Part shown: positions 1 to 64,000 of the stretch, one piece after another
How the letters are laid out: each line of letters begins with the position of its first letter
How positions within the stretch are numbered: the stretch's first letter is position 1
Origin: Patescibacteria group bacterium
GTDB taxonomy: Bacteria > Patescibacteriota > Patescibacteriia > UBA9934 > GWF2-40-263
NCBI GenBank assembly: GCA_041661745.1
Contig: JBAZTR010000004.1
Span: 12,961 to 76,960 of the forward strand
Direction: 5' to 3'
Length of the DNA stretch: 64,000 nucleotides
The notes under the pieces: model-generated
Database searches by the model: none
The model's input: the letters and a program-made list of their open reading frames with translations, nothing else
What the model was told of the DNA's origin: nothing
Position numbers and translations under genes: made by a program

Positions 1-20
1 CTGGCCGAGCCGCTACGCCG

Positions 21-77
21 CGCGCTCGACCGACCCCACACTTTCATCACTGCGGTGGTGAGAGTATGGGGTTACAA
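21..77 (+). repeat. Hairpin-containing direct repeat, copy 1 (ccccacactttcatcac/gtggtgagagtatgggg stem-loop)
   Basis: About 55 nt is near-identical to 524..578. It contains an internal imperfect inverted repeat able to form a 16–17 bp hairpin. Confidence 0.7.
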
Positions 78-107
78 ATCCGAGCCCCCTCGTATGGAGA
101 TACTGCC

Positions 108-485
108 ATGACGACCCTTCAGAGAGTCTTGAATTCCCAGGAACAGGCCAATGAAGCCCGTCGAGAGTTGGCCGCGCAGATGATCGAGGACGTCCCTGCC
201 CGCCTCCGCCCCCTCCTCCAGGAGAGGTTGGGGCTCGAAGGACTCGAGAGCCGGCGATGGTTCCTCGGCCTGTTGGAAGGTGACGCACCGACCATGGGCG
301 TCAGTCTGTGCCAGGCCAAGCGGTTCGGCTGGGAGTCCCTCGCGGACCTCCGGACCGAGCTCCTCACCCTGAACCAGGCCTGGTACGAGGTCCTCGAGAT
401 CGAAGAGATCAAGATCTCGAGGCCGAACAACCCCAGGCGGAGCCACCTGAAGGTGATCTTCACGATCGCCCCCTGCCGCGACTAG
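108..485 (+). CDS. Hypothetical protein (GC-rich island gene); alternative start at 66 lies inside the hairpin repeat
   Basis: Six-frame ORF 66..485. The internal ATG at 108 is preceded by GGAG. GC is about 62%, far above the window background. There is a weak HhH-like stretch (SLCQAKRFGWESLADLRTELL). Confidence 0.45.
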   Translation: MTTLQRVLNSQEQANEARRELAAQMIEDVPARLRPLLQERLGLEGLESRRWFLGLLEGDAPTMGVSLCQAKRFGWESLADLRTELLTLNQAWYEVLEIEEIKISRPNNPRRSHLKVIFTIAPCRD

Positions 486-523
486 TTGTTCTCCGACCCT
501 CCTTCTCGGTCGAGCGCGCTCTG

Positions 524-578
524 TGCTCGACCGACCCCACACTTTCATCACTGCGGTGGTGAGAGTGTGGGGTTACAC
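524..578 (+). repeat. Hairpin-containing direct repeat, copy 2
   Basis: Near-identical to 21..77. The two copies bracket the GC-rich ORF that ends at 485. Confidence 0.7.
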
Positions 579-625
579 AATTTGTCCATTCCTTCCCCGG
601 AGTTCCAAGTGGAAACCATTCTCAA

Positions 626-971
626 TATGCTCGGCCAGCTGGTCGGTATGGTCCTCTGTGTAATGATCATGTCCGTGGGCTTCATGATGATCCTCGGCGT
701 GGCCCCGGCCAAGACCATCGCGTTCTGGAAAAGGCACGTATTCCGCCCCCTGTGGCGACTCGTGACCTGGCCGTTCCGCTGGCTCGCAAACGAGATCTGG
801 AAACAGACCAAACGCGGCGCCAAGGCCGGCGCCAACGCGACCGGCCGCGGTGCCTGGTGGGTCGTCCGCCAGGCGGCCATCCTGGTCGGCCGCGGCCTCG
901 CCTGGGCGTGGCGAGAGCTCGACTATCGAGCCCGCCGCGCCTATCATGGCCGCAACTACCACCGTCCTTAG
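626..971 (+). CDS. Small hydrophobic membrane protein (GC-rich island gene)
   Basis: ORF 486..971 begins inside the repeat. The first Met after the repeat is at 626 (MLGQLVGMVLCVMIMSVGFMMILGV…), giving one or two TM helices. It is GC-rich. Confidence 0.4.
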
Positions 972-1048
972 GCCGAACTCGCTTCTCGAGCTCGGCCGCC
1001 CATCCTCGCGCATAATTTATTTGTGCACGAAGAGGAGAAATAAAAAAT

Positions 1049-1070
1049 CGCCTTCGCCCGGCGGTTTTTT
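1049..1070 (+). terminator. Putative intrinsic terminator (cgcc-ttcgccc-ggcg + T6)
   Basis: Short GC stem followed by tttttt, directly downstream of ORF 626..971. Confidence 0.35.
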
Positions 1071-1097
1071 GTTTGTTGATTAGTGTTCTTACCTCAC

Positions 1098-1140
1098 CCC
1101 TTCTCCCCTCTCCTTCGTAAGGAGAGGGGTTGGGGGGATC
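1098..1140. repeat. C/G-tract palindromic element (PE-C family): cccctctcc-ttcgtaa-ggagagggg
   Basis: Perfect 9-bp inverted repeat flanked by cctcacccc / ggttgggggg. The same family recurs at least 12 more times in the window. Confidence 0.8.
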
Positions 1141-1912
1141 ATCTCTTCTCACTCATATATCCGTTTGATCCCTCCCACGCCACATTAAATAATTGTCTAA
1201 TGGTATTTGCGAGGTCCACACTGGTAATAACAATGCCGATCATCTTTTCTTGAAACGAATACATGAACACATTATTTCCACGCACCGAGATGTCACCCTT
1301 CAAAGGAAACTTGTCGGTTGGGATCAAACGAACCTCGCCGCCGGGCAAGCTTGGCACCTTAGAAAAATCAGGTTCGTTCATGACCGCTAAAACACGATAC
1401 GAAACTTTATGTTCGCGAAGTGAATCAAGATGCTTAGCGCGATACTGAAAAAAAGAACGCAGTTGATCAACTTCATCAATATTAACAACTTGGATAAACT
1501 CGCCTTCAGTTTCTTCAAAAACTTTCATAACCGAAGCCACACCTTCGAAACCCTCCAGGTATCTAATCTGTGGCTTGTCGCCTTCGATGTTGTGAATGGC
1601 TAAAAGTTTTGGCATGACGGCCGACAGCTCGCGTTCTTTTTCTTCCAATTCCCTTTTCTGCAGGCGAAGAAGTGATAATAATTTATCCGGCGATTCGGCG
1701 GCAAAACGATTGCGTCCATCTTTAATAAAAGAACTGATCAGCCCGCGCTTAATCAGTCCATTGATAATCAAATAAGTTGTCGCCCGATTGACGTTGGATT
1801 TTTCGGAAATGTCTTGAATCGACGACAGACCTAATTGCAACGCTGCCAAATAAACAGCTGCTTCTTTATCAGAAAACCCAAAGTTTATTAGCTCTTTGGC
1901 AGCATATTCCAT
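1139..1912 (-). CDS. TrmB-family transcriptional regulator (sugar-responsive wHTH)
   Basis: N-terminal wHTH motif EAAVYLAALQLGLSSIQDISEKSNVNRATTYLIINGLIKRGLI plus a TrmB-like C-terminal domain. 257 aa. Confidence 0.7.
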   Translation of the reverse strand: MEYAAKELINFGFSDKEAAVYLAALQLGLSSIQDISEKSNVNRATTYLIINGLIKRGLISSFIKDGRNRFAAESPDKLLSLLRLQKRELEEKERELSAVMPKLLAIHNIEGDKPQIRYLEGFEGVASVMKVFEETEGEFIQVVNIDEVDQLRSFFQYRAKHLDSLREHKVSYRVLAVMNEPDFSKVPSLPGGEVRLIPTDKFPLKGDISVRGNNVFMYSFQEKMIGIVITSVDLANTIRQLFNVAWEGSNGYMSEKR

Positions 1913-2985
1913 AAAGCTTCCCAGGTCTGTTTAACGGTTTTGTCCCATGAAAATTGTTTGACGCACGCCAGTCCCTTGGTTGAAAGATTGTCCAAGATGC
2001 CGGGCTCGCGAGCGGTGCGTGTTAGAGCGGCGGCCCACTGATCAGGGGCCATGGGTGGCACGAATTCCGCAGCCTCGCACATGACTTCGCGATGGGCCGG
2101 AATATTAGAGGCAATAACCGGCGTGCCCGAGGCAGCCGCTTCGAGTGGGGTTAAACCAAAACCTTCGTACCAACTTGGCGCCAGCAAAGCGCGAGCCCCG
2201 CCGACAAGAGCCGGCAAATCTTCGCGCGGCACAAAATCGAGCCACGAAATATAATCGGTATATGGCGATAGCGCCGCGGCTTTTTTAACTTCCTCACCGC
2301 GCCAACCAAGTCGACCGGCAAAAACTAAACGCATGGGATCGCCAAAACCCATGTTTTTTTTGAAGTCGTTAAAAGCCGGGACAAGCATGGCCGGATTTTT
2401 TTTAGCTTCAACACGGCCGACAAATAAAAAATAATTTTTGTATCCAAGACGATACTTATTTAAAACCGGCTCTAAGGCTTCCCGCCCGGCCTGGACAAAA
2501 AGTTTATCAGCCGCCAACGGAATGACAATTACTTTTTCCGGCTTGGCGTGAAAAAAATTAATGAGTTCGTTTTTGGTAAATTCACTCGGAGTAAAAATAA
2601 CATCAGCCCGTTTTACTGCCCGGCGCGTGGCGATATTTTGCCGACCAACCTCGGCATGGTGATACAAATCAGGACGGCTGCGAAAACCAACGTCGTGAAT
2701 AGTTGTGGCAACCTTAACTTTTTTTGGAATAAAAAACGGCAAACCTTGGCCAGGCACAAAAAATACGTTCGGCGGCCGGCGCCACAATTCCCAAGTAACC
2801 CGAAATTGCATCCAACCTCTTTTTAACGACCAACGAAGCGTGGAAAGATTATAAAGACGAAGTTCAACTTCGCCACCCATAATCGACAATTCCTTAAAAC
2901 CATCAACCATTTGCTTGGCGTATTCTTCCACGCCAGTGCGTTGTGGCTTTTCGGCTGATGATGAATCGATGGCGATTGTTATCAT
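1888..2985 (-). CDS. Glycosyltransferase family 4 (GT1-fold, group 1)
   Basis: C-terminal EGFGLTPLEAAASGTPVIAS motif typical of GT4 retaining glycosyltransferases. The track ORF extends to 3033, but the first 16 codons translate the upstream palindromic element. Met at 2985 (MITIAID…) is preferred. Confidence 0.75.
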   Translation of the reverse strand: MITIAIDSSSAEKPQRTGVEEYAKQMVDGFKELSIMGGEVELRLYNLSTLRWSLKRGWMQFRVTWELWRRPPNVFFVPGQGLPFFIPKKVKVATTIHDVGFRSRPDLYHHAEVGRQNIATRRAVKRADVIFTPSEFTKNELINFFHAKPEKVIVIPLAADKLFVQAGREALEPVLNKYRLGYKNYFLFVGRVEAKKNPAMLVPAFNDFKKNMGFGDPMRLVFAGRLGWRGEEVKKAAALSPYTDYISWLDFVPREDLPALVGGARALLAPSWYEGFGLTPLEAAASGTPVIASNIPAHREVMCEAAEFVPPMAPDQWAAALTRTAREPGILDNLSTKGLACVKQFSWDKTVKQTWEALWNMLPKS

Positions 2986-2993
2986 ATTTTTAG

Positions 2994-3072
2994 GTTTGAG
3001 TATGTAGTATGTAGTGGGTAGGCAATAGATCAAACTGAAACTTTTGCCTACATGCTACCTACTACATACTAC
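2994..3072. repeat. Palindromic element PE-Y (gtatgtagtatgtagtgggtaggcaatagatc … gcctacatgctacctactacatac)
   Basis: About 80-bp imperfect palindrome. Five copies in the window: 2994, 7645, 24395, 28241 and 34063. All lie immediately 5' of minus-strand gene starts. Confidence 0.85.
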
Positions 3073-3084
3073 CAACTACCGCCG

Positions 3085-4095
3085 CTAATTAGTAAAAATA
3101 CTTCGCTTGTAAGCCTCAAGGTTCTCCAAAGCTACACCAGTGCCCTTAGCCACACACAACTGCGGATCCTCGGCCACATAAACCGGCACGCCGGTGGCTT
3201 CGGAAATCAAACGATCTAAATTGCGAAGCTGGGCCGTACCACCGGAAAGGACAATACCCTTTTCCATAACATCGGCCGACAATTCCGGCGGGGTTTTGTG
3301 TAAAACCTCTTTTACCGTGGCTAAAATGCCTTCGAGTTCGTTTTGAATAGCTTCGGTTACGTCGTCGGAGGTGACCTCGATAATTTTAGGCAAGCCGGTT
3401 ACCATGTCGCGCCCTTTAATTTCCATGACTAATTTTTCTGGCAAATACATGGCTGAACCAATGCGGATTTTAATATCTTCCGAAGTTCGCTCACCAATAG
3501 CCAGACCATACTTACGGCGAACAAATTCAGAAATGGCCGCATCAAATTTAACCCCGCCAATTCTAATTGATTCGGATGAGACAATACCACCTAAGGATAA
3601 GACCGCCATTTCAGAAGTTCCGCCACCAATATCAATAATCATGTGACCAGATGGCGAACCAATGGGAATATTGGCACCAATGGCCGCGACAATCGGTTCC
3701 TTAATAACATAGGCGGCGCGGGCCCCGGCCGCCAAAGTGGCGTCAATAACCGCGCGACGTTCGACCGAAGTAATTCCCCCAGGCACGGCCACCATAACTT
3801 CAGGCCGAAAAATACGAACACCACCGACAGCTTTGTTAATAAAATAACGGAGCATGGCCTCGGTGGTGTGATAATCGGCGATAACGCCGTCCTTAAGCGG
3901 ACGACGAGCAATAATTGTGTCCGGCGTACGGCCAATCATTTCTTTAGCTTCACGACCAACCGCCAAAACTTTTTTATCGACTTTAGAAACTGCCACTACT
4001 GATGGCTCATTGATAATAACGCCTCGTTTAGGCAAGTAAACGAGGACAGTGGTGGTTCCAAGGTCAATTCCGATTTTCTTTATAAACATACTCAA
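3085..4095 (-). CDS. mreB: Rod shape-determining protein MreB (actin-like ATPase)
   Basis: IGIDLGTTTV… N-terminus and full-length actin/Hsp70 fold motifs (DIGGGTSE, GIVLSGGTAQL). 336 aa. Confidence 0.9.
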   Translation of the reverse strand: MSMFIKKIGIDLGTTTVLVYLPKRGVIINEPSVVAVSKVDKKVLAVGREAKEMIGRTPDTIIARRPLKDGVIADYHTTEAMLRYFINKAVGGVRIFRPEVMVAVPGGITSVERRAVIDATLAAGARAAYVIKEPIVAAIGANIPIGSPSGHMIIDIGGGTSEMAVLSLGGIVSSESIRIGGVKFDAAISEFVRRKYGLAIGERTSEDIKIRIGSAMYLPEKLVMEIKGRDMVTGLPKIIEVTSDDVTEAIQNELEGILATVKEVLHKTPPELSADVMEKGIVLSGGTAQLRNLDRLISEATGVPVYVAEDPQLCVAKGTGVALENLEAYKRSIFTN

Positions 4096-4154
4096 TCATT
4101 TCCCCCTTGTTACGCCGAAGTCGAGCTTAGCTCGACAAATCCAGCTAAGCTGGA

Positions 4155-6170
4155 TCAAAAACCGACTTCAATGTTCAAGTCTTTAGCCAAGCCAAACGCT
4201 CCAGTGTAATTATCGTCACCCCAAAAATCAGTCAGTTCAGCCGGCGTGGCAGACATCACCTTCTTATCAAAATCCAAGGTCGTGGTCAAACCGTATTCAG
4301 CCGCGCCCAGTTGTTTTACAACATTTAAAGAATAATGACCGGAAGCAACCATGGTTGTAATTGAATCAGGTAGATAATATTCAAAAGACAGGCGACCACT
4401 TTCGCCGGGTTCGATGGAAATAAACGCGCCAAAAACCGTTAAATCAAGTTCTTGACCAACATCAACCGCACCGGCCGCGCCGGAAGGATTTTTTAATTTA
4501 TCATTAGCTAGCATTCCTAAACCGCTAATGAATTGGCTGCCCTTAGGAACATAAACCCGAGTGTAGGTTCGATACCGCGTAGTTTTCCAATCAAAGACTC
4601 CTTGATGTTCGTACTTAATGGTTACCTTGCCGATAAAACGACCGTCGCCGCTTGGTTTAATCGAATAAGAAATATCACGCAATACTTCAGGATCGGTTTT
4701 TAACGCGGCCAAGTTGGCATCAATTACCATTAAGAAATCACCATCAGATTTTTCTACCACTCCGCCCCAGCCGGCGTTACGAATAATTTCTTCAGTCTCA
4801 AGGGAAGAATTGGAAAAAAGAGCAATTTGCTTGTCGGATAAATTTTTCTCAACAGCCGAAACCACCGGCCCCCAGGCAGAAAACGGTAAGTCAAAAATTT
4901 TACCTTTCATTTCATTAAACAACGAAGTGATAATATCCTTGCGCTGTGCGTACGGCACGCCTGATTCTTGAAAACCGATTTCCACTTGATATTCGAGAGT
5001 GTCGGTAATGTTATCGGCGGAAAAAGTTTGATTACCAACAACAATCGGACCGGTGATTTTAAGCAAATCAGCGACAAAAGTTGGGGTGATGCCAATAACC
5101 CCATCAAAAGAAATCGGTTCTTGCACGGCGTTTCTTTGTTCGGATGGAATGGATAAAACTTCGGCCGTAAACATGCTAATGGCATTTCTGGCGGAAACGG
5201 AAAAATCAGGCGACCAATTGCTGTCGCGGAAAAACCATTTATTAGCTCCCAAATATTTTTTAAGCGGGGTTGGCGGTTCAAGTGAATAATAGGGATTAGC
5301 CGCCTCGTCTAAAAGATAAGAATCTTTAAGTTCAAGTTCGCGAATTTCGCCATCCTCAACCCGCAAAATTCCGTAAGTCCCGATAAATCCGCCGGCCGGT
5401 CGCATTTCCGTATTGTTTTCAAGAAGTAAGAGGAAATTCTTTTCTTCGCCCAAACCGGTAAAAGCCGGAATAATTCGCGCGGCCGTGGCCGCTAAAAACA
5501 AACCGTCGTAAACCTGATCTAAAGTATTTTCGATTTTTCGAACAACCGTGCCCATGGGCTCCGGGACATCGCCCAAATCATCAATATTATTTTTAATCAA
5601 ACCGGCTTTTTCCGCGACCAAAGCTAAATCGGGGGCCGCGCCGTTAATTCGTTGTAAAACAATTCGTTTAACTGTCGGCGACATATCGTCGTACTGAAGC
5701 GGTAAAAATTCGCCAACCTCACCGGTGACATTTTCGGTTTCGCCAATGAGTCGGGTAATATCCGCCCCCAAATCGGCAATGTCATCAACTAAAGCAAAAA
5801 GATCTGATGATGAATCTAAAAGAGTTTCAGCAGCCACCACCTGCTCGCCAACCCATGGTAAAAATTTAAGCCAGGCAATACGTTTAAAAGAGCGGTCGGC
5901 TTTGACAAAAGCGATTTCGGCCGCATCAAGAGAAACTTTAGCCTCATCAAAAGAAAAAACCTCAACAGCATCCTTGGCTTCATACAAACGATCACGGCCG
6001 TCTAATAAAGATGTGACCACCAACCCGGCATTAACCGCTGTCCAAATCGCCGTTAAACCAATTAAAAGAGATAATAAAAATAAACCGACCTTAAAAAACC
6101 GGCGGCGCGTGATTTTCTTTTTTTCCAAAGGCGGAGCGTAATGCGCTAAAAATTCGGAATCATGACTCAT
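4155..6170 (-). CDS. Large N-terminally membrane-anchored extracytoplasmic protein (DUF4012-like)
   Basis: 671 aa with a single N-terminal TM helix after a basic stretch, then a long extracellular region. It sits in a cell-wall glycosylation neighbourhood (GT4, MreB, GT2). The family call is tentative. Confidence 0.4.
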   Translation of the reverse strand: MSHDSEFLAHYAPPLEKKKITRRRFFKVGLFLLSLLIGLTAIWTAVNAGLVVTSLLDGRDRLYEAKDAVEVFSFDEAKVSLDAAEIAFVKADRSFKRIAWLKFLPWVGEQVVAAETLLDSSSDLFALVDDIADLGADITRLIGETENVTGEVGEFLPLQYDDMSPTVKRIVLQRINGAAPDLALVAEKAGLIKNNIDDLGDVPEPMGTVVRKIENTLDQVYDGLFLAATAARIIPAFTGLGEEKNFLLLLENNTEMRPAGGFIGTYGILRVEDGEIRELELKDSYLLDEAANPYYSLEPPTPLKKYLGANKWFFRDSNWSPDFSVSARNAISMFTAEVLSIPSEQRNAVQEPISFDGVIGITPTFVADLLKITGPIVVGNQTFSADNITDTLEYQVEIGFQESGVPYAQRKDIITSLFNEMKGKIFDLPFSAWGPVVSAVEKNLSDKQIALFSNSSLETEEIIRNAGWGGVVEKSDGDFLMVIDANLAALKTDPEVLRDISYSIKPSGDGRFIGKVTIKYEHQGVFDWKTTRYRTYTRVYVPKGSQFISGLGMLANDKLKNPSGAAGAVDVGQELDLTVFGAFISIEPGESGRLSFEYYLPDSITTMVASGHYSLNVVKQLGAAEYGLTTTLDFDKKVMSATPAELTDFWGDDNYTGAFGLAKDLNIEVGF

Positions 6171-6196
6171 AATTCCCTACCTGACATCTTACCATT

Positions 6197-7246
6197 TTAC
6201 CTAAACCATTGGCTAATACTCCGACGCGGGACTTTGCGTCGCAACAAAATTTCCCGGCGCTTGCGCCACATTATTGGCAAGCCAGCAAAAAATTGCCAAA
6301 TAGCTCGAATGTTAGTGGGCTCAAAAAAACAAACGTAAACAAAGCGCAGCGCTTCGGCCGGCTTAATCCAGATCCCGGCCAAAAGCCAATCAACAAAACT
6401 CATGTTTTTGATGAGCAACCACCAGTGGTTGCGGGTGGAATAAAAACTGCGCATTTTGGATTTTCGCCGACGATTGCGAATGCGTTCAAAAAAGCTGGCC
6501 CGCTCCTTGCCATACATACCGCGAGCATGATGAGCCACGGCCTCGGGAACAAAACGCGCTTCCCAGCCAAGACTTTGAAAACGCCAGGCCAAATCAATAT
6601 CTTCTTTGTAAGCAAAAAAATCTTCGTCAAAATATTCGCTTTCGGACATTTTAACATCCTCCAAAGCCGAAGCTCGATAAAAACCAAAACCGGCACAAAC
6701 ACCAAAAACTTCACGAGCCGCGTCAAACTGCCCTTGGTCAAGTTCCCCGCCGCCGCGTTCGTAGAACCAGCGATACTTGTTGCCGCGAAGCCCGGTGGTG
6801 TCGATAACATCGGAATTAGTGTGTTCGCGTAAAACTTCGTCAGTACCGTTATCTTGAAACGAACGCAAAAGTTTTGGGGTAAAACTGGCGGCTTCGGGAT
6901 GAGCTTCGGCTTCTTTAATCAGTTCTTCTAAACAGTTTGGCCGAAAAACAATATCGGGATTAATGGTAACGCAATAACAGTGACTTAAATCTTCGCCCTC
7001 CCAATGCTTTATGGCGTACTTAATAGCCTGATTATGAGCCGCACCAAAACCGAGATTACGAACATTCCTAACGATCGTGACCGTGGGATATTTTTCACGC
7101 AACCATTTTTCCACGCCGTCACTTGAGCCGTTATCAACCACGCGTACGACAAAATCTTTGTAGGTTTGTTTTTCAATTGATTCAAAAAGATCCGGCAAAT
7201 CGGACATGCTGTTCCAGGCGACGATGTGAAGGGAGATTTTGGGCAT
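6197..7246 (-). CDS. Glycosyltransferase family 2
   Basis: N-terminal VVDNGSSDG / NLGFGAAHNQ GT-A fold (DXD-type) motifs. 349 aa. Confidence 0.75.
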   Translation of the reverse strand: MPKISLHIVAWNSMSDLPDLFESIEKQTYKDFVVRVVDNGSSDGVEKWLREKYPTVTIVRNVRNLGFGAAHNQAIKYAIKHWEGEDLSHCYCVTINPDIVFRPNCLEELIKEAEAHPEAASFTPKLLRSFQDNGTDEVLREHTNSDVIDTTGLRGNKYRWFYERGGGELDQGQFDAAREVFGVCAGFGFYRASALEDVKMSESEYFDEDFFAYKEDIDLAWRFQSLGWEARFVPEAVAHHARGMYGKERASFFERIRNRRRKSKMRSFYSTRNHWWLLIKNMSFVDWLLAGIWIKPAEALRFVYVCFFEPTNIRAIWQFFAGLPIMWRKRREILLRRKVPRRSISQWFR

Positions 7247-7308
7247 AATTGCCCTTTCACTTTAAAACAAAAACGGGGTTTATTCAACCCCGTTTATTCT
7301 TTATGTTT

Positions 7309-7638
7309 TTACCTAGAAAGTAACGCTACCATCAAAAACATCATAGCTCCAATTAAGACAAACCAGGCCACGGTCATACCCAAAAACCACAAGCCTTCCT
7401 TCTTTTTATTATCCAAATACAAAAGAATCGGTTTCAAGAAAAACAAAATACCCATCATTGCCGTCGAGAGAACAAGAATCATTAGAATAAAAGCCATCAT
7501 CAAAAAATCTGGGACCGAGACGCCAAAGTTGCCAAAAAAGTCTTCGCTGGAAAGCGTCAGGGTGAGGATAACGATATAAGCAACTGCCCCGGCGGCATGA
7601 TAAAACGGATAAAGGATATTTTTGTAGAAATTTTTCAT
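7309..7638 (-). CDS. Small integral membrane protein (3 TM)
   Basis: Hydrophobic 110-aa ORF. The first 6 codons of the track ORF (to 7656) translate the PE-Y element, so Met at 7638 is preferred. Confidence 0.5.
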   Translation of the reverse strand: MKNFYKNILYPFYHAAGAVAYIVILTLTLSSEDFFGNFGVSVPDFLMMAFILMILVLSTAMMGILFFLKPILLYLDNKKKEGLWFLGMTVAWFVLIGAMMFLMVALLSR

Positions 7639-7644
7639 ATTTTT

Positions 7645-7726
7645 GGGTTTGAGCATGTAGTAGGTAGTATGTAGGCAAAAGTTCCCGATTAGATCTATTG
7701 CCTACCCACTACATACTACATACTAA
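7645..7726. repeat. Palindromic element PE-Y (reverse orientation)
   Basis: Reverse complement of the 2994 copy: tagtaggtagtatgtaggcaaaagtt…gatctattgcctacccactacatactacatac. Confidence 0.85.
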
Positions 7727-7731
7727 GCAAA

Positions 7732-8208
7732 CTAGTTAATAATCCAAATAGTCCAGTTCAAAAACGCCGCAAAGCTAACCCAAAGAATGTAGGGGACAAG
7801 AAGGTATACGGCCGGACGCGAAACTTTCCAAAACACCACCATAGTCGCCACAATCGAAACCCACAAGGCAATGATTTCCAAAAAGGCCGCGCCGGGATTC
7901 TGTAGGCCAAAGAAAATAATTGACCACAAGACATTCAAAATCATTTGAGCCGCGAAAATCTTTAAGGCAAACTTTACATCTTTCTTTTTCCAACCCTTTT
8001 GCCACACCAAATACGCGGCAATACCCATAAGGGCAAAAAGAATCGTCCAAACCGGACCAAAAAGCCAATTGGGCGGTTGAAACCACGGCTTGTTTAATGT
8101 GGTGTACCAGGTAGTAATGGCCGGCGCAGTGAAAAACGAGCCAAGAATGCCGGCCGCTTCGACGGCAATAATGGCCAAAACGAGATGAAGAAAATTTTTT
8201 GTTTTCAT
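7732..8208 (-). CDS. tspO: TspO/MBR family tryptophan-rich sensory protein
   Basis: Conserved TspO signature (WYTTLNKPWFQPPNWLFGPVWTILFALMGIAAYLVW) across five TM helices. 158 aa. Confidence 0.8.
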   Translation of the reverse strand: MKTKNFLHLVLAIIAVEAAGILGSFFTAPAITTWYTTLNKPWFQPPNWLFGPVWTILFALMGIAAYLVWQKGWKKKDVKFALKIFAAQMILNVLWSIIFFGLQNPGAAFLEIIALWVSIVATMVVFWKVSRPAVYLLVPYILWVSFAAFLNWTIWIIN

Positions 8209-8837
8209 ATTTTTTTATTTTTATAGCTAACGGCTTGCCACAAAATTATTGTACTTAAAAGGGCGGCAAAGAAACACCATACCGAAGTTAAAGCTTCTCT
8301 AAATATTATAATCGTTACCAACAAACTTAAAAAGGCCAAACCGCCAAAGAGTTGAATTTTTTTGTGCGATGACATTAACAAACTGCCGCAGGTAACCAAA
8401 ACATAAATAACCAAACCATAATCCAAAAGAGGAATAGCTACTTGGTAAACAATTCTACTGTCATTCAAACAAACGGTAAGCGGCTCGGTGACCATAAAGA
8501 AAAGACCGTAAACCGCGGCCGCGGCGCCGAGCAAAGTGAAAAAACGCAAAGCTTGTTTTTTAAGTTTATCCGGTTCGATCCAGCCAACTAAAGCGGGAAT
8601 CGCCACTAACCAAAACAGGAAAGCGAAAAATAAAAAACCGTAACCCAAAATCATGCTCAGTTCGCTTGGTCTTGGCGTTAGCCACTGGAACCCTTCAATG
8701 GCTTGTTGAATGGAGAAAGCCAGGGGAATCGTGGCCAGCCAACGCATCTTTTTGTCTTTAGCTCTCATGACTGTGGCCACCCCGGTCACGGCCAATGCGG
8801 CACTCGCCGCAAAGCTTGCCTCTGGAGAAAAACACAT
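8205..8837 (-). CDS. Integral membrane protein (about 6 TM), unknown function
   Basis: Hydrophobicity pattern. It overlaps the tspO start by 4 nt, suggesting an operon. Confidence 0.5.
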   Translation of the reverse strand: MCFSPEASFAASAALAVTGVATVMRAKDKKMRWLATIPLAFSIQQAIEGFQWLTPRPSELSMILGYGFLFFAFLFWLVAIPALVGWIEPDKLKKQALRFFTLLGAAAAVYGLFFMVTEPLTVCLNDSRIVYQVAIPLLDYGLVIYVLVTCGSLLMSSHKKIQLFGGLAFLSLLVTIIIFREALTSVWCFFAALLSTIILWQAVSYKNKKI

Positions 8838-8839
8838 AA

Positions 8840-9793
8840 TTATAAATCAGGCTGATCGAAAACACTGAAACCATAAATAGTTGAACCTTCTGAAAAATCA
8901 GTAAGCATGAAGGAAAGATAGAAGGTGCTAGCTTGTTTTTCAAACCTTACCTGATATTCAACATAGTAAAAATCCATGACCTGACTAATCTTAGGCTCGC
9001 CAAAAGAAACCAAATTTCCCAAATCGGCTTTTTTATCAATCATGGGACTGACCGCGTTCATGGCCATCAAATCAGCCCCGCAATATTTACAAAAATTATC
9101 GTAATCATCGTTATTGTAGGCGGCAAACATTTCTTTTACTTTGGGATCAATGAAAGCAATGATTTCGGCCTCTTGTTTTTCCACCGGTGTATAAGTTTGG
9201 CCGGCAAACAACAAGGCACTAAGGATCAAAGCAATAATTGAAAGAACAACTCCCAAAATTCCGGTAATCTTCAAATTTCTCTTTTTGGTTCTAATCAAAT
9301 AAACGCTCAAGATAAAAAGAATTATCAGGAAGATTCGGGTATAAATAAAATTTTCCGAATAATTCGGCGAACTCATGCCAAAAACTAATAAAAAGAAAAC
9401 AGAAAAACCAGATAAAATAAAACCAACTAATCTTTTCCAACTTTGTTTTGTTTTACCCCAAAAAATTCCATTCACCAACACAAAAGACAAAATGATTGGG
9501 AAAACGATCATGAAAACTTTTTCCGCCTCAGCACTCAAAAAAATACCATTCTTTTGTTCGGCAGCTACGGCAAAAACCATGAAAGCTGTCAGAAGCATAG
9601 TGACAAACGACAAGACACTGAAAATCTTTACATCCTTCATGACGATGATCGTAAAAAGTAGCATGAATATTGGGAAGGCAATGAACGCCCCCAATAAATC
9701 TTTTTGAGAAAAATACATGGCAGCAAAACAGAACGCCAAAAGCCCGGCCAGGTAAACCCCTGCCCAAAGAATATTTTTTTGATAGGTTTTCAT
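8840..9793 (-). CDS. Integral membrane protein with C-terminal soluble domain, unknown function
   Basis: 317 aa. The N-terminal 200 aa are multi-TM and the C-terminal about 110 aa are hydrophilic. Confidence 0.5.
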   Translation of the reverse strand: MKTYQKNILWAGVYLAGLLAFCFAAMYFSQKDLLGAFIAFPIFMLLFTIIVMKDVKIFSVLSFVTMLLTAFMVFAVAAEQKNGIFLSAEAEKVFMIVFPIILSFVLVNGIFWGKTKQSWKRLVGFILSGFSVFFLLVFGMSSPNYSENFIYTRIFLIILFILSVYLIRTKKRNLKITGILGVVLSIIALILSALLFAGQTYTPVEKQEAEIIAFIDPKVKEMFAAYNNDDYDNFCKYCGADLMAMNAVSPMIDKKADLGNLVSFGEPKISQVMDFYYVEYQVRFEKQASTFYLSFMLTDFSEGSTIYGFSVFDQPDL

Positions 9794-9876
9794 ATTGTGT
9801 GTATTTTATCAAATTTAACCAAAATAAAAAAGACGGAGGGTTATCCGTCATTTTTATTAAAGGCTTTTATTTACTT

Positions 9877-10470
9877 TTAAATCTTTCCCACCAAATCAAG
9901 CCCGGGTTTTAAAGTGGCCGCCCCCGGTTTCCAGGAAGCCGGACAAACTTCACCGTTATGTTCACGGACAAAATTGGCGGCCTGAATTTTTCTTAACAAC
10001 TCGGCGGCGCTGCGACCAACACTGTTATCGTGTACTTCCATCACTTTTAGAAAACCGTCGGGATCAAAAACAAAAGTGCCACGCAAGGCCAAGCCTTCAT
10101 TGGGAATATAAACATTTAAAGCTCGAGCCAAAACCCCGGCCGGATCAGCCGCCATGGGAAAAGTTATCTTTTTAATGACCGGCGACTCGTCGTGCCAAGC
10201 CTTGTGAACAAAAACCGTATCCGTGCTAACACTGACAATTTCCGCATTGTTTTGCTTAAACGCTTCGTAATTATCGGCCAGTTCGGAAAGTTCGGTTGGA
10301 CAAACGAAAGTGAAATCAGCCGGATAAAAGAAGAGAACCAACCACCGTCCATGAAAATCCGAGATTTTCATTTTTTTGATTTTTTCATCTTGAAAAACTT
10401 CAAACTCAAAATCTTCCAATTTTGAATTAATTAAAGGCGTGTGATATTGAATATTTTGTATCTCGTTCAT
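9877..10470 (-). CDS. Peroxiredoxin (typical 2-Cys, AhpC/TSA family)
   Basis: Peroxidatic Cys motif FTFVCPTE and resolving Cys motif EVCPASW. 197 aa. Confidence 0.85.
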   Translation of the reverse strand: MNEIQNIQYHTPLINSKLEDFEFEVFQDEKIKKMKISDFHGRWLVLFFYPADFTFVCPTELSELADNYEAFKQNNAEIVSVSTDTVFVHKAWHDESPVIKKITFPMAADPAGVLARALNVYIPNEGLALRGTFVFDPDGFLKVMEVHDNSVGRSAAELLRKIQAANFVREHNGEVCPASWKPGAATLKPGLDLVGKI

Positions 10471-10502
10471 ATGAATATAAATTATTATTAACTTATTATA
10501 TT

Positions 10503-10600
10503 GTCTATTTTTCCTCTTCCCCTCTACCCCTGCCCTCTCCTTCCCAAGGAGAGGGAGATCTCGTGGGCGCTCGACGCGGGGCTGTTTGTTTTTCTTCTCT
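10503..10600. repeat. PE-C family element (cccctgccctctcc-ttcccaa-ggagagggag) plus conserved tail gctcgacgcggggctgtttgttttt
   Basis: Inverted repeat plus a tail shared with 11040 and 17860. Confidence 0.75.
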
Positions 10601-10946
10601 ATTTTCTAACAATCTCCGACTTAAAAAACTTTTCCTGAAAATTGGTCAGCTGCCTTATGTCATCATCACTTACTTTATTCCCTTCCGGCACAACAATCAA
10701 TTTGTCGTCGTCATCGTTTGTGCGGTGAATTACGGCGATGCAACGACCGGTAAAATCTTGCAACGTTTCGGTTACACCCAAAACATATACATCAATTTCT
10801 TCCCCATCCGGAGCTTTGGTGTCGGGCACGAAGCCGTAGTTTACCTCGTACACAAACCCATACTTGGGATGTAACGAACCAAGCGGACGATCAATTTTAA
10901 CTGTAACGGTTTGATTTAGATATTGAGTGTATAAATTGGCGAGCAT
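10599..10946 (-). CDS. Short family-I inorganic pyrophosphatase-like protein
   Basis: DRPLGSLHPKYGFVYEVNYGFVPDTKAPDGEEIDVYVLG matches the PPase active-site region (YPxNYGFIPxTxxxDGDPxDVLV). The track ORF to 11123 adds 59 codons that are a translated PE-C repeat, so Met at 10946 is preferred. Confidence 0.55.
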   Translation of the reverse strand: MLANLYTQYLNQTVTVKIDRPLGSLHPKYGFVYEVNYGFVPDTKAPDGEEIDVYVLGVTETLQDFTGRCIAVIHRTNDDDDKLIVVPEGNKVSDDDIRQLTNFQEKFFKSEIVRK

Positions 10947-10956
10947 ATTTTTAAAG

Positions 10957-11128
10957 TTATTTTCTTCCTCTCCCCCTCTATCCCCCTCTCCAAGTCCCTC
11001 TCCCCAACCCTCCCCCACTGCGGCAGTGAGGGAGGGAGATCTCGTAAGTGCTCGACGCGGGGCTATTTGTTTTTTAAAAAACCCTTCGTCCACTTCGTCC
11101 CCCTCAACCCCTTCGTCCCCCAAATCTT
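10957..11128. repeat. Compound PE-C element plus conserved 85-nt module
   Basis: cccctctccaagtccctctcccc…gggagggagatctcgt, then gtgctcgacgcggggctatttgttttttaaaaaacccttcgtccacttcgtccccctcaaccccttcgtcc. The second part recurs inverted at 17797..17885. Confidence 0.8.
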
Positions 11129-11952
11129 TTTCTTGGTTTATTAAATGCCAAAAAATTCTGTCCAGTCACAATACTTTTGCCGATTTTTTGTTCCAGTTCC
11201 CTTCTGGCGTTTTTGGCGATTCGCCCGCCTTTCTTGGCCGGAACCTTATTTTCCTCAAAACCCTTCGTTGCCTCGACCTCGGCAATCTGTCGCGTGGAAA
11301 GTTCGGCCAGAGCCGTGAAAACCAATTCCGCATCAGACATATGATCGCGCAAATTTTGCGTTTTAAGATTTTTTAATTTCTTATGATCTTTAACAGTTAG
11401 GTCACTCCATTCCTTATGAATAATGTTAGTTAAAATGGCGAATTCGTTTTGTTCCTTGACTTCATTATTTTTCCAATAGTCGGTCAGCTTATTTCGCACC
11501 TCTTGCCCCATCATTCGTTGTTGAATCCATTTATCACTCCGACCCATTCTTTGCCAATATTCTCTGGAACGGTTTAAAGCTTTCTCTGGATCAGATATTT
11601 CTTGAATCCTCTCGTAACCGACTTTGGCTAACCACAATTTAACCGGTTCGGCTTTTGGGCTGGGGATAGACTGAATAATTCTAAAAATTTGTTCCGGATT
11701 ACCAGCCAAGGTCTTTCTTTTTTTCCCTGTCTCGGTAATCATTTCTACCTGGGGACAGTTTGTCCCTAGGTAGTTTCCGAGTTCAACGTCCCTTTTTCTA
11801 AGTTTTTTAACATAATCAGTCGGATTATTACTTTCCGTAAGCACGGCCACAATATCAATCACGGAAAAAAACCAAGTTTCGGTTTTTTCATCATAATAAC
11901 GGCGGATTTTAAAATTTTCAAAAACAGCTAAAGATTTTTGGTTATTTGACAT
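11104..11952 (-). CDS. Bro-N domain protein (DinD / phage antirepressor-like)
   Basis: The N-terminus LAVFENFKIRRYYDEKTETWFFSVIDIVAVLTE fits the Bro-N fold. 282 aa. The 3' end runs into the repeat module. Confidence 0.55.
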   Translation of the reverse strand: MSNNQKSLAVFENFKIRRYYDEKTETWFFSVIDIVAVLTESNNPTDYVKKLRKRDVELGNYLGTNCPQVEMITETGKKRKTLAGNPEQIFRIIQSIPSPKAEPVKLWLAKVGYERIQEISDPEKALNRSREYWQRMGRSDKWIQQRMMGQEVRNKLTDYWKNNEVKEQNEFAILTNIIHKEWSDLTVKDHKKLKNLKTQNLRDHMSDAELVFTALAELSTRQIAEVEATKGFEENKVPAKKGGRIAKNARRELEQKIGKSIVTGQNFLAFNKPRKRFGGRRG

Positions 11953-12110
11953 AAAATATTTTTTATATGAACAAAAAACTTAACAAAACAACTCCCAAAC
12001 CAACGCCTGTCCCGCGCCATGTTTCTTTTGGAGTTGTCACAGAAAATATTAAATTGCTTGTTTCTATTATTGCAAAAATTTCTGTTTTTGTCAATCGTTC
12101 CTACCAACTT

Positions 12111-12215
12111 TTCTTTATTTTTTTAATCTTTCCTCCCCGCAAATCCCTCTCCCCTTACCCTCCCCCGTCGTGGCGACGAGGGAGGGAGAACTCACAGGAT
12201 CTCTGCTGATCCACC
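12111..12215. repeat. PE-C family element (ccctctcccc…cccgtcgtggcgacgagggagggaga)
   Basis: C/G-tract arms around a cgtcgtggcgacg palindrome. Confidence 0.7.
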
Positions 12216-12355
12216 CTTTAGTTCGCGCATGAGACCGTTGTTAGTAAACATGAAAAGGTAGCCGATTGCTTTATCCTCTTAATGTATCGTGCAAAGGCGA
12301 TGTTTAAGAGAGAAACAACAGGAGAAAAGAAAAGCTTGGGCGACGAACAAAGGGT

Positions 12356-12421
12356 GGTTTAAAAAAGCCCTTTCTTTCCCCACCTTTCTTTGGGCTAGCA
12401 AAGAAAGGTGGAAAGAGAAGA
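12356..12421. repeat. Standalone palindrome (ctttctttccccacctttctttgggctagcaaagaaaggtggaaagagaag)
   Basis: About 20-bp inverted arms. It sits directly downstream of the 12422..12784 gene on the minus strand and could act as a terminator. Confidence 0.5.
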
Positions 12422-12784
12422 TTAACAAGTTGTATGAAAGAGGGCGTTGATATGTTTTCCTTCAGATATTAGACGGTTGTAAACAACAAGCGCTTCTGGC
12501 GTTTTTTCTACCACCACCTCAACCCCGGCCGCGCGACAAGCAGCCAAAAAATCCTCATCAATCTCAAGTTTTCCATCCTGACCAGTACCAACAATAATCA
12601 CCTCTGGTTTATTCGACAAAAGTTTTTCTGTTTCCCACGGTCCAAGGCGATGAGAGGTGCCGAACAATTCTTTCAAGCGCGGATAATCGCGCTCTTCGAT
12701 TTGATCGCCAATAATCAAAACCTGATCGAATTTTTTGTTGTCGATGATTATAAAACCGAATTCGGTGGAATCAATATGAGGCAT
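12422..12784 (-). CDS. Mth938-like domain protein (DUF498)
   Basis: Length and motif pattern (IIVGTGQDGKL…EALVVYNRLISEGKHINALFHTTC). 120 aa. Confidence 0.6.
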   Translation of the reverse strand: MPHIDSTEFGFIIIDNKKFDQVLIIGDQIEERDYPRLKELFGTSHRLGPWETEKLLSNKPEVIIVGTGQDGKLEIDEDFLAACRAAGVEVVVEKTPEALVVYNRLISEGKHINALFHTTC

Positions 12785-12788
12785 AAAA

Positions 12789-14102
12789 TTATAAAGACTC
12801 TAAAAATTTCATTACCCGCTTATCCGGAATAAGATGCCGTAACTCCAATGGTGTACGAAGGAATATTCCCCCCAAACTGCGACAGCGACTTAGGGCCACA
12901 TAAACCTGGCCCGAAGCAAAAGCGCCATAACCCAAATCAATGGCCACGCGGTCGAAAGTTTTACCCTGACTTTTGTGAATGGTCACGGCCCAGGCCAAGC
13001 GCAGGGGCATTTGTTTAAAGCTGCCGATTTTTTCGCGTTCTAAACAGCGGGTTTTGTTGTCGTAAGCAAAGCGAAACAAATTCCAGGTGTACGCTTCGAC
13101 CACAACTTCGTCACCGTTGTCTAAGGTCACAACAATTTCCCGCTCACCAAGTCTTTTAACGGTGCCAAGCGAACCGTTAACCCAGCGATCCAAAGAATCG
13201 TTATTCAAAAACATGACGCGAGCGTTTACCTTCAAAGTCAAAGCTTCATCAGTCGGGGCGTCTTTGTCTTGAAACCGCCCCTGGGCTTCAGCTTTATATA
13301 TTTTAGCTTTTTCGGACAAAGATGACAGTCGACTAAAATTTATCCGATCAGCCAGCTTGTTGGTGGTGGTAAGGATAATGGCTTCGTCGATAACCTCCTC
13401 GTCTTCCATATCAACGCAACGCGAATTCAAGGTCTTTAAATGTTCATGCCCGGCCGAACAATTACGAACGGCGTTTAAGACTTCAATAAACTTTTTATCA
13501 CTTTGCCGATAAATCTTTTCCAGCTCAACAAATGACAGACCGTCGGTGTCCTCAAAAATTTCCTTCATGACCTTGGCCGAAAAAAAGTACGGGGTTTCAT
13601 AAACCTTGGCCAAAGCTTCGGCTTCATCATCACGCACCACCGGCGGCAGTTGGTACAAGTCGCCAATCATCACCATTTGCTTTCCGCCAAACGGTTCCTT
13701 GTTACCCATGACGGCTTTTAAAAAAACATCAATGGCATCAAAAAGATCAGCCCGGACCATGGAAATTTCATCAATGACAATGGTTTCCACTTCGCGATAA
13801 AGCTCGTTCTCGCGAGCCTGGCGGCCTTCCCTTTTGGCTTCCTTTAAAGTAATGCCCGGGCGAATCAAGAAAAACGAATGAATGGTCTGCCCCTCAACAT
13901 TCAACGCGGCCACCCCGGTGGGGGCCAAAATCACCGCTTTCTTTTTGGTGGTATCACGAAAATGCCGGAGCAGGGTTGATTTACCTGTCCCGGCGCGGCC
14001 GGTAATAAAAACCGGCCGTTTGGTGTTTTCCATTATATCCAACGCGTGGACGAAATGTTTGTTTATGTCGAGGCGAGGTTTCATGTCTGAATATTCTATC
14101 AC
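12789..14102 (-). CDS. PIF1/RecD-like superfamily-1 DNA helicase
   Basis: Walker A FITGRAGTGKST, Walker B VIDEISMV, and the C-terminal TIHKSQGKTFDRV motif typical of the PIF1/RecD family. 437 aa. Confidence 0.8.
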   Translation of the reverse strand: MIEYSDMKPRLDINKHFVHALDIMENTKRPVFITGRAGTGKSTLLRHFRDTTKKKAVILAPTGVAALNVEGQTIHSFFLIRPGITLKEAKREGRQARENELYREVETIVIDEISMVRADLFDAIDVFLKAVMGNKEPFGGKQMVMIGDLYQLPPVVRDDEAEALAKVYETPYFFSAKVMKEIFEDTDGLSFVELEKIYRQSDKKFIEVLNAVRNCSAGHEHLKTLNSRCVDMEDEEVIDEAIILTTTNKLADRINFSRLSSLSEKAKIYKAEAQGRFQDKDAPTDEALTLKVNARVMFLNNDSLDRWVNGSLGTVKRLGEREIVVTLDNGDEVVVEAYTWNLFRFAYDNKTRCLEREKIGSFKQMPLRLAWAVTIHKSQGKTFDRVAIDLGYGAFASGQVYVALSRCRSLGGIFLRTPLELRHLIPDKRVMKFLESL

Positions 14103-14210
14103 ATTTTTAAAACCCCTTTGTCACTTTATAAGATTAAGCCGAAGGAGATGAAATTGATGAGGGTTTTTAAAAAAAGACGGCTACTAAATTTTGTTAATCA
14201 AACAAAAAAA

Positions 14211-15125
14211 TTACTGTAAACAATGCTGCATGAATATCATTACTAAATTTAAAACTAACCGTGCAGTCTTTTCATTAGCATACTCTTTCTTAGGATGGGG
14301 GTCCCCTTTTGTTTGTCTTTCCTGCATTAAAATTGATTCAATATCTTTAAAAATTTTAACGGTAAAAGAATTATTAGGAATCAGCTCTTTTCTTTGAGCT
14401 TCTTTTATTAAAATCCCGAGATCACCCTTACCAATTTCTCCGTTAACAATTATTTGCATAAACCCCTGCAGAGCAGCGCAAGCCAAGGTGATTGAAGAAC
14501 TATAGCCTTCTTCTGTATTTTTCAAATACGCAGACGTTGCGTTTCTAAAATCACGACTAACCGGTTCCCATTTTTTATGTCCTAAACAATTTAGTACTGG
14601 CTCAAAAATTTCCTTTGTTATTTTTTCATCTTGCCGAAGGATAAAACCCTCTTTGTTTAATAAAACGTTCAAACCGAATTGATTAGAAATATCGTTAAAT
14701 AAATCTATAAAGTCGATTATACGTTCTTCTCTTAAAACACCGATATAATATGAAATTAACTCATAGAAAACATCCTGCGTTTCTTCGTGAAAAATATGGT
14801 CAAAGTCCCTCTGGGCGGCATCTGGACAACATGTTTCTATTGACTGCCAGCCGCCTTCATCTCTTAAATGTGGGCCGCCATGCTGCTGCAAATTATTACA
14901 AAATGACCTAGCTTTATTATCTTCGTTAAATTGATATATCGTTTGATGAATTCCTTTGTCAACACCGAACCAGCCTTTATTAATAAAACACAACCAAATA
15001 TTTTTTTTCTGGTTCCGGTCAATTTCATCCCAAGAACGTATGCCCAGGTTAGGACGTAAAACCTCTCGTGCGGTGGAATTAGAATGTGACCATTTATCAA
15101 ATGTCATACTTTTAATTTTTTTCAA
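14211..15125 (-). CDS. Hypothetical protein, low GC (about 38%); possible defense/abortive-infection-like
   Basis: 304-aa ORF with no motif I recognise. Compositionally AT-richer than neighbours and adjacent to the helicase. Confidence 0.35.
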   Translation of the reverse strand: MKKIKSMTFDKWSHSNSTAREVLRPNLGIRSWDEIDRNQKKNIWLCFINKGWFGVDKGIHQTIYQFNEDNKARSFCNNLQQHGGPHLRDEGGWQSIETCCPDAAQRDFDHIFHEETQDVFYELISYYIGVLREERIIDFIDLFNDISNQFGLNVLLNKEGFILRQDEKITKEIFEPVLNCLGHKKWEPVSRDFRNATSAYLKNTEEGYSSSITLACAALQGFMQIIVNGEIGKGDLGILIKEAQRKELIPNNSFTVKIFKDIESILMQERQTKGDPHPKKEYANEKTARLVLNLVMIFMQHCLQ

Positions 15126-15217
15126 TCTACTTCTTACAAATTTTTCCGTCTCCTTATCAACAAAATAAACATAACAAAACTTTTCTTAATCTATTTTCTC
15201 TCAAGATTCAGTGTAAT

Positions 15218-16162
15218 TTAAACTGCCGCCTCCGCCCGTTCTAACAACAAATTAATATCAAATCTAGCGCCGGGATCTCGCAAGTTATCATCGACCTCTC
15301 TGACTGCGTCGTAGGAAAGAAATTTAACCGCCTTATCAAGTCCTAAATATTCACTTGAAAAAGTCGGCCGTTTTAACTGTTCAAAAACTTTTATTTTTCT
15401 ATCCCTATCAGCAACGATAAAAAGTGGATAGTTAGAATTAGGGGCCAGTGTTCTTAAATCGGATAAACGCAGAATTCCGGAATAAATACTAGTTGAGTGC
15501 TCGATTTCAAAAGCCGACTTAATTGAGTTGCCAAGTTTCCAAACCGTGTCAATGTTTTTCACATAAGACGGAACATCGATCACATCGTGAAACTCCGGAA
15601 CAACAAAATCTCTAAAATTATTTCCCTCAAATGTTTTATTTTGATCGCCGGCCGGTACCCAAACATCAAAGTTTGACTTATTTCCCAGACGAATGAGGCG
15701 CCATTGAATTTCGCTGTGCTCGGTTGGGGCACGCTCGATCTTATCATCCAAAGACAGAAACGTGGAATTAAATTCCTCTGGGTTTATTTCGATTTCTTCT
15801 AATTTCTCTCCTTTCTCTAGCTTTTGAAGAAGAGAAACGAGGTCTCCATAACTAGATAGTAAATTGTTTACTTTCTTCTGGTCTATTCCCATGAAGCCCT
15901 GCGGGTGATAATTTTTTTCATACCCAAGATATTCATTCAGTTTTTCTATCTCAACATTAAACTCAACATCATTAATCATGAAGTAGATGTATTCCCAAGT
16001 TTGGCCGCCTTCATCTGTTTGCCAAAAATATTTTGCCAGCTCGTGGTTATGCACCTTCACGGCGATTTCCGCGGCTAAAATAATTTTCCCTTTTCTATAG
16101 ACCATTACATAGTCTCCTTCCTCCATTAAATCCCAATTTCTAATATTGCTTTTCCCAGGCAT
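15218..16162 (-). CDS. Hypothetical protein; C-terminal region with a possible PD-(D/E)xK-like nuclease signature
   Basis: 314 aa. The C-terminus DVIDVP…AFEIEHSTS resembles a D…ExK-type motif. This is weak. Confidence 0.3.
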   Translation of the reverse strand: MPGKSNIRNWDLMEEGDYVMVYRKGKIILAAEIAVKVHNHELAKYFWQTDEGGQTWEYIYFMINDVEFNVEIEKLNEYLGYEKNYHPQGFMGIDQKKVNNLLSSYGDLVSLLQKLEKGEKLEEIEINPEEFNSTFLSLDDKIERAPTEHSEIQWRLIRLGNKSNFDVWVPAGDQNKTFEGNNFRDFVVPEFHDVIDVPSYVKNIDTVWKLGNSIKSAFEIEHSTSIYSGILRLSDLRTLAPNSNYPLFIVADRDRKIKVFEQLKRPTFSSEYLGLDKAVKFLSYDAVREVDDNLRDPGARFDINLLLERAEAAV

Positions 16163-16347
16163 TGCCCCCCCCAGACAGCATAAGGTCGGCCGTGTGAGTA
16201 TTCCTTGAGCTTATCAACCTCATCGGGCGACAAAAACTTAGCAGCCTCCTCCACTGTTCTTTTATTTTTAATAGTTTCGTAATAGTGTCTATCAGTGTCG
16301 TGCCCACCGCCAGCCATTACGAAAAATATTTTTCTTGTTCTACTCAT
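16126..16347 (-). CDS. Small hypothetical protein (73 aa)
   Basis: ORF overlapping the start of 15218..16162 by 37 nt. There is no recognisable domain. Confidence 0.3.
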   Translation of the reverse strand: MSRTRKIFFVMAGGGHDTDRHYYETIKNKRTVEEAAKFLSPDEVDKLKEYSHGRPYAVWGGQCLGKAILEIGI

Positions 16348-16359
16348 AATTTTTCATTA

Positions 16360-16445
16360 ATTCCCCTCCATCCTCCCACTTTCAAACGAAAAGATCAACC
16401 CAATTTAAACCTCCTCCCACCTCACCCCTGCCCTACCAAAATATC
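16360..16445. repeat. PE-C-like C-tract element (ttcccctccatcctccc…cctcctcccacctcacccctgccctacc)
   Basis: C-tract words shared with the PE-C family. Confidence 0.5.
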
Positions 16446-16505
16446 CGCACCTCGCCGTCTGAAACAGAAAAATCCTGTGAAAAAATACGATTATATGCTT
16501 AAATA

Positions 16506-16856
16506 ATGAAAGATATGGAAAAGAAACTAACAATTGGTCTATTTGCTTCCGCTGTTTTAATAATGGGGTTTTTGTTTTTCCTCGCAAACAAAACAAACAT
16601 AGTCGAAAGTAACTCAGCTGAATGTTCTGAAAACCAAAAAACCCTAATAATCAATTCCACTAACACCCTACGTTTTCCAGCTCAATTTGGTTGGGAAGGC
16701 CACACGGTCTTAATTCGCAACCAAGCCGATCAACCAATTGACAGCATGTACCCAAATCAAATCTGCGATACCGACGAAGAAGGAATTTTAGAAAAAATAA
16801 CTTCGGTAAAATTCAACGGTTTAAAAATCATAGATGAAATCTGGATTAAGGAATAA
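16506..16856 (+). CDS. Small secreted/membrane-anchored protein
   Basis: N-terminal signal/TM (KLTIGLFASAVLIMGFLFFLA). 116 aa. Confidence 0.45.
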   Translation: MKDMEKKLTIGLFASAVLIMGFLFFLANKTNIVESNSAECSENQKTLIINSTNTLRFPAQFGWEGHTVLIRNQADQPIDSMYPNQICDTDEEGILEKITSVKFNGLKIIDEIWIKE

Positions 16857-16917
16857 ATATCTTTCACAAACCTTCCGAGAGACCGGGAGGTTTTTTAAAT
16901 TAACAAAAATCCAATCA

Positions 16918-16946
16918 TTGACAAAAACCAATTTCTCCCCTACTCT
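16918..16946 (+). promoter_or_regulatory. Sigma70-like promoter ttgaca-N17-tactct for the alpha-CTD-like gene
   Basis: ttgaca at 16918 and tactct after a 17-nt spacer. GGAGGA Shine-Dalgarno sits 4 nt before ATG 16977. Confidence 0.5.
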
Positions 16947-16976
16947 GCCCACATCAAACCGGGTTCTGGAGGAAAT

Positions 16977-17282
16977 ATGTCCGACCAGTTTTATGGACTC
17001 AACGACCGAGAGTTGGAACTTCTTCTGAAGAGCGTGGACGACTTCAAAATGTCGACCCGACTCAGAAACTGCTGCGAGCACGCTGGGGTGGGATGGGTGT
17101 GGCAGATGGTCAAGCTCAACAAAGCCGAGCTGCTCGCCGAAGAGCCGCGGCGCTTCGGTCCCAAGTCGATCAAGGAGATGGAGGAACTTCTCTTGCCTAT
17201 CGGTCTTTCCATGGGCCGCAACTTCACCAGGGAGCAGCTGACGTTCCTCAACGGCTGTTCCAATCCGGCCGGTACGGCCTAA
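16977..17282 (+). CDS. Stand-alone RNA polymerase alpha-subunit C-terminal-domain (alpha-CTD)-like HhH protein
   Basis: STRLRNCCEHAGVGWVWQMVKLNKAELLAE-PRRFGPKSIKEMEELLLPIGLSMG aligns to E. coli RpoA alpha-CTD [54 protein letters not shown]. GC-rich, 101 aa. Confidence 0.65.
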   Translation: MSDQFYGLNDRELELLLKSVDDFKMSTRLRNCCEHAGVGWVWQMVKLNKAELLAEEPRRFGPKSIKEMEELLLPIGLSMGRNFTREQLTFLNGCSNPAGTA

Positions 17283-17372
17283 CCACATCTCGCTCTCCAC
17301 TGTTTTCTGGTGGAGTTTTTTAAATCTCTCAAAAAAAAATAAAACCTCAGCAGTGCTGAGGCAGAAGTCAGT
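17283..17372. terminator. Bidirectional intrinsic terminators between convergent alpha-CTD-like genes
   Basis: ctccactgttttctggtggag+T6 for the plus gene. cctcagcagtgctgagg followed on the minus strand by ttttattttttttt for the minus gene. Confidence 0.7.
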
Positions 17373-17385
17373 GACGAACGGACGA

Positions 17386-17718
17386 TCAGGTCCGTCGGGC
17401 GTTGAGGGCATGCTCGAGGCCACGGAAGGCTCGGCTGAACTCGCGAGCCCCCTCGATGAGGCTCGGGTGGTCCAGGGCTTCCACCTTGGCGGCGATCTCA
17501 GGGTCGTCCGGGATCTGGGGCAGGCCGAGCCGGTTGAGCTGGCGGTTGATGCAGCGCCAGGTGTCTTGGCCGTAGCCGCGCCGGTGAGCGAGGTCGCGAC
17601 GGGTGAGCTGGGTCACATCGCCGGCCGTGCAGCAGTGGTGGCGCGCGGCGAGGTAGTTGACGAGGTTGCGATCGAAACCGGCTTCGACAAGCAAAAGCGA
17701 GGCGGAATCTTGACACAT
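17386..17718 (-). CDS. Stand-alone alpha-CTD-like HhH protein (paralog)
   Basis: NLVNYLAARHHCCTAGDVTQLTRRDLAHRRGYGQDTWRCINRQLNRLGLPQ follows the same alpha-CTD pattern, including a Cys pair. GC-rich, 110 aa. Confidence 0.6.
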   Translation of the reverse strand: MCQDSASLLLVEAGFDRNLVNYLAARHHCCTAGDVTQLTRRDLAHRRGYGQDTWRCINRQLNRLGLPQIPDDPEIAAKVEALDHPSLIEGAREFSRAFRGLEHALNARRT

Positions 17719-17796
17719 GTAATCTCCGGGGTTGGGGGCGACAAAAGGTTTGTATCAAAAAAAACAAAATTGATCAACTTGCTTGGGAGTTTTTTA

Positions 17797-17885
17797 ATTT
17801 AGAAAAGGACGAGGGGTTTGAGGGGGACGAAGAGGACGAAGTGTTTAAAAAACAAAAAGCCCCGCGTCGAGCACCGAAGGACAGC
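17797..17885. repeat. Conserved 85-nt module, inverted copy of 11040..11128
   Basis: Its reverse complement reads gtgctcgacgcggggctttttgttttttaaacacttcgtcctcttcgtccccctcaaacccctcgtcc. Confidence 0.8.
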
Positions 17886-18115
17886 CCGGCTGAAGCGGCC
17901 CTTACCTTCAGTTGGTCGGCGAGCTATGTTCGAGTGCAGCCCCGCAACTTGCTTGACTTAACAATCGAGCAAGGTGCAGGGGCCAGCGAGTTAGCGAGCC
18001 GTGGCCGCTGAAGGCGGTTAGCTGTCCGAGGAGCGGAGACAGGGGCAGTGTTTCTTTTGCTGTGTCCACCGAAGCTCGGCGAAGGAGGATAACTTTTCTT
18101 TGCGACAAAGAAAAG

Positions 18116-18760
18116 TTAATAAGAAGACTCCCTTAAACACTTTCGAAATTTTCTAAAATCAGGACAATGTAAAGCCACCAATTGCCAAAAAGCGCGCGAA
18201 TGATTTTTGTGCGGAATATGCGCCAGCTCGTGCACCACGACATAATCAACAACTTCCAGCGGTTGAAGAATTAATTTCCAACCAAAGTTAAGATGATTTT
18301 TGTGGCTGCACGAGCCCCAGCGTTTTTGGGCGCTGTTAATTTTTATCGAAGTAAAATTCACTCCCATTTGTTTAGCATACAAAGTGGCCCGTTCGGTAAT
18401 TATTTCTTTGGCTTCCTGTTTATACCAAGCAGCCATTTTAATTTTAGCTTTAGGCAAAAACTTTTGGGGAAAAAGTAAATCGCCTTTTAGCTCGATCTTT
18501 TTAACTTTAGAAATTTTTAAGGGATAACTTTCCCCCAAGTACCAAAACACTTCCCCGTCGACGAATTCTTTTGGTTGTGACTTGGGGCGATTTTTAACGG
18601 CGACAATTTTCTTTTGAATCCAGGACATTTTATCTTGCACTAATTTTTCAATATAAACTTCCGAAACTCGCTGGGGTGCCCGAATTATCAAAACCGCCTC
18701 GGGAGTTATCTCCAGGCTGATAGTGCGGCGGTTGGAACGGATGATTTTTGCGGTTTCCAT
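18116..18760 (-). CDS. M48-family / DUF45 (YgjP-like) zinc metallopeptidase
   Basis: HELAHIPHKNHS zinc-binding motif near the C-terminus. 214 aa. Confidence 0.7.
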   Translation of the reverse strand: METAKIIRSNRRTISLEITPEAVLIIRAPQRVSEVYIEKLVQDKMSWIQKKIVAVKNRPKSQPKEFVDGEVFWYLGESYPLKISKVKKIELKGDLLFPQKFLPKAKIKMAAWYKQEAKEIITERATLYAKQMGVNFTSIKINSAQKRWGSCSHKNHLNFGWKLILQPLEVVDYVVVHELAHIPHKNHSRAFWQLVALHCPDFRKFRKCLRESSY

Positions 18761-18779
18761 TTTGGCATTATAGCAAATA

Positions 18780-18960
18780 AATATATTTTATCCTCACCAG
18801 TGCCCCCCCCGTTTCCCCTCACCCTTACCCTCTCCCTGCCAAGATCAGATGGGAGAGGGGGTGGTGTTATTTCGTCACAGGGGATTCCCCTCCCCCATCT
18901 GCTTTTTTAGCAGGGGGAGGGGTTAGGGGAGAGGGGCCAACAACACGAACGGGGCGGCGC
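18780..18960. repeat. Compound PE-C palindromic module (inter-cassette element, copy 1)
   Basis: ccctctccctgccaagatcagatgggagaggggg … cccctcccccatctgcttttttagcagggggaggggttaggggagaggggcc. Near-identical modules at 19741..19900 and 21541..21750. Confidence 0.85.
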
Positions 18961-18968
18961 CGGCGGTC

Positions 18969-18997
18969 TGGACACAAATTCAAAGACATGCTAAAAA
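18969..18997 (+). promoter_or_regulatory. Conserved cassette promoter tggaca-N17-taaaaa
   Basis: tggaca at 18969..18974 and taaaaa at 18992..18997. The same motif with identical spacing recurs at 19903 and 20557. Confidence 0.6.
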
Positions 18998-19030
18998 AGT
19001 ATGCCCCCTTTTAGAAAAAGGAAAGAAACC

Positions 19031-19720
19031 ATGCAGGACACCATTAAGCATCTTCTCCTTATTGCCCGACTCACAGCACTGGCCAACAAGGTCAACGGAG
19101 TGATCACCGATAAAAGGCAGGAAAAGACGATCACAAAGCTGATCATGGGGGGATTGGTTCGCACTATCCTCTGGGGCGTGCTCTGGTACGTTCCACTCTG
19201 GCTTCTGGGGGACCCTTCGTTCCTTATGAAGCTCCTCTGGGCCAACCTGATCGTCAGCGCGATGCTCTTCGTTGTGCACGCAGTTGTTCCAAGCAACGTG
19301 ATCACTCGAAGGATGCAGCGGCAAAAGATTAAGACGAAAGGACCTATGGCGATCTTCGGTCTGTTCATTGTCATCTTCTTCATGCCCACAGCATTACTCT
19401 TCGCGGTGAAGGCGGGCGACCAGTACCAGGAGGTCTTGGCCGGCAAAATCCTGCGCGACGACCGGGCCACGCTCTTTTCGCGAAACGGACATCTGATCAA
19501 ACTCGTTGAGGAGTATTTTGTGAGGTCTGGAAAAGAGATGGACAAAACCGTCATGGATCAGGTCTGGGTGCTGGAGCAGGAGCTGCTCGACTTTTCCGAG
19601 CGAACTGGCGAGCTCGGCGAAAGCAACGAAATCACCTGGCCGGAGACCGAGCCTTTCCTCAGAAGAGTTGAGAGGCTGATCGACGAACTCACTGTCTTGA
19701 CTGGCAACACTTCCTCTTAA
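19031..19720 (+). CDS. GC-rich cassette gene 1: membrane protein (3–4 TM) with cytoplasmic C-terminal domain
   Basis: The track ORF starts at 19001, inside the promoter. Met at 19031 after AAGGAAAG is preferred. TM segments are LVRTILWGVLWYVPLWLL, LLWANLIVSAMLFVV and IFGLFIVIFFMPTALLFAV. GC is about 58%. Confidence 0.55.
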   Translation: MQDTIKHLLLIARLTALANKVNGVITDKRQEKTITKLIMGGLVRTILWGVLWYVPLWLLGDPSFLMKLLWANLIVSAMLFVVHAVVPSNVITRRMQRQKIKTKGPMAIFGLFIVIFFMPTALLFAVKAGDQYQEVLAGKILRDDRATLFSRNGHLIKLVEEYFVRSGKEMDKTVMDQVWVLEQELLDFSERTGELGESNEITWPETEPFLRRVERLIDELTVLTGNTSS

Positions 19721-19742
19721 CCCTCACCTGAGGGATTTTTTA
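19721..19742 (+). terminator. Cassette terminator cctcacctgagg + T-run
   Basis: Conserved hairpin (atcctca-cc-tgaggat) plus a T-tract after each of the three cassette genes, at 19721, 20484 and 21511. Confidence 0.6.
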
Positions 19743-19900
19743 TTCCCTCTCCTTCTGACGGCCATACCCCTCACCCCCTGCCCCTCTCCCTGCCAAGATC
19801 AGAGGGGAGAGGGGTTGTAAACTTTGTCACGAAAAGTTCCCCTCCCCCATCTGCTTTTTTAGCAGGGGGAGGGGTTAGGGGAGAGGGGCCAACACATGAG
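19741..19900. repeat. Compound PE-C palindromic module (inter-cassette element, copy 2)
   Basis: Near-identical to 18780..18960. Confidence 0.85.
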
Positions 19901-19902
19901 GG

Positions 19903-19931
19903 GAGGGCTTTCTGGACACAAACCAAAAACA
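19903..19931 (+). promoter_or_regulatory. Conserved cassette promoter tggaca-N17-taaaaa
   Basis: Same motif and spacing as at 18969. Confidence 0.6.
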
Positions 19932-19981
19932 ATGTTAAAAACACAAAAGTCGGCAAGCCTCTCGGCGGTGCGGAGGGAAAG

Positions 19982-20434
19982 ATGAAAATCGAACTAACCA
20001 CTCGTATGAGCGTACGTGTGGTCACGGGCGATCTGTCGGCAGACGTCCACCTCGAGGATCGTCGTTTGAAAGCACTGATTGCCCTCGCGTATAAATTCAA
20101 GGGTGAATGCGTCACCCTTGTCATCGATCCGATGATGGAAGAGGAAGCGACCTCGATCATCGACTCGATCGCGGGTCTCAACGGTGAGGGAGCCGACCAG
20201 ACAATCAACGGCCGACGCCTGGATGTGCACGAGCTCAGGGTTGATTGCGGAAACCAGCGCGGTATTGTCGTGAACCCCCACAACCCGAGATGCGATCTGC
20301 TTCTCCTCATGAGCATCGCAATCAAATCAGAACAGCTCACCGTCGAACTGCCGCCAACCGACACCATGGCCGAACTCGTCGACCGAATCTCGGTCTACCC
20401 CTTCCCGCACAAGGAAAGGGTCATGCCAGAATAA
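19982..20434 (+). CDS. GC-rich cassette gene 2: hypothetical soluble protein (150 aa)
   Basis: GGAGGG Shine-Dalgarno 5 nt upstream. GC about 60%. No domain recognised. Confidence 0.55.
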   Translation: MKIELTTRMSVRVVTGDLSADVHLEDRRLKALIALAYKFKGECVTLVIDPMMEEEATSIIDSIAGLNGEGADQTINGRRLDVHELRVDCGNQRGIVVNPHNPRCDLLLLMSIAIKSEQLTVELPPTDTMAELVDRISVYPFPHKERVMPE

Positions 20435-20483
20435 CTTAGCCACGCTGTAGCTCGCCACGAGCGAAGGCGGGACGCCACCCTCT

Positions 20484-20509
20484 CGATCCTCACCTGAGGA
20501 TCTTTTTAT
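20484..20509 (+). terminator. Cassette terminator (gatcctcacctgaggatc + T5)
   Basis: Conserved hairpin plus T-tract. Confidence 0.6.
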
Positions 20510-20550
20510 TTCTGGCTGGTCTCCTACTCTCCCAGCTTCCTAGTCTCCTA
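20505..20550. repeat. PE-T family fragment (ctcctactctcccagcttcctagtctcctaaca)
   Basis: Shares ctcctag/cctagtctcc words with the elements at 22166, 33533 and 41294. Confidence 0.5.
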
Positions 20551-20556
20551 ACACTC

Positions 20557-20585
20557 TGGACACAAATCCAAAACTATGATAAAAA
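20557..20585 (+). promoter_or_regulatory. Conserved cassette promoter tggaca-N17-taaaaa
   Basis: Same motif and spacing as the other two cassette promoters. Confidence 0.6.
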
Positions 20586-20622
20586 TCTGGGTCGCAAATT
20601 CCGCGCGACTCTGGAGGATTCC

Positions 20623-21492
20623 ATGAACGTAATCCATGATGGAGAAACCGGAGGCATCCGGGTGTTCTTCGGGGAAACCGTGATCGACATCGACCCCCGC
20701 GATCCGCGCTGTCATGGGCTGCTCAACGACCGGGGGTTCATGAAGATCGCCAACATCAAGTGCGGTTCGATCTTGATCGTCTTCGGCCGGAGCTTGAGGA
20801 CGAAGACGGCCCGCATGATGGGCGAGATCATGTTCGGCTGGACCCTCACCAATTCCTCGAACTCGCAAATCGTCGCCGAAAGAGGGGTGCGTGTGAGGAT
20901 CGGCGGCTGGAAGCCCATGCCCGTGCCGCACAACTGCGATATGTTCGAGCTCCTCGAACACGCGGACGCGCTGTACTTCGACACGATGGAGATCCGAACG
21001 AAGGCTTCGGAGGTGGCAGCCAGGGCCTTGGGGCCGTTCATCATGATCCCCTTCGTTCCGCCCGAGCCGACCCCGAGCGAACTGGCCATCGCCGAGTTCA
21101 GGAGAAGGACCGGCGTGGAGCCGACTTCGGTGCTGCTCGAAGCAGAGGCCGAGGATGCTCCCGAACCACCGGTGGCGGTTCCGGCTGGCGCCGAAGCGAA
21201 CTCCCCCATCCCCGGCCTCACGCCGGAGCAGGTCAAGAACCTGATCAGGCGATGCGACGAGCTGGGGTTCACCACTCGTGTGACGAACGGCCTCAGGACC
21301 GTCGGATGTGAATTCGTCTACCAGGTGGTGGAAAAAACCGGACCCGAGACGCTCGGGGCCAAGGGCCTCGGTCGCAGGTCCAATAATGAGCTCAGGGTGA
21401 TTCTCGCCGAACTCGGGCTCAGCTTCGGCATGAACTTCACCACCGAACAGCGAGCCGCTCTCGAGCGCCTGGCTCACCAGCTGCCGCGCTGA
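20623..21492 (+). CDS. GC-rich cassette gene 3: two-domain protein with C-terminal alpha-CTD-like HhH domain
   Basis: The C-terminus TTRVTNGLRTVGCEFVYQVVEKTGPETLGAKGLGRRSNNELRVILAELGLSFGMNFTTEQ parallels ORFs 16977 and 17386. The N-terminal 200 aa have no recognisable domain. GGAGGA Shine-Dalgarno. Confidence 0.6.
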   Translation: MNVIHDGETGGIRVFFGETVIDIDPRDPRCHGLLNDRGFMKIANIKCGSILIVFGRSLRTKTARMMGEIMFGWTLTNSSNSQIVAERGVRVRIGGWKPMPVPHNCDMFELLEHADALYFDTMEIRTKASEVAARALGPFIMIPFVPPEPTPSELAIAEFRRRTGVEPTSVLLEAEAEDAPEPPVAVPAGAEANSPIPGLTPEQVKNLIRRCDELGFTTRVTNGLRTVGCEFVYQVVEKTGPETLGAKGLGRRSNNELRVILAELGLSFGMNFTTEQRAALERLAHQLPR

Positions 21493-21510
21493 TCGCCCCC
21501 CCCTCCCCTT

Positions 21511-21537
21511 CGATCCTCACCTGAGGATCTTTTTTTA
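21511..21537 (+). terminator. Cassette terminator (gatcctcacctgaggatc + T7)
   Basis: Conserved hairpin plus T-tract. Confidence 0.6.
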
Positions 21538-21540
21538 ATT

Positions 21541-21750
21541 CCCTCTCCTTCTGAGCCGTTGTACCCCTCACCCATACCCCCGTGCCGATGTCACCCCCCC
21601 CCTCACCCCTGCCCCTCTCCCTGCCAAGATCAGAGGGGAGAGAGGTTGTAGACTTTGGCACAAAAAGTTCCCCTCCCCCATCTGCTTTTTTAGCAGGGGG
21701 AGGGGTTAGGGGAGAGGGGCCAACACGTGAGGGGAGGATTGAGGAGAGGG
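21541..21750. repeat. Compound PE-C palindromic module (copy 3, extended)
   Basis: Near-identical core to 18780 and 19741, with additional C-tract arms. Confidence 0.85.
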
Positions 21751-21953
21751 CCGACTGGACATCCTAATAGCATCTGGTAAACTAAAAATATTATGAAAGG
21801 CTTAACCGCCCAATTTGGCTTCTTTAGCTTCTGCTTTACCAAAGCGGGTGGTTTAGTTCTCTCTTAAAAGATAAATAAGAGGCCGCCCGCGTTCCCACGC
21901 GAGCGGTCTTTTGTTTTGTCCCTGATCCCGTAACCAGGCAAGGAGGAAAAGTC

Positions 21954-22115
21954 ATGGCCGCCACGAACCAAAACCGTGAAGATCCGCGTCGCTACACTGA
22001 AACGACCGACACTACCGGACAGCGTCTGGCCGTTGATCAGGACGGCAACAAGTTCCTTCTTCGGGCGGACCAGATCGTCTACAACGGTCAGGTCTACAAT
22101 CTCGGGGGCTTCTAG
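21954..22115 (+). CDS. Small GC-rich protein (53 aa), not in the ORF track
   Basis: AAGGAGGA Shine-Dalgarno 5 nt upstream of the ATG. A clean terminator follows at 22129..22157 (ggcagaa-aacac-ttctgcc + T7). Sequence: MAATNQNREDPRRYTETTDTTGQRLAVDQDGNKFLLRADQIVYNGQVYNLGGF. Confidence 0.45.
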   Translation: MAATNQNREDPRRYTETTDTTGQRLAVDQDGNKFLLRADQIVYNGQVYNLGGF

Positions 22116-22128
22116 TTCCCCACTCTCT

Positions 22129-22157
22129 CGGCAGAAAACACTTCTGCCGTTTTTTTA
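22129..22157 (+). terminator. Intrinsic terminator
   Basis: 7-bp perfect stem plus T7. Confidence 0.75.
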
Positions 22158-22165
22158 TTAAACAA

Positions 22166-22194
22166 GCTAGCCTCCTAGTCTCCTAGCATCCTAC
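22166..22194. repeat. PE-T family element (ctagcctcctagtctcctagcatcctacc)
   Basis: cctag-based tandem words shared with the elements at 33533, 41294 and 20505. Confidence 0.6.
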
Positions 22195-23666
22195 CGCACC
22201 TTCTTCGTCACATTAAATCCAAGATACTTCCCCAACATAAGGCGAGTCTGCGCATCAATGGCCGGTGCGGCTCCGAACACCGTAAAAGTAATGGGAAGAA
22301 GAAGCCACTGAAAAATCATGACAATCCAAGCGGTTGCTTTCACGGTCTTTGGTCGTGGTGGCAACATGGTTAAGGACAAGCCGGCGGTAATAAAGGCTCC
22401 ACCCATGGCTAGTCGCATAATCCATTCCAAAGTAAAAGGCGCGGCATGAATAATGGCCGAGCCACTGCCGGCCGCCACCCATAGCGGCAAATAACCAAGG
22501 GCAAAAATAAGAATCGGCGCCGTGGCCCAGGTGTACATGCCCTCAATATGATTGAAAAGATATTTAATTTTCTTGTTCAAGGGAATGAGCTTATCTTTTT
22601 TAAAGGCATCAACCATGACCGGAAAGTGTTCGACACCCCAAGCCCAGCGACGCTGCTGTTTGTACAAGGCTTTTAAACTCTCCCAATAGTTGGCGCCAAC
22701 GACCGTGTCCATGGAAACCGGCAAAAACATCGGTACCACGCGATAGTCGCCGTGGTATTTAAGGAAAGCTTGCAGAAAAATTCGCGAATCTTCCGAGACA
22801 ATATCTTTTTGCCAAAAATCAACATCAACTAACATTTTCCACGGCATGGAGTGCGAAGAAAAAGTCCAAAGTCGGTCCGAGCGAGCCAATTCCGTCAAAA
22901 GCCAAAAAACCGTACCAAAGGCGGCAATTCTAACCGGGGCGCGCGAGGTCCAAATATTATTGGAAAACAGGACAACTGGTTGATATGAGGCGTGCGTTGG
23001 ATTCGGCGAAGTTAAATACAAATACGAAAGGCAGGCGAAGTACGATGGGTGTACGACAGTGTCGACGTCAAACGAGGAAACAATAATATCTTCGGCTGGG
23101 ATATCAGAAAACTCACTGGCCAAAATCTTTTTAACTTCGTGGCCGGAATAATTAAGGTTGGAACCTTTACCGGGAATTTCGTCAGGCAGACCAACCGGAT
23201 GTTCGGTAACAATAATTTTTTTGAAGGTTTTGCTAAATTCCTGTGAAATAATCGCCGCGTTTTTTTGGAAACGCTCGTGATCACGTCCTTCACCGGCCAA
23301 GACAATAATCATTTTGTCCTTGGGGTAATGGGTCGCGGCAATGGAACGCAAGGTTTCACGAATAATTTCCGTGCTTTCTTTATAAGTCGGCAAGAAAATT
23401 AAATGATGCAGGCGCTGCCAATTATTTTGTTTTTGTAAGTCAGCAAACCAATCATACTTAATGGCGTGTTTGTATTCGCGCCAGGAAAGCAGCATGAAAA
23501 TGGCAAAATAAACAATTCTAAAAAACCAATAAAGGTCAAAAACAATAATAAAGACAACGGGAATAATTGGCGCGACAAACGACAAAACAATCGCCAAAAT
23601 TAAAGTCGTCCAGACCAAGGCGCCGGGGAAAATTTCCCAAATTCGATTTTTGCCATATGTCGACAT
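22191..23666 (-). CDS. Processive family-2 glycosyltransferase (CesA/chitin-synthase-like membrane GT2)
   Basis: N- and C-terminal multi-TM regions flank a GT-A domain carrying the QQRRW (QxxRW) motif of processive beta-glycosyltransferases. 491 aa. Confidence 0.75.
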   Translation of the reverse strand: MSTYGKNRIWEIFPGALVWTTLILAIVLSFVAPIIPVVFIIVFDLYWFFRIVYFAIFMLLSWREYKHAIKYDWFADLQKQNNWQRLHHLIFLPTYKESTEIIRETLRSIAATHYPKDKMIIVLAGEGRDHERFQKNAAIISQEFSKTFKKIIVTEHPVGLPDEIPGKGSNLNYSGHEVKKILASEFSDIPAEDIIVSSFDVDTVVHPSYFACLSYLYLTSPNPTHASYQPVVLFSNNIWTSRAPVRIAAFGTVFWLLTELARSDRLWTFSSHSMPWKMLVDVDFWQKDIVSEDSRIFLQAFLKYHGDYRVVPMFLPVSMDTVVGANYWESLKALYKQQRRWAWGVEHFPVMVDAFKKDKLIPLNKKIKYLFNHIEGMYTWATAPILIFALGYLPLWVAAGSGSAIIHAAPFTLEWIMRLAMGGAFITAGLSLTMLPPRPKTVKATAWIVMIFQWLLLPITFTVFGAAPAIDAQTRLMLGKYLGFNVTKKVR

Positions 23667-23720
23667 AGAAATTTCCCCTCCCCTTACGAAGGGGAGGGGT
23701 TAAGGGGTGAGGTTAGGACG
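23662..23720. repeat. PE-C element (cccctcccc-ttacgaa-ggggagggg-ttaaggggtgagg)
   Basis: Perfect 9-bp inverted repeat of the PE-C family. Confidence 0.8.
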
Positions 23721-24387
23721 AAATATCTTGTTTCAACTTATCCAAAACGCGCGCCGCGTGTTCGCGGCCACCAAGTCCAAAAGCCAAACCACCGGCCAAA
23801 GCCAGCATGGCCACAAAGCCGGTAAAAAGAACACTAATAAGATCCTCGGCAATTTGTAATTGAATCAAAGCGGCCATGAAGGTGAACACCAGAATTGCCC
23901 AGCGGGCCAAGCTGGCCAAAAAATCAGCCGAAGCAAGTTTGGCCGCGGCCACTGCCGACTTAACCAGCTTGTGTACAAAGTTAGCAAGGACAGTTCCAAA
24001 AAACAGCATGATCACGGCAATAATAACGTTTGGCAAATACAACACGATTTGTTTCAAATAATCAGTCACTTGGTCCCAACCAAGAATATCGGTCGCGGCA
24101 ATCAACGAAACAACAATCAAAAACCACTTAACAATCCAGCCCAACAGTTTGCTGATTTTAAAAGGCAAACCATAACGTTCAAATATCTGTGGCACTTCGA
24201 ACTTTTTGGCCAATAAATCGATCTTTAAAAGAACGATTATTTTTTCAACAACGCGTTGCAAGACCAATGCAAAAATTAAACCAACAATGAAAATAGCCAA
24301 CGCGCCAAAAAATTGCGGCAAAAAATCCAGGATGACTTTCCAAAGTTCTATTAGAGAACTCTGCGCCAAATCGAATGTTGTAGGCAT
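23713..24387 (-). CDS. Integral membrane protein (about 5 TM), unknown function
   Basis: Hydrophobicity pattern. 224 aa. Confidence 0.5.
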   Translation of the reverse strand: MPTTFDLAQSSLIELWKVILDFLPQFFGALAIFIVGLIFALVLQRVVEKIIVLLKIDLLAKKFEVPQIFERYGLPFKISKLLGWIVKWFLIVVSLIAATDILGWDQVTDYLKQIVLYLPNVIIAVIMLFFGTVLANFVHKLVKSAVAAAKLASADFLASLARWAILVFTFMAALIQLQIAEDLISVLFTGFVAMLALAGGLAFGLGGREHAARVLDKLKQDISS

Positions 24388-24394
24388 ATGTTTT

Positions 24395-24477
24395 TTAGTG
24401 GGTAGGTGTGTAGTAGGTAGTATGTAGGCAAAAGTTCCCGACTAGATCTATTGCCTACCCACTACATACTACATACT
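24395..24477. repeat. Palindromic element PE-Y
   Basis: Same orientation as the 7645 copy. Confidence 0.85.
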
Positions 24478-24881
24478 CAAACCTTTTTAATAGTAATATG
24501 AGGCGGCCGATCGTAAACCGGGGTAACAAAACCTTCGGTTTTTTGTTTTACCCAAATAGCGCCGGATGTTCGGATCATTTCTTCCCCACCCTGGCGGGCC
24601 GCGTTTTCTACACCAATCACTAAAAGTTTCTTGGCAAAGGCTAAAGCATTGGCAATGGTGACAATAATCCTGGTCGAGGTAAACGAACCTGGGCCGGAAA
24701 CCACCACAATCTTTTCCAGGGCTTCTGGCGAAACCAAGTGATCGTGCAAAAATTCGGCGGTCGTGGCCAAATAACCCTCGGGGGCAACGGTAAATTCCTG
24801 AAACGAAAGAAGACGACCTTCGCTATCAAGAAGGCCGGCTTCCATTCGAGTAATATCTTGAGCGGCCAAGAATAAAATCAT
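24477..24881 (-). CDS. tsaB: TsaB (YeaZ)-like protein, truncated ASKHA fold
   Basis: VVSGPGSFTSTRIIVTIANALAFA matches the TsaB/Kae1-family glycine-rich loop. 134 aa, shorter than canonical TsaB. Confidence 0.55.
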   Translation of the reverse strand: MILFLAAQDITRMEAGLLDSEGRLLSFQEFTVAPEGYLATTAEFLHDHLVSPEALEKIVVVSGPGSFTSTRIIVTIANALAFAKKLLVIGVENAARQGGEEMIRTSGAIWVKQKTEGFVTPVYDRPPHITIKKV

Positions 24882-25561
24882 GAATTTTTTTCAATTTTTT
24901 CGGCCACGGTCGGCTCGGCGACCACATGCAACTTATCGACCATGACAACTTTCTCGCCTTCCAGAATGGCAAAAAGGAAGCGATCGGTAATCTGCCGGCG
25001 ATAATTAAACTCCTCCCGCGGCATTAAAGTATAATTTATTTCGTAGCCCAGTTCAGCTTCAAACTCGCTCACTACTTTTTGCAAAGTTTTTTGATCAATA
25101 CTGCCAACAATCAAAATATCGGTTTGCACGTTGGTATTGTCGACAAAACGACCGGTAAAAATCAACAAGTCAACGTCACCGCGCGTTTTAATTTCTTGAA
25201 CAAGGTTTTGTTTCAAAAGAATTTGAATTTTTCTGAAGAGATTCCTAAGATCGTGAAAAAGCAAAAAATTGGTGTTCGCAGTATAAAACTTTTTTCGCTC
25301 CGAAAGAACCTTGGCCCGACCGGCAACGGCTCCGTGGTTTTCAATAACCAAACCAATCTCAATAAGGTTTTGTAATTCGCGTCGAACCGAATTAAGCTGG
25401 GCCGAAATCTTTCGCGTCAGTTCACGAACAAAATATGACTGTTCGGGGTTTTCCAAAAAGAGACCGAGGAGGCGCGCTCGTGTTTTTGAGCCAAACAACT
25501 GTTCGATTCGGAAATTAGGGGTAGCCATAAGGTAATTTACCGATCCTCCACTGGTGGACAA
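24878..25561 (-). CDS. Winged-helix DNA-binding protein with C-terminal uncharacterised domain
   Basis: N-terminal wHTH (RARLLGLFLENPEQSYFVRELTRKISAQLNSVRRELQNLIEIGLV). 227 aa. Confidence 0.45.
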   Translation of the reverse strand: MSTSGGSVNYLMATPNFRIEQLFGSKTRARLLGLFLENPEQSYFVRELTRKISAQLNSVRRELQNLIEIGLVIENHGAVAGRAKVLSERKKFYTANTNFLLFHDLRNLFRKIQILLKQNLVQEIKTRGDVDLLIFTGRFVDNTNVQTDILIVGSIDQKTLQKVVSEFEAELGYEINYTLMPREEFNYRRQITDRFLFAILEGEKVVMVDKLHVVAEPTVAEKIEKNS

Positions 25562-25644
25562 AACCCAGCTAGGCTAGGCGTTGCTATTGTTATTTCCTAA
25601 GGTATAATGTACACGAAAAGTATAGGAAAGAGCAACCTCTAAAT

Positions 25645-27786
25645 ATGGACGATGAAATTCTTCTCTTAAAAACCGCGGTAATTGAGGAAAACCGCGAAAA
25701 CGGCCGCGAAATAGCCATGGCCGTAACCTTGCCTGTGGAAAACCGCAACGGTTTTGTCTTTGGCGTGGCCGAAGCCAAAAGTCGTTCGGTTTTTGCCGAG
25801 GCAATCGCGCAAATTATCCACGATCGCCTAACCAAGTTGGCTGACACCCTGCAAGAAAGCATTAGTGTGCCCCGGCGCTTTGAACAAACTTTGGAAGCGA
25901 TCAACGAAGAAATCGCCGCTCGCGCCGCGGAAATGGAAACTTTTAATCCGGCTGACCTAAACGCCATTATTGGTTTGGCTGTTGATAAAACCTTGTATCT
26001 TTCCGGAACTGGCGAACTGCCGGCAATTTTTCTTCACAAATTGCCCGAGGGCAAATATCAGGTTTTCAATCTGGCCCGCAGTATTCAAACCGAACAAGCT
26101 TCCATAAGTTGGCAGAAAGTTTTTGTTGTGGTTTTGGATGGTGACTTAAATCCCGGTGATGTTTTCTGTGTCTGCAGTCGCGATTTGCAACGCGAAATGC
26201 CGCCCGAAGAATTACACTCGCTTTTGGCCACCCTGCCCCCGCAAAGCGCGGCCGTAAAGTTGCGTCAATATTTTCCTTTAGAAATCGACCTTTCCATGTT
26301 TATCTTGCGCGTCGGTGGTGACGAAGAACGCACACATATCTCCGCGCCAGCTTCTTTAAAGCAACTGCAGGCGTCGCGCGAACAAACAAAACGAGTGTTG
26401 TCCGATCAAAAACCAACTTTTTTCAAAACTCTTTTTGCCTGGGCTTTCACCTTATTAAAAGATCAGCGTGGTTTTGCTCGACTTCTTAAAAGTTTTATCC
26501 GAATTCTTATTAGCGCTGTCATAATTGTCTTTTCCATGCTGCACGATTTGGTAATGTGGCTGGTTCGTTTAGTTCGACGCCTAATTTCACCCGATAGAAA
26601 AGAAGTGTTTGCCGAAACCAAAGCGCGTTTTGATGGTGGCCGGCAGTTTGTTCGTGAAAAATTTCACCGCTTACCAAAAACCAGCCGATATCTTTTACTC
26701 GCAGCCGTAGCTTTGATTATTATTATCGTGGCCAGTATTTTCATGATCTCTCGTGGCCGGGTGGCCAGCGAAGAGCGCGCAGCTTTTGAAGCCTCCATCA
26801 CTCGCGTTGAATCACTGCACGACGCCGCGGAAAGCGCTTTAATTTATAAGGACGAAGCTAAAGCTAAATCCTTATTAACTCAAGCGGAAACAGCTTTGAA
26901 CGCCATTGTTACTGACGACAAGGAACAGCTGGCCCGCATTGCCGAAGTTAAAGCTGAAGTCTCGGGCACGGCCAACGAACTGCGCCGCGTGGTAGAAGTT
27001 GAAAATCCTGAAGTTATGGCCAGTGTGGCCGCCCCGTTAGTTTTGTCGGCCATGACCGCGGCTAACAACAACATTTATATTTTTGGTAATGATAAAAACG
27101 TTTACATCTTAAATTCCAACGACAAAAAATTGGATTACGCCGCGGGCATTGAATTTAGCGCGGCCGCGGGCGCGACGACTGATGGCAGCATGATGCTTTG
27201 GCTTGATGACAAATCGGTTATTAATCTTTTTGACACCGCCCCTAATGGAACACCGAAAGTTGGCACCAGTGCCCCGACCGGCGAAACCTGGGTTGATCTT
27301 TATGCTTATGGCGATCGGGTTTACGTTTTGTCGCCAGGCAGCGGTTTAACCTCGCAAGTTTACAAACTAATCCGCACTGGCACTGATCTTGGCGGAGCCA
27401 CGGCTTGGATTAAGTCACCTATCACCGAACTTTCCGACGCCGTTTCTTTGGCTGTCGATGGCACAGTCTTTATTCTCCGCTCCAATGGAAACGTTTTGCG
27501 CTTCGTAAGCGGTCGCGATGTTGCTTGGTCACAAGCGGCCATTGAACCGGCTCTAACTTCAGCCACCGACATCTGGACCTCGGCCGAAAGCTCGTATGTT
27601 TATGTTCTCGACCCCGCCGGCCAGCGCCTGGTGGTTTACGAAAAAGAAACCGGCCTCTTAATCGCACAATATCATTCCTCGACCTTCGCCAACCTCACCG
27701 ACTTCTCTGTTGACGAAGCGAATAAGACAATTTATCTCACGGGAACAAACAATGTTTACAAGATCAGTGCTACGCATATTAAATAA
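25645..27786 (+). CDS. Large hypothetical protein with central TM helix and C-terminal beta-rich (propeller-like) region
   Basis: 713 aa with a central hydrophobic helix (YLLLAAVALIIIIVASIFMI). The C-terminus has repeated Y/W-x-x-D/N beta-strand-like patterns. Confidence 0.4.
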   Translation: MDDEILLLKTAVIEENRENGREIAMAVTLPVENRNGFVFGVAEAKSRSVFAEAIAQIIHDRLTKLADTLQESISVPRRFEQTLEAINEEIAARAAEMETFNPADLNAIIGLAVDKTLYLSGTGELPAIFLHKLPEGKYQVFNLARSIQTEQASISWQKVFVVVLDGDLNPGDVFCVCSRDLQREMPPEELHSLLATLPPQSAAVKLRQYFPLEIDLSMFILRVGGDEERTHISAPASLKQLQASREQTKRVLSDQKPTFFKTLFAWAFTLLKDQRGFARLLKSFIRILISAVIIVFSMLHDLVMWLVRLVRRLISPDRKEVFAETKARFDGGRQFVREKFHRLPKTSRYLLLAAVALIIIIVASIFMISRGRVASEERAAFEASITRVESLHDAAESALIYKDEAKAKSLLTQAETALNAIVTDDKEQLARIAEVKAEVSGTANELRRVVEVENPEVMASVAAPLVLSAMTAANNNIYIFGNDKNVYILNSNDKKLDYAAGIEFSAAAGATTDGSMMLWLDDKSVINLFDTAPNGTPKVGTSAPTGETWVDLYAYGDRVYVLSPGSGLTSQVYKLIRTGTDLGGATAWIKSPITELSDAVSLAVDGTVFILRSNGNVLRFVSGRDVAWSQAAIEPALTSATDIWTSAESSYVYVLDPAGQRLVVYEKETGLLIAQYHSSTFANLTDFSVDEANKTIYLTGTNNVYKISATHIK

Positions 27787-27838
27787 TCCCAAAACAAAAA
27801 CCACCGGCCTAAACCGATGGTTTTTTGTTTGGTTGAAA

Positions 27839-28237
27839 TTATTTCAATTCAGCCTTACCGCCAGCTTCTTCGATTTTCTTTTTCATTTCTTCGGCAGCGG
27901 CTTTGTCAACGCCTTCTTTGATCATCTTCGGGGCGCCGTCGACCAAATCCTTGGCTTCTTTAAGTCCAAGACCGGTCACTTCACGGACGACTTTGATGAC
28001 GCCGATTTTGTTGTCACCAGTGGCCGTCAACTCGACGTTGAAAGAGGTTTTCTCTTCAGCGGCGGCAGCACCACCAGGCGCGGCGGCCATCATCATAGCT
28101 GGAGCCGAGGCGGAAACGCCGAACTTCTCTTCAAGGACCTTAACCAATTCGGCCAGGTCAAGAACGGACATTTTTTCGATTTCTTCGACCAAAGCTTTGA
28201 ACTTGGCCGGGACTTCGACAATTTTTTCGTCAGACAT
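27839..28237 (-). CDS. rplL: 50S ribosomal protein L7/L12
   Basis: Canonical L7/L12 with an Ala-rich hinge and the C-terminal [27 protein letters not shown] motif. Confidence 0.95.
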
Positions 28238-28240
28238 ATT

Positions 28241-28322
28241 TTTAGGTTCGAGTATGTAGTATGTAGTGGGTAGGCAATAGATTTAATGAAACTTTTGCCT
28301 ACATACTACCTACTACGTACTA
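28241..28322. repeat. Palindromic element PE-Y
   Basis: Lies between rplJ and rplL, immediately 5' of the rplL start. Confidence 0.85.
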
Positions 28323-28341
28323 AAAATCTTTAGTTATTTAA

Positions 28342-28866
28342 TTAAACCTTCTTTTCTTGCACCGCTTTAAGGACTGTCACCAGCCCGCGCAAGTTGCCGG
28401 CCAAGACATTAACGAATCCGGAGACTGGAGCATTGAGAGAACCGACCAATTTGGAAAGGAGTTCGATTTTGCTGGGCAAGGCTGCGAGTTTTTTGACCTC
28501 ACCGGCATCAACCAGTTTGCCCTCAAGCACGCCGCCCAAGATTTTTACCGTGTCCCTTGTTTTAACGAGGTTAGCCAAGACCTTGGCGGCCGAGACTTCA
28601 TCGTCGAAAGCAAAGGCGGAAAGAATACTGCCCTCAAAGCCGGAAGGATCAACGGCCTCTTGGCCGGCTTCCTTAGCCGCAATTTTGAGCAATGTCTTTT
28701 TTGATACCACGACTTCCACCCCGGCCTTGCGACCTTTGGTACGAAGATCATCGGCATCCTTCATGGTGAATCCGGAAATGGAGGCAAAGGCCGCCGCTTT
28801 CATGCGACGAAACTTGTCGGCCAAATCGGCCACCATGGCTTCTTTTTGTACGCGTGTTTTTGCCAT
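28342..28866 (-). CDS. rplJ: 50S ribosomal protein L10
   Basis: MAKTRVQKEAMVADLADKF… The track ORF extends 31 codons upstream to 28959, so the start is re-set to Met at 28866. Confidence 0.85.
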   Translation of the reverse strand: MAKTRVQKEAMVADLADKFRRMKAAAFASISGFTMKDADDLRTKGRKAGVEVVVSKKTLLKIAAKEAGQEAVDPSGFEGSILSAFAFDDEVSAAKVLANLVKTRDTVKILGGVLEGKLVDAGEVKKLAALPSKIELLSKLVGSLNAPVSGFVNVLAGNLRGLVTVLKAVQEKKV

Positions 28867-29109
28867 ATAGTATCGACCTTTAGAATTAAAATGTTTGATT
28901 TTGGATTCAGACATTTTAATTTTTAAATAAAAACTGCGGAATAAAGCCGCAGGAAACAATCTATCTGGAAGATCCAGATTTTTTGCCTCGACGAGACTTA
29001 TGCCTTTTGGGCGACTCGTGTTCTACGGCTATCTTTAGTTCGAAAACAGTATAAATCAAAAAGAAAAAGGCGTCAAGAGGACGCCAGGAAGCAAGGAGCA
29101 CGAAGCCGA

Positions 29110-29391
29110 TCAGGCAGTACTCGGATCTTGAAGAACAAAATCGTAGAAGACAAACCAGTTCCCGTGCGCCTTGAGGATATCGGCGATCTCCTGACCGGTC
29201 AGAGCTTCCCCGCGGAAATCCATGACTTCCCGCATGTGCCGATCGAGGCTACCTGAGCCCGGGGTGATGGCCTCGGGCTCAGGGTCTTCCTCTGTGGGGT
29301 AGACCGCGAAGTAGCCGGTGAAGAAGAGGTTGTCAGGAAGGTTCTCGAGAACCTCGACGGGAAGATGCGCATTGAGCGGAGGAAACGACAT
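29110..29391 (-). CDS. GC-rich hypothetical protein (93 aa), moron-like unit
   Basis: AAAGGAGG Shine-Dalgarno 6 nt before the ATG. About 60% GC. Confidence 0.45.
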   Translation of the reverse strand: MSFPPLNAHLPVEVLENLPDNLFFTGYFAVYPTEEDPEPEAITPGSGSLDRHMREVMDFRGEALTGQEIADILKAHGNWFVFYDFVLQDPSTA

Positions 29392-29458
29392 GAGGCACCT
29401 CCTTTTCGTGCGGTCATACTTTAGTCAAACAAAAAAGGGGCGTCAAGCCCCTTGCCTT

Positions 29459-30346
29459 TTAAATCTTCTGGCACTTGGGGCAGTAGGCACTGCCCCGCCC
29501 GCCGACTTTAATTTTTTTTAAAATAGTTTTACAACGCCGGCATGACTGCCCTTCCCGACCATAAACTTTTAATTGTTTTTGAAAAGTTCCTTCTTTTCCA
29601 AAAGCATCGATGTAAGCGTCGGCCGAAGTGCCGTGTGCGGCAACGGCTTTTTTTAAAACAGAAACCGTGCCTTGATAAAGTTTTTTCATTTGCTCGTCGG
29701 AAATCTTGCCAACCAAGGTCATGGGGTGAATTCCGGCAAACCACAAAGCTTCAGAGGCGTAAATGTTGCCAATGCCGGCAATGCAGGTTTGATCCAAAAG
29801 ATGGGGTTTAATTTTTTTCTTGGGGGCCGAACGCAAACACATGGCCATTTTTTGCCAAGTAAAACTTTTGTCGAGCGGCTCGGGCCCGTAAGCTTGGGCC
29901 TCAAGATATTCTTCCAAACCTTTCTTATCAACCAATTTCAAAAAACCGAATTTACGAAAATCATTCCAATGCATTTCCTTGCCGCCAGACAATTTGAAAA
30001 TGACGTGTGTATGTTTGTCGACTCCACTTTCCCCTCCCACTTCTTGTCCCGCCGAAGCCCGGCGAAGGAGGATGGGGGAGGGGTTAGGGGTGAGGGATCT
30101 AACCAAAAATCGACCCGACATTTTTAAATGTGCCAAAATAAAATAATCACCGGAAAGTTTAAAAATCAAAAGCTTGGCTCGGCGTTCAACGCCGATAAAC
30201 TTTTTTCCTTTAAGAAGTTGAACAAATTTTTTGGGTGGCAAATTAAGCCGTCCGGAAAAATTGACGACAACATCTTTTATAGTCGCACCAACAATTGCTT
30301 GAGAGAGCTGACGACGAACGGTTTCGACTTCTGGTAATTCTGGCAT
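29459..30346 (-). CDS. mutM: Formamidopyrimidine-DNA glycosylase (Fpg/MutM) carrying an in-frame PE-C insertion
   Basis: N-terminal MPELPEVETVRR and C-terminal zinc finger CRRCKTILKKIKVGGRGSAYCPKC. About 27 extra residues (SLTPNPSPILLRRASAGQEVGGESGVD) are encoded by PE-C repeat sequence at 30017..30100. Confidence 0.85.
   Translation of the reverse strand: MPELPEVETVRRQLSQAIVGATIKDVVVNFSGRLNLPPKKFVQLLKGKKFIGVERRAKLLIFKLSGDYFILAHLKMSGRFLVRSLTPNPSPILLRRASAGQEVGGESGVDKHTHVIFKLSGGKEMHWNDFRKFGFLKLVDKKGLEEYLEAQAYGPEPLDKSFTWQKMAMCLRSAPKKKIKPHLLDQTCIAGIGNIYASEALWFAGIHPMTLVGKISDEQMKKLYQGTVSVLKKAVAAHGTSADAYIDAFGKEGTFQKQLKVYGREGQSCRRCKTILKKIKVGGRGSAYCPKCQKI
30017..30100. repeat. PE-C element inserted in-frame within mutM
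   Basis: …cccctcccacttcttgtcccgccgaagcccggcgaaggaggatgggggaggggttaggggtgaggg… lies inside the mutM reading frame. Confidence 0.8.
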
Positions 30347-30382
30347 ACAGTGCCACGCCGGAGCCTGAAAGGCGAAGGCAGG

Positions 30383-30733
30383 TTATTTTTCCGAGGCCTG
30401 TTTTATGAAGTGGCTAGTCACCACGCCCACTGCCCAAAGGAAGATGGCTGCCAAAACGGCCGGCCAAAAACCTTCGATGGTAATTCCCTTCACCATCGTG
30501 CTCATGAACCAAAGCATACCGGCATTGATCACAAAGATAAACAAGCCAAGTGTAACTATCGTAATCGGTAAAGTCAGAATCAAAAGAATTGGACGAACCA
30601 AAGCGTTGATTAAACCGAGTACCAATGCGGCGATAAGTGCGGCATAAAACGATTCGACGTGGAAGCCGGGGATAATCATGGCCGCTGCCAGTAGGGCGAG
30701 GGCGTTGATTACCCATCTTAAAATAATGGTCAT
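30383..30733 (-). CDS. Small 4-TM membrane protein (YvlD / phage-holin-4-like family)
   Basis: 116 aa, four hydrophobic helices. The family call is tentative. Confidence 0.4.
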   Translation of the reverse strand: MTIILRWVINALALLAAAMIIPGFHVESFYAALIAALVLGLINALVRPILLILTLPITIVTLGLFIFVINAGMLWFMSTMVKGITIEGFWPAVLAAIFLWAVGVVTSHFIKQASEK

Positions 30734-30734
30734 A

Positions 30735-30835
30735 GTTTTTTGTTCAATTGTTCAAGTTGTTCAAGTTGTTCACTTTTGGTTTTAAAACCGATCCGATAGT
30801 GAACATTTTGAACATATGAACAATTTGAACGGATT
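30735..30835. repeat. Palindromic element (ttgttcaattgttcaagttgttcaagttgttca … tgaacattttgaacatatgaacaatttgaac)
   Basis: Tandem ttgttcaa units on the left arm and tgaaca units on the right arm. Single copy in this window. Confidence 0.6.
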
Positions 30836-30838
30836 AAA

Positions 30839-31042
30839 TTATTCTTCAAACTTCTTCTTCAACTCCTTAATTTTATTTTCAACTTCGGAAAGTTTGCCTT
30901 TACAAACTTTCGCGAGCTCAAGTCCGCGTTCAAACTTAGCCAGACCTTCATCAAGGTCGGCTTCGCCTTTTTCGAACCACTCGGTGATTTGTTCGAGCTC
31001 TTCAAAAGCTTTGGAAAAATTTACAGTTGTTTTTTTGGTCAT
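30839..31042 (-). CDS. xseB: Exodeoxyribonuclease VII small subunit
   Basis: 67-aa coiled-coil FEELEQITEWFEKGEADLDEGLAKFERGLELAK. Overlaps the xseA stop by 4 nt. Confidence 0.85.
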   Translation of the reverse strand: MTKKTTVNFSKAFEELEQITEWFEKGEADLDEGLAKFERGLELAKVCKGKLSEVENKIKELKKKFEE

Positions 31043-32247
31043 ATAAGTTTTAGTTTTCCTTTTCCATTAACTCGCAACACTTCGGCCCCAAGCGAACCTT
31101 CAGCTAATTGTACCCCGATTTCCGCGCCAATCTCAAGCGCAGCCGCGTCTTTGATTACCTTCCCTCTGGCTGTAACAATACTGTAGCCGCGGGCCAGAAC
31201 GCGTTTAGGATCAAGATTGGCCAGAACGCGGAACGAAGCAGCTAAACGATCTTTGAAACGCGGCAGCCAATTGTTAACACGATCAAACAAATTGTTGGTG
31301 AGATGTGATAATTTTTCTTTTTGACGATCAGCCGCGGAAAAAATAAGTTGAGTGGCGCGATCAATTAACATTTGCTTCTCGCCTAAAACATCACTTAAAC
31401 GATTTTCTAAATGTCGGGTCATGGTTTCAATTTCATAAAGAACCTCCTGGCGATTTGGGACAACTCGTTCAGCTGCGTTGGACGGTGTGGAAGCACGGAC
31501 ATCGGCGACAAAATCGCAGAGCGATTCGTCACGCTCGTGGCCAACGCCGCAAACCACGGGAATTTTGGAACCAAAAACCGCGCGGGTAACTTGTTCGTCG
31601 TTGAAGGCATGAAGATCTTCCAAGCTGCCGCCGCCGCGAGTTAGTACTAAAACTTCCGGCCGCTTATCATCGGGCAAAGAATTAAATTTTTCGAAAGCCT
31701 CAAGAATTTCCGGCACGGCTTCCCGCCCCTGCACATGCACGTGTGAGAATAAAACCTCAACCCCGCCCCAGCGATTATTTAAAATTCTGATAAAGTCGCC
31801 GTAAGCCGCGGCATCACGCGAAGTGATTAAACCAATCCGTTCGGGAAATCTTGGCAAGCGGCGTTTGCGCGAAATCTCAAATAAACCTTCGTCGGTTAAT
31901 TTCTTTTTTAAAAGTTCGTAAGCTTTTTTTAAAGCCCCGTCGCCAACAGCTTCCATTTTTTGCACTTCAATTTGAAAACCGCTCCACTTATTAATGGCCG
32001 GCGGTCCCCAAACTTTTACTTTCATGCCGTCCTCAAATACTCCGCTCACTTTAAAAGTCGTGGCAAAACAACCGACTTTGGCCGAGGGATCGTTTTCATC
32101 TTTCAGCGAAAACATTATCCACTTGCCGTCTTTTATTTTGTAATCAAAAATCTCGCCTTCCACGGCAAAAGAATAGCCATCAATGTTTAATTTCAAAACT
32201 TGGTTGGCTAATTTCAGGTATTCCGAAACTTGTAGGACAGGTTCCAT
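31039..32247 (-). CDS. xseA: Exodeoxyribonuclease VII large subunit
   Basis: N-terminal OB fold plus the ExoVII-large catalytic region. 402 aa. Operon with xseB. Confidence 0.85.
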   Translation of the reverse strand: MEPVLQVSEYLKLANQVLKLNIDGYSFAVEGEIFDYKIKDGKWIMFSLKDENDPSAKVGCFATTFKVSGVFEDGMKVKVWGPPAINKWSGFQIEVQKMEAVGDGALKKAYELLKKKLTDEGLFEISRKRRLPRFPERIGLITSRDAAAYGDFIRILNNRWGGVEVLFSHVHVQGREAVPEILEAFEKFNSLPDDKRPEVLVLTRGGGSLEDLHAFNDEQVTRAVFGSKIPVVCGVGHERDESLCDFVADVRASTPSNAAERVVPNRQEVLYEIETMTRHLENRLSDVLGEKQMLIDRATQLIFSAADRQKEKLSHLTNNLFDRVNNWLPRFKDRLAASFRVLANLDPKRVLARGYSIVTARGKVIKDAAALEIGAEIGVQLAEGSLGAEVLRVNGKGKLKLI

Positions 32248-32305
32248 AACCCAGCTATTTTACCAGAAAAATAAAAAACCCGCCTATCTGGGTGATGGCG
32301 GGCGG

Positions 32306-33472
32306 TCAGGCCGAGTACGAAGCGTCGAGGATCCCTTCCCAGTCGAGGTCGGGGTCGAAGGGGTCGATCACCGCGTTCCGGAAAGCCGAGAAGACGTCGG
32401 AGACCGAAAGTTCGTTGAGAAGCATCTCCTTGATCGTCGGCGTCGGACGCGAACGGAGTTGGTCGGCGATGGCGGCCAAGTCCTCATCACACAAAAGGGC
32501 GAACAAAGCCGTGGTGTTCACCTCTGGCATAATTTCGGCCAGGGCGTCGTAGACCGCTCCGAAGATGGCGTGGCCATGATCGGAAGGGTTGTTGATCGGG
32601 TAGAACTTGTACATGTGCCGACGTGCTTCTTCGAAGAGTCCGAAGGTCGGACCACGGCTGAAGGAAACTGCTCCAACTTCGGCCGACTCGCGAACCAGGG
32701 CGACGATGCAACGGGCGACTCGCTCACGCTGGCTTGCCCCCAACTTGTGCATAGCCTTGTGGATTTCCGCCATCTCGCTTTCTTCGAGACAGATCCAGCA
32801 ACCACCCTTCTGTATACGAATGACATCGTTGTAGTCGGCGAAGAGGTAGGCGATCTTGTCAGCGAACATGACGATCGCTTCCTCGAGCGAGAGGATGCCG
32901 GTAGTGAGATCTTTGGCCCCGCGCGAATGGCGATGCATGACTTGGAGCGTCTGCTTGGTCAGGTTAAGACCATGACCGGAACGCTCAATGTGCTGGGCCA
33001 CGACCAGTCCAAAAACCTCGTGACGGAAAGATCGGCCGGTTTTCTTGGCCAGAAACATTTCACCGGTATGGCCGAGCGGCGTGTGACCGATGTCGTGGCC
33101 AAGGGCCCCGGCCAAACAGAGCCACGGGTTGGCCCCAAGGGCAAAGGCCAGGGCGACGGCGATCGAGCAGACCTCGTCAGTGTGCGAACGCCTGGTACGA
33201 ATATGGAGATTGGTCGGGTCGGGCACAACCTGGGTGTGCCTGGCCGAACGACGCAGACCACGGCTTTGCATAAGCTTCAACGCCGCGTCAATCATGTATG
33301 GATCGATGCCCGGCTGACCGATGAAGATCCCATCGCCATCGTTGTCACGGTGAATGCGCCGGACCGCGACCTCGGGACCAGTGGCCAGGTGTTTAAGGCA
33401 GCCAATGAACGGCCGGAGCTCGTTGCGGAGGAGTCGAACATCTTCAGGGGAAATGATGGAGAGCAGGTTCAT
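32306..33472 (-). CDS. HD-domain dGTPase-family (Dgt-like) triphosphohydrolase, GC-rich
   Basis: RSHTDEVCSIAVALA…GALGHDIGHTPLGHTGE matches the dGTP triphosphohydrolase family H…HD…D signature. GC is about 60%, against about 44% background. Confidence 0.65.
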   Translation of the reverse strand: MNLLSIISPEDVRLLRNELRPFIGCLKHLATGPEVAVRRIHRDNDGDGIFIGQPGIDPYMIDAALKLMQSRGLRRSARHTQVVPDPTNLHIRTRRSHTDEVCSIAVALAFALGANPWLCLAGALGHDIGHTPLGHTGEMFLAKKTGRSFRHEVFGLVVAQHIERSGHGLNLTKQTLQVMHRHSRGAKDLTTGILSLEEAIVMFADKIAYLFADYNDVIRIQKGGCWICLEESEMAEIHKAMHKLGASQRERVARCIVALVRESAEVGAVSFSRGPTFGLFEEARRHMYKFYPINNPSDHGHAIFGAVYDALAEIMPEVNTTALFALLCDEDLAAIADQLRSRPTPTIKEMLLNELSVSDVFSAFRNAVIDPFDPDLDWEGILDASYSA

Positions 33473-33532
33473 AGTGGACTCCGATGAAAAGGAACAGTGG
33501 AGGAGTATCTAAACAAAAAAAGAACCGACTGT

Positions 33533-33582
33533 CTAGTCGATTCTGCCTAGTCTCCTAGCTTCCTACCCTCCTAGCCTCCTAA
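33533..33582. repeat. PE-T family element (cctagtctcctagcttcctaccctcctagcctcct)
   Basis: Identical 35-mer to the reverse complement of 41297..41331. Confidence 0.75.
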
Positions 33583-34043
33583 AAATAAACCGGCTGAAAA
33601 ACCGGCACCGCCAACCAAAATATAAAAGCAATAAGAAGAAGCGAAACCAAAACTTCGAGCCAAACGGTTTTCCCTTCCTTACGCCCCAACCAACCAAAAC
33701 CAAAAAGCGGGAAAAAAATAAAATCAAAAACCAACCAAACCAAACCAGTAAAAAACAAAAGGGTCAACGGCCCGTACGGTTGGCCGACAAAATCAAGCCA
33801 GCCTTTATCAGCAACAAAAGGGTAGGTGCTGCCAAAGACCATCCCCATCAAAATATGTAACAGAAGGCCGGTGGCAAAAGCTGCTAATTGCGACAGGCGC
33901 AAATCAAAAAAAGATTTTACATCAACCACTAGCGGCAAATTTTTAACCTTGCCGCGGCGAACAACTTCCGTGATTATCGCCGGCATGGAAACAAGGAAAG
34001 CCGCCAGGCCACCGACTGAAGCGCCTAAAATAATGTCGTTCAT
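33579..34043 (-). CDS. Integral membrane protein (4–5 TM)
   Basis: Hydrophobicity. 154 aa. Confidence 0.45.
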   Translation of the reverse strand: MNDIILGASVGGLAAFLVSMPAIITEVVRRGKVKNLPLVVDVKSFFDLRLSQLAAFATGLLLHILMGMVFGSTYPFVADKGWLDFVGQPYGPLTLLFFTGLVWLVFDFIFFPLFGFGWLGRKEGKTVWLEVLVSLLLIAFIFWLAVPVFQPVYF

Positions 34044-34062
34044 ATTTGTTTTTTTTGGACAC

Positions 34063-34150
34063 GAGTATGTAGTAAGTAGTGGGTAGGCAATAGATCTAAT
34101 TGGGAACTTTTGCCTACATACTACCTACTACTTACTACAATACTACATAC
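34063..34150. repeat. Palindromic element PE-Y
   Basis: Same orientation as the 2994 copy. Confidence 0.85.
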
Positions 34151-34155
34151 CCTGA

Positions 34156-35016
34156 TCAATTGTTCGGATAAATCACCACGACCACTTTCGCTCCATTCAA
34201 GACATCCCCACCATTCCAATCATGCATCGCCTCCATGATGGTATCAAAAGAATATTGGTAATCGGCGCCAAGCCGTGTTCCCGGATCATTGGTAACAAAA
34301 GTAGTTTTGGTATAACCCTTCAAAACCAAAGCATGATAAAGCGGGCCTTCACCAGTAAAATTTGGGTTACCAAGCATGCGCCCAGCCGCCAGAATAATTA
34401 CCGGCCGACCGGCCACCAAATGTGCTTTCAAATCTTCAACAGTTGGATCTTCGATAACTTCAACTCTCTCGTAACCATACATCTGCTCGGCCAACACGGC
34501 TGTTTGCGCAGCCGTAGTGCTTTCAAAAAAACCAAACAACGCTTTTTCGTAATCAACAATTTTCAAAAGGTCGATGTCGGCCTGATTGGGGTCAATTTTT
34601 CCAGCCGGCCAGCCTTCGTAAAAAGCATTAACCATGTAAATAGCTGCTTCTTCACAAGCATCTTCGTGCACAACATCCCAGTTAGCCAACGGAGCTTGTG
34701 AGGTAAACGGTACAGCTAGGTTAAATTCAACCGGCATGGGTGTGGTAACCAGAACCGGAATTTCTTCCTCAGGTTCCTCTTCGACCACCGGGTCTGGTGT
34801 TGGCTCTTCAATTTCCTCAACAATTGGTGGTTCGACTACAGGGACAACAACCTCGCTCCCGACAACTTCTTCAAAGGTTTGCGGTGCTGGTGCCGCGGCC
34901 ATTCTTTGGGCGTCGCTCCAAAAATCTGTAATGTTGTCTTTTTGCCAAAACAAAATTCCAAAAATCAGAATTGGTCCTAACAGTATGGCAATAAAATAAA
35001 CGAAAATTTTTCTCAT
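34156..35016 (-). CDS. Membrane-anchored peptidase C39-like (papain-fold) domain protein
   Basis: N-terminal TM, a Pro/Glu-rich linker, then catalytic Cys (VHEDACEEAAIYM) and His (LYHALVLKGY) of the Peptidase_C39_2 type. 286 aa. Confidence 0.6.
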   Translation of the reverse strand: MRKIFVYFIAILLGPILIFGILFWQKDNITDFWSDAQRMAAAPAPQTFEEVVGSEVVVPVVEPPIVEEIEEPTPDPVVEEEPEEEIPVLVTTPMPVEFNLAVPFTSQAPLANWDVVHEDACEEAAIYMVNAFYEGWPAGKIDPNQADIDLLKIVDYEKALFGFFESTTAAQTAVLAEQMYGYERVEVIEDPTVEDLKAHLVAGRPVIILAAGRMLGNPNFTGEGPLYHALVLKGYTKTTFVTNDPGTRLGADYQYSFDTIMEAMHDWNGGDVLNGAKVVVVIYPNN

Positions 35017-35017
35017 A

Positions 35018-36412
35018 TTAAGAAAATTGTTTAGCCACCCAGTCCTTTAAGAGCCAGGTAGCCTTAACATCATCTTTATTATACGTCAATATTTTTTCCA
35101 AAGTTTGTTTATCACCGTTTTTTAAATATTCCTCAAACCAACGCACCGCCTGCACTCCCGAAGCATCTTCGGCTTGCCATTTATAACCAACGTACGCGCC
35201 AAGATCTTTTAGTGAATAAAACGAAAGAGGAAAAATCACCGCCGGACGAAGAAGAAATAACAGGTCATGCATTCGCCCCTCGATTTGCGAACGAAGTTCG
35301 TCAGGTAAAAAATACTTGGCGGCAAAACGACGAAAAACTTCCATCTCAAACCACCCATAATGATAAATCGGCGCGTCTTCCCTTTTTAAAACAAACTCAA
35401 TAAATTTTCGCCACATTTCACCTTCGTCTTCTGGTTTTTCAGCCAGGAATGGATAGTAGTGACTTTTGCCGCTCTTAACTTCAAGAACACCAAAAAGGAA
35501 ATCCAAATCCCGAAGTGGATCGCTTTCAATATCAAAATAAAGTTCGGTCGTAGCCTCGGGAAATTCTGGTTCAGACAAAAGAATGTGACGATTCTCGACA
35601 ATTGCTTCGGCCTGGCGGCGCAACAAATCAAGGCGATCATAACGCACGGCCGGGGCTAATTTTTCCAAATCAGATAAAGAAATTTTTGCTAAATCCTCCA
35701 AAGTCTTAATACCAATTTTTTGTAGAGCAGCCACCTCTTCGCGCCAAACACGATTCAAAACCGAAAGATCGCGACAGTTTTCCGATTCCAATCGACATGC
35801 TCCATACCACGGCGATTGCTTGCAACCGGCTGTTAAAAAGTGAGCCGGTTTTTCCCCAGCCACAACGCGCTCGATTTCCGACAGCGACAAATGGAAATAC
35901 GCTTCAAACTCTTCAATTAAATATCCGACAATCTTCTTATCTGGTGTGATGATATAACCCTGAAATGGTTTTGCCCCCTGCAAGCGCGACAAAAGCTCGG
36001 CATAAAAACAACCTTGAAACTTGTAAGCATCGCGAACATCGCGCGATCTCTTTACATCGGCCGCTACATAATAATAATTACCAAAAATCGAATGACCCTC
36101 CACCTTGGCCAAAATGTCGGGATTACCAACCCAATGTCCGTGTACTAAAACACCTTTATAAATAGTTTCCCGACCCTCACGCATGAAATCAAGTGTCTGG
36201 TGAAAAGCGTCGTCAGGATCTTCGGCTGTGACTTCAACCAAATCAGGGCGATCGTTAATCAGCTCACGCTCTTTTTCCGGCAACAAGCCATCATCAAGCA
36301 AACGCGAAAGCAGCGGATCAACGGCCGCTTCAGCCTCATGGACATCGCGATACACCCAGCTGGGGCACTTAAGGTATTTGTAGAAAGTTTTTTCGGTAAT
36401 TTGTTTGGCCAT
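35018..36412 (-). CDS. RecB-family (Cas4-like PD-(D/E)xK) nuclease-like protein, TM0106-type
   Basis: N-terminal YKYLKCPSWVY Cas4/RecB-like motif, with cysteines near the C-terminal region. 464 aa. The family call is tentative. Confidence 0.45.
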   Translation of the reverse strand: MAKQITEKTFYKYLKCPSWVYRDVHEAEAAVDPLLSRLLDDGLLPEKERELINDRPDLVEVTAEDPDDAFHQTLDFMREGRETIYKGVLVHGHWVGNPDILAKVEGHSIFGNYYYVAADVKRSRDVRDAYKFQGCFYAELLSRLQGAKPFQGYIITPDKKIVGYLIEEFEAYFHLSLSEIERVVAGEKPAHFLTAGCKQSPWYGACRLESENCRDLSVLNRVWREEVAALQKIGIKTLEDLAKISLSDLEKLAPAVRYDRLDLLRRQAEAIVENRHILLSEPEFPEATTELYFDIESDPLRDLDFLFGVLEVKSGKSHYYPFLAEKPEDEGEMWRKFIEFVLKREDAPIYHYGWFEMEVFRRFAAKYFLPDELRSQIEGRMHDLLFLLRPAVIFPLSFYSLKDLGAYVGYKWQAEDASGVQAVRWFEEYLKNGDKQTLEKILTYNKDDVKATWLLKDWVAKQFS

Positions 36413-36509
36413 GCTTTTATATTATAGCAGTAAAAACACAAAAAATGTAAAAGTTGCCTTCTTTTAAAAAATAAGATAAAAAGGACTCAGTAACCCCGGG
36501 GAGTCAATC

Positions 36510-36953
36510 ATGGGAACGTTCTTCACCATCATCGTTTGGCTGGTCACCATCGTCTTCGCCGTTATTCTCGGCGCCGTGGCCATTGTGTGGCTCATCGTGG
36601 TGGGCTTTCTCATCTGGATGGCTGTCGCTGCCATCTTTAGATTCTTCGACAAGGTCTCCCGTCCGACCATCCAGGGTGTCGGCCAGGTCATCGGCAGGCA
36701 CTTCATGCCGGAGCACGAAGAGGAATACACCCAAATGATCGGCGAGGACACGTTCAACAGAACCAGAACCGTCCCTGACTGCTGGACGGTCAAGGTCAGG
36801 CTGTTCGGCTGCGATGGCACGCTCGAGGTGGATCAGGACACCTACAACAAGCTCCGGGTCGACGACCAGGTCGCCGTCGATTATCGCCTCGGCCGTTTCA
36901 GCGGCCAGCCCCACATGTACGACGTCAGACCTCTCCTCTCCGCAGTGGCGTAG
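36510..36953 (+). CDS. GC-rich small membrane protein (2 TM) with soluble C-terminal domain, moron-like unit
   Basis: About 60% GC. GGGGAG Shine-Dalgarno. Bidirectional terminator at 36977..37008. Confidence 0.5.
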   Translation: MGTFFTIIVWLVTIVFAVILGAVAIVWLIVVGFLIWMAVAAIFRFFDKVSRPTIQGVGQVIGRHFMPEHEEEYTQMIGEDTFNRTRTVPDCWTVKVRLFGCDGTLEVDQDTYNKLRVDDQVAVDYRLGRFSGQPHMYDVRPLLSAVA

Positions 36954-36976
36954 CTTGCGCCGCTGTTTTTTATAAA

Positions 36977-37008
36977 CAAAAACCACCGAGATAATCTTGG
37001 TGGTTTTT
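36977..37008. terminator. Bidirectional intrinsic terminator (aaaaaccaccgagataatcttggtggttttt)
   Basis: Hairpin flanked by A-run and T-run, lying between convergent genes. Confidence 0.7.
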
Positions 37009-37022
37009 ATTTTTACAAAATT

Positions 37023-37646
37023 TTACTTTTTATCTTCCACGGTCACTTTAACCATTTCATCACCAATTTTTATTTGATCAACAACCTCCAAACCTTCGGT
37101 TACTCGACCAAAGATGGTGTATTTCTTGGGCAGTGGGGTATCGGCCAACATGATAAAGAATTGCGAACCGTTGGTGTTGCTACCGGCGTTAGCCATGGCC
37201 ACTATGCCGCGTTCATAAGTATAATCGTCGCTTAATTCATCATTAAATCTATAACCAGGACCACCGCGACCAGTGCCGAGCGGGTCACCACCTTGAATTA
37301 CAAAACCTTCATCACGACGATGAAAAATCAAACCATCGTAATAACCCTCATTGGTTAAATAAACAAAGTTGGAAACCGCCATTGGCGCAGTTTCATTATA
37401 AAGTTCAAAAACAATATCACCTTTGGCCGTGGTAATACGGACCTGTTTGTTTTGGATTTGGTCGTTCGTTAAAACGCCGGGGAAAGTATAAATTTTTACA
37501 GGATTCACAGCGGTTGAAGTAGTAACCGACGAATTAATATTAGTTGGAGTTGTTGAATTTGCCGCTGACTGCGTGTCGGTATTACCGCAACCGCTAAGCA
37601 AAAGCAAAGACAGCGCCAGAAGCGCTACTGATTTATTTAACTTCAT
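37023..37646 (-). CDS. Cyclophilin-type peptidyl-prolyl cis-trans isomerase, lipoprotein
   Basis: Lipobox LLLLSGC at the N-terminus. Cyclophilin motifs FHRRDEGFVIQGGDP and GIVAMANAGSNTNGSQFFI. Confidence 0.85.
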   Translation of the reverse strand: MKLNKSVALLALSLLLLSGCGNTDTQSAANSTTPTNINSSVTTSTAVNPVKIYTFPGVLTNDQIQNKQVRITTAKGDIVFELYNETAPMAVSNFVYLTNEGYYDGLIFHRRDEGFVIQGGDPLGTGRGGPGYRFNDELSDDYTYERGIVAMANAGSNTNGSQFFIMLADTPLPKKYTIFGRVTEGLEVVDQIKIGDEMVKVTVEDKK

Positions 37647-37892
37647 AGTTTTAAATCATTGTTTGAAGCAGAAAGAACGAAAGAGCAACAACTAATCCAC
37701 CAAAAATTATGTGAACGACCGATTCGATTTCACCGGTCTGGCCACAGCAATTGCCGCAGCAACATTTTTCCTTGGCCGCCATTTTTTTGGCGGAAACTTT
37801 TTTTGGCATATCCCCCTAGTGATTATTTTGTTTTAATTATTGACTTGGGTTATTATACCAGAGGAGCTAAAAAAATAAAATGTGGAAAAATT

Positions 37893-38456
37893 ATGACATA
37901 CGAAGCTAAAAATTTCGAACACTTAATAGGTTTGCCGGGGATTAGCGAGGTTTTGTTAAAAAACCATTTCACGTTATACCAGGGTTACGTGACAAATGTG
38001 AATAAACTGGCCGAAAAATCCGGGACAATTGAAATCGGTTCATTGGAATATGCCGAACTCAAACGTCGTTTTGGTTGGGAATGGAACGGAATGTATTTGC
38101 ACGAACTTTATTTTGGTAACTTAACCAAAGACTTCAAGCCTTTGAATCCGGAAAGTGATTTGTATAAAAAAATAACCGAAAGATTCGGTTCTTACGAAAA
38201 CTGGGAAAAAGATTTTCGAGCCACGGCGGCCATGCGCGGCATTGGTTGGGTAATTCTGGCCGCTGACAAAACCGAAGGAAGACTTTTTAATGTCTGGATT
38301 GGCGAACATGATGTTGGGCATCTCGCCGGCACCACACCACTTTTGGTTATGGATGTTTTTGAACACGCTTTTATGCTTGACTATGGCACCAAGCGCGCCG
38401 ATTACATCGAAGTTTTTATGAAAAATATTGATTGGTCAGCAGTGGAAAAAAGATAA
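37893..38456 (+). CDS. sodA: Fe/Mn superoxide dismutase
   Basis: GWEWNG…WVILA…DVFEHAF metal-binding signature. The track ORF starts at 37659, so Met at 37893 is preferred. Confidence 0.8.
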   Translation: MTYEAKNFEHLIGLPGISEVLLKNHFTLYQGYVTNVNKLAEKSGTIEIGSLEYAELKRRFGWEWNGMYLHELYFGNLTKDFKPLNPESDLYKKITERFGSYENWEKDFRATAAMRGIGWVILAADKTEGRLFNVWIGEHDVGHLAGTTPLLVMDVFEHAFMLDYGTKRADYIEVFMKNIDWSAVEKR

Positions 38457-39500
38457 TTATTCCCACGGCAAACCTTCTCGCCCAAACTGTCCGTAAACGG
38501 AAACCGCGCGATACCGCGGTTTCTTTAAATCCATTTTTTCGACAATGTCGTCAAGGTTAAAATTATAATTTTGTTTAACGTATTCCAAAAGAGTTCCCCC
38601 TCCCTCACTGGGGGAGGGCTGGGGAGAGGGATTTGAAGATTTGACGTCAATCATTACCGGTTCGGAACGTCCCAGAGTGTAAGTCAAAGAAACAACAGCC
38701 GAATCAGCCTTCCCTTCCTTAACCAATTGCTTGGCAACATATCTGGCCATGTAAGCTCCGGCCCGTTCGGCTCGCTGAGGATCCTTGCCAATAGGCGAAG
38801 AATCGCCGTGCGGTACCAGCCCGCCATAAAAATCCGCGGCCGCGCGTCGACCACTTACCCCAGCCTCGGACTGAAAACCTTGGGTAGAAAATTGCCCAAT
38901 GGGATTTATAAAAATTTGCGCTTGCTCGCCGCCAATAATCGGGGCTACCACACGCTCCAACAAACGGGCTTGAACATCAATCGGAGCAACGTCTGCCGCG
39001 TGACTGGCTAAAAGGGTTACGGCCGAAACTTTTTTCCCTTCCATTACCACTTGTGCTTTACCATCAGCTCCCAGCCAGTGAAACGAAGGGTCGAGTCGGC
39101 GCAAATCATCAAGACGACGAACCAAACCTTGGGCCAGAACCATAGGAAGTGGAAGAAACTCACGCGTCTCGCGGGTGGCGTAACCGTTCACGACAACCGT
39201 GTCGTACGAACCGTGTATTTTTTTTATTTCCTCGGAAGAACTTTCGATATTTACAAAAACTTCAATTTCATCAGAATAACCAATTTCGTGATACATTTGT
39301 TTGGCCAACGAGGCCACGTCAAAATCGGCCGTGGAATTAACTTCCCCGCCAACCATAACCATGCCGTGTGAACCCAAAACTTTAATGTCCAAACGGCTGT
39401 CCGGATCGCGCCGCAAATATTCATCAACAATACCGTCGGCGATTTGATCGCAGATTTTATCAGAATGTCCGGCACAAAGTGCTTCAACGGTTTTCGACAT
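38457..39500 (-). CDS. metK: S-adenosylmethionine synthetase (bacterial type) with in-frame PE-C insertion
   Basis: GHSDKICDQIADGIVDEYL N-terminus. About 14 extra residues (SNPSPQPSPSEGGG) are encoded by the PE-C repeat at 38593..38640. Confidence 0.8.
   Translation of the reverse strand: MSKTVEALCAGHSDKICDQIADGIVDEYLRRDPDSRLDIKVLGSHGMVMVGGEVNSTADFDVASLAKQMYHEIGYSDEIEVFVNIESSSEEIKKIHGSYDTVVVNGYATRETREFLPLPMVLAQGLVRRLDDLRRLDPSFHWLGADGKAQVVMEGKKVSAVTLLASHAADVAPIDVQARLLERVVAPIIGGEQAQIFINPIGQFSTQGFQSEAGVSGRRAAADFYGGLVPHGDSSPIGKDPQRAERAGAYMARYVAKQLVKEGKADSAVVSLTYTLGRSEPVMIDVKSSNPSPQPSPSEGGGTLLEYVKQNYNFNLDDIVEKMDLKKPRYRAVSVYGQFGREGLPWE
38593..38640. repeat. PE-C element inserted in-frame within metK
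   Basis: ccccctccctcactgggggagggctggggagaggg lies inside the metK reading frame. Confidence 0.75.
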
Positions 39501-39609
39501 ATAGCGGCCTTAGGTTAACAACTTTTTCTGGTAAAAGCAACCCTACCTTTAAGGAGTTACTGTTTCCTGTTAAGATAAAATCGAACAATAACTATTAATA
39601 AATTTTATA

Positions 39610-39783
39610 TGGAATTATCTGAAGTCGCCTCGATCTTAGAAAGTCTAAGAGAAAAGGTCGGGAGTATGGAAACAAAAGTTCGAGATATTGAAAGTTACAT
39701 GGTTAAAAAAGACCACCTTGACGGAAGAATCACTGAAATTAAAGATGAACTTTCCGACATAAAAGCCGCGTGCGCAAAATAAA
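39610..39783 (+). CDS. Small coiled-coil protein (57 aa), not in the ORF track
   Basis: ATG 39610 … TAA 39781–39783, giving MELSEVASILESLREKVGSMETKVRDIESYMVKKDHLDGRITEIKDELSDIKAACAK. A PE-C palindrome and terminator follow. Confidence 0.35.
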
Positions 39784-39866
39784 TCTGCTTCCCCTCTCCT
39801 TACGAAGGAGAGGGGTGTAGGGGTGAGGTAAACAAAAAACCATCCTTTCTTAGGGTGGTTTTTTGT
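39783..39866. repeat. PE-C element (cccctctcc-ttacgaa-ggagagggg-tgtaggggtgagg) plus terminator hairpin
   Basis: Perfect 9-bp inverted repeat, then aaccatcctttcttagggtggtttttt. Confidence 0.8.
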
Positions 39867-41290
39867 TCCGTATCAACTCAACAGTTCCGCGTGCATCCCT
39901 TTTGACGAGACGCTTAGCGAGAGAGCGATAAACTCCCCGCCAAATTTAATGAACATGATTCTGTCGAGCTGGTATAGCGAATCGTCTGTCTGGAACAGAC
40001 GATTCGAGATTTGTGAGTGCGAACGTCGGGTGTTAATTGAGAAGGAGGAGTGGGCGGCCGCTGGAGGGTGTGCGGCCGCCCTTTTAGTTGATCAGTGTAG
40101 CGCCTTTTTTCACGACCGAAGTCGTGGCCCGGAGAGCTTTTTTACTCCCGAGCAATAACGGCGCACATGGTCACCTCCTCTTTTTCTCTACTAAATCTCC
40201 GAGCAACTCAGAAACTTGGTGGAGTGGGGGAAAACGGAGTGCGTGTCCCCCGAGACTCCTGTCACAACTTCCTTGCGACAGAGTAGGAACAGTTCGCTTA
40301 ACCGGCGTCTCGCGACTCCGGAGGGCCAACTGAAAAGCCCTTTTGTGTTCTGCTATTTCTAGCCCCAGAACTGTTGGGCCGAGGTTGTGTTAGGTCGCGA
40401 GCCTAACGGCGTCACTTGTTTTTCGCAATACTTGATCAACACGCATTCGTACTAGTGTTTGGAATTGCTCGTCAACGGTCCGTGAACGGACTCGTCCGCT
40501 TACCAAATCCCCTATCGAATTACCATGTCTTTCAAGAATCACTACTCGCAAGCCGCGAACTCTGTCCTGCGTCTCCGCAGACCACCTACATTCAGTACTC
40601 CACTGTTGCAGCTTTCGCTGATCAGTCAGTGTTTCCCTTTCGAGTGGCGAGATTCGCGCTACCAACGCCGGCTAGTCCTGATATTTTGGTCGGATGGGCG
40701 ACCAGCTTATTCCCATCCGTTGCCCTACATCGTCTCCACTCAATCTCCTTCACCAACAGTTTCGCTTCGTTGGCGCGCCGGTTCTTGGGAGACACCGGAA
40801 CAGAGTTTCTTTGCCGCACTATCCGCCTTGTGCAGCCAACGCTGGGGGTGGTTTCCGGACCCCAGGCAGGTTTCCTCTCTAGGCCCTAAGGCGACGAGGA
40901 TTTCGCGCAACCTGCAGCGCGCCGTTCATCCCGCCCACACCATGTGAGCGGGACCGGAGGAGAAATTCTTCTGATTAACCAAACTGCGAGTCGAACATCG
41001 CAGTCTCCTTGGTTGGGGGGGGGGGAACGACCCTTCTCTTGAGGACATGAGCCAGTCAGTCCTCCAACTGTGTCCAACCCAATGGGAGGGACAACCACCT
41101 CTTTCGAAGTGGTGCAGCGGGGTGCAGCCGACGTCCGACCGAAGTCGGACAATGAGCACAGGCGGCCTAGCACCCCCACAATCCGCGACTTTGTAGTCGT
41201 GAACTTTGGGGGTGACAGGAAAATTAGGAGAGTAAATATACCACATTTTGGCCACTTTGTCAAGATTAAATGGCCGTATTTTGGCTTATT
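39867..41290. other. GC-rich (about 58–60%) 1.4-kb island without credible ORF; candidate structured non-coding RNA or decayed foreign DNA
   Basis: Only short, mutually overlapping ORFs in several frames. A promoter-like ttgacg-N17-gataaa lies near 39900. Stable tetraloop hairpins cacgac-cgaa-gtcgtg and tccgac-cgaa-gtcgga are present. Confidence 0.4.
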
Positions 41291-41293
41291 TTA

Positions 41294-41400
41294 GCTAAGG
41301 AGGCTAGGAGGGTAGGAAGCTAGGAGACTAGGCAGATGCGAGTTAAAGACTAGATTCCTAGCCTCCTAGCATCCTAGCCTCCTAAAAGTCTCCTAAAAGT
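41294..41400. repeat. PE-T compound element (inverted pair)
   Basis: aggaggctaggagggtaggaagctaggagactagg … cctagcctcctagcatcctagcctcctaaaagtctcctaaaag. Confidence 0.75.
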
Positions 41401-41464
41401 TGACAAGAAATAAAAAAACCACTAGTTTTAGTGGCCGCGACTTAAAACCTTAGCCAATTGGCTT

Positions 41465-41878
41465 TTGGGAGACAACGTGGAAGAGAACCTCTCTACTGAC
41501 AGCTATTTCGGCGATACTTTTGTTAACATCGCCCTCAGGTGTGCAGCTCGCGATGGCCTCGACGCCGGGAATCGTCTCCTCGCCTTCAGATTGATGAAGA
41601 CTGCTGATTCTGGAGACAAGCTGGCTGAAAAGTGCTGCCAGCTCCGCCTCACCTTCCAGATCGTGCCGGCCACAGCCGAATGCAAGGCTCATGTCGAGAC
41701 CTGGGAAGAGGTCGCTCTGAGGATGCTCACGGACAAGCTCCGTCGAGAAGGCCCGGGCGAAGCCCTCGAGTTCATGAGGCAGTTCTCCGAGCTCGGAAAG
41801 ACCGATCCCGCCTTCACCGACGAAATGAGGGAACAGGTCAGCGAATACATCAGGAACACGGTTCCGCGACAGACCTAG
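41465..41878 (+). CDS. GC-rich hypothetical protein (137 aa), moron-like unit
   Basis: About 60% GC. Terminator at 41895..41916 (ccagcc-aacc-ggctgg + T6). Confidence 0.45.
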   Translation: MGDNVEENLSTDSYFGDTFVNIALRCAARDGLDAGNRLLAFRLMKTADSGDKLAEKCCQLRLTFQIVPATAECKAHVETWEEVALRMLTDKLRREGPGEALEFMRQFSELGKTDPAFTDEMREQVSEYIRNTVPRQT

Positions 41879-41894
41879 TTCCCTCTCCGCTCCG

Positions 41895-41916
41895 CCAGCC
41901 AACCGGCTGGTTTTTT
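41895..41916 (+). terminator. Intrinsic terminator
   Basis: 6-bp GC stem plus T6. Confidence 0.7.
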
Positions 41917-42976
41917 AATAAATAAACATCGCATCACCAAAAGAATAAAAACGATATTTTTCTTTTATCGCTTCTTCGTACGCTCGCAAAATATTTTCTC
42001 GACCAGCCAAGGCTGAAACCAAAACCAACAACGTTGATTTTGGTAAATGAAAATTAGTAATGAGTCCGTCAATAACATTAAATTTGAAACCCGGGGTGAT
42101 AAAAATATTTACTTCACCTAAAAAACCGTTTTCCGGAAGTTGGTCGTTATTCATTTTAGCTACTCCTTCAAGAGCGCGGGTGGTCGTTGTCCCCACAGCG
42201 ATAATTCTTCGTCCTTCCTTTTTTGCGGCATTAATTTTTTGGGCCACCTCGGCTTTTACTTCCACCAACTCTGAATGCATTTCGTGTTCTTCAAGAGTTT
42301 CAGTTTTCACCGGGCGAAAAGTCCCGAGCCCCACGTGTAATGTCACAAATTCAATCTCAATTCCCTTCTCTTTTATTTTTTGTAATAATTCTTTTGTAAA
42401 GTGAAACCCGGCTGTGGGCGCGGCCACTGATCCGGTTTCGCGAGCATAAACCGTTTGATATGTTTCCAATTTTTCCGGAATCTTTTTTACATAAGGCGGC
42501 ACGGGAATCTCACCATGTTTGTCGGTAAAATCTAAGACCTCGGCGGCCGAAACGGAAAACTGCAATTCGGCCGTGCCATCTTCGGCTTTACTTAAAACTT
42601 TTGCTTTTAATTCACCAAAATAAATTTCATCGCCAATTTTCACTTTTCGCCCCGGTTTCAACAAAGCCTGCCACACCTCTTCCGCCGAACGCAACAAAAA
42701 CACTTCTATTTCGTTTTCCCTTACCCTGCCCCGTAATCGCGCTTTAAAAACCTTGGTGTCGTTCATAACCAGAATGTCACCCGGACGAAGATATTCGATA
42801 ATTTCAAAAAAATGCCGATGTTCAAGGAAAGGCTCCTCAGCCCTTCCCAGCCCTTCAAGACCCTTCCCAGCCCTTTCCAACACCAAAAGCCGCGATGAAT
42901 CGCGCGGTTCGACCGGAGTTTGGGCAATCAGCTCAACTGGCAAATTGTAGTCAAAAAGGGAAATCGGGGTGGTCAT
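41915..42976 (-). CDS. queA: S-adenosylmethionine:tRNA ribosyltransferase-isomerase
   Basis: N-terminal LFDYNLPVELIAQTPVEPRDSSRLLVL and the C-terminal GTTTTRALE region. Carries an in-frame low-complexity tandem-repeat insertion (GKGLEGLGRAEEP). Confidence 0.85.
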   Translation of the reverse strand: MTTPISLFDYNLPVELIAQTPVEPRDSSRLLVLERAGKGLEGLGRAEEPFLEHRHFFEIIEYLRPGDILVMNDTKVFKARLRGRVRENEIEVFLLRSAEEVWQALLKPGRKVKIGDEIYFGELKAKVLSKAEDGTAELQFSVSAAEVLDFTDKHGEIPVPPYVKKIPEKLETYQTVYARETGSVAAPTAGFHFTKELLQKIKEKGIEIEFVTLHVGLGTFRPVKTETLEEHEMHSELVEVKAEVAQKINAAKKEGRRIIAVGTTTTRALEGVAKMNNDQLPENGFLGEVNIFITPGFKFNVIDGLITNFHLPKSTLLVLVSALAGRENILRAYEEAIKEKYRFYSFGDAMFIY

Positions 42977-43041
42977 AATATGGATATAATGCCAGAGGTT
43001 GACAGAAAATCCAACAATTGATATATTTTGCCCGTTACAAT

Positions 43042-43377
43042 ATGAGAAAAGAAATTCATCCGAAATACTTTAAAGACGCCAAAATCACCTGTGCCTGTGG
43101 CGCAGTACACAATATTGGCTCGACTATCGAAGACATTCAAGTTGAACTTTGTTCAAAGTGTCATCCTTTTTATACTGGTGAAAAATCCAAGATGTTAGAC
43201 ACGGCTCGTCGCGTTGAAAAGTTTACGGAACGTGCCTCCAAAAAGACTGAAAAGGTCACTGGTAAAAAGGTTAAAAAGATAAAGCGCGCTGCCCAAAAGG
43301 CGGCCAAGGGTCCAAAGTTTGAGGAAGAAAAAGGTATTGTTATAAAAAAGCTTAAGACCAAGAAAAAATCCGCGTAG
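43042..43377 (+). CDS. rpmE: 50S ribosomal protein L31 with Lys-rich C-terminal extension
   Basis: MRKEIHPKY…CxC…C..CHPFYTG zinc ribbon. The track ORF starts at 43018, so Met at 43042 is preferred. Confidence 0.85.
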   Translation: MRKEIHPKYFKDAKITCACGAVHNIGSTIEDIQVELCSKCHPFYTGEKSKMLDTARRVEKFTERASKKTEKVTGKKVKKIKRAAQKAAKGPKFEEEKGIVIKKLKTKKKSA

Positions 43378-43432
43378 CTAATAAAAGCGTCTTTGGGTAT
43401 AATTAACCAGGACGCTTTTTGATTACATAAAT

Positions 43433-44518
43433 ATGGATTTACACAAATCGTTGCAAGACAAAAGACAGGAACAAAAAACCCTCGAAAACAAATTAATTGA
43501 TTCGAACACTCTTGGCGATCCTAAAAAATTACGGGAAATCAACGAAGCTTTTGCCGCGATTTCAGAAATTGTCGAACTGGGCGAGGCTTGGGAAAAAATC
43601 GTTACCGAACTTGAGGGGGCAAAAGCAACTTTGTCCGAAGCAAATGATTTGGAACTCCGGGCCATGGCCGAACAAGAAATTACAAAACTCGAGGCAGATT
43701 TACCGAAACTTGAAGAAGCTTTCACTTTGGCTCTGGTACCACCCGATCCGCTCGACAAAAAAAATATTGTCGTGGAAATTCGCGCCGGGGCTGGGGGTGA
43801 CGAATCAGCTTTATTTGCCTCGGAACTTTTTCGCATGTATTCACGCTACGCCGAACGACAGAGTTGGAAAACAAGTATTGTTTCACAATCGCAAAACGAT
43901 CTTGGTGGTTTTAAAGAAATTATCTTTGAAATCGTCGGTAAAAACGTTTTCAGTAAATTGAAATATGAAAGTGGTGTGCATCGCGTCCAGCGTGTGCCGG
44001 AAACAGAAAAGGCCGGTCGCGTTCACACCTCAACTGTAACTGTCGCGGTTCTGCCCGAAGCCGAAGAAGTTGATTTATACATTGATCCAAAAGACTTGCG
44101 AATCGATACCATGACCGCCGGCGGCCATGGCGGACAAAGCGTTAACACTACTTATTCGGCCGTGCGCTTGGTACATATTCCGACTGGTTTAATTGTTCAG
44201 TGTCAGGACGAACGCAGCCAATCGCAAAACAAAGAAAAGGCCATGGCGGTTTTACGCTCAAGATTGTTCGCAATAAAACAAGAGGAAGAAAAGGCTAAAC
44301 GCGAATCCGCCCGTCGCGGCCAAATCGGCACTGGCGGCCGCAGTGAGAAAATTCGCACCTATAACTTCCCTCAAGACCGCGTTACTGATCATCGCATTCG
44401 CCAAAGCTACCACAGCTTACCCGGTATCATGGACGGCGACATTGAAAAGATTATCTCTGACCTAAAAACTGCGGAATTGAATAATGCCTTCGTAGAAAAC
44501 ACCGACGACGAGGAATAA
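43433..44518 (+). CDS. prfA: Peptide chain release factor 1
   Basis: GGQSVNTT (GGQ motif), RVPETEK (PxT tripeptide region). 361 aa. Confidence 0.9.
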
Positions 44519-45492
44519 AGGCCCAACAAACTCCCCCTCTTGACAAAGATGGGGTGTTTTATTAATCTTTTCCTTGCCCTTGTCGAAAAGCAGCTTCGCT
44601 GTCAAAGACCTTGGGCACATCCCACACGAGCCGTTCTTCTATGGAGGAAGCCGCGAATCCCGTGAAGCGCCTTCGCAGGGCCACGATACGAGCAACGTCG
44701 CGTTAGCGACACCACTCGTCCCTCGTACGGGAAAACCTAACTCATCGGCCCGACCACCGCTTCCTGCGCGCCGTCTCCTCACAGAGACGAGCGCGCCTTT
44801 TTTATTTATCCACAGTTATCCGCATCTAGCCATTGACGCCTTTTAAAGCAAAGAGTATTCTAGACAATACCGTCGCAGAAAGGCACGGAACGAAAAAGCT
44901 CAAGGCTTAAATGCCAACCATGTCGCATCTTCGGATGCGCCCACGGCGAGCCAATCGTCCATGACCTCACACGCGACAGTGTCCCTGTTCGCTTTCGAGC
45001 TCCGTTGGGGCTCACTCAGTGGTGAAATATCGGCCATAAGGTCCTCGGACCGATCTGGCGAACCCTCTACCAAGAGGTGGAAAGCACCGCTAAGCGATCA
45101 GCCTGTCCAAAAACATGATCCGATGCTCGATCGATAAGATCACTTCAAATCGACACATGCCGAAAAGGGCAACGTGAGGGAGACCTTACCAAACCCAAAT
45201 CGTGCATAACGAGCTAAGAAAGATGGGTGGTACATAACCAAAACCACCAAGAAGACAGGAGAGAAAAACGGGGTTGCGCGACGAATGCGATCAAAAACCA
45301 AGAACGAAAAGTTCCGAGATCAAAAACAGATTACTCCCAAAACGACTTCGGTCGTTCTAAGAGAACACCTGGACGAAATCTCGCCACTAATCACTTGGCC
45401 AAGATTGCCTCTTCGCCGCGCACCCCCGTCCTCTGGACCTTCTCTCCGCGACCTCAGGGTACTCCCCGAGGTCGTTATTTTTATAAGTAATC

Positions 45493-45521
45493 TTGACAGA
45501 AAGTCGCGGCTTGTATAGAAT
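45493..45521 (+). promoter_or_regulatory. Strong sigma70-like promoter ttgaca-N17-tagaat driving the tRNA-like gene
   Basis: ttgaca at 45493..45498 and tagaat at 45516..45521, about 10 nt upstream of the tRNA-like 5' end. Confidence 0.6.
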
Positions 45522-45531
45522 GCGGCCGTGA

Positions 45532-45628
45532 GGAGGCTTAGCTCAGTGGTAGAGCACGAGCTGATAGGAATCAGGGCCCTTGCCTGGTTACTAGCCCGTG
45601 GCCACAGGTTCGATTCCTGTAGCCCCCA
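45532..45628 (+). tRNA. Atypical tRNA-like gene (97 nt); anticodon region about 25 nt too long (possible intron or pseudo-tRNA)
   Basis: Acceptor GGAGGCT / AGCCCCC (one A·C mismatch). Canonical D-arm GCTCAGTGGTAGAGC. Canonical T-arm ACAGG-TTCGATT-CCTGT and a 5-nt variable loop. The anticodon stem CGAGC/GCCCG encloses 32 nt instead of 7. Confidence 0.4.
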
Positions 45629-46105
45629 CTCTTTAAAACACAGCGCCCAACGTCGCCCTGCAACCACCGGGCGGGAAACAAGACGACGTTGTCGAGAATT
45701 GGTTCGGTGGCTCTCACCCTCCCTCCGAAGAGCCACCCAAAGCCAGGGTTCTCGAAAAGAACGACCACGCTGAAGGGCCGCCGGCGAAATCGTTCTTGGC
45801 GCAACCTCTCGCTCGCTTGGGTGAGCGGATAATGGAAGGCTTTTCTTGGAGAAGCGCTGTCTCAGTACAGTGTCACACCGACACCCGCTTCTCTGTCTTC
45901 CTGTCTGTTCACCCGAGCGGTGCTTATTGCGCTGTCAGCAATGTTCAGCGCAGCCCGTGTGGCCGCCCGAAATAGGAAAACGGGTGTTGGGACACTCCCG
46001 TCCCCAAGTTCCAACACTCTCCCCCCGCCTGCTTCGGGCGACCCGCTTCCCGCACCTCACCTCTCGTGGCGTGCGGTTTTTATTTATGATAATGTTAGGC
46101 AAGAT

Positions 46106-47017
46106 ATGACAGTAGTCGAGGTCTTAAAATGGGCCAGCGAAAAATTAAAGAACGAAGTTAAAGACGCGTCTGATTCATCCATGCTCGACGCGCAGGTTTT
46201 GTTGGCCGCGGTTTTAGATGTCCCCACCTCGTGGCTGTTCACTCATTTTGATAAAACTTTGGAAGAAAAAGATTTGGATATTTTTAGGCAAATGATTAAG
46301 CGGCGGTTGGCTAACGAACCGATTGCTTACATTACCGGCGAAAAAGAATTTTATAAAAGAAATTTCTTTGTTAATTCTTCTACGCTGATTCCCCGCCCGG
46401 CCACAGAGACTTTGGTGGAAGCGGCAATAAAAATTGCTCACGAAGAAACCGGCCAAGTTTTGTTTGCCGATATTGGCACGGGCAGCGGAGCGATTGCCAT
46501 TACCTTGGCCGCGGAAACCGGTTTACCGGTCATTGCTTCAGACATAAGTTCACCAGCCCTGTTGGTGGCGCAAAAAAACGCCGAAGCTAACAAGGTGGCT
46601 GAACTGGTTGATTTACGCCAAGGCGACTTATTGGAACCGCTTGTAAAAATCTTCCAAGCCGTCAAAAAAACTAATCCTGAACCGATTTGCGAACATTTAA
46701 TTGTTTGTGCCAATCTTCCCTATCTTACAGCCAAACAGTGGGCTAACACGGCGCTTGATGTGCGCGAATACGAACCAAAATCAGCCCTAGAGGCCGGGGT
46801 TGATGGACTTGATTTGTATTGGCGTTTAATTCGTGAAATAAAACAGCGCCGCGACCTCTTCCCTGTTCGACTCACTCTTTTATTAGAAATTGATCCTGAT
46901 CAAAAACAAAAAATCGCGTCTTTAATTAAACGCGATTTTCCGCTTTCTAATATTATTGTTTTACGCGATTTGGATGATTTTGATCGAATAGCCGTAGCCA
47001 ACCTTAATGCCCTTTAG
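46106..47017 (+). CDS. prmC: Release-factor glutamine N5-methyltransferase PrmC/HemK
   Basis: SAM-binding DIGTGSGAIAI and catalytic NLPY (NPPY-type) motif. The track ORF 45920..47017 is extended upstream into the island, so Met at 46106 is preferred. Confidence 0.8.
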   Translation: MTVVEVLKWASEKLKNEVKDASDSSMLDAQVLLAAVLDVPTSWLFTHFDKTLEEKDLDIFRQMIKRRLANEPIAYITGEKEFYKRNFFVNSSTLIPRPATETLVEAAIKIAHEETGQVLFADIGTGSGAIAITLAAETGLPVIASDISSPALLVAQKNAEANKVAELVDLRQGDLLEPLVKIFQAVKKTNPEPICEHLIVCANLPYLTAKQWANTALDVREYEPKSALEAGVDGLDLYWRLIREIKQRRDLFPVRLTLLLEIDPDQKQKIASLIKRDFPLSNIIVLRDLDDFDRIAVANLNAL

Positions 47018-48078
47018 CGCCCGGATGCCACTGTCGAAACCACTTCAATCCACGTCTTCCCAGTATTCCAACCAATTTCCTTTCCATCCTCGGCATAGAA
47101 CCGCAGACGCTCGTCGGCGGATTCTTTTTTCCAAACCGCATTGATTTTTCGACCGTCTTGTACAATTACCGCCTCGCCCTGGCCAACGGTTTCTAGTTCC
47201 AAACGTCCGATACTATCAACAACGGAAACCGGAGTGTAAACCACAGCGACGTTATCAGCCAAAATAGAATCACCGTCTTCAGACTTTACCTCTGCCCCGC
47301 TCTGCCAACGGATATAATTGTTGGTGGTCGCGTCGTAACGCCACTCGGTTTTATAAGTCAAACCATTTTCAATAATCAAATCAGAATCAGCAGGAGTTTC
47401 GACCGGACTATCATCTTTAAAATTCCAAAGGCTGTAAGTTGGCGCGTAAATTTCTCGAGTGGCCGTGGTTGAAACCGCGGCCGAAGTTAACAATTCGGTG
47501 GAGGTGTAAACATTGTGCGGCGCGTATCGGCTAGGCGAACGCCAAAAATATTTTCCATTCCAAAACTCATTTAAGTCCAAAAGGTCGCCGGCACTAAGTA
47601 ATTCAAGAGCCGCGGGCGAACCGCCGCAGTGGGCGTAAAGTGCGTCTAATTCAGCGGCCCAATCCAAATAATACGGACGAGCCGAACGAACCGGGCCGAT
47701 TTTTTCTGCTGTCTGACCATCGTAAAAGAAAGTAATCAAACGAGGAATATTGGCCTCAACCGGTGCCTCGATTACCAAAAAGGCGTCTTCCACGCCAGAA
47801 AGTGGCCAAGCATCGGCCGAATTTTCCACCATAACTCCAAACACTTGCGGCCGGACTGTTTCGCCTTCAGTTTTTTCGCCGGTCAATGGATGGCGAAACA
47901 AAAGATTTTCCACCACTTGTTCAGGACTTTTTTCCGGCAGCCACATTACTCTAAAAGCATAAGCAATAAGCAGAAGACACAGAAAAAATACTCCCAACGT
48001 ATATTGCCACCAATATTTTTGCCAATGTTTGTTGGTTTTTAAAAGTAATTCTTTAACTTTTTTAATTTTTTCGTTCAT
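47014..48078 (-). CDS. DUF3048 domain-containing protein (YerB-like), membrane-anchored
   Basis: N-terminal TM, then RPQVFGVMVENSADAWPLSGVEDAFLVIEAPVEANIPRLITFF, which matches the DUF3048 N-domain signature. 354 aa. Confidence 0.6.
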   Translation of the reverse strand: MNEKIKKVKELLLKTNKHWQKYWWQYTLGVFFLCLLLIAYAFRVMWLPEKSPEQVVENLLFRHPLTGEKTEGETVRPQVFGVMVENSADAWPLSGVEDAFLVIEAPVEANIPRLITFFYDGQTAEKIGPVRSARPYYLDWAAELDALYAHCGGSPAALELLSAGDLLDLNEFWNGKYFWRSPSRYAPHNVYTSTELLTSAAVSTTATREIYAPTYSLWNFKDDSPVETPADSDLIIENGLTYKTEWRYDATTNNYIRWQSGAEVKSEDGDSILADNVAVVYTPVSVVDSIGRLELETVGQGEAVIVQDGRKINAVWKKESADERLRFYAEDGKEIGWNTGKTWIEVVSTVASGR

Positions 48079-48135
48079 AACTGCCTTATTATATCACAAA
48101 AGCGGAGACCGTGCTCCGCTTTGTTTTTTGAATAA

Positions 48136-48855
48136 TTACTTCTTTTCGTTGGTCTTCTTTTCACCAGCTTTCTTTTCTTCGGCTGGAGCAGCCGCTTCCT
48201 CACCTTCAGCTTCATCGCCTTCCTTCTTCTCCTTCTTTTCAACCTCAACCGCGGTAACATCGCCTTCAACCGCCTTATCCAACTCAGCCAATTCAGCTTC
48301 AGAGCGCGGCGGAGCCACGACAGCAATAGTGTCGTTTAGGTCATCAACCAAGGTAATACCGGCCGGCAGAATCAAATCAGAAATTTTAACGGCGTCCTCG
48401 AAGGTTTTTAATTTGGTGACATCAACATCAATACTGTGAACCAAAGCGGTTGGCAAAGCGCGAACCTCGATTTCCACAAGAGCGTGGACCATAGTTCCGC
48501 CAAGTTCCTTAACAGCCGGAGCCTCGCCAATAAAGTTGAGTTTAATGTTGGCAGTAATTTCCTTGGTTAAGTCCACGGCGCGAAAATCGACGTGAATGGT
48601 TTCCAAGGTTAAAGGATCAAATTGAAGATCTTGAATAAGAACCTTTACTGGTTGATCACCATTTACGGTTAAATCAACCAAAGTGCTTTCACCGGCTTCG
48701 TTAAAAGCCACAGTCAAGGCGCGACGGTCAACGGCAACATTTTTTGGTTGGATGTTGGAACCATAAACCACGGCCGGAACTAAACCAGCGGCGCGATTCT
48801 TCCAATTATCTCGACCAATAGCTTCTCTTTTTTCGGCGGAAAGGGTAATAGGCAT
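48136..48855 (-). CDS. rplY: 50S ribosomal protein L25 / general stress protein Ctc form with acidic/Lys-rich tail
   Basis: MPITLSAEKREAIGRDNWKNRAAGLVPAVVYG… L25 N-domain plus beta-barrel C-domain. The track ORF start at 48912 is re-set to 48855. Confidence 0.8.
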   Translation of the reverse strand: MPITLSAEKREAIGRDNWKNRAAGLVPAVVYGSNIQPKNVAVDRRALTVAFNEAGESTLVDLTVNGDQPVKVLIQDLQFDPLTLETIHVDFRAVDLTKEITANIKLNFIGEAPAVKELGGTMVHALVEIEVRALPTALVHSIDVDVTKLKTFEDAVKISDLILPAGITLVDDLNDTIAVVAPPRSEAELAELDKAVEGDVTAVEVEKKEKKEGDEAEGEEAAAPAEEKKAGEKKTNEKK

Positions 48856-48908
48856 AAACGATGAATCTAAACTTAACGGCAGTATTGTGCAAAATAAACG
48901 GACAATTG

Positions 48909-50045
48909 TCAAGTTTTGCCGCGGTCCTTACCTAAGATTTGGGTTTTGACAGTGACATCATGAACCGTGGCACTCTCAGCAAGCCCCAGTAAAACCAAGG
49001 AAACAATCAAAGCACTTCCACCATAACTCACAAAAGGCAAGGCAATGCCGGTCACCGGCATTATACCAAGGTTCATTCCAACGTTGACCAAAAAGGAAAG
49101 CAAAAACAAAGCAGCCGTGCCAATAAACAAAAAGGCCGTAAAATCATCACGAGTCAATGAGGCGCTTCTAAAAAGACGGCGGATCAATACAAAAAAGGCC
49201 CCGAACAGTAAAAGAGTCCCAAAAAAACCAAACTCTTCGGCAATAACGGCGTAAATGAAATCAGTCTGGCTTTCCGGGACAAAACGCAATTGACTTTGCG
49301 AACCAAAACCCAAACCACGGCCAAACAGACCGCCGGAGCCAATGGCAATAATCGCTTGTCGAACATTATAACCTTCGCCCATTGGATCAAGGGCGGGGTT
49401 TAAAAAAGAAATCAGTCGAGCTTTTTGATAATCGGCAAAAACGAAAAACCAAGCTAACGAAGAGGTTAAACCGGCCGCAATACTCAGCACTAAAAAATGT
49501 TTGAATCTTAAACCGGCAAAAAATAACATAATTGCCCAAGCGCCGAGCAAAAGCAAAGCCGAACCCAAATCGGGTTGAAGTAAAACCAAAAAAACCGGAA
49601 AGCCAACAATCGCCGCACTGAAAAAAAGATGTCGCCAAGTAAAATCACCGTGTCGATAATCGGAAAAATATCTGGCCAAAGCCACGATTACCCCAAGTTT
49701 GGCTAATTCAACCGGTTGAAAATGAAAACCAAAAACAGAAAACCAGCCGGTCGTACCGCGAATGGTTTCACCAAAAAAAAGAACAAGCAGTAGCAGCCCG
49801 CACGAACCCAAATAAAGCGGCAAAGAAAAACTTTTGGCCCAACGGTAATTAGACCGAATAATTAAGAAGACTAAAACTAAACCGATTAACAAAGCTACGA
49901 GTTGTTTTTTAATTAACAAAAAACCCGAATCACCCTGTGACCAGGCCATGGAATAAAGCGCGGAAAAACCAAAAGCAATTAAAATAAGAGCGGCCGAAAA
50001 TCTGGGCCAATCAATCCTCCCTACGGCCGCGAAAAAGTGGCGCAT
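48909..50045 (-). CDS. SEDS-family peptidoglycan polymerase (RodA/FtsW)
   Basis: 10-TM protein with C-terminal GIMPVTGIALPFVSYGGSALI, the SEDS signature. 378 aa. Confidence 0.85.
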   Translation of the reverse strand: MRHFFAAVGRIDWPRFSAALILIAFGFSALYSMAWSQGDSGFLLIKKQLVALLIGLVLVFLIIRSNYRWAKSFSLPLYLGSCGLLLLVLFFGETIRGTTGWFSVFGFHFQPVELAKLGVIVALARYFSDYRHGDFTWRHLFFSAAIVGFPVFLVLLQPDLGSALLLLGAWAIMLFFAGLRFKHFLVLSIAAGLTSSLAWFFVFADYQKARLISFLNPALDPMGEGYNVRQAIIAIGSGGLFGRGLGFGSQSQLRFVPESQTDFIYAVIAEEFGFFGTLLLFGAFFVLIRRLFRSASLTRDDFTAFLFIGTAALFLLSFLVNVGMNLGIMPVTGIALPFVSYGGSALIVSLVLLGLAESATVHDVTVKTQILGKDRGKT

Positions 50046-50050
50046 AAGAA

Positions 50051-50980
50051 TTACCGAGTTTCTATTTCTGTTCTAACATCACCGGATTGAATGCCTTTAA
50101 GGGAAGAATAAACTTGGGGATCGAAAAAATTTGTTTCCTGGACCACCTCAACTTGGGAAACGGCCGGTACTGCACCAATCCAACGGCCAGACAAAGTTCT
50201 TTCTTCGCCACTCGCTAAACCAGAAGTGGTTATTCGCATTAAACCACCAAGCGTACTGCCACGCCACAACATGACTAAAAAACTTGGTTGCCAATAACTA
50301 TAAGCCGTGTTGTTTTTAACTGAAAAAGAAACTGTTGGCGAGGTTACGTCATCACCGCGGTTAAAAGTCTGGTCGTTTATTTGTATAGCATGCTCAGATA
50401 GCCAGGCCGGGTAATCGGCAACACTACGGGAATCAACACGGTGCCATTCAATCTGCCGTAAAACCAAATCAGCCGCGGCTGGCCGCGTTCCAGAGGCTTT
50501 AAAGGTAATAAGCGGCCGCGACTCGCCGGGCAAAACAAAACCTTCGGCTTCGGCTGTTTCCCCACCTTGAAATTTAAAAGCGTATTTAAAAGTCGCGTAC
50601 CAATCGGAATTATTATTGGTTACTTTGGCATACAAATCGTAATTCTTGTCATCACCCGAAGCAACGGCCACCGCCTCGCTGACCGATAATGGATCAGCGG
50701 CCACGGAAAGAGAAAAATTTCTGAGTTCGGTTTGTCCCGAAACCGCCAGGGCGGCCACGGCTTGGCTTTCTTCGGCGCGCGAAATAACGTAAGCATCCAA
50801 AAAAAGCCAACCGGCAAAACAAATTAAAACCGCGTCAAAGGCCATAAACAACCCCAGCCCAATTTTTTTTAACAAAACCTCGTGCTCGAGCCACCAAACC
50901 TCGCGCTTATAAAATGTTTGAAATTGTTTTTCCTCTGGTTTTAAAAAACCTTGATTGTTTCCATTGTCCATAGCCGTCAT
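50051..50980 (-). CDS. Membrane-anchored hypothetical protein
   Basis: Single N-terminal TM. 309 aa. No recognisable domain. Confidence 0.4.
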   Translation of the reverse strand: MTAMDNGNNQGFLKPEEKQFQTFYKREVWWLEHEVLLKKIGLGLFMAFDAVLICFAGWLFLDAYVISRAEESQAVAALAVSGQTELRNFSLSVAADPLSVSEAVAVASGDDKNYDLYAKVTNNNSDWYATFKYAFKFQGGETAEAEGFVLPGESRPLITFKASGTRPAAADLVLRQIEWHRVDSRSVADYPAWLSEHAIQINDQTFNRGDDVTSPTVSFSVKNNTAYSYWQPSFLVMLWRGSTLGGLMRITTSGLASGEERTLSGRWIGAVPAVSQVEVVQETNFFDPQVYSSLKGIQSGDVRTEIETR

Positions 50981-51094
50981 AAAGTATAGCAGAAATAAGC
51001 CAAAAAAAGGAGTGGAAAAGTCATTATTTCCCCCTTCCCTTTTGGGGGTAAATATGCTATTCTATTGGCATCGTTTTGAGTCTTATTTTTATTT

Positions 51095-53146
51095 ATGGCA
51101 TCAGCAAAAGAAGAGAAAAAATCCGAGTATGGGGCGAAACAGATCACGGTTTTGGAAGGTCTTGAACCGGTCCGAAAACGCCCGGGCATGTACATTGGTT
51201 CCACTGGTCCGTCCGGTTTACACCACCTTATTTGGGAGGTCATGGACAACTCGTTCGACGAAGCCATGGCCGGCTTTGGTGATCGGATTGTCTTAACCTT
51301 AAATCCCGATGGCTCGATTTCTGTTGAAGATAACGGTCGTGGTATTCCAGTTGACATTCACCCACAATATAAAAAATCAGCTTTGGAGTTGGTTTTAACC
51401 AAACTGCACGCCGGCGGTAAATTCGGCGGTGGCGGTTATAAAGTTTCCGGCGGTTTGCACGGCGTTGGTGTTTCCGTAGTCAATGCCCTTTCTGATGATT
51501 TAAAGGCCGAGGTTAAACGCGATGGCAAACTTTGGATGCAAGAATATTCGCACGGCATTCCCCGCAACAAAGTTCAGTCTATTGGTTCAGCCCGCGGCAC
51601 TGGCACCACCATAACTTTTAAACCAGATCCGACAATTTTTGAAACCGTTGAATTCAATTTCAAAACCATTATCGACCACCTGCGACAACAGGCTTATTTA
51701 ACAAAAGGCATTCACCTGGTTCTGCATGACAAGCGTAAAAAAGGGGCCGAGACTTCATTCGCTTTTTATTTCGAAGGTGGTGTTGCCTCTTACGTCGCTC
51801 ATATCAACCACGGTAAAACCACCAAACATCCAAACATTTTTTATGTTTCTAAACACAGCGAGGAAAACGATTTGGATGTCGAGGTCTCTGTACAATACAC
51901 CGAGGAATACCACGAATCGGTTTTCTGTTTTGCCAACAACATTTATAACCCAGAAGGCGGCATGCACTTGGTTGGTTTTCGCTCGGCTCTAACTCGCGAA
52001 CTAAACAACTACGCCCGTAGCAAGGGTTTTATTAAAGAAAAAGATACCAATTTAACCGGCGACGACGTCCGTGAAGGTTTAACCTCGGTTATTAGTATTA
52101 AATTGCGTGATCCGCAGTTTGAGGGCCAAACCAAGGCCAAACTCGGCAACCCTGAGGCTCGTACGGCGGTTGAGGCTATTTTTGGCGAAGCTTTCCGTAT
52201 TTATTTGGAAGAACATCCAGCCGACGCTGAAGCAATCATTGGCAAATGCGTTTTGTCAGCCCAGGCCCGCGCTGCCGCTCGCGCCGCCCGTGAAACCGTG
52301 TTGCGTAAGGGTGTTCTCGAAGGCTTAACCTTACCGGGCAAATTGTCCGACTGCTCATCTAAAGATCCGGATCGTTCTGAAATATTTATTGTTGAGGGCG
52401 ACTCAGCCGGCGGCAGCGCCAAGCAAGGTCGTGATCGCGAAACACAAGCTATTCTGCCTTTACGCGGAAAAATCTTAAACGTGGAACGCGCCCGGCTCGA
52501 CAAGATGTTGGTTAATAACGAAATCAAATCATTAATCATTGCTCTTGGCACCAACATTGGCGAAGCTTTTGACATCTCGTCTCTTCGTTACAAACGTATT
52601 ATCATCATGACTGATGCTGACGTTGACGGCGCCCATATTCGCACTCTACTTTTAACTTTATTCTATCGCCACTTCCCCGAATTGGTTAAACAAGGTCATG
52701 TTTATATTGCCAAACCACCGCTCTTCCGCGTTCAAGTTGGTAAAAATGTTAAATGGGCTTTTACTGAAGAAGAAAAAGTAGCGGCCGTCAAAGAAATGGC
52801 CGGTGGCAAAGAGGCGGTGATTGAGGAAACTGATTTGGAAAAAGATGAGGTGGTTGAAGAGGCTGGAGATACTGAAGGGACTGAGGAGACTGGAGAGACT
52901 GAGGCAGAAACCAAAACAAAAGGCCCGCGAGTTATTATTCAGCGCTACAAAGGTCTTGGTGAAATGAACCCAGAGCAACTTTGGGAAACTACCATGGACC
53001 CGGAAACTCGGGTTATGAAACAAATCACTATTGAAGACGCCGAGCAAGCCGATGAAATGTTCGATGTCTTGATGGGCTCGGATGTTGCTCCACGCAAACG
53101 CTTTATTCAGACACACGCCAAGAATGTTCAGAACTTGGATATCTAA
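51095..53146 (+). CDS. gyrB: DNA gyrase subunit B
   Basis: GHKL ATPase N-domain (GLHHLIWEVMDNSFDE), Toprim EGDSAGG, and the C-terminal QRYKGLGEM motif. 683 aa. Confidence 0.95.
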   Translation: MASAKEEKKSEYGAKQITVLEGLEPVRKRPGMYIGSTGPSGLHHLIWEVMDNSFDEAMAGFGDRIVLTLNPDGSISVEDNGRGIPVDIHPQYKKSALELVLTKLHAGGKFGGGGYKVSGGLHGVGVSVVNALSDDLKAEVKRDGKLWMQEYSHGIPRNKVQSIGSARGTGTTITFKPDPTIFETVEFNFKTIIDHLRQQAYLTKGIHLVLHDKRKKGAETSFAFYFEGGVASYVAHINHGKTTKHPNIFYVSKHSEENDLDVEVSVQYTEEYHESVFCFANNIYNPEGGMHLVGFRSALTRELNNYARSKGFIKEKDTNLTGDDVREGLTSVISIKLRDPQFEGQTKAKLGNPEARTAVEAIFGEAFRIYLEEHPADAEAIIGKCVLSAQARAAARAARETVLRKGVLEGLTLPGKLSDCSSKDPDRSEIFIVEGDSAGGSAKQGRDRETQAILPLRGKILNVERARLDKMLVNNEIKSLIIALGTNIGEAFDISSLRYKRIIIMTDADVDGAHIRTLLLTLFYRHFPELVKQGHVYIAKPPLFRVQVGKNVKWAFTEEEKVAAVKEMAGGKEAVIEETDLEKDEVVEEAGDTEGTEETGETEAETKTKGPRVIIQRYKGLGEMNPEQLWETTMDPETRVMKQITIEDAEQADEMFDVLMGSDVAPRKRFIQTHAKNVQNLDI

Positions 53147-53246
53147 TTGAAAATAAAAAACGGTCGCAACCAGCGGCCGTTTTTTTAAATTAAATTTTAT
53201 CTTCTGTAAGCACGTGATTAATTTCTTCAACATCTGTCATATTGTA

Positions 53247-55481
53247 TCAAGACAAAGATTTGGTTCCCTCTTTTTTTACCATACCTTTGAGAGGCAGAAC
53301 CACGGTAAAAGTCGTGCCTTTGTTTTCTTCTGACTTAAATTCGATCGTGCCGCCCGACTGATCTAAAATCGCTTTAACAATATAAAGCCCAAGGCCAGTG
53401 CCTTCGGTATCGGTTTCCCGAACGTTGTCGGCTCGGAAGAGCTTGGAAAAAATCTTATCTTGTTGAGTCTTCGGAATACCAAGACCTGAATCGATCACTA
53501 AAATTTCCAGATTCTTGCCTTTAACTTTTATTTCTAACTTAATGCTTCCCTCTTCCTGTGTGTATTTAACGGCATTAGAAAGAAGATTTTGAAAAACTAT
53601 TCGAATCAGTTTTTCATCAAGCAGCATAATTGGCGTGGCCGGATCGTATTCTTTGACAAAAATTTGTCGCCTGGTATCAATCTGTGGCTTAAGTTCATCA
53701 ATAACACTATCGGCAATTTCGGTAATTCGGCAATCTTTTGGTTCGATCGTGAAAGTTCCTAATTCCAAACGTGACACATTTAGTAAAGCATTGACCAGAC
53801 CAACCATGCGTTTACTGCTTTTATAAACTACGTCCAAATATTGTTTTTGTTCAATATTCAAAGCTCCGGCGTAACCAGATGTAAGCATTTCCACGTACCA
53901 ATTAATAGCCGTAAGCGGCGTACGCAATTGATGCGAAGCTAGTGAAACAAATTCAGTTTTGGCACGATCGACTTCTTTTTCTTTAGTAATATCACGTTCG
54001 ATCCCGACAAAGAAAGCCACCTCACCGTTATGATTGAGGATCGGCGAAACACTGATCTTGGCGTCGTAAATTTCTCCGGTTTTCCGGCGGTTTTGAATAT
54101 CTCCGACAAAATTTTTTTTCTTGACTTTAATTGTATCCCAAAACTTTTTGTAATAATCTTCAGACATTGGCAGTCTCCAGAGAACAGCCGCTTTCTTACC
54201 CATGGATTCGGCCGCGGTATAACCGGTTATTTTCTCCATGGCTGCATTACTATACAATACGATTCCTTCGGCGTCAGTTATAACAATGTGATCAGAGACG
54301 TTATCGACAGCTAATTTAAATTTTTCTAACTCGGCGGCCAAATTTTCACTCCGCTTCTTTTCTTCCTCAACGTCTTCCAAAATGTTCAAAACCGCCTTCT
54401 GGATTTTGGTCGCTTCCTCGGCCCGTTGTTTAATCTGTTCGTTATTCCGGCGGGACTCATCAACGTCGCGAAGCAAACCCTGTATTTCAAAAACCTGACC
54501 CTCACGTGTCAAGGTAGACAAATAGACATCAACAAATTTAAATTCACCGGTCGCCCTAACTGCAGTAAATGGCAAAACGCGATTTTTGATTGTCCCGGTT
54601 CGTAATTCATTCAGGGTTTGACGAAAAATTTCCTGCTCGCCGGAAGAGAAAAAACCGGCTAAATTTTTGCCAACCAAGGTGGTTGGATTATAACCAGACA
54701 AGCCGTTCATGACTTGAGAAACATAGATTATCTTCCCCAAAGGATCAAGCCGAAAAACAACGTCGGGAATTGTTTCAATAATCGAACGTAGTTGCCCTTC
54801 ACTTTCCCTAATTTTTGTTTCAAATCTTTTACGACGATAAAAATAAAAAAGAAAAAGAAATTCTATAAAAACAATCAAAAGAAAGACGGCCGTTGCCCCA
54901 AGACGCCAGGCCGTCACGGTCCTCTTCCAATACTCATACGGAGCATCGGCTCCTAAAACTGCCACTGGTTGTCCGGTCTTTTTGTCGCTGAGCGAAACAA
55001 AAGAAGAAATAAAAGTTCCCCAGCGATCGGTGTATGGACCCGCTGAAACCGAACCGCTGGTTGAAAAAAGGCTCAACAGTTCGGTTGGGGCATCAGAATA
55101 TTCCACACTGGGCGGTGCGTATTCGGACGAACCGGTTTCGGCGGCGTCAATTTCAATGTAAATCTGTCCATTTTTTTCCAACATTAAATAAAGCGGGTGA
55201 AGATTATCCACAGCCACGGCTTGGCTAACAAAACGCAGCTGCTCCGATAATCGTTTATAATCAGCGGTATTTTGGTCAGAGCCACCGGGTGTAAGTGACG
55301 CAACACGATCGGGATTAACCGCCGCGGCCGCGGCCTCAATCGCCACAAGCCAGCGACTGCGCAAATCTTTATCAGCCTGAATTTCAACATATTTTACAAC
55401 AAAAAAACCACCTAAAACTGTTAGCAGTACTACAACCGACCAAATGACAACAACACGATTTATCTTGAAACGAAATTTCAT
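53247..55481 (-). CDS. Sensor histidine kinase with periplasmic/TM region and PAS domains
   Basis: HisKA H-box SHQLRTPLTAI and the HATPase_c N/G boxes (NLLSNAVKYT, GTGLGLYIVK). 744 aa. Confidence 0.85.
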   Translation of the reverse strand: MKFRFKINRVVVIWSVVVLLTVLGGFFVVKYVEIQADKDLRSRWLVAIEAAAAAVNPDRVASLTPGGSDQNTADYKRLSEQLRFVSQAVAVDNLHPLYLMLEKNGQIYIEIDAAETGSSEYAPPSVEYSDAPTELLSLFSTSGSVSAGPYTDRWGTFISSFVSLSDKKTGQPVAVLGADAPYEYWKRTVTAWRLGATAVFLLIVFIEFLFLFYFYRRKRFETKIRESEGQLRSIIETIPDVVFRLDPLGKIIYVSQVMNGLSGYNPTTLVGKNLAGFFSSGEQEIFRQTLNELRTGTIKNRVLPFTAVRATGEFKFVDVYLSTLTREGQVFEIQGLLRDVDESRRNNEQIKQRAEEATKIQKAVLNILEDVEEEKKRSENLAAELEKFKLAVDNVSDHIVITDAEGIVLYSNAAMEKITGYTAAESMGKKAAVLWRLPMSEDYYKKFWDTIKVKKKNFVGDIQNRRKTGEIYDAKISVSPILNHNGEVAFFVGIERDITKEKEVDRAKTEFVSLASHQLRTPLTAINWYVEMLTSGYAGALNIEQKQYLDVVYKSSKRMVGLVNALLNVSRLELGTFTIEPKDCRITEIADSVIDELKPQIDTRRQIFVKEYDPATPIMLLDEKLIRIVFQNLLSNAVKYTQEEGSIKLEIKVKGKNLEILVIDSGLGIPKTQQDKIFSKLFRADNVRETDTEGTGLGLYIVKAILDQSGGTIEFKSEENKGTTFTVVLPLKGMVKKEGTKSLS

Positions 55482-55491
55482 AAAAACGCCA

Positions 55492-57009
55492 CTATCCCTT
55501 GTTACCTTTTAATCTTTCGATTTCTTCTTTGAGTTCAACCATCTTAAGTTCTCGACCAACCATATTTTTGTTTAGGCGCTCCAGTTCCTCACCGCGTAAA
55601 CGCAATTCTTCGTCGTGTTTTTTTCGTTCGGAAATATCACGAGCAATACTCAAAATAGCCGGCCGACCCTGATAATTGATAATCGAGCTATTGATTTCCA
55701 CGGGGATTCTTTCGCCGTTCTTATTAAGATGAACACTTTCAAAAGTCGCTTTACCGATTTCTTGTAATTTGGCAATTCTTTGCGGAACTTGAGCAGCAAA
55801 TTCCGGAGCATCAACCTTTGCCAGAGTAAAGTTTAAAAATTCCGCCTTGGAATAACCCAAACGTTGACAAGCGGCTTTGTTAACCATTAAAAATTGCCCC
55901 TCTAAATTATGAATAAAAACCGCATCGGTTAAATCCTCAAAAAGCAAACGAAACTTAATTTCACTGTCACGCAAATTTTTAGTCATCGCTTCGGCTAAAC
56001 GAATTGCCTTGATTTGGGCGCCAAACGAAATTCTAAAAACAATAAAAAGCAGAAGACCTAGCAGAACTATTCCTAGAGCGGCCACCCATGGTGTCCAAAT
56101 CTCCTGGACGGTCAAGTTATAATCAGACGACGCGTAAAAACGAAGTTTCCATTGTCGTCCGGCCACCGCGAGCGGGATATCTTTTTCTAAAACACTACCT
56201 TGATTGACGAGCTGATCGTTTCCAGGAGAAAAGTTATAAAGCAGGGTCTCACCATTAGTTTCATCATAAATGTGCACGTCTAAAAAATCGGCCGAAGCAG
56301 ACATTCCGCTAAACAACTGGGGAAAAAAAATATCGGCTTTCAACCCAACTAAAAGAAAACCCTGAAGCTCCCCGGTGTTGGCTGTTGTTTGATTATAAAA
56401 AATTGGTAAGGCAATCATGAGAAGGTCGCCGTCGTTAATAAGGGAGGGGATCACTGGACTTAACATCGCCTGTTTTTTTTCTGCAACCTGCCGCAGTGTT
56501 GGCCAGCGTGTTTCATCGGTTAAATAATCAAAACCTAAAACCGAAGTGAATTTTGCCTCGGGCGAGGCAAATTTTAAAGCAAAATATTCGGGACGTTCGC
56601 CGGCCGGAGTTATATTAAAATCAGGATAACCGTTAGGATTATATGAAGTATCTTGGCGTACACTCTCGATAAAGGGTTCTTTATTTTCGGCTGTCACTTT
56701 TTCGACATAACCAATGGAATAAACACCAGGGTAGGTTTCTGATAAGTTTAAAGCATCAATAAAAGAGTTAAATTCGTCCCGCTCTACCACATCGCTGGCC
56801 ACAAATAAACCGCGCAGCGAGCCGAGCAAATAAACATCACGTTGGGTTTTTAAATGCAGTGTGTCCGACACTTCATCAGCCTGTTGGCCAAAGTCATTAG
56901 CGGCTTTATTGATTTGGACGTCGGACAAAATTTTCCAAAGCAAGCCGGCCAAAACCAATGAAACCACCAAGATAAACCAAGGAAAAAAACGAGAAAAAGT
57001 TCTTTTCAT
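55492..57009 (-). CDS. CHASE-domain/PAS sensor protein without kinase domain
   Basis: N-terminal TM, a CHASE-like extracellular region, a second TM, a PAS domain and a C-terminal coiled coil. 505 aa. Confidence 0.55.
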   Translation of the reverse strand: MKRTFSRFFPWFILVVSLVLAGLLWKILSDVQINKAANDFGQQADEVSDTLHLKTQRDVYLLGSLRGLFVASDVVERDEFNSFIDALNLSETYPGVYSIGYVEKVTAENKEPFIESVRQDTSYNPNGYPDFNITPAGERPEYFALKFASPEAKFTSVLGFDYLTDETRWPTLRQVAEKKQAMLSPVIPSLINDGDLLMIALPIFYNQTTANTGELQGFLLVGLKADIFFPQLFSGMSASADFLDVHIYDETNGETLLYNFSPGNDQLVNQGSVLEKDIPLAVAGRQWKLRFYASSDYNLTVQEIWTPWVAALGIVLLGLLLFIVFRISFGAQIKAIRLAEAMTKNLRDSEIKFRLLFEDLTDAVFIHNLEGQFLMVNKAACQRLGYSKAEFLNFTLAKVDAPEFAAQVPQRIAKLQEIGKATFESVHLNKNGERIPVEINSSIINYQGRPAILSIARDISERKKHDEELRLRGEELERLNKNMVGRELKMVELKEEIERLKGNKG

Positions 57010-57072
57010 ATTTTTTTTAAAAAATCAACAACATTCTACCAAGCTGCCCCACCTTCCCCCCCTAGACATATT

Positions 57073-57441
57073 TTATTTGACGATATTTTTAACTTTTACC
57101 ACAACCTCATCCAGAGGTGTCTCGGATTTTATAAGACAATCCACTGCTCCTAAACTTTTCGCCAAGGCCATGTCTGTTTCTTGGCTCAAGTTTGTTAAAA
57201 CAATAATAGGTGTTGTAATCTTTTTCTCCTTAGCCGCTTTTAGGACATCAAAACCGTCATCTTTTGGCATAACTAAGTCCAGCATAATCGCATTAAAATC
57301 GCCATCCAAGGCGGCAATTGCGGCCGCGCCGTCGTTTACAACAGTCACGACAAAACCTTCTTTCTCTAATTTTAATTGTAAAACTTTGGCTAAAGGTTTT
57401 TCATCTTCGGCCACGAGAATCTTTTTTTGTTTGTTGGCCAT
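57073..57441 (-). CDS. Single-domain response regulator (CheY-like receiver)
   Basis: KILVAEDE…MLDLVMP receiver motifs with a phospho-acceptor Asp. 122 aa. Confidence 0.85.
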   Translation of the reverse strand: MANKQKKILVAEDEKPLAKVLQLKLEKEGFVVTVVNDGAAAIAALDGDFNAIMLDLVMPKDDGFDVLKAAKEKKITTPIIVLTNLSQETDMALAKSLGAVDCLIKSETPLDEVVVKVKNIVK

Positions 57442-57477
57442 AAGTAAAAAATTAGACTAAACTAAGTATATCACACC

Positions 57478-58263
57478 TTGTCTAACTTTTATGTGTATAT
57501 GGTTACAAGCCTATTTCTTATAATTATTGGCTGTTGTCTCGGCAGTTTTATCTCGGCTTTGGCGCAAAGAACTGCTTCTGGAACCTCAAATTGGTCTGGC
57601 CGATCACGCTGCGAAAATTGTCATAAATCTCTCTCTTTTACCGATTTGATTCCCATAATCAGTTTCTTGTTTCGTAATGGACGTTGCCGTTTTTGTGGCA
57701 GTGCCATTGGTTGGCACGAACCGGCTACCGAACTTATAACAGGTTTTGTATTTGCCCTTGTTGGCCTGGCCCACAATAACAATGTTGATATTCTTCTTAT
57801 CCGCGACCTAATTTTCTCCGTTTTTTTAATTTTGTTATTTTTGACCGATGTTTACGCCGGTTTACTGCCTCATCGTTTCACGATCACGGCCGTAATTATA
57901 GCTCTGGCTTTTAATTTTGGCATGAGTGAAGAAACCAAAAATATTCTATCGTTTCAGCCATTAATCGGGCCTGCCGTTTGCGGCGGTTTCTTTTACCTAC
58001 AATATTTGATATCGCGCGGGGCCTGGGTTGGCGGTGGTGATATTGGCATGGGGGCTTTTTTGGGAGCAATACTTGGGTGGCAATTTGGTATCTTTGCCAT
58101 TGGCTTGGCTTATATTATTGGAGCAACCTACGCCGCAGTTCTTCTTATAAAAAAAGAAGTCGGCTTGAGCAGTCGCCTCCCTTTTGGTCCGTTTTTAGCC
58201 GTGGCCGGTTGGTTGGTTCTGATTTACGGCAATACTTTTCTTGATTTATTATTCTTTCACTAA
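57478..58263 (+). CDS. pilD: Prepilin peptidase (A24 family)
   Basis: N-terminal Cys-x-x-Cys…Cys-x-x-Cys zinc motif (CENCHKSL…CRFCGSAI) plus multi-TM aspartyl peptidase core. 261 aa. Confidence 0.8.
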   Translation: MSNFYVYMVTSLFLIIIGCCLGSFISALAQRTASGTSNWSGRSRCENCHKSLSFTDLIPIISFLFRNGRCRFCGSAIGWHEPATELITGFVFALVGLAHNNNVDILLIRDLIFSVFLILLFLTDVYAGLLPHRFTITAVIIALAFNFGMSEETKNILSFQPLIGPAVCGGFFYLQYLISRGAWVGGGDIGMGAFLGAILGWQFGIFAIGLAYIIGATYAAVLLIKKEVGLSSRLPFGPFLAVAGWLVLIYGNTFLDLLFFH

Positions 58264-58274
58264 TTAGATCAGGG

Positions 58275-58679
58275 TTATAAACTGGGTTCGATAATTTTTA
58301 TAATCGTTACCACCCCTTCACTAACTTCAACCGTGGCCGTCAAATGCCGTGTAACATCATTAACCTCAGCCGTAAAAATAGCTTGTTTTTGTTCAGCCTC
58401 GGGATCGAGTACAGTCAAATCACACGAAACATCTAGCAAGTTTATACTGGCTGGAGCGTAAGTGGAATTATTTGGCAGATGCACTAAGTATTCATCAAGG
58501 CAGGCGAACAATTGACCTCTGGCTGTGCTGGAATCGGCCGAGGAACCGATATTGCTCAAGGAAACAACCACTCCGGCCGCCAATGTTAAAAAAACAGCAA
58601 TTCCGATAAAGCCAATCAAAAGAACTGGCAAAAGAATGGACATGCCTTGCTCGGAAAAATTTAAATAACCTTTGTTCAT
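58275..58679 (-). CDS. Minor pilin / pilus-assembly protein (PilX-like), single N-terminal TM
   Basis: N-terminal hydrophobic helix. Sits in an operon with pseudopilins. Confidence 0.4.
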   Translation of the reverse strand: MNKGYLNFSEQGMSILLPVLLIGFIGIAVFLTLAAGVVVSLSNIGSSADSSTARGQLFACLDEYLVHLPNNSTYAPASINLLDVSCDLTVLDPEAEQKQAIFTAEVNDVTRHLTATVEVSEGVVTIIKIIEPSL

Positions 58680-59251
58680 AATTCGGAAACTGAACTGGGA
58701 ATAGCAATGGTCATGATCAAACTGGATTCGGCGTCCTTATATGGGGCGTCTTCTTTATTTAAGACGGAAAAGGTAACGGTAATATTTATACCAGATAATC
58801 TGCTTGAACCATCGCGTGCCACCTGGGCTATCCAAGTCGTGACGTTGATGTCGGAATCGGTGAGGAATTGTGTTTCGACCCCGCGAGTCCAACGCAAACG
58901 CTTAACAGTTTGATCGCCGCCTGGCAAGGTAATGGTATCATCAATACAATCAATCGTAATGGTTTCCCCGTCGTCATCCACAAAAGAAAACGAACTGGGG
59001 TTGACTCCCCAAGTTGAACCGGAGACATTAAAAGATTGAGCTGAAGCCAACTCGCTCGACAATTCTGAATAGGTTAAAGCCAGGCCGGAATCAAGACGTT
59101 GGCGAACATTAAAAAAACTTGATTCGCGGGCCAGTCGCGTAAAAGCAAAAGCCATCACCGGCAAAAGAATTGCCAGCATGGCAATGGCCATCATGGTTTC
59201 GATAAGAGTTATGCCTCGCTGATCTTTCTTCAGGCACATAATAGAAAACAT
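58676..59251 (-). CDS. Type IV pilin-like / pseudopilin (prepilin N-terminus GITLIE)
   Basis: RGITLIETMMAIAMLAILL class-III signal peptide. 191 aa. Confidence 0.7.
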   Translation of the reverse strand: MFSIMCLKKDQRGITLIETMMAIAMLAILLPVMAFAFTRLARESSFFNVRQRLDSGLALTYSELSSELASAQSFNVSGSTWGVNPSSFSFVDDDGETITIDCIDDTITLPGGDQTVKRLRWTRGVETQFLTDSDINVTTWIAQVARDGSSRLSGINITVTFSVLNKEDAPYKDAESSLIMTIAIPSSVSEL

Positions 59252-59254
59252 AAA

Positions 59255-60709
59255 TTAAGGAACTGTGCCACAAATTTGTATGCCGGTAACAGCCTCTGCT
59301 GAGTTCGAAAGAGTGTAATAGGTTCCTTTTATTAGCTGAATGAGGGTTGAGAAACGTAAAGTAAAAGACACGGGGCTACTGGAAAAAAGATCAGTGGACA
59401 ACGCTTGAGACCAAGTAAAACTACCAGTATCTGGATGACTGGTGCCAAGCGAGGCCAGAGTCAAACCGGCGCCATCCTTAAGAATAAAGGCCTCAGCGCC
59501 GGTTGCCTTTCTGGTCCCAGAGGTAAAAGTTATTGTGTGCAGATCCAAGTCTGAAAAAGTCAGATAAATTATTGGATCCAAAATATCGGACGAAATTCCA
59601 CTAAAAGAAGCTCCGATGTTAAGATAACCGCTTGAAGTTGGCGATGAGGTTCTAACAGTAACGCTGTCTGGGGTCGTACCCATGGTTGGGTAATCACCAG
59701 AAGTACTGGTCTTAAACGGAATGTAAAAGTTTAAATCACTGCTTGTAAAACAAGTCAGGGTTCCAGTTCCCGATCCGCTATACGATGGAATAAACGGATC
59801 AGAAACGAAAATCGAACCATCAGTAAATTCAATCGTTAAAGTGAGGGTTGTTGCACTCATGGCCGAATCAAACTGGGTTTTGTTCATATCAAAAATTTCC
59901 CCAGGATTAATTGTGGCGTCAGTAATATCCAAACGGGTGCCGCTCGGTTGAAGGCCGCTTGGTGTACCTGGACCCGAGGAAGACCAAAGTTTGTTTGAAT
60001 CCATGAAAATTTGTTGGATATTGGCTGAATTATCCCAGGTAAAAGTCATGTGGCTTATGGTAAACGGGTCACTGCCGCCGTTTTCCAAATAAAGTTCACG
60101 CAATTGTTTACCGCCATACCACAAAGTTGTTTCAATGTGAAAAATCAAATTGTTGGCGGCTGCTGGCATAAAACAATCACCTTGCGGATCATTCCAACGT
60201 GTCATTAAACCGCTTAATGTTGTTGTATGCTCTCGCCCGGCCAGGTCAGACCATGTAACTTCGCTGGAAACCATTTTACTGTCAGGATCAACGGTGCCAC
60301 CAGAAGCAACAACATTGCAATCTCCGTCGCGCTGGACTTCGGAAATACTAACCGTACGAGTAAAATCACCGATGGTTTCAGAACCGTCAACTATGGTCCA
60401 GTTTGGACTGGAAAAAACCAAATGAGCCGGATCTTTAACAGTCAGGTCATCGAAAGCCAAGGTGCGCAGAGCCTGCAACCCGCTTTCAGCCACGGCTTGA
60501 GCTTGTTCAAACTGATGTACCCGGGCCGAGCCATTAATGTTTAGGGTAAAAAGCGTGCCTAAACCGCCTAAAAAAATAATCACCAAACCGGTCGCCAGTA
60601 AGGCCTCAAGCATGACAAAACCGTGATTTTTAGAAAAGTTGATCATAGGGGCTCCGAAACCACGATCCCTGAGGTTGAAATGGAAATAAGCATCGAATTT
60701 TCGTAACAA
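59255..60709 (-). CDS. Large type IV pseudopilin-like protein (484 aa)
   Basis: Prepilin-type N-terminus GFVMLEALLATGLVIIF, followed by a Ser/Thr-rich extracellular domain. Confidence 0.6.
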   Translation of the reverse strand: MLRKFDAYFHFNLRDRGFGAPMINFSKNHGFVMLEALLATGLVIIFLGGLGTLFTLNINGSARVHQFEQAQAVAESGLQALRTLAFDDLTVKDPAHLVFSSPNWTIVDGSETIGDFTRTVSISEVQRDGDCNVVASGGTVDPDSKMVSSEVTWSDLAGREHTTTLSGLMTRWNDPQGDCFMPAAANNLIFHIETTLWYGGKQLRELYLENGGSDPFTISHMTFTWDNSANIQQIFMDSNKLWSSSGPGTPSGLQPSGTRLDITDATINPGEIFDMNKTQFDSAMSATTLTLTIEFTDGSIFVSDPFIPSYSGSGTGTLTCFTSSDLNFYIPFKTSTSGDYPTMGTTPDSVTVRTSSPTSSGYLNIGASFSGISSDILDPIIYLTFSDLDLHTITFTSGTRKATGAEAFILKDGAGLTLASLGTSHPDTGSFTWSQALSTDLFSSSPVSFTLRFSTLIQLIKGTYYTLSNSAEAVTGIQICGTVP

Positions 60710-61134
60710 TCAACAGTAATCGAAGCGGGCGCAACCACCTCGCCGCTTAAGGCATAAAATAAAATCTCATGATCGTTTCCGGCTGAAACCGGATCGCTTT
60801 TAAAAGAAACGAATTCTATATCACGACTAATTGGATAGTTTATATCACGAGCAGCATCACGAGTATCATAACTGTTACCGGAAAAAATAATCACTTCATC
60901 AGTCCGTCGTGAAGTTTCATCATAAGGCACATAAACGCCCCAAGCTGTGCCCGACCGCCCCTCGCGAGCCATTCTGGCCGCGGTTTGAAAAACCATTTCC
61001 ATGGCCCGGACGCTTTGTTTTGACATCGCCTGTTGAAACGAGGAAACCACTTCCAATCCAAGAAAAAAAACAATGGCCAAAACCCCAATAACCACGATAA
61101 TCTCGACAAGAGTAAAGCCGGCGGCTTTTTTCAT
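60643..61134 (-). CDS. Type IV pilin-like protein (GFTLVE prepilin N-terminus)
   Basis: AGFTLVEIIVVIGVLAIV class-III signal. 163 aa. Confidence 0.75.
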   Translation of the reverse strand: MKKAAGFTLVEIIVVIGVLAIVFFLGLEVVSSFQQAMSKQSVRAMEMVFQTAARMAREGRSGTAWGVYVPYDETSRRTDEVIIFSGNSYDTRDAARDINYPISRDIEFVSFKSDPVSAGNDHEILFYALSGEVVAPASITVDCYENSMLISISTSGIVVSEPL

Positions 61135-61138
61135 AAAA

Positions 61139-62212
61139 TCAAATATTGCCGACCACTGTGTAAATTGGCATTAAAATCGAGACGGCTAAATAACCAATAG
61201 CAAAACCAATAAAAACAACCATGATTGGTTCGAGAAGCGAAGTTAAATTTTTGGTCGATTCATTTATTTCAGCCTCGTAAAACTCCGCCAAATACATAAG
61301 CATTTCGGCCAAAGTTCCGGTTTCCTCACCCACCAAAATCAGACGCATGGCAATGGGTGGAATTAATCTGGGATATTTTTCCAAGACCGAGGTTATAGTA
61401 TTGCCGTGCGACACGCCTTCCTTAACCGCGTTAAGCATGTCGTAATATCTAATATTCCGCATTACCTGCATGGTAATTTCGATTGATTCGTTAATTGGCA
61501 GACCGCTTTTAAAAAGTGTTCCCATTAAACGGAAACTGCGAGCCAAATTTATTTCACGGGCGAGTTTACCGGTAATCGGGACAAACAGAAAAAAACTGTG
61601 AAAAAGCGGTTTAATAAATTTAATACGATAGGTGACGTTGATAGCGATAAGCAGAGCGACACCACCAACCAAAAGCCACATCCACTGAAATCTAATCACG
61701 TCGGAAATCCAAAAAATAATTTTAGTGGTGAAAGGCAATTCAATATCCAACGATTTAAACAAACCGGTAATTTGCGGCAAAATGAAAACCACTATTATTG
61801 TGCCAATTACCAACCCCACCATCATGATCACCGATGGATACATCATGGCCCCACGAATTTTTTGTTTAAGTTCGTGGTCTTTTTCCATTTGTATTACCAA
61901 CTGATCAAGGTCATCTTGCAGGGTACCCGAGGCTTCACCGGCGCGGATCATGTTAATGTATACCGGCGAAAAAGTGTGGGGATATTGGGCCAGACCATCG
62001 GCCAAGGTTTTACCAGTTCTAACTAAACTGGTTAAACTGGTTAAAATTTGGGGCAAAGCGCCTTTTTTATTTTTTGACTGACGATTTAAAATATCCAACG
62101 ATTCGTCGAGCGGCAACCCGGAACGCAACAGAACCGCCAAATACTTGGTAAACAAAAGAAGCTCCACGTGCTTCAGGCGCGGCTGCTGTTTGAAGAGTTT
62201 CTTAAAATCCAT
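61139..62212 (-). CDS. pilC: Type IV pilus assembly platform protein PilC / GspF family
   Basis: Two GspF repeats and three TM segments. 357 aa. Confidence 0.8.
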   Translation of the reverse strand: MDFKKLFKQQPRLKHVELLLFTKYLAVLLRSGLPLDESLDILNRQSKNKKGALPQILTSLTSLVRTGKTLADGLAQYPHTFSPVYINMIRAGEASGTLQDDLDQLVIQMEKDHELKQKIRGAMMYPSVIMMVGLVIGTIIVVFILPQITGLFKSLDIELPFTTKIIFWISDVIRFQWMWLLVGGVALLIAINVTYRIKFIKPLFHSFFLFVPITGKLAREINLARSFRLMGTLFKSGLPINESIEITMQVMRNIRYYDMLNAVKEGVSHGNTITSVLEKYPRLIPPIAMRLILVGEETGTLAEMLMYLAEFYEAEINESTKNLTSLLEPIMVVFIGFAIGYLAVSILMPIYTVVGNI

Positions 62213-62214
62213 AA

Positions 62215-63624
62215 TTATTCTTGCATGACGCGGACCAGTTCCTCAACCGTTGTTTGAAAAGTTAAAATCTTTCTAACTCCGTCTTCGGCAATGGTTGTCA
62301 TGCCATCTTTTTTTGCTTGTTCTTGAATTTCGGTACTGGAAGCGTGTTTAACGACCATAGATTGAATGGTTGGGGAGTTTTCCAGAACTTCATAAATACC
62401 AATACGGCCATGATAGCCGGTTTGGGCGCACTGTTCGCACCCCTTAACCGCCGCCACTTGAATTTTATCTTTATTACCAAAAAGCTTGCTGATAATGTCC
62501 GGGCCCAAAATTTGTAAGCCTTCTTTTTTAGTAAAATCTTTTTTACCAACGCAATTTGAACAAACCCGACGCACCAAACGTTGCGCCACAATACAAAGCA
62601 AAGTTGAGGCCACCAAAAACGGTTCAACCCCCATATCAATTAAACGCGGCATGGTGGTGGCGGCATCGTTGGTGTGAAGAGTCGAAAGCAGTTTGTGGCC
62701 GGTCATGGCCGCGTTAACGGCAATTTTGGCTGTTTCATGGTCACGAATTTCGCCAACCATGACGATGTCAGGATCTTGGCGAAGTAAAGAACGCAAACCA
62801 GTGGCAAAAGTTAATTTTGCCACGTGGTCAACCTGACTTTGGTTAACCCCGACAATTTCAAATTCAACCGGATCTTCAATTGTAACAATATTAACTTCGC
62901 GTTTGTTTAAAATTTCAAGAACAGCGTAAACCGTCGTGGTTTTACCGGAACCGGTTGGACCGGTGGCTAAAATCATGCCCCACGGTTTACTTACAGCTCG
63001 TTGTACCCGTGCCAAATCCTCTGGAGAAAAACCCAACTGCTCCAAAGTTAATTTATGCGACTGACTGGAAAGCAAACGCAACACGGCTTTTTCACCAAAC
63101 GAGGTGGGAATAACCGAAGCCCGCACATCAACGTCGCCAAGCGGACTAATAAATTTAAATCGACCATCCTGCGGGGCGCGATGCTCGTCGGTACGCATCT
63201 TGGTCAAAATTTTAAGGCGAGCAATCAACTGTAAATAAATAGCCGAGTCGAGTTGAAATTCGTCGCGCAAAATACCATCAATACGAATACGAGCCAGGCC
63301 GTTCTCTTTCCACGGTTCCAAGTGCAAATCAGAAGAGCGGCACAAGTGTGCGTAAATCATTAACTGATCAAAAAGTTTAACTACGGCGTCCTTACTCTCC
63401 CCGGCATTGGCTTGACGCAAACAGTCTTCAACGGCTTTTTTATCGGCCTTTACCGTTGGTTTTGGTTTAACCGAAGTAATAACCGCCTTGGCTTTTGCGA
63501 TTAAGCCCGGTTTGTTTTTGACTGGAGCCGGTACAGACGCCTGAATCGGTTTAGTCGGCACGGTGGCAACTGTTTTTATTTTGGTTTTTGCAACCGGCGT
63601 TTGTTTCCCCCTTAAGATTGGCAT
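62215..63624 (-). CDS. pilB: Type IV pilus assembly ATPase PilB / GspE family
   Basis: Walker A GPTGSGKTTT, Asp box, Walker B and His box. Tetracysteine motif CSNC…CEQC. The N-terminal about 90 aa are low-complexity. Confidence 0.9.
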   Translation of the reverse strand: MPILRGKQTPVAKTKIKTVATVPTKPIQASVPAPVKNKPGLIAKAKAVITSVKPKPTVKADKKAVEDCLRQANAGESKDAVVKLFDQLMIYAHLCRSSDLHLEPWKENGLARIRIDGILRDEFQLDSAIYLQLIARLKILTKMRTDEHRAPQDGRFKFISPLGDVDVRASVIPTSFGEKAVLRLLSSQSHKLTLEQLGFSPEDLARVQRAVSKPWGMILATGPTGSGKTTTVYAVLEILNKREVNIVTIEDPVEFEIVGVNQSQVDHVAKLTFATGLRSLLRQDPDIVMVGEIRDHETAKIAVNAAMTGHKLLSTLHTNDAATTMPRLIDMGVEPFLVASTLLCIVAQRLVRRVCSNCVGKKDFTKKEGLQILGPDIISKLFGNKDKIQVAAVKGCEQCAQTGYHGRIGIYEVLENSPTIQSMVVKHASSTEIQEQAKKDGMTTIAEDGVRKILTFQTTVEELVRVMQE

Positions 63625-63772
63625 AGTTAAAATTATTATAGCAGAAAAATGACAAATTTAAAATCAAAAATAAGTTATCCACACAAAAAAACAAATAAAA
63701 TAGATAAAGAAGTCAAAATGTACTAAAATATAAACAACCTTCCTAAATCAATAATTAAGAACTCACACACAT

Positions 63773-64000
63773 ATGCGCAAGAGTGAACGGGGCTTTACAC
63801 TTATCGAGCTCCTTATCGTTATCGCCATTATCGCGGTGTTAGCCGCCGTGGTATTCGTGGCTTTAAATCCGGCTCAACGTTTCCAACAGGCTCGTGATGC
63901 CCGCCGACAAAGCGACATCGAAAACGTCGCTGCGGCTTTGAAGATGTACCAATTGGATAACGACGGCGATTATCCGACTGGAGTGGCCGCCCTGACCGAT
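63773..64000 (+). CDS. Type IV major pilin-like protein (partial, runs off the window end)
   Basis: [31 protein letters not shown], a canonical class-III prepilin signal. Confidence 0.75.

Follow-up and report, generated by a model that had tools for sequence, protein, structure and literature searches.

The mutM and metK genes of a Candidatus Uhrbacteria (Patescibacteria/CPR) genome each carry, in-frame, a copy of a dispersed hairpin repeat of roughly 40 bases, and we judge it probable (about 0.8) that these two copies represent a small, selfish palindromic repeat of the REP/REPIN/MITE type that is tolerated within protein loops. Throughout, the window refers to the whole stretch of 64,000 nucleotides that was analyzed. 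In these 64 kb, about 13 copies of the element match a relaxed pattern; 11 are intergenic and the remaining two are the inserts in mutM and metK. The locations of the genes and of the copies discussed here are collected in Table 1.

Table 1. The two host genes and the copies of the repeat within the window.
Feature	Position	Strand	Details
Solo copy	1091..1135	-	Loop TTACGAA; relaxed pattern
Degenerate solo copy	10513..10556	-	Between peroxiredoxin-like and pyrophosphatase-like genes; relaxed pattern
Solo copy	10996..11037	-	Between Bro-N gene and pyrophosphatase-like gene; relaxed pattern
Solo copy	12145..12187	-	Intergenic; loop CGTCGCCACGACG, the loop sub-family of the MutM inserts of L001, L083 and L085
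First composite copy	18815..18937	+	Intergenic; C-orientation unit, ~25-nt spacer, G-orientation unit (REPIN/MITE-like inverted doublet)
Second composite copy	19767..19889	+	~60-nt core 100% identical to the other two, flanks unrelated
Third composite copy	21598..21720	+	Intergenic
Solo copy	23675..23713	+	Loop TTACGAA; in a 46-nt gap between two - strand genes
mutM (Fpg)	29459..30346	-	295 aa, intact; insert at residues about 86-107; ORF list, PDB matches
Element copy in mutM	30029..30096	+	G orientation on + strand; 23-mer and relaxed-pattern match; left arm 30029-30038, enlarged loop 30039-30073, right arm and tail 30074-30096
Nested small hairpin in enlarged mutM loop	30050..30064	.	CGCCG-AAGCC-CGGCG; unique in window
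metK	38457..39500	-	347 aa, intact; insert at residues about 290-303; ORF list, PDB matches
Element copy in metK	38594..38630	+	TTCCCCCTCCC / TCACT / GGGGGAGGG / CT / GGGGAGAGGG
Solo copy	39791..39829	+	Loop TTACGAA; upstream of metK; compensatory stem variant CCCCTCTCC/GGAGAGGGG

Along its G-rich strand, the element reads (T)TCCCCTCCCC, a loop, and then GGGGAGGGG-TTA-GGGG[A/T]GAGGG; the left arm is written as TTCCCCTCCCC, and the right arm with its tail as GGGGAGGGG-TTA-GGGGWGAGGG. The stem pairs a C-run with a G-run over 9–10 bp, the loop is variable, and the 3′ tail TTAGGGGWGAGGG brings the G strand to four G-tracts. A G-quadruplex-type motif, GGGGAGGGGTTAGGGGTGAGGG, can be read directly from the sequence, with four runs of at least 3 G and loops of 1–7 nt, its folding being a prediction. 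The copy in mutM contains a 23-mer, CCCTCACCCCTAACCCCTCCCCC, that recurs at positions 18913, 19865, and 21696 with at most one mismatch, making four occurrences in the 64-kb window, where none is expected. Copies in the window sort into sub-families by their loops (TTACGAA, CGTCGCCACGACG, and ATCTGCTTTTTTAGCAG). Conservation of the loop within these sub-families is expected if the whole unit has been copied; convergence of the stems would not yield conserved loops.

Solo half-units are the commonest form of the element. The three composites in the window are inverted pairs of units around a spacer of ~25 nt, and they share a core of ~60 nt that is 100% identical between flanks that are unrelated. 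Their termini are inverted repeats of ~22 nt that bound the short spacer in a MITE-like manner, an organization that is lacking from the solo copies in mutM and metK. A further composite with terminal inverted repeats occurs at positions 2739–2895 of another locus (L001). The predicted hairpin energy is not better than that of composition-matched or dinucleotide shuffles (z = -0.45 and -0.88), because shuffled G-run/C-run sequences also pair; the case therefore rests on repetition of the sequence, and none of it on folding energy. The small hairpin nested within the enlarged mutM loop was considered as a second family of repeats and rejected, as it has no other copy in the window.

The initial annotation had attributed two further protein termini in the window to the same family. 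For the pyrophosphatase-like ORF (10947..11123), the N-terminal extension is indeed spurious: the Pfam Pyrophosphatase match is confined to the part that follows an internal Met, with the element at 10996–11037 lying upstream, so the extension is an artefact of ORF calling. The C-terminus of the Bro-N gene has another origin, its last residues being encoded by a different G-rich tract (CCCTTCGTCC repeats) that the relaxed pattern does not match.

The MutM protein of the window matches solved MutM/Fpg structures over residues 1–294 (E = 1e-54), and its residues 86–108 face only chain residues 87–89 of the solved Geobacillus MutM structure. Pfam domains were taken from an identical database protein (P0001); MetK also has a database counterpart with 100% identity, and the nearest named relatives, for MutM as for MetK, are Uhrbacteria. 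The gene strand reads the C-rich side of the element as LTPNPSP...GGE. The insert amounts to 19–22 residues, which corrects an earlier estimate of about 27: the protein has 295 residues compared with 276 in the nearest ortholog that is free of the insert, and the baseline loop is about 11 residues among 29 CPR orthologs. Orthologs with 76% (P0002) and 74% (P0010) identity lack the insert, and the DNA encoding the former (locus L084) has no element. The catalytic P2/E3 residues, the four zinc-finger cysteines, and the intercalating Met do not vary across the ortholog alignment, and the gene has a dN/dS of 0.08–0.13, with pairs of filled and empty genes included. An AlphaFold2 model of MutM has a mean pLDDT of 88; only residues 88–107 fall below 50, and they lie between strands 79–84 and 113–119. 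The initial annotation described both host genes as essential, a term that does not suit mutM, which is normally a non-essential gene.

MetK likewise aligns with solved structures over its full length (E = 5e-56). Translation of the metK copy from the opposite strand gives NPSPQPSPSEGGG. This insert adds about 10 residues relative to the nearest insert-free orthologs (337 aa) and only about 5 relative to MetK from E. coli, and most CPR MetKs, whose typical loop is G-x-GEKSRGAKMD, are at least as long. The nearest relatives, P0128 (81%) and P0129 (80%), have no insert and carry the loops SSNKVD/SSNKTD, and proteins P0121 to P0125 have Pro/Ser/Gly-rich loops of variable length. At the DNA level, three of these five (loci L203, L204, and L205) have the same element in the same orientation, with none in metK of L206. 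Filled and empty sequences are interspersed within the clade in a neighbour-joining tree of MetK, a pattern that fits one old insertion followed by decay and deletion, although multiple gains could also have produced it. The dN/dS for metK is 0.06–0.09, again including filled versus empty pairs. In the AlphaFold2 model (mean pLDDT 81), residues 293–301 score below 50 and are located between a strand (283–288) and a helix (304–311).

These observations support the initial proposal that a palindromic repeat sits in-frame within both genes, in the manner of Rickettsia palindromic elements (RPEs). Neither gene contains a frameshift or a stop, and their copies match the family of ~13 in the window. 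The extra residues are not native to the proteins, being absent from orthologs with 74–81% identity (P0002, P0010, P0128, and P0129), and purifying selection acts on both genes, with dN/dS values of 0.06–0.13. Both inserts fall in segments of low confidence between well-modelled elements, as had been predicted for surface loops. The description of the insertions as lineage-specific is correct for the inserts, which are absent from close orthologs, but not for the element itself, which is spread across phyla.

The same loop of MutM has been occupied repeatedly. In the window and in locus L002, the C-rich strand is the coding strand (giving LTPNPSP... and TPTPNPSP...); the MutM inserts of L001, L083, and L085 are in the G orientation and share the loop TGTCGCCACGACG. 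A separate copy in the C orientation is found in MutM of L207, in a clade that is only 58% identical to the window protein. The filled gene in L207 and the empty gene in its close relative L208 have 94% identity in protein and 89% in DNA, and the same values are obtained for the MutM proteins P0022 (filled) and P0027 (empty). Furthermore, the near-identical MutM proteins P0008 and P0013 carry entirely different loops. The loop has been struck at least twice, and probably three times, independently, or else inversions have taken place within it. Comparisons of filled and empty sequences, whose flanks and loops have strongly diverged, reveal no target-site duplication or clean boundary of insertion. 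Some MutM loops contain purine-rich inserts of the KGRKEGERELKGGK type, which were examined as a possible repeat and rejected, as they are not repeated in the window; in L209, for example, the insert GGGAAGGAAAGGG... is purine-rich and does not form a hairpin.

Direct reading of the element indicates that, in each orientation, one frame is closed by the linker (TTA/TAA/TAG) and two are open. The open frames encode peptides of PSP/LTPNPSP-type or GEG/GGGVRGEG-type, and all four are represented among verified genic copies, a distribution more in keeping with simple survivorship than with an evolved function in coding. Within the same element, the frame in L083 is GTC GCC ACG ACG GGG and that in L085 and L001 is (C)GT CGC CAC GAC GGG; the difference in frame implies that the peptide is not what is conserved. 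The DNA itself has changed little. Across pairs of MutM orthologs, the element cores are 83–96% identical compared with 42–46% for the four-fold degenerate sites of the same genes: for the window and L002, the matches are 22/23 in the core and 42/92 at four-fold sites; for L083 and L085, 42/45 and 35/84; for L001 and L085, 38/46 and 36/89; and for L001 and L083, 39/45 and 37/86. Either the copies are younger than the splits between the species, through re-insertion or conversion, or their DNA is under selection. A selected function could be what this disparity means, and it would then count against selfish copying.

The element extends well beyond Uhrbacteria. At least 117 species genomes, drawn from many phyla, contain the exact 22-mer GGGGAGGGGTTAGGGGWGAGGG. 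Among the matches listed, the hosts are Alpha-, Beta-, and Gammaproteobacteria, Chloroflexota, Peribacteria, Uhrbacteria, Planctomycetota, Gemmatimonadota, Prevotellaceae, and Geobacter; they include the isolates Stagnimonas aquatica and Mesorhizobium hunchu, and their GC content ranges from 32 to 72%. In nearly all of the 122 copies listed, a C-rich arm and a loop of 4–7 nt precede the 22-mer, and many copies lie within long open frames. Pfam-verified examples of in-frame copies are found, in other phyla, inside the Polysacc_synt_2 domain of a CapD-like gene, and further ones inside chorismate synthase, inside the MoCF domain of MoeA, between the two FGGY domains of the glycerol kinase GlpK, in RecJ, and in a GT1 glycosyltransferase gene. 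Genes for DNA repair (mutM, UvrA-like genes, and RecJ) are among the hosts. Where units are adjacent, inverted pairs number 62 and direct pairs 20. A single match was obtained in 2.9 million viral contigs, which gives no clear indication that phages carry the element. A search of Rfam matched no family and gave only sub-threshold matches to microRNA-like hairpins, and no description of the element sequence, or of DUF559 with repeats, was found in the literature searched. The occurrence of this family, almost unchanged, across many bacterial phyla and inside housekeeping genes appears to be new.

A candidate partner for the repeat is DUF559, a Vsr-like PD-(D/E)XK endonuclease. An iterated profile search located it in 10 of the 117 listed element loci and in none of 80 control loci, which were MutM loci of relatives from a metagenome scan (at most 44% identity among the matches listed); the same search found none in the window, or in Uhrbacteria loci besides L091. 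Complete DUF559 domains, bracketed by elements, are in frame within two MetH genes of Chloroflexota (L165 and L202) and a TrpC gene (L176), and the domain ends lie 3–92 nt from the element units. In the Uhrbacteria locus L091, a 119-aa DUF559 ORF (Pfam E = 1e-34) has a unit on each side, the two being oriented as terminal inverted repeats of ~58 nt, and the final stem of the upstream unit also serves as a GGAGG ribosome-binding site. Tail-to-tail pairs of units are separated by 25–47 nt, or by 341–418 nt when DUF559 is present, and the long and short pairs look like the autonomous and deletion-derivative forms of one unit. There are two opposite geometries, with tails pointing toward the DUF559 ORF in five loci and away from it in L091; the composites of the window share the outward tails of L091. 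These opposing arrangements make the identity of the mobile unit ambiguous. Only one of 120 DUF559 homologs has an element-like peptide in its called ORF, a figure that says little, given that the elements are located outside those called ORFs.

No mobilizing gene was found in the 64-kb window or in ~90 kb of related Uhrbacteria loci besides L091. A Y1/RAYT transposase was considered as the partner and rejected, as it is absent from the window and the Y1_Tnp gene of L001 is flanked by unrelated hairpins. We suggest, tentatively and with considerable doubt, that the repeat and the DUF559 minigene might constitute an undescribed selfish system that crosses phyla, a counterpart of REPIN-RAYT with a different enzyme. 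If so, repeats, and sometimes a whole nuclease domain, would colonize housekeeping proteins at their surface loops, in bacteria ranging from CPR to Proteobacteria and Chloroflexota. Repeated copying or gene conversion driven by the nuclease would keep resident copies nearly identical, and would account for the slow divergence of the DNA as well as for the recurrent insertions, in either orientation, into the MutM loop.

For the inserts as tolerated copies of a selfish repeat, a simple sequence of events can be proposed. Copies would land throughout the genome, and those that wreck genes would be lost. Survival of a genic copy would depend upon a net length that is a multiple of three, upon being read in a frame without stops (four of the six), and upon a location in a solvent-exposed loop; the stop-free frames would provide flexible peptides rich in Pro/Ser/Thr or Gly/Glu/Arg. 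The copies in mutM and metK have all three properties, so the enzymes would stay functional with a disordered excursion. There is good support for this mechanism of tolerance. How the element spreads we infer, and copying may, as a hypothesis, be driven by the DUF559 endonuclease minigene by analogy with REPINs and RAYT transposases. The peptide encoded by an insert would have no function of its own, with the same DNA being read in different frames across species, and what would maintain the similarity of the DNA is either continued copying or gene conversion from other copies, or selection acting on the DNA itself.

Other explanations have been weighed against this one. It is unlikely that a function at the level of DNA or RNA preserves the element, such that genic copies are selected and not merely tolerated; a hairpin or G-quadruplex switch, a protein-binding site, a pause in transcription or translation, and a DNA-uptake signal are candidates for this. 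Such a function could account for an exact 22-mer that is common to phyla with GC contents of 32% to 72%, for element cores in MutM that have diverged far less than four-fold sites, for the repeated occupation of one loop, and for the four G-tracts seen on the G strand. Compensatory variants of the stem also point in this direction, with CCCCTCTCC:GGAGAGGGG seen 12 times and CCCTTCTCC:GGAGAAGGG 6 times, but this count of covariation is biased as only copies with at least 8/9 pairs were kept. However, the close relatives P0002, P0010, P0128, and P0129 do well without the insert, both orientations are found at the same site with loops that differ in content, the host genes are functionally unrelated, and Rfam offers no matching family.

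Slippage might instead have expanded native loops of low complexity that resemble the repeat only in composition. The variable length of the loop across CPR and the purine-rich, non-hairpin inserts of some orthologs (for example, L209) are in keeping with this, but the 23-nt match to intergenic copies with at most one mismatch, where none is expected, makes it very improbable, and every insert checked at the DNA level has the matching stem partner and tail. Moreover, the intergenic copy at 12145 and the inserts that relatives carry in MutM share an identical loop sub-family, GTCGCCACGAC. There is similarly little prospect that the insert is an intron-like, intein-like, or ribosomal-bypass segment that is missing from the mature enzyme. 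A stable hairpin within coding sequence would suit bypass, and a hairpin is also a feature of bypass in gene 60 of phage T4. Removal would require neither a length that is a multiple of three nor freedom from stops, but the inserts always have both; 10–22 residues contain no intein blocks; and different species use different frames, all of them open. Least probable of all is an artefact of assembly, or the presence of pseudogenes. Assemblers can be misled by repeats, and the source genome was assembled from a metagenome, but independent assemblies of samples from JGI, ENA, Logan, and NCBI have inserts of the same type at these sites, and the ORFs are intact with a dN/dS of about 0.1.

Several known systems resemble the selfish repeat proposed here. 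RPEs are dispersed palindromes that lie in-frame within functional genes (Ogata et al. 2000, 2002; PMC10969869); they are about 100–150 bp in length, comprise ten families in Rickettsia, and encode a conserved peptide (PMC10969869). The present element shares with them a dispersed, palindromic nature, in-frame locations in unrelated and apparently functional genes, compatibility with the protein fold, and the lack of an internal transposase. As for their placement, the inserts form loops of low confidence in AlphaFold2 models whose other parts are well folded. The element nevertheless falls outside the RPE families as these are described: it is shorter (37–68 nt), it is read in several frames so that its peptide is not conserved, and its sequence is common to different phyla.

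In-frame intragenic GTAG/CGTC REPs are known in several species, giving ‘REP-decorated’ proteins, many of them encoded by repair genes (PMC3733652). The suggestion in the initial annotation that such insertions are rarely documented outside Rickettsia was therefore overstated, and the in-frame behavior is not itself new. Like REPs, the element is a short, G + C-rich, imperfect palindrome (the 20–40 bp class), mostly intergenic and often arranged as inverted doublets, with in-frame intragenic copies and repair genes among its hosts. It differs in having no GTAG/CGTC end tag: the 122 listed copies end in TTCCCC... and ...GAGGG, and CGTC is present only inside one loop sub-family. A single associated gene flanked by repeats recalls the REP/REPIN-RAYT arrangement, but there is no RAYT nearby, and the flanked gene, where there is one, encodes a DUF559 endonuclease and not a Y1 transposase. 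In addition, the REP/REPIN families that have been analyzed were defined within single genomes or genera (PMC3116915; PMC3733652), whereas the 22-mer described here is identical from CPR to Proteobacteria.

MITEs are also known to form in-frame fusions with host ORFs (PMC10969869). The composites are MITE-like in their inverted termini of about 22 nt around a short spacer and in having longer versions that carry an ORF. No partner transposase of the IS type was seen, and only DUF559 ORFs were found between inverted units; the prevalence of solo half-units is a further difference. The nuclease domain that lies in frame within MetH and TrpC of other phyla resembles a homing endonuclease, but there is no splicing signature of an intron or intein, DUF559 has no demonstrated homing activity, and the inserts in the window are of 10–22 codons with no ORF of their own. 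PARCEL repeats were considered for comparison and rejected, as they are tandem arrays of 25 residues. The element is best described as a new variant among REP/REPIN/MITE repeats, marked by near-identity across phyla and by a possible nuclease partner from a different family.

The conservation of the element across phyla, its recurrent occupation of a single loop, and its association with DUF559 are features for which no description was found in the literature searched. For genome annotation, the repeat explains lineage-specific ‘PSP...GEG’ loops and spurious extensions of ORFs in metagenome-assembled genomes, in CPR and in many other bacteria. For protein evolution, it provides a natural experiment in which one loop of an enzyme has acquired the same DNA, oriented either way and read in several frames, and selection on the gene has not been lost despite these insertions. 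With regard to mobile elements, a sequence of 22 bases that is conserved from Uhrbacteria to Mesorhizobium, and often found beside DUF559, points towards a widespread system whose mechanism is undescribed. The association with the element also offers a testable function for DUF559, a large family of domains of unknown function.

An exact 22-mer of the element was found in a search of genome contigs in at least 117 species genomes, distributed among many phyla and spanning GC contents of 32-72%. In nearly all of these copies (loci L086-L202) the 22-mer follows a shared C-rich arm and a loop of 4-7 nt. Viral contigs gave only one match to it. At several of these loci the element directly flanks minigenes for DUF559, a Vsr-like endonuclease (see the table below), and DUF559 occurs at 10 of the 117 element loci versus none of the 80 control (MutM) loci.

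Location of features associated with the element or with other repeats and inserts
Feature	Location	Remarks
DUF559 minigene and element	L165 5128-5561	Host gene MetH; entire DUF559 domain in frame within it
DUF559 minigene and element	L202 3002-3628	Host gene MetH; entire DUF559 domain in frame within it
DUF559 minigene and element	L176 599-985	Host gene TrpC; entire DUF559 domain in frame within it
DUF559 minigene and element	L091 7437-7934	
DUF559 minigene and element	L089 3463-3925	
MutM ortholog with purine-rich loop insert	L209 4001-4852 (P0013)	Also P0004, P0006, P0015-P0017
(P)GGAGSGLxAG insert in MetK orthologs		P0168, P0172, P0176, P0196, P0223
Other palindromic repeat families	Window 2999-3077, 7658-7725, 24412-24477, 28238-28327, 34068-34139	Also 41298-41383

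The MutM loop that holds the element is filled in several orthologs by purine-rich DNA that forms no hairpin (GGGAAGGAAAGGGAAAGAAAGGG...) and encodes KGRKEGERELKGGK-type peptides. One such ortholog, P0013, is near-identical to P0008, whose loop contains the hairpin element; the purine-rich DNA may be a decayed form of the element or have another origin. In a related Uhrbacteria contig (L001), the region syntenic with that around mutM carries an inserted gene for an IS200-like Y1 transposase (5412-5858). The hairpins that flank this gene bear no relation to the element.

Further palindromic repeat families are present in the window, including a AGGAGGCTAGGAGG-type palindrome and a GTAG-rich one (TAGTATGTAGTATGTAG ... 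CTACATACTACCTACTA) that resembles GTAG-tagged REPs. At its 3′ end the Bro-N gene, whose C-terminus the initial annotation had linked to the PE-C family, overlaps another short repeat, CCCTTCGTCC(N)CCCTTCGTCC (11060-11123), which is distinct from the PE-C element. All three composite elements lie in intergenic gaps of a stretch (19000-22500) with a GC content of 52-65%, compared with a window mean of 46%; the stretch contains ORFs that lack Pfam matches and, at 20623-21492, an ORF encoding an RNA polymerase alpha C-terminal-like domain.

A tRNA was called by Rfam on the plus strand at 45532-45628 (50.6 bits), with an anticodon loop of 31 nt versus 6 in the model; ARAGORN found no tRNA over the window. 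This locus looks like a tRNA-Ile(GAU) into which a hairpin of ∼24 nt has been inserted behind position 37/38, an unusual arrangement in a bacterium.

Within or beside the MetK loop that carries the element, other CPR MetKs have a recurrent insert, (P)GGAGSGLxAG. It is distinct from that encoded by the element and suggests that a second element family uses the same site.

What the first reader, a model, noticed from the sequence alone, without database searches (positions are those of the whole stretch)
32306..33582. GC-rich dGTPase-family HD hydrolase as a probable horizontally acquired (possibly anti-phage) gene
ORF 32306..33472 has the Dgt-type HD signature (…HTDEV…GALGHDIGHTPLGHTGE…). It is about 60% GC and is flanked by a PE-T element.

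dGTPase-family enzymes can function as nucleotide-depleting anti-phage defences. Its compositional foreignness in a reduced genome makes a defensive or otherwise accessory role plausible.
Basis: partly seen in the sequence, partly recalled or inferred. Interest (0 to 1): 0.55.

Follow-up and report, generated by a model that had tools for sequence, protein, structure and literature searches.

The report
Anciently acquired GC-rich dNTPase gene
A GC-rich gene for a dNTP-degrading HD enzyme in a lower-GC Patescibacteria (Uhrbacteria) genome was inserted long ago in the ancestor of a small group of relatives and has been inherited with its neighbours since; nothing found here suggests an anti-phage role.

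Summary
ORF 32306..33472 (minus strand, 388 aa) carries the quoted HD motif. It is 58.9% GC (GC3 0.715), against 0.438 and 0.433 on average for 50 other genes in the window. An octamer array plus a terminator hairpin sits upstream.

Six related Uhrbacteria contigs carry the gene in the same slot, between a 154-aa membrane-protein gene and xseA. Its divergence tracks that of the flanking genes, so it is not a recent arrival. Four more distant Uhrbacteria keep the locus but lack the gene there. In two of them the membrane-protein gene directly abuts xseA. The gene therefore entered the sub-clade's ancestor.

It is the GC-richest gene in all six carriers, and its nearest relatives sit in 54-64% GC genomes. 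A two-state model starting from GC3 of about 0.9 roughly reproduces today's values by plain amelioration.

The protein is a dNTP triphosphohydrolase with an intact active site. Its best structural match is Thermus thermophilus TT1383. It fails the curated anti-phage dGTPase model (38 versus 400 bits), and its neighbours are repair and housekeeping genes. It is a divergent member of a known enzyme kind, of modest interest.

The parts
32306..33472 (-). dNTP triphosphohydrolase-family HD gene (388 aa). Metal ligands H97, H126, D127, D205; H135 and E138 form a likely catalytic dyad; conserved C-terminal DPDLDW motif.
   Evidence: ORF and translation. Pfam HD. NCBIfam dGTPase models below cutoff. 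Residues invariant across 67 family members. AlphaFold model pLDDT 91.8, best PDB match 2DQB.
33546..33581 (.). Array of 8-nt repeats (CCTAGNNT on the plus strand), starting at the stop codon of the upstream 154-aa gene. The same array occurs at about 20523-20550, 22166-22193 and, as an inverted pair, at 41297-41384.
   Evidence: 14 matches against 0.14 expected. Relatives carry lineage-specific 8-nt periodic repeats at the same position.
33515..33544 (-). Intrinsic-terminator hairpin (33544-33521) plus T-run (33520-33515) that ends the upstream gene's transcript.
   Evidence: Scan hit with 10 pairs. Folding energy -12.2 kcal/mol, z = -3.6. Conserved in six relatives; 3 of 8 pairs keep pairing through changes on both sides.
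33473..33515 (-). Conserved leader of the HD gene: a TGTTTAGAT box (33515-33507, candidate extended -10), a GTTCCTTT block, and a GGAG Shine-Dalgarno (33482-33479) 6 nt before the ATG.
   Evidence: Sequence conservation of these blocks in W, L004, L088, L092, L093 and L005. The promoter role is inferred, not tested.
32273..32305 (-). Intrinsic terminator just after the HD stop codon: a bulged GC-rich stem followed by T6.
   Evidence: Folding energy -15.9 kcal/mol, z = -3.7. Nearly identical sequence in L004, L088, L092 and L093.
32257..32265 (-). TGGTAAAAT, a candidate extended -10 promoter for xseA, lying in the spacer created downstream of the inserted gene.
   Evidence: Conserved as TGGTAAAAT or TGGTAGAAT in L004, L088 and L093, and as AGTAAAAT in L005. 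The role is inferred.
33579..34043 (-). Upstream neighbour: a 154-aa membrane protein (weak DUF2938 hit on the outgroup orthologues). It forms the left edge of the insertion slot.
   Evidence: Orthologues directly abut xseA in outgroup loci L160 and L161.
31039..32247 (-). Downstream neighbour xseA (exonuclease VII large subunit). It forms the right edge of the insertion slot.
   Evidence: TIGR00237, 349 bits against a cutoff of 180. Synteny.

Best explanation
The gene encodes a metal-dependent dNTP triphosphohydrolase that converts a dNTP to a deoxynucleoside plus triphosphate. It belongs to a divergent short subfamily that, wherever the source organism is identified, is found in Patescibacteria, and whose closest solved structure is Thermus thermophilus TT1383.

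It was inserted as a single-gene unit between the 154-aa membrane-protein gene and xseA. This happened in the common ancestor of a small Uhrbacteria sub-clade, and the source genome was GC-rich (GC3 about 0.8-0.9), plausibly another Patescibacterium. The insertion split a tightly packed operon. The gene is now bounded by its own terminators, and xseA has a promoter-like box in the new spacer.

Since then the gene has been inherited vertically under purifying selection. Its synonymous sites have drifted toward each host genome's composition at that lineage's own rate. This process is about complete in L004, L088 and L005, and about half complete in this window, L092 and L093. The GC-rich amino-acid make-up persists in all six.

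The most likely role is control or recycling of the dNTP pool in a nucleotide-scavenging cell, not inducible anti-phage depletion.

Shown: gene, composition, synteny, absence in outgroups, fold and conserved active-site residues. Inferred: enzyme activity, donor identity, promoter and physiological role.
For: Enzyme
- H97, H126, D127, D205, H135 and E138 are invariant in 67 family members.
- The motif HD.GH.P.GH.GE aligns with TT1383.
- The model is confident (pLDDT 91.8) and gives a full-length match to 2DQB with TM 0.61-0.65.
- In E. coli dGTPase, the H126A, E129A and Y272A mutants lose activity (PMC6511015).

Residency
- Same slot and gene order in L004, L088, L092, L093 and L005/L006.
- HD amino-acid identities are 0.95 (L004-L088), about 0.80 (W to L004, L088, L092, L093) and 0.66 (W to L005). 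These mirror the flanking genes.
- Residual identity at fourfold sites is 0.25-0.38, against 0.23-0.36 for the flanks.

Insertion
- L096, L097, L160 and L161 keep RecB-like/C39/mem154/xseA/xseB/holin-like but have no HD gene.
- mem154 overlaps xseA or lies 3 nt from it in L160 and L161.
- HD homologues at >=58% identity number 8 clusters. This compares with 11 RecB-like clusters at >=71% identity, while roughly 100 listed Uhrbacteria-type RecB-like clusters at 55-64% have no comparably close HD counterpart.

GC-rich source
- The gene is the GC-richest in all six carriers: 0.589/0.453, 0.606/0.500, 0.587/0.510, 0.537/0.450, 0.473/0.396 and 0.468/0.402 (gene/flanks).
- The sister group comes from 54-64% GC loci with HD GC3 of 0.79-0.91. 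An NJ bootstrap gives 70% support for that grouping.

Amelioration
- Fixing the W-branch equilibrium GC3 at the flank value 0.43 is not rejected (p = 0.15-0.21). It implies an ancestral GC3 of 0.86-0.90 and a W branch length of 0.47-0.57, equal to the flanks' 0.54.

Not a defence gene.
Against: - Unconstrained estimates put the gene's own equilibrium GC3 on the W branch at 0.70-0.84, well above the flanks' 0.18. A gene-specific GC-favouring force is therefore not excluded.
- The 70% NJ bootstrap for the sister relation is moderate, and no maximum-likelihood tree could be built.
- The organisms behind L007, L094 and L091 were not identified. Only L095 was placed in Patescibacteria/Uhrbacteria, through its RpoA.
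- Loss in the outgroups instead of gain in the ingroup is less parsimonious but not impossible, because only about 15-21 kb of each outgroup genome was seen.
- No biochemical data exist for any member of this subfamily. A literature search for Patescibacteria plus triphosphohydrolase found nothing.
- A housekeeping role is inferred only from conservation and context.
Confidence: 0.62

Rival explanations
1. The gene is a nucleotide-depleting anti-phage defence gene. On this view the dNTPase is switched on during infection and starves the phage of dNTPs, as Sp-dGTPase and SAMHD1 do.
For: - It belongs to the same enzyme superfamily and has an intact active site.
- It hits the PADLOC dGTPase model at 76 bits.
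- It is patchily distributed and sits at different loci in different lineages.
- It has a foreign composition.
- A candidate-defence PADLOC model (PDC-M05A, 84.5 bits) matches a 227-aa protein about 7 kb away, at 24878-25561.
Against: - NCBIfam antiphage_dGTPase gives 38 bits against a cutoff of 400.
- The PADLOC match covers only the HD core, whereas ordinary dGTPases match the full length at 193-296 bits.
- Sp-dGTPase (9p8w) is not among the PDB sequence hits, and by structure it ranks only 40th with TM 0.53/0.46.
- The protein is 388 aa, below the >400 aa used to define the defence family. Only homologues at >=45% identity to Sp-dGTPase were enriched near defence systems.
- The gene has been stably inherited at one locus in six lineages, among repair and housekeeping genes.
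- No close relative was found in IMG/VR viral contigs.
Confidence: 0.12
2. The gene is ancestral to Uhrbacteria and vertically inherited, with loss or relocation in many lineages. Its GC-rich composition is actively maintained, either by selection on synonymous sites or by GC-biased gene conversion, and is not a relic of transfer.
For: - Unconstrained substitution estimates give a GC-rich equilibrium for HD on the W, L092 and L093 branches (0.64-0.87), against 0.18-0.44 for the flanks.
- L095, an Uhrbacteria-like genome, also has an HD gene 5-7 points GC-richer than its surroundings.
- Genome GC in the Uhrbacteria loci seen here ranges from about 40 to 60%.
Against: - The constrained model with plain amelioration is not rejected (p = 0.15-0.21).
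- In L004, L088 and L005, fourfold-site composition equals that of the flanks, so no such force acts there.
- The codon bias is general G+C enrichment, not the C-ending/A-ending pattern seen in rplL.
- All four outgroup loci show a tightly packed operon without the gene.
Confidence: 0.2
3. The gene is a recent, genome-specific horizontal acquisition, or an assembly chimera joining DNA of a GC-rich organism to a Patescibacteria contig.
For: - The GC step at the gene borders is sharp.
- Repeats lie at the upstream border, and two short-read assemblies break there.
Against: - Orthologues sit at the same slot in five other lineages with congruent divergence.
- The HD-xseA junction is reproduced at 100% identity in an independent assembly.
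- The closest homologue in 5.8 billion proteins outside the clade is only 46% identical.
Confidence: 0.03

Closest known systems
Thermus thermophilus TT1383 dNTP triphosphohydrolase (PDB 2DQB)
   Same: - Best sequence hit in the PDB (E = 3.7e-19 over residues 58-219).
- Best structural hit, with a full-length alignment of about 380 columns and TM 0.61-0.65.
- Similar size (376 versus 388 aa).
- Same HD.GH.P.GH.GE active-site block.
   Different: - Only 22-24% identity.
- The C-terminal half is not recognised by Pfam HD_assoc (PF13286), which canonical relatives carry.
- The subfamily has its own N-terminal GCL.H..T....RRR block and C-terminal DPDLDW motif.
- Oligomeric state and dNTP activation are unknown.
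Short 'deoxyguanosinetriphosphate triphosphohydrolase-like' proteins (NCBIfam NF002327 / PRK01286, TIGR01353)
   Same: Best NCBIfam match: NF002327 at 141 bits, covering residues 67-289. Same domain order.
   Different: The scores are far below the curated cutoffs (141 versus 393, and 63 versus 152.35). The protein would therefore not be named a dGTPase by these models. NCBI calls it 'HD domain-containing protein'.
Anti-phage dGTPase (Sp-dGTPase, NF041026; Tal et al. preprint 10.1101/2021.04.26.441389)
   Same: Same superfamily and the same predicted chemistry. Foldseek probability is 1.0 (rank 40).
   Different: - 38 bits against a cutoff of 400.
- Shorter than 400 aa.
- No defence neighbours.
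- Stably inherited at one locus rather than variably present.
Housekeeping Dgt enzymes (E. coli Dgt; Caulobacter Dgt, PMC11071499)
   Same: Predicted dNTP-pool control, and conserved H..E catalytic dyad spacing. The equivalent residues were shown essential in E. coli (PMC6511015).
   Different: The sequence is very distant (NF003429 E = 0.0046), and TM is 0.43-0.49 to E. coli Dgt. Here the gene is not ancestral to the lineage but was inserted.

Membership tests
dNTP triphosphohydrolase (Dgt/SAMHD1-type HD hydrolase) superfamily | HD domain with H...HD...D metal ligands | tested here: met
   Pfam PF01966 at 36.1 bits against a cutoff of 22. H97, H126, D127 and D205 are invariant in 67 sequences.
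dNTP triphosphohydrolase (Dgt/SAMHD1-type HD hydrolase) superfamily | Catalytic His/Glu dyad downstream of the HD motif (H126 and E129 in E. coli dGTPase) | tested here: met
   H135 and E138 are invariant within GH.GE. They align with the same block of TT1383. The essentiality of the E. coli residues comes from PMC6511015. The equivalence by spacing is my inference.
dNTP triphosphohydrolase (Dgt/SAMHD1-type HD hydrolase) superfamily | Full-length all-helical dNTPase fold, including the C-terminal half | tested here: met
   AlphaFold2 model with pLDDT 91.8 and pTM 0.92. Foldseek match to 2DQB over 377-388 columns with TM 0.59-0.65. The next matches are VC1979, CloA, E. coli Dgt and L. blandensis dGTPase.
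dNTP triphosphohydrolase (Dgt/SAMHD1-type HD hydrolase) superfamily | Curated sequence models (TIGR01353 dGTP_triPase; Pfam HD_assoc PF13286) | tested here: not met
   TIGR01353 scores 63 bits against a cutoff of 152.35. PF13286 is absent from this protein and from all 77 subfamily members, but present in the canonical hits.
dNTP triphosphohydrolase (Dgt/SAMHD1-type HD hydrolase) superfamily | Hydrolysis of dNTP to deoxynucleoside plus triphosphate; oligomeric, allosterically regulated enzyme | not testable with these tools
   This needs purified protein.
Anti-phage dGTPase (Sp-dGTPase clade, NF041026) | Passes the curated model, or has >=45% identity to Sp-dGTPase at >400 aa | tested here: not met
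   NF041026 scores 38.2 bits against a cutoff of 400, over residues 58-177 only. The protein is 388 aa. Sp-dGTPase is not among the PDB sequence hits at E <= 0.001.
Anti-phage dGTPase (Sp-dGTPase clade, NF041026) | Location next to restriction-modification or other defence genes; variable presence among close relatives | tested here: not met
   The neighbours are xseA, xseB, fpg, a TM0106 nuclease, SOD, PPIase, and ribosomal proteins L10 and L12. PADLOC finds only a weak Cas4-like match to the RecB-like nuclease and one PDC candidate 7 kb away. The gene is present in 6 of 6 close relatives.
Anti-phage dGTPase (Sp-dGTPase clade, NF041026) | Phage-triggered depletion of dGTP | not testable with these tools
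   This needs an infection experiment.
Horizontally acquired gene (operational definition) | Atypical composition, empty site in related genomes, and nearest homologues outside the host lineage's locus or clade | tested here: met
   GC z = 4.4 and GC3 z = 5.6. The slot lacks the gene in 4 of 4 outgroup loci. The sister sequences lie in GC-rich genomes at unrelated loci.
Horizontally acquired gene (operational definition) | Recent acquisition (absent from close relatives, or discordant with the flanks) | tested here: not met
   The gene is present in six lineages and is congruent with the flanks.

The most novel reading that the evidence does not exclude
The subfamily (short HD dNTPases with the DPDLDW C-terminus, at least 150 clusters at 50% identity) could be a mobile, Patescibacteria-specific dNTP-pool weapon or safeguard. 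In that case it would move between lineages and be kept GC-rich by a gene-specific force such as recurrent recombination, biased gene conversion, or selection on synonymous sites. It would act either against phages of these ultra-small bacteria or in competition with their hosts for deoxynucleosides.
Probability: 0.1. Interest if true: 0.55.

Novelty: new member of a known kind. Interest (0 to 1): 0.25.

Why it matters
The main value is as a clean, datable example of gene insertion and amelioration in a candidate-phyla-radiation lineage.

- Four outgroups preserve the site without the gene.
- Six descendants show different stages of compositional decay.
- The insertion visibly broke an operon and created new terminators and a promoter-like box.

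The case also flags an uncharacterised subfamily of dNTP triphosphohydrolases. The subfamily is found in Patescibacteria in every case where the source organism is identified. Current curated models do not capture it: it falls below all NCBIfam cutoffs and lacks the Pfam HD_assoc domain. Annotation pipelines therefore call it only 'HD domain-containing protein'.

From general knowledge, these organisms are thought to depend on salvaged nucleotides. An enzyme that degrades dNTPs is therefore physiologically relevant. Nothing here overturns current understanding.

Tried and rejected
1. Translational selection as the cause of the high GC3. Rejected. rplL prefers C-ending pyrimidine codons but A-ending purine codons, whereas the HD gene is enriched in both C and G endings.

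2. A conserved antisense gene (ORF 32183..33487 on the plus strand, 434 aa). Rejected. The antisense frame is interrupted in L004, L088, L005, L092 and L093.

3. Phage origin. No subfamily member was found in IMG/VR, only HD-core matches at <=38% identity. PHROGs gives a single weak core match.

4. A GTDB genome scan for taxonomy. Only L008 (Moraniibacteriota) and L009 were subfamily members.

5. Cluster look-up for organism names of NCBI-sourced homologues. No names were returned.

6. A gene-specific GC equilibrium. Parsimony and unconstrained maximum-likelihood estimates suggested one. The likelihood-ratio test does not reject the plain amelioration model, so I do not claim it.

7. The octamer array as a mobile-element border. 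Rejected as specific evidence. Relatives carry different lineage-specific 8-nt periodic repeats at the same intergenic spot, and another repeat family in the window sits upstream of ordinary-GC genes.

8. Homology between the 36.5-kb GC-rich island and the corresponding spacer ORFs in relatives. Only weak tblastx signals were found.
Full report
**1. The observation**

The window is 45.9% GC. Its genes place it in Patescibacteria, within or close to Uhrbacteria: NCBI labels the exact proteins 'Patescibacteria group bacterium', and close homologues are labelled 'Candidatus Uhrbacteria'.

ORF 32306..33472 on the minus strand encodes 388 aa and contains the quoted motif RRSHTDEV...GALGHDIGHTPLGHTGE. 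Its GC is 0.589 and its GC3 is 0.715. Fifty other well-defined genes in the window average GC 0.438 (sd 0.034, max 0.504) and GC3 0.433 (sd 0.050). The gene is therefore 4.4 and 5.6 standard deviations out, and it is the strongest codon-usage outlier.

The enrichment affects both C- and G-ending codons. It differs from the pattern in rplL, so it reflects composition rather than translational selection.

- An array of 8-nt repeats lies at 33546-33581. The same pattern gives 14 matches at four loci in the window, against 0.14 expected.
- A hairpin plus T-run follows at 33544-33515.

Independent assemblies reproduce the sequence at 100% identity, so it is not a chimera.

**2. What the protein is**

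- Pfam detects only the HD domain.
- All NCBIfam dGTPase models match, but far below their cutoffs. The best is NF002327 at 141 bits against 393.
- A search of 5.8 billion proteins returns about 77 full-length relatives of 340-390 aa that carry PF01966 but not PF13286. Canonical dGTPases appear only at much lower scores.
- A profile search of 1.84 billion cluster representatives lists 150 full-length matches at 288 bits or more. The subfamily is therefore sizeable.
- Every subfamily member for which a source gave an organism name is from Patescibacteria: Uhrbacteria, Parcubacteria or Paceibacter. The genome scan added a Moraniibacteriota member, plus one on a 13-kb contig of a MAG labelled Gammaproteobacteria.
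- In an alignment of 67 members, H97, H126, D127 and D205 (metal ligands) and H135 and E138 are invariant. A C-terminal DPDLDW motif is conserved.
- The AlphaFold2 model is confident (pLDDT 91.8, pTM 0.92).
- Its best solved match over the full length is the T. thermophilus dNTPase TT1383 (2DQB, TM 0.61-0.65). Next come VC1979, CloA, E. coli Dgt and L. blandensis dGTPase. TT1383 is also the best sequence hit in the PDB.
- In E. coli dGTPase, alanine substitution of H126, E129 or Y272 abolishes activity (PMC6511015). The H..E pair has the same spacing from the HD motif here.

I therefore regard dNTP triphosphohydrolase chemistry as well supported by homology, though it is untested.

**3. Not a recent arrival**

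Five other lineages carry an orthologue: L004, L088, L092, L093 and L005/L006, at 66-80% identity to the window's protein. The gene order is the same in each: SOD, PPIase, TM0106 RecB-like nuclease, peptidase C39-like, 154-aa membrane protein, HD, xseA, xseB, holin_4_2-family protein, fpg, L10, L12. L092 lacks xseAB at this position.

Pairwise amino-acid identities for HD are:
- L004-L088: 0.95
- W to L004, L088, L092 and L093: about 0.80
- W to L005: 0.66

These give the same branching as every flanking gene. Residual identity at fourfold-degenerate sites is 0.25-0.38 for HD among W, L092 and L093. For the flanks between W and L093 it is 0.23-0.36. The gene has therefore co-diverged with its neighbours since the common ancestor of these six lineages.

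**4. But it was inserted**

The RecB-like nuclease has roughly a hundred listed Uhrbacteria-type homologue clusters at 55-64% identity. I fetched four such loci:
- L096 (41.6% GC)
- L097 (59.5% GC)
- L160 (GCA_016205975.1, 59.3% GC)
- L161 (43.7% GC)

All four keep the RecB-like/xseA/xseB/holin-like/pyrH block as a tightly packed operon, and none has an HD homologue in the 15-21 kb seen. The slot itself differs among them:
- In L160, the mem154 orthologue overlaps xseA.
- In L161, it is 3 nt from xseA.
- In L097, a 596-aa glycosyltransferase occupies the slot.
- In L096, C39 and mem154 are missing too.

In the carriers the HD gene is a self-contained unit:
- A conserved terminator hairpin lies upstream. 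Three of its 8 pairs are kept through changes on both sides.
- A leader is conserved, with a TGTTTAGAT box and a GGAG Shine-Dalgarno.
- A second conserved terminator lies just after the stop codon (-15.9 kcal/mol).
- A TGGTAAAAT box lies in front of xseA.

HD homologues at 58% identity or more form only 8 clusters, against 11 clusters of RecB-like homologues at 71% or more. Beyond that the best HD hit drops to 46%.

A single gain at the base of the carrier clade is the most economical reading.

**5. Where it came from, and why it is still GC-rich**

In an NJ tree the window clade is monophyletic in 100% of bootstraps. In 70% it groups with P0051 and a set of sequences with GC-rich amino-acid make-up: P0009-P0012, P0014, P0018 and P0019.

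The loci fetched for that group are 54-64% GC, with HD GC3 of 0.79-0.91. They have unrelated neighbours:
- L007: Hcp-like protein, peptidases and a sensor kinase.
- L094: UbiA and NAD-salvage genes.
- L095: directly after rpsI.

L095 is a Patescibacterium close to Uhrbacteria. Its 233-aa RpoA has 74-85% identity to proteins labelled Patescibacteria or Uhrbacteria. The donor may therefore have been another, GC-richer member of the same radiation.

In all six carriers HD is the GC-richest gene:

| Lineage | HD GC | Flank GC |
|---|---|---|
| W (this window) | 0.589 | 0.453 |
| L093 | 0.606 | 0.500 |
| L092 | 0.587 | 0.510 |
| L005 | 0.537 | 0.450 |
| L004 | 0.473 | 0.396 |
| L088 | 0.468 | 0.402 |

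The GC1 and GC2 excess (0.60-0.64 and 0.42-0.44, against 0.51-0.59 and 0.36-0.40) is present in every lineage. It reflects a GARP-rich protein. Fourfold sites have fully equilibrated in L004, L088 and L005, but not in W, L092 or L093.

I asked whether this needs a special force.
- Parsimony polarisation and an unconstrained two-state non-stationary model gave a GC-rich equilibrium for HD on the W branch (0.70-0.84), against 0.18 for the flanks. The bootstrap intervals were very wide.
- A likelihood-ratio test does not reject fixing the W-branch equilibrium at the flank value of 0.43 (2ΔlnL = 1.6-2.1, p = 0.15-0.21).
- Under that constraint the ancestral HD GC3 is 0.86-0.90. The W branch length is 0.47-0.57, the same as the flanks' 0.54.

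I then combined the flank-derived branch parameters with an ancestral GC3 of 0.9. This is my own arithmetic:

| Lineage | Predicted HD GC3 | Observed HD GC3 |
|---|---|---|
| W | 0.70 | 0.71 |
| L093 | 0.64 | 0.72-0.74 |
| L004 | 0.39 | 0.31-0.37 |
| L005 | 0.55 | 0.52-0.57 |

The fit is close for W and L005, and off by up to 0.1 for L093 and L004. Plain amelioration of a gene that entered with the composition seen in the sister group is therefore sufficient. A gene-specific force remains possible but is not required.

**6. Defence or housekeeping**

The curated anti-phage dGTPase model scores 38 bits against a cutoff of 400, and only over the HD core.

The PADLOC dGTPase model gives 76 bits over profile positions 35-220. 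Ordinary short dGTPases from Chloroflexota and other phyla match it end to end at 193-296 bits. Other members of this subfamily score 71-104 bits.

The paper that defined the defence family retained homologues longer than 400 aa. It found defence-island association only for those at least 45% identical to Sp-dGTPase. More distant homologues were next to defence genes in only 10% of cases (10.1101/2021.04.26.441389).

The neighbours here pass the curated cutoffs for xseA, xseB, fpg and the TM0106 nuclease. PADLOC finds nothing nearby except a weak Cas4-like signal in that nuclease and one candidate model (PDC-M05A) on a 227-aa protein 7 kb away. No close relative occurs in IMG/VR viral contigs.

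Stable inheritance at one locus in six lineages is also unlike typical defence genes. I rate the defence reading at about 0.12.

**7. Verdict**

The protein is a divergent member of a known enzyme kind. The locus is a tidy case of insertion followed by lineage-specific amelioration. Interest is modest (0.25).

The most novel reading still open is that this subfamily is a mobile, Patescibacteria-specific dNTP-pool weapon whose GC-richness is actively maintained. I give that about 0.1.

Noticed in passing
window 16977-17282 (+), 20623-21492 (+), 17386-17718 (-): Two ORFs inside GC-rich islands pass Pfam's gathering score for the RNA polymerase alpha C-terminal domain (PF03118): 31.6 and 30.9 bits against a cutoff of 23.8. 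They are 32% identical to each other over 81 aa. A third ORF looks similar by eye. The RpoA of the Uhrbacteria-like locus L095 and its 120 listed homologues is mostly 231-240 aa (largest 268), with PF01000 and PF01193 but no C-terminal domain. This lineage may therefore encode the alpha-CTD as free-standing, possibly accessory, proteins.
   Followed up: partly
window 1-1150, 16951-18150, 18801-22150, 36501-37000, 40051-41250, 41451-41950, 45351-46150: Besides the HD gene, the window has about seven further GC-rich islands (0.55-0.62 GC against 0.46 overall). Most hold ORFs with no confident Pfam or PHROGs match. The 18.8-22.1 kb island contains a 132-nt repeat in three copies; two are 96% identical, at 19775 and 21606. 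One island ORF (41465-41878, plus strand) has a 35%-identical homologue in relative L088.
   Followed up: partly
window 20523-20550, 22166-22193, 33546-33581, 41297-41384: An 8-nt periodic repeat (CCTAGNNT)n occurs at four loci, once as an inverted pair. The copies at 22166-22193 and 33546-33581 begin at the stop codon of a minus-strand gene, and all four lie within or at the edge of GC-rich islands. At the position upstream of HD, related genomes carry different, lineage-specific 8-nt periodic repeats arranged as long inverted repeats (ACGAAACT-type in L004 and L088, AATTCCAA-type in L005, GATTCGT-type in L093).
   Followed up: partly
window 2983-3071, 7636-7725, 24389-24478, 28235-28322, 34048-34137: A second family of about 90-nt palindromic repeats (GTAGTATGTAGTGGGTAGGCAA...TTGCCTAC...) occurs five times. 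Each copy lies immediately upstream of the start codon of a minus-strand gene, which suggests a shared promoter or leader element.
   Followed up: no
window 45532-45628 (+): Rfam finds a 97-nt tRNA (50.6 bits, full model) that ARAGORN did not report. The extra length suggests a long variable arm or an insertion. It lies in a GC-rich stretch.
   Followed up: no
window 39500-41900: The 2.4 kb between metK and queA has no convincing protein-coding ORF apart from 41465-41878. It is about 55% GC and gives no Rfam hit at gathering thresholds. It could hold an unannotated structured RNA or degraded genes.
   Followed up: no
L004 6503-7588; L005/L006 8507-9160; L097 12770-14560; L092 1461-1889: The slot around mem154 | xseA | xseB is an insertion hot spot. 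L004 has an extra 361-aa AT-rich ORF between HD and xseA. L005/L006 has an extra ORF between xseA and xseB. L097 has a 596-aa glycosyltransferase where HD sits in the carriers. L092 has lost xseAB at this position.
   Followed up: partly
window 24878-25561 (-): A 227-aa protein matches the PADLOC candidate-defence model PDC-M05A (84.5 bits). It has no NCBIfam match at E <= 1e-5 and no Pfam family on record in the contig's gene table. It is the only defence-database hit near the HD gene, apart from a weak Cas4-like signal in the RecB-like nuclease.
   Followed up: no
L002 and L003 versus window 33571: Both short-read (Logan) contigs that carry the identical HD gene end at window position 33571, inside the octamer array. 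One of them (1363 nt) contains the HD gene alone (32209-33571). The likely cause is repeat-induced assembly breaks, but strain-level variation in the flanks is an alternative.
   Followed up: no

Follow-up and report, generated by a model that had tools for sequence, protein, structure and literature searches.

Large bacterial non-coding RNAs (ncRNAs) of unknown function are few (OLE, GOLLD, ROOL and raiA), and each of them has been structurally surprising. To our knowledge, no RNA of this kind is known from the Candidate Phyla Radiation (CPR), the genomes of which are roughly 1 Mb in size and under strong reductive pressure. GOLLD and ROOL typically adjoin tRNA genes. Other points of comparison for the locus described here are the non-decoding tRNA-like RNAs, of which YrlA and mascRNA were considered, and the engineered tRNA scaffolds, in which a foreign hairpin replaces the anticodon loop, as it does in the tRNA-like gene reported below. 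The topology of YrlA is opposite to that of this gene, since both termini of the YrlA RNA are located in the stem on the anticodon side and its acceptor is closed. DnaA-box-regulated promoters are exemplified by those of dnaA and nrdAB of E. coli, and we know of no precedent for a large ncRNA as a DnaA-regulated gene.

GOLLD and ROOL are reported to form oligomeric cages (PMC12286853), and their size and ornate multi-domain fold (PMC12286853, PMC5737381) serve as points of comparison for the RNA described here as U2. Introns are unusually frequent in the tRNA genes of Patescibacteria, where some are oddly placed and missed by standard tools, and the group I introns of bacterial tRNAs, including those of Patescibacteria, are self-splicing, 184-894 nt in length, start after U and end in G, leaving normal tRNA-Asn, -Asp and -Thr (PMC13011429).

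The gap between prfA and prmC

The locus lies within a 64-kb window, this being the whole stretch of DNA that was analysed (64,000 nucleotides); coordinates are those of the window, and all features given are on the plus strand. The prfA gene (43433-44518), encoding RF1, was recognised by Pfam matches to PCRF (E = 1.6e-68) and RF-1 (E = 1.2e-42), and prmC (46106-47017) by a match to PrmC_N (E = 1.5e-19) along with a methyltransferase domain. Database matches to prmC carried the names Candidatus Uhrbacteria or Patescibacteria. The intervening gap (44519-46105) measures 1587 bp, in agreement with an earlier note on this DNA, in which RF1 and PrmC were said to be split by about 1.6 kb without a credible ORF. 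The ORFs of the gap are all short and none had a Pfam match. A tblastn search of relatives with every stop-to-stop frame of the gap that reaches 30 amino acids (36 in total) gave only short matches, in which the same DNA segments recurred in several frames and on both strands, hence the conservation of the gap is one of nucleotide and not of protein sequence. The GC content of the gap was 54.1%, rather than the 58% or so given earlier, with 59.1% in U1, 51.5% in U2 and 58.5% in U3 (the three units defined below), relative to 45.9% in RF1, 44.0% in PrmC and 45.9% across the window. The island is not repeated elsewhere within the 64 kb.

The gap had also been called an insertion, a term that is misleading, since the layout of RF1, RNA island and PrmC recurs in relatives with PrmC identities as low as about 54-61%. 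In relatives of 61-81% PrmC identity, the two genes flank an ORF-poor gap of 1.1-2.2 kb, and in lineage L016 (54% PrmC identity) a U2-like RNA follows an extra NTP_transferase gene. The outgroups L015 and L003 have prfA and prmC without a gap, hence the island is an old, vertically inherited feature of the clade. The split of this near-universal gene pair is here a clade marker, and not an artefact of assembly or insertion.

What had been viewed as a single element is three predicted promoter-to-terminator units (U1, U2 and U3), each of them a predicted structured ncRNA gene. Unit boundaries were set by consensus promoters and terminators and as such represent consensus matches only. Each unit has putative sigma70-type -35 and -10 hexamers separated by 17 nt and a GC hairpin with a U-run, and in all three this hairpin and U-run close the 3′ end of the minimum free energy (MFE) fold. 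The near-consensus promoter singled out earlier is that of U3 (TTGACA-N17-TAGAAT, 45493-45521; 11/12 in a promoter scan), and the two further sigma70-like promoters then mentioned are those of U2 (TTGACG-N17-TATTCT, 44833-44861; 9/12) and U1 (TTGACA-N17-TAATCT, 44540-44568), the last of which was read from the sequence and falls under the scan threshold. The UUCG-capped hairpins reported earlier are likewise present in the gap. MFE z-scores, computed against dinucleotide shuffles, were -4.4 for U1, -8.9 for U2 and -7.2 for U3. The plus strand as the RNA-encoding strand is supported by G.U pairs in helix P-LR of U2 (L004 and L017) and in the U3 hairpins, which would become A.C on the opposite strand. 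The three-unit layout, the middle unit as the conserved part and the DnaA box discussed below had all been overlooked in the earlier note.

The middle unit and its promoter

In blastn comparisons with relatives, only U2 and the final terminator were conserved, and U1 and the U3 tail were not. The predicted U2 RNA (44868-45482, approximately 615 nt) contains no conserved ORF and forms the conserved core of the island. Homologues of 540-785 nt were found at the prfA-prmC locus of 12 Uhrbacteria lineages. In each case a perfect match to the DnaA-box consensus (TTATCCACA) precedes the -35 of a TTGAC promoter, and the unit closes with an intrinsic terminator. In the nine lineages found via PrmC synteny, the -35, the 17-nt spacer and the -10 were all kept, and the distance from TTGAC to CYGTCG was fixed at 32 nt. 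The 5′ motif of U2, UACCGUCGCAGAAAGG (44868-44884), was identified from alignments and is present as UACYGUCG in every member of groups A and B. A scan of GTDB genomes with PrmC gave one distant Magasanikbacteria locus only. A scan of JGI metagenome contigs for the pattern of U2 promoter plus 5′ motif retrieved 22 stretches, including two new true members (L017 and L023), four lineages that were already known and 16 chance GC-rich matches.

The predicted layout of U2 is a variable 5′ domain, a central domain with A-rich joiners enclosed within a covarying long-range helix, P-LR, and a 3′ rod of approximately 160 nt. The 5′ strand of P-LR, CCUGUC (45102-45107), was placed by anchored alignment and is followed by the conserved A-rich joiner CAAAAACAU (to 45116); its partner, GACAGG (45254-45259), lies 146 nt downstream and was identified by covariation. 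Among 11 sequences with six haplotypes, 54 of 54 cells of this helix were paired and all six pairs had changed on both sides, so that the covariation among relatives for which the earlier note had proposed a search was indeed found. Slid controls were 33-46% paired, and none of 500 shuffles reached the covariation score. Comparison with relatives also identified, within P-LR, the hairpin P-M1 (GUGGU...ACCAC, followed by a conserved CAAGAAG; 45227-45247), which reads GUGGU/ACCAC in the window and L011 and GCGAC/GUCGC in L040, a difference of three pairs changed on both sides.

The 3′ domain (45269-45429), found by folding and alignment, is an irregular rod closed by CGGGG-UU-GCGCG / CGCGC-A-CCCCCG, and every homologue, when folded alone, gave the same closed rod. 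In a MAFFT alignment (A2), 75% of the cells of the rod were paired as opposed to 31-47% for slid partners, a comparison in which the use of a structure taken from the window sequence inflates the paired percentage relative to the slid controls; 20 pairs had changed on both sides, versus 6-12 for slid partners. A 6S-like reading of the rod was rejected, since a large central bubble is absent and the rod is only one part of a larger conserved RNA. The rod is followed by a conserved CCUCUGG motif (45430-45436, from alignments), and the UCCUCU part of this motif can form 4-6 bp with an AGAG(GA) that precedes the rod (partly by eye). A group-I-like P3/P7 pseudoknot composed of P-LR and CCUCUGG was also considered, and abandoned as the candidate 5′ strand of P7 is not conserved in the subgroup of L006, L008 and L023. 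The predicted intrinsic terminator, CGACCUC...GAGGUCG plus UUAUUUUU (45449-45482), was taken from the MFE fold, and all 12 homologues (12/12) end in a hairpin and U-run. RNAalifold on a plain MAFFT alignment of full-length U2 recovered the terminator and the closing helix at the 3′ end but no other helices, since the 5′ half of the RNA is too rich in indels, hence its helices were anchored by hand.

As judged from these alignments, U2 is a previously undescribed RNA family of narrow distribution, found in one clade within Candidatus Uhrbacteria (CPR), and a literature search on ncRNAs of the CPR and Uhrbacteria found no description of it. Given its consensus-defined units, conservation and covariation, the lack of a coding signal and of membership in a known family, we consider it very likely that the island is a cluster of ncRNA genes in which U2 is a genuine structured RNA family.

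Two 9-mers resembling DnaA boxes, TTATCCACA (44806-44814) and TTATCCGCA (44816-44824), were recognised by consensus match 18 nt and 8 nt, respectively, upstream of the U2 -35. Exact copies of TTATCCACA occur only three times in the 64 kb. In the relatives there is one exact TTATCCACA per locus, always at the U2 promoter and inverted in L016. The spacing between box and -35 is either 8 or 17-18 bp, values about one helical turn apart, and the boxes sometimes occur as a tandem pair. A match to the DnaA-box consensus, TTATNCACA, hence adjoins the U2 promoter in the manner expected of a DnaA-regulated promoter. The exact consensus 9-mer just upstream of the -35 is a likeness to known DnaA-box-regulated promoters, whereas the putative target, a large ncRNA, sets U2 apart from them. 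DnaA would presumably bind at this box, though TTATCCACA may instead be the site of another factor. A reading of the boxes as part of an oriC was rejected, because the cumulative GC skew shows no inflection and declines monotonically from one end of the window to the other.

The flanking units and a tRNA-like gene with an expanded anticodon loop

The predicted U1 RNA (about 44575-44807, approximately 230 nt and 59% GC) was defined by its consensus promoter and terminator and by MFE folding. The -10 hexamer of its promoter is that of the U2 promoters of relatives, and the context of its -35, CTTGACAAAG, is common to the U1 promoter of L004. The 3′ end consists of a hairpin (44766-44796) and a U-run (44798-44807), the hairpin being part of an MFE fold of -86.6 kcal/mol, and none of 200 shuffles was as stable. 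No sequence homologues of U1 were found in the relatives by blastn, the same place there being taken by an unrelated GC-rich unit or by nothing.

U3 spans approximately 45529-46085 and is headed by a tRNA-like gene (45532-45628), the presence of which had been noted earlier and which matched the Rfam tRNA model (RF00005) over model positions 1-71 with 50.6 bits, relative to a gathering score of 29. In common with canonical tRNA, it keeps the acceptor stem, a D arm with GG, a T arm with UUCGAUU and the discriminator base. Unlike canonical tRNA, its anticodon stem (45557-45561/45594-45598) encloses a 32-nt hairpin (45562-45593) and not a 7-nt loop, with 31 residues in the Rfam alignment where the model has six. 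It has exactly two non-canonical pairs, 3:70 in the acceptor stem, which is the AlaRS identity position, and 29:41 in the anticodon stem, both A.C, and so the overlong anticodon region and the A.C mismatches in two stems previously described were borne out. Position 33 in the Rfam register is a G. Whilst the gene scores as a cloverleaf, it does not present a readable anticodon with a 7-nt loop, U33 and a purine at 37, and the tRNA-shaped RNA of U3 is, by these features, predicted to be one that cannot decode.

Analogous tRNA-like genes were found in L014, L017, L039 and L041, with inserts of 11-95 nt at the same site (loops of 18-102 nt) and no consistent anticodon. Cloverleaf scores were 40-55 bits in the window, in these four lineages and in L011, with inserts in the anticodon loop only. 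The arm formed by the insert is itself conserved, and the differences in it between L014 and L017 are compensatory. An encoded CCA is absent from these genes, except possibly in L039. A tRNA or tRNA-like gene lies directly downstream of U2 in the window, L011, L014, L017 and L039, whilst the L041 contig begins within U3, such that adjacency to U2 cannot be seen there.

The remainder of U3 comprises a GC-rich tail of approximately 420 nt (45629-46049), with long G.U-rich hairpins in its MFE fold, and a predicted terminator from the same folding, CCGCAC...GUGCGG plus UUUUUAUUU (46050-46085). Conservation of the tail is confined to its last 70 nt or so, shared with L039 and L004. The terminator overlaps the likely prmC promoter (TGATAAT), and 20 nt separate it from the start codon of prmC. 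The terminator block is 94% identical in L004, which is without the rest of U3, and L013 is without the tRNA-like head.

Overall, the locus is probably best explained as three independently promoted and terminated structured ncRNA genes that form a clade feature of Uhrbacteria. A narrower reading, which we regard as unlikely, would have only U2 functional, with U1 and both parts of U3 (tRNA-like gene and tail) being drifting relics of a redundant tRNA operon and of spacer DNA, and the anticodon-loop expansions disabling pseudogene insertions. U1 and U3 do turn over fast and are lost in some lineages, and the poor conservation of U1 and most of U3 beyond close relatives implies that they are dispensable and could be non-functional. 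The two A.C mismatches of the window gene point the same way, as do the near-normal tRNAs at the same place in L041 (tRNA-Gly(CCC) and Thr(UGU)) and L011 (Arg(UCU)-like), which suggest an ancestral tRNA cluster. However, the acceptor, D and T arms have stayed fully paired in four independent lineages in which only the anticodon loop was altered, the inserted arm has been conserved through the compensatory changes described above, near-consensus promoters and terminators are kept around each unit, and the z-scores given above show a stability of U1 and U3 far beyond that of their shuffles.

It is very unlikely that the tRNA-like gene encodes a functional tRNA, such as tRNA-Ile(GAU), from which a short intron is removed post-transcriptionally, a possibility also raised in the earlier note as a tRNA with an unusual intron. 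Standard ARAGORN, one of the checks then proposed, found no tRNA anywhere in the 64 kb, and its intron mode forced a tRNA-Ile(GAU) with a 27-nt ‘intron’ at 38/39, which requires that nucleotide 26 be missing and that the anticodon stem contain an A.C pair. The related genes were forced to ‘Ser-GGA’ (35/36), ‘Leu-AAG’ and ‘Thr-CGU’ (33/34), and because the anticodons and splice positions so obtained are inconsistent, the genes are not read as intron-bearing tRNAs. A bulge-helix-bulge intron would be sited at or near 37/38 and leave a mature tRNA that is consistent across orthologues, a pattern not seen here, and we know of no bulge-helix-bulge splicing endonuclease system in bacteria. The richness of Patescibacteria in tRNA introns (PMC13011429) lends this reading some credence, and the group I introns reported there resemble the present inserts in phylum, in their insertion into the anticodon loop and in being missed by standard finders. 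Those introns measure 184-894 nt, however, whereas the inserts here (25-32 nt in the window, 11-95 nt in the relatives) are simple hairpins without a group I core, gave no Intron_gpI match at E ≤ 10 nor a match to any group I or II intron model, and leave no coherent mature tRNA. Genes of this type are an annotation trap, in that standard tRNA finders pass over them and intron modes wrongly label them as tRNAs for Ile, Ser, Leu or Thr; they may also be natural tRNA bodies that carry other structured RNA.

Relation to known elements and possible roles

U1, U2 and U3 all point in the same direction as prfA and prmC, and the U3 terminator is close to the prmC start codon, as would suit a cis-acting leader or attenuator for prmC or for prfA-prmC read-through. 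We consider such a role highly improbable, as three strong predicted terminators lie in series, each then followed by a new promoter, L004 keeps the terminator/promoter block of prmC even though U3 is absent, and U2, at 0.6-0.8 kb, far exceeds known leaders.

It is more improbable still that U2 belongs, in divergent form, to a known large-ncRNA family (GOLLD, ROOL, OLE, HEARO or raiA) or to a housekeeping RNA (RNase P, tmRNA, SRP or 6S). The earlier note had suggested a large structured ncRNA of the GOLLD/ROOL type, and this holds insofar as a large covarying structured RNA does lie directly upstream of the tRNA-like gene. U2 resembles GOLLD (RF01998) and ROOL (RF03087) in its size class (0.6-0.8 kb), its ornate fold of several domains, rich in hairpins and with conserved A-rich joiners, its own predicted promoter and terminator, and its position beside tRNA or tRNA-like genes. 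It differs in having no sequence or structure similarity detectable by the Rfam models, in its setting, which is a chromosomal one with conserved synteny and vertical descent in a single CPR clade, flanked at all loci by housekeeping genes, as opposed to a phage or prophage association, and in its DnaA-box promoter. None of the 4227 Rfam models matched U2 at E ≤ 10 (44400-46200 searched), such that the search of the gap with the GOLLD, ROOL, HEARO, OLE and group I/II intron models, as had been advised, gave nothing. The raiA, RNase P, tmRNA, SRP, 6S and YrlA/Y RNA models were equally without a match, and in four homologues of U2 no Rfam family matched at E ≤ 1, with GOLLD, ROOL and the group I/II introns included. 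ARAGORN found no tmRNA in the window or in the relatives examined, and no P4/CR-I-type motifs of RNase P RNA were seen in U2 by eye.

The idea that the island represents a decayed protein gene, or a scar left where a mobile element integrated at a tRNA, is scarcely credible. A sister lineage does have an NTP_transferase gene between prfA and prmC, and tRNA genes are common integration sites. However, no island gave a tblastn match to NTP_transferase at E ≤ 0.1, L016 has both that gene and U2, no integrase ORF or repeat boundary was found at the locus, and the phage, plasmid and viral-contig collections contained nothing similar to the island. A mobile element at a tRNA would be marked by an integrase, direct repeats and a patchy distribution, whereas this locus is syntenic in the clade and vertically inherited, with the cloverleaf and inserted arm kept by compensatory changes, and hence the integration scar suggested previously was set aside.

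If the three ncRNA genes are indeed transcribed as predicted, a specific mechanism can tentatively be proposed, though we would not call it probable. U2 would act in trans as a compact RNA, as a scaffold or as a ribonucleoprotein component, and not as an antisense or cis regulator. Through the box, which lies one or two helical turns before the -35, DnaA would gate its transcription, and this gating would tie the level of U2 to the state of replication or growth. The tRNA-like head of U3 keeps an acceptor stem and D/T elbow of the sort recognised by RNase P, 3′-processing enzymes and the CCA-adding enzyme, and could thus be a processing or stabilising handle, the natural counterpart of engineered tRNA scaffolds, that defines its own ends and those of the rod-like tail. 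U1 and the U3 tail would be fast-evolving accessory RNAs.

The retention of a 1.6 kb RNA-only locus over a long period in a reduced genome implies a real function, and U2 offers a defined, covariation-supported target with a candidate regulatory input in the DnaA box. It is rather doubtful whether a still broader picture would hold, namely a conserved RNA-only locus of the CPR (with probably several others in the genome) that combines a DnaA-wired large RNA with natural tRNA-scaffolded RNAs. If true, U2 would mark the first case of DnaA control over a large bacterial ncRNA, and U3 would be a natural precedent for the engineered tRNA scaffolds.

One minor resemblance within U2 may also be recorded. 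The strings GGAAAG, near 45065, and ACAGGAGAG, near 45255, vaguely recall CR-I and CR-IV of RNase P RNA; this candidate was ruled out, as no Rfam match accompanied it, GGGG-GCGCG pairs with the 3′ end, and ACAGGAGAG is itself the 3′ strand of P-LR.

Organisation of the gap between prfA and prmC

The gap at 44519-46105 (1587 bp) is flanked, as the earlier note had proposed, by the RF1 gene prfA (43433-44518) and the gene of its methylase, prmC (46106-47017); Pfam supported both, with PCRF and RF-1 domains in the former, and the names carried by PrmC homologues were those of Candidatus Uhrbacteria or Patescibacteria, which places the window in a CPR bacterium. The absence of a credible ORF was likewise borne out, in that all ORFs within these 1587 bp were short and no Pfam domain was detected. 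The GC content, previously put at about 58%, was measured at 54.1%, relative to 44-46% for the flanking genes and 45.9% for the window, with 58% holding for the outer thirds of the gap only.

Sequence inspection, a promoter scan and folding divided the gap into three units, all in tandem on the + strand and each bounded by a predicted consensus sigma70-type promoter and a terminator-like GC hairpin with U-run. These were U1 (TTGACA-N17-TAATCT, 44540-44568; RNA ~44575-44805), U2 (TTGACG-N17-TATTCT, 44833-44861; RNA ~44868-45482) and U3 (TTGACA-N17-TAGAAT, 45493-45521; RNA ~45529-46085). The further sigma70-like promoters of the earlier note were therefore present, though in three separate units and not in one element. 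All three folds were more stable than every dinucleotide shuffle (z of -4.4, -8.9 and -7.2 for U1, U2 and U3, respectively), and the single Rfam match in all 64 kb was a tRNA at 45532-45628.

An exact RF1 look-up placed the same island in two assemblies, and contigs of relatives were gathered using PrmC homologues of falling identity. ORF-poor gaps, of 1.1-2.2 kb where both flanks were on the contig, occupied the homologous loci L041 (PrmC identity 81%; contig begins within U3), L006 and L039 (80%), L004 (78%), L008 (74%), L040 (72%), L011 (68%), L013 (63%) and L014 (61%). An NTP_transferase gene lay between RF1 and PrmC in L015 (55%), without a gap, and in L016 (54%), followed by a 750-nt gap, whilst in L003 of Magasanikbacteria (32%) the RF1 ORF abutted PrmC. 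On these layouts the separation of prfA from prmC is a derived trait, confined to one Uhrbacteria subclade and inherited vertically; the term 'insertion' used earlier ill suits an old, syntenic locus whose RF1-gap-PrmC layout recurs in relatives. Retention of 1.6 kb of RNA-only DNA is not expected of CPR genomes.

Conservation and structure of the U2 RNA

Between the island and its relatives, BLASTN aligned only U2 and the terminal ~30-70 nt of U3. Twelve U2 homologues (540-785 nt) were obtained, the comparison covering about 12 lineages, a single metagenome scan and a single genome scan. Every homologue had the same promoter (TTGAC, 17-nt spacer, GTAWYST), the 5' motif UACYGUCG and a constant TTGAC-to-CYGTCG distance of 32 nt, and at the 3' end of all 12 a U-run follows a stable hairpin.

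In every lineage the U2 -35 element was preceded, at a distance of 8 or 17-18 nt, by the DnaA-box consensus TTATCCACA, a feature absent from the earlier note. The window copy is tandem (44806-44824, TTATCCACA-G-TTATCCGCA), L040 has two perfect tandem copies (~493 and ~503), and in L016 the box is inverted (4275, minus strand) in front of a divergent U2; the others were at 4133 (L004), 438 (L006), 3910 (L008), 3393 (L011), 3631 (L013), 1942 (L014), ~3121 (L023) and ~481 (L039). Within each relative locus (5-11 kb) exact TTATCCACA occurred solely at the U2 promoter. Since nine lineages had been retrieved by PrmC protein and not by motif, the conservation of promoter and box is an independent observation. 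The 64-kb window contains exact TTATCCACA three times. One further copy (63675-63683) shares the AAGTTATCCACA context of the U2 promoters and lies in AT-rich intergenic DNA upstream of a gene starting at ~63774, whose product resembles a type IV pilin at its N-terminus; the third (55204) is inside a coding region.

Comparative alignment, suggested earlier as a search for covariation, identified it in a 6-bp long-range helix, P-LR, in which 45102-45107 (CCUGUC) pairs over 146 nt with 45254-45259 (GACAGG), with a conserved CAAAAACAU directly 3' of the 5' strand. Among 11 sequences the helix read CCUGUC/GACAGG, ACUGUC/GACAGU, CCUGUU/GACAGG, CUCACG/CGUGAG, CUCGCG/CGCGAG, CCUGUU/AACAGG or CCUGUU/AGCAGG. 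In an anchored mini-alignment 54 of 54 cells were paired and all six pairs had changes on both sides; the covariation score was reached by none of 500 shuffles, and sliding the partner by 1-3 columns reduced pairing to 33-46%. Inside P-LR, the hairpin that follows a conserved AAUGG is GUGGU/ACCAC, replaced in L040 by GCGAC/GUCGC. On the 3' side, each homologue folded alone formed an irregular rod of ~150-180 nt, closed by GGGG(UU)GCGCG / CGCGC(A)CCCC. On a plain MAFFT alignment the rod structure of the window, itself one of the aligned sequences, was 75% paired relative to 31-47% for slid partners, with 20 pairs changed on both sides (6-12 for slid partners). The G.U pairs in the U2 helices indicate that the + strand is the one folded; the 5' half was too variable for a reliable consensus.

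The closest likeness of U2 is to GOLLD and ROOL, RNAs that are large, ornate and found beside tRNAs, and the earlier suggestion of an RNA of this type was apt insofar as a large structured RNA does adjoin a tRNA-like gene; it falters on the lack of both a covariance-model match and a phage context. Searches of U2 against Rfam returned no family, either in the window (E<=10) or in four homologous loci (E<=1), ruling out detectable membership of GOLLD, ROOL, OLE, HEARO, raiA, RNase P, tmRNA, SRP, 6S and group I/II introns, several of which the earlier note had named for this search. No published description of this RNA was found in the literature. The comparative data show one conserved, covarying and non-coding RNA family, whose promoter has a conserved DnaA-box consensus, and tRNA-like heads on the third unit. 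We regard U2 as a new family, of narrow distribution, among large structured bacterial ncRNAs, and the tRNA-like genes as an unusual class. The evidence for the reality of the RNA island is strong, and we consider it very probable that the locus is a cluster of ncRNA genes that includes a genuine, new family of structured RNA.

The tRNA-like gene at the head of U3

The Rfam match at 45532-45628 (50.6 bits) agreed with the earlier description of an over-long anticodon region and A.C mismatches in two stems, having an anticodon loop of 31 residues instead of 6 and two A.C mispairs. Its acceptor stem (7 bp) contains A3.C70, its D arm carries GG, and its T arm (ACAGG-UUCGAUU-CCUGU) is perfect. The anticodon stem, of 5 bp with an A.C mispair at 29:41, surrounds 32 nt that form a further ~10-bp hairpin. 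Similar genes (41-50 bits, arms fully paired) head U3 in L014, L017, L039 and L041, with anticodon-loop inserts of 72, 77, 95 and 17 nt, respectively. The T arm is nearly identical among the window, L014 and L017, and the inserted arm is conserved between the latter two, with compensatory differences. At the U3 position L041 also harbours a Thr(UGU)-like gene, with C37 or a 9-nt loop, beside a normal-looking tRNA-Gly(CCC) (249-326, 355-429), and L011 an Arg(UCU)-like gene (C33, effectively a 5-nt loop) and a second copy with a truncated anticodon arm (4391-4462, 4471-4540).

A tRNA with an unusual intron, another of the earlier proposals, found little favour. ARAGORN in standard mode detected no tRNA or tmRNA in the 64 kb, and in intron mode called tRNA-Ile(GAU) with a 27-nt intron at 38/39, requiring deletion of position 26; related genes came out as Ser(GGA), the intron being placed at 35/36, and as Leu(AAG) and Thr(CGU) at 33/34. 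These solutions were forced, with inconsistent anticodons and splice positions, and no consistent mature tRNA emerged across the related genes. Group I introns are indeed numerous in tRNAs of Patescibacteria, at 35/36 in some cases and escaping RF00028 in others, but these are 184-894 nt long (PMC13011429), whereas the inserts here are plain hairpins of 11-95 nt, too short for a group I ribozyme. The gene thus matches the tRNA covariance model, with an aberrant anticodon loop and negative outcomes in both intron tests. As no consistent mature tRNA exists and the inserts are not group I ribozymes, these genes appear to encode non-decoding tRNA-shaped RNAs with the elbow and acceptor stem under constraint. 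In L013, the sister of L014, a structured but unrelated segment stands in place of the module, and the whole of U3 is lost from L004; the module is useful, not essential.

A scar of a decayed mobile element fits poorly with the synteny of the locus, and nothing similar to the island was found in phage records, plasmids or viral contigs. A decayed protein gene is opposed by TBLASTN of every frame, which gave only short matches, stacked on shared DNA segments across several frames and both strands, leaving U2 without coding signal, and by the lack of any NTP_transferase trace in any island.

Possible mechanism and other elements

The specific mechanism that we offer, combining a trans-acting U2, DnaA coupling and a tRNA-handled U3, is tentative and rather doubtful as a whole. 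U2 may act in trans as a compactly folded RNA, because conserved A-rich joiners adjoin its covarying helices, as is typical of RNAs with tertiary packing, and because there are three serial terminators and no extended complementarity of the island to neighbouring genes was found. Binding of DnaA at the box, suggested by its consensus, could couple U2 synthesis to replication or growth state. The tRNA-like head would recruit RNase P, 3'-processing and CCA enzymes, yielding a stable, defined RNA and releasing a ~420-nt rod-like U3 tail; such a processing or stabilising role is served by spacer tRNAs in rRNA operons and by engineered tRNA scaffolds, to which we liken it. U1 and the U3 tail may be accessory RNAs specific to the lineage; possibly they are relics.

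The minus strand carries, at 39835-41263, a second large unit that is rich in GC and poor in ORFs, with a near-consensus extended -10 promoter (TTGACA-N17-TATATT with TG, 41263-41235, 11/12) and ~1.4 kb at 52-59% GC up to a hairpin and U-run near 39835-39864. A 926-nt piece folds at z -3.56, neither of its two short ORFs in the public assembly has a Pfam match, and no sequence similarity to U1-U3 was found; this genome may have a further large ncRNA gene here. At 18800-21750, three tandem GC-rich units of ~950 bp share a 132-nt repeat (two of its copies are 96% identical), a terminator-like hairpin (CCTCACCTGAGG and T-run) and a promoter-like block; ORF 20623-21492 matches the RNA polymerase alpha C-terminal domain weakly, and the other ORFs have no Pfam match. 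The GC-rich patches 1-1000 (63%; 53-nt direct repeat at 24-76 and 525-577, 501 bp apart) and 16900-18000 (57%) carry overlapping ORFs on both strands without Pfam match, and may represent further RNA genes or foreign DNA.

Palindromic, REP/MITE-like intergenic repeats of ~90 nt (GTAGTAGGTAGTATGTAGGCAAAAGTT...AACTTTTGCCTACATACTACCTACTAC) were present in both orientations at 2983-3071, 7636-7725, 24389-24478, 28235-28322 and 34048-34137, and a similar element (tagtgaatagtaagtag...cctacctactaccc) is inside the L004 RNA island (about 3960-4110). A motif with an 8-nt period (CTAGNCTC / CCTAGNNT) forms short arrays at the edges of GC-rich patches (20516-20561, 22159-22212, 33547-33584, 41298-41395); in one case two arrays face each other as an inverted pair (41298-41331 / 41350-41383). 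Downstream of the locus in L006, an intein (PF14890) is annotated in gyrB (7388-7881; product of 1047 residues).
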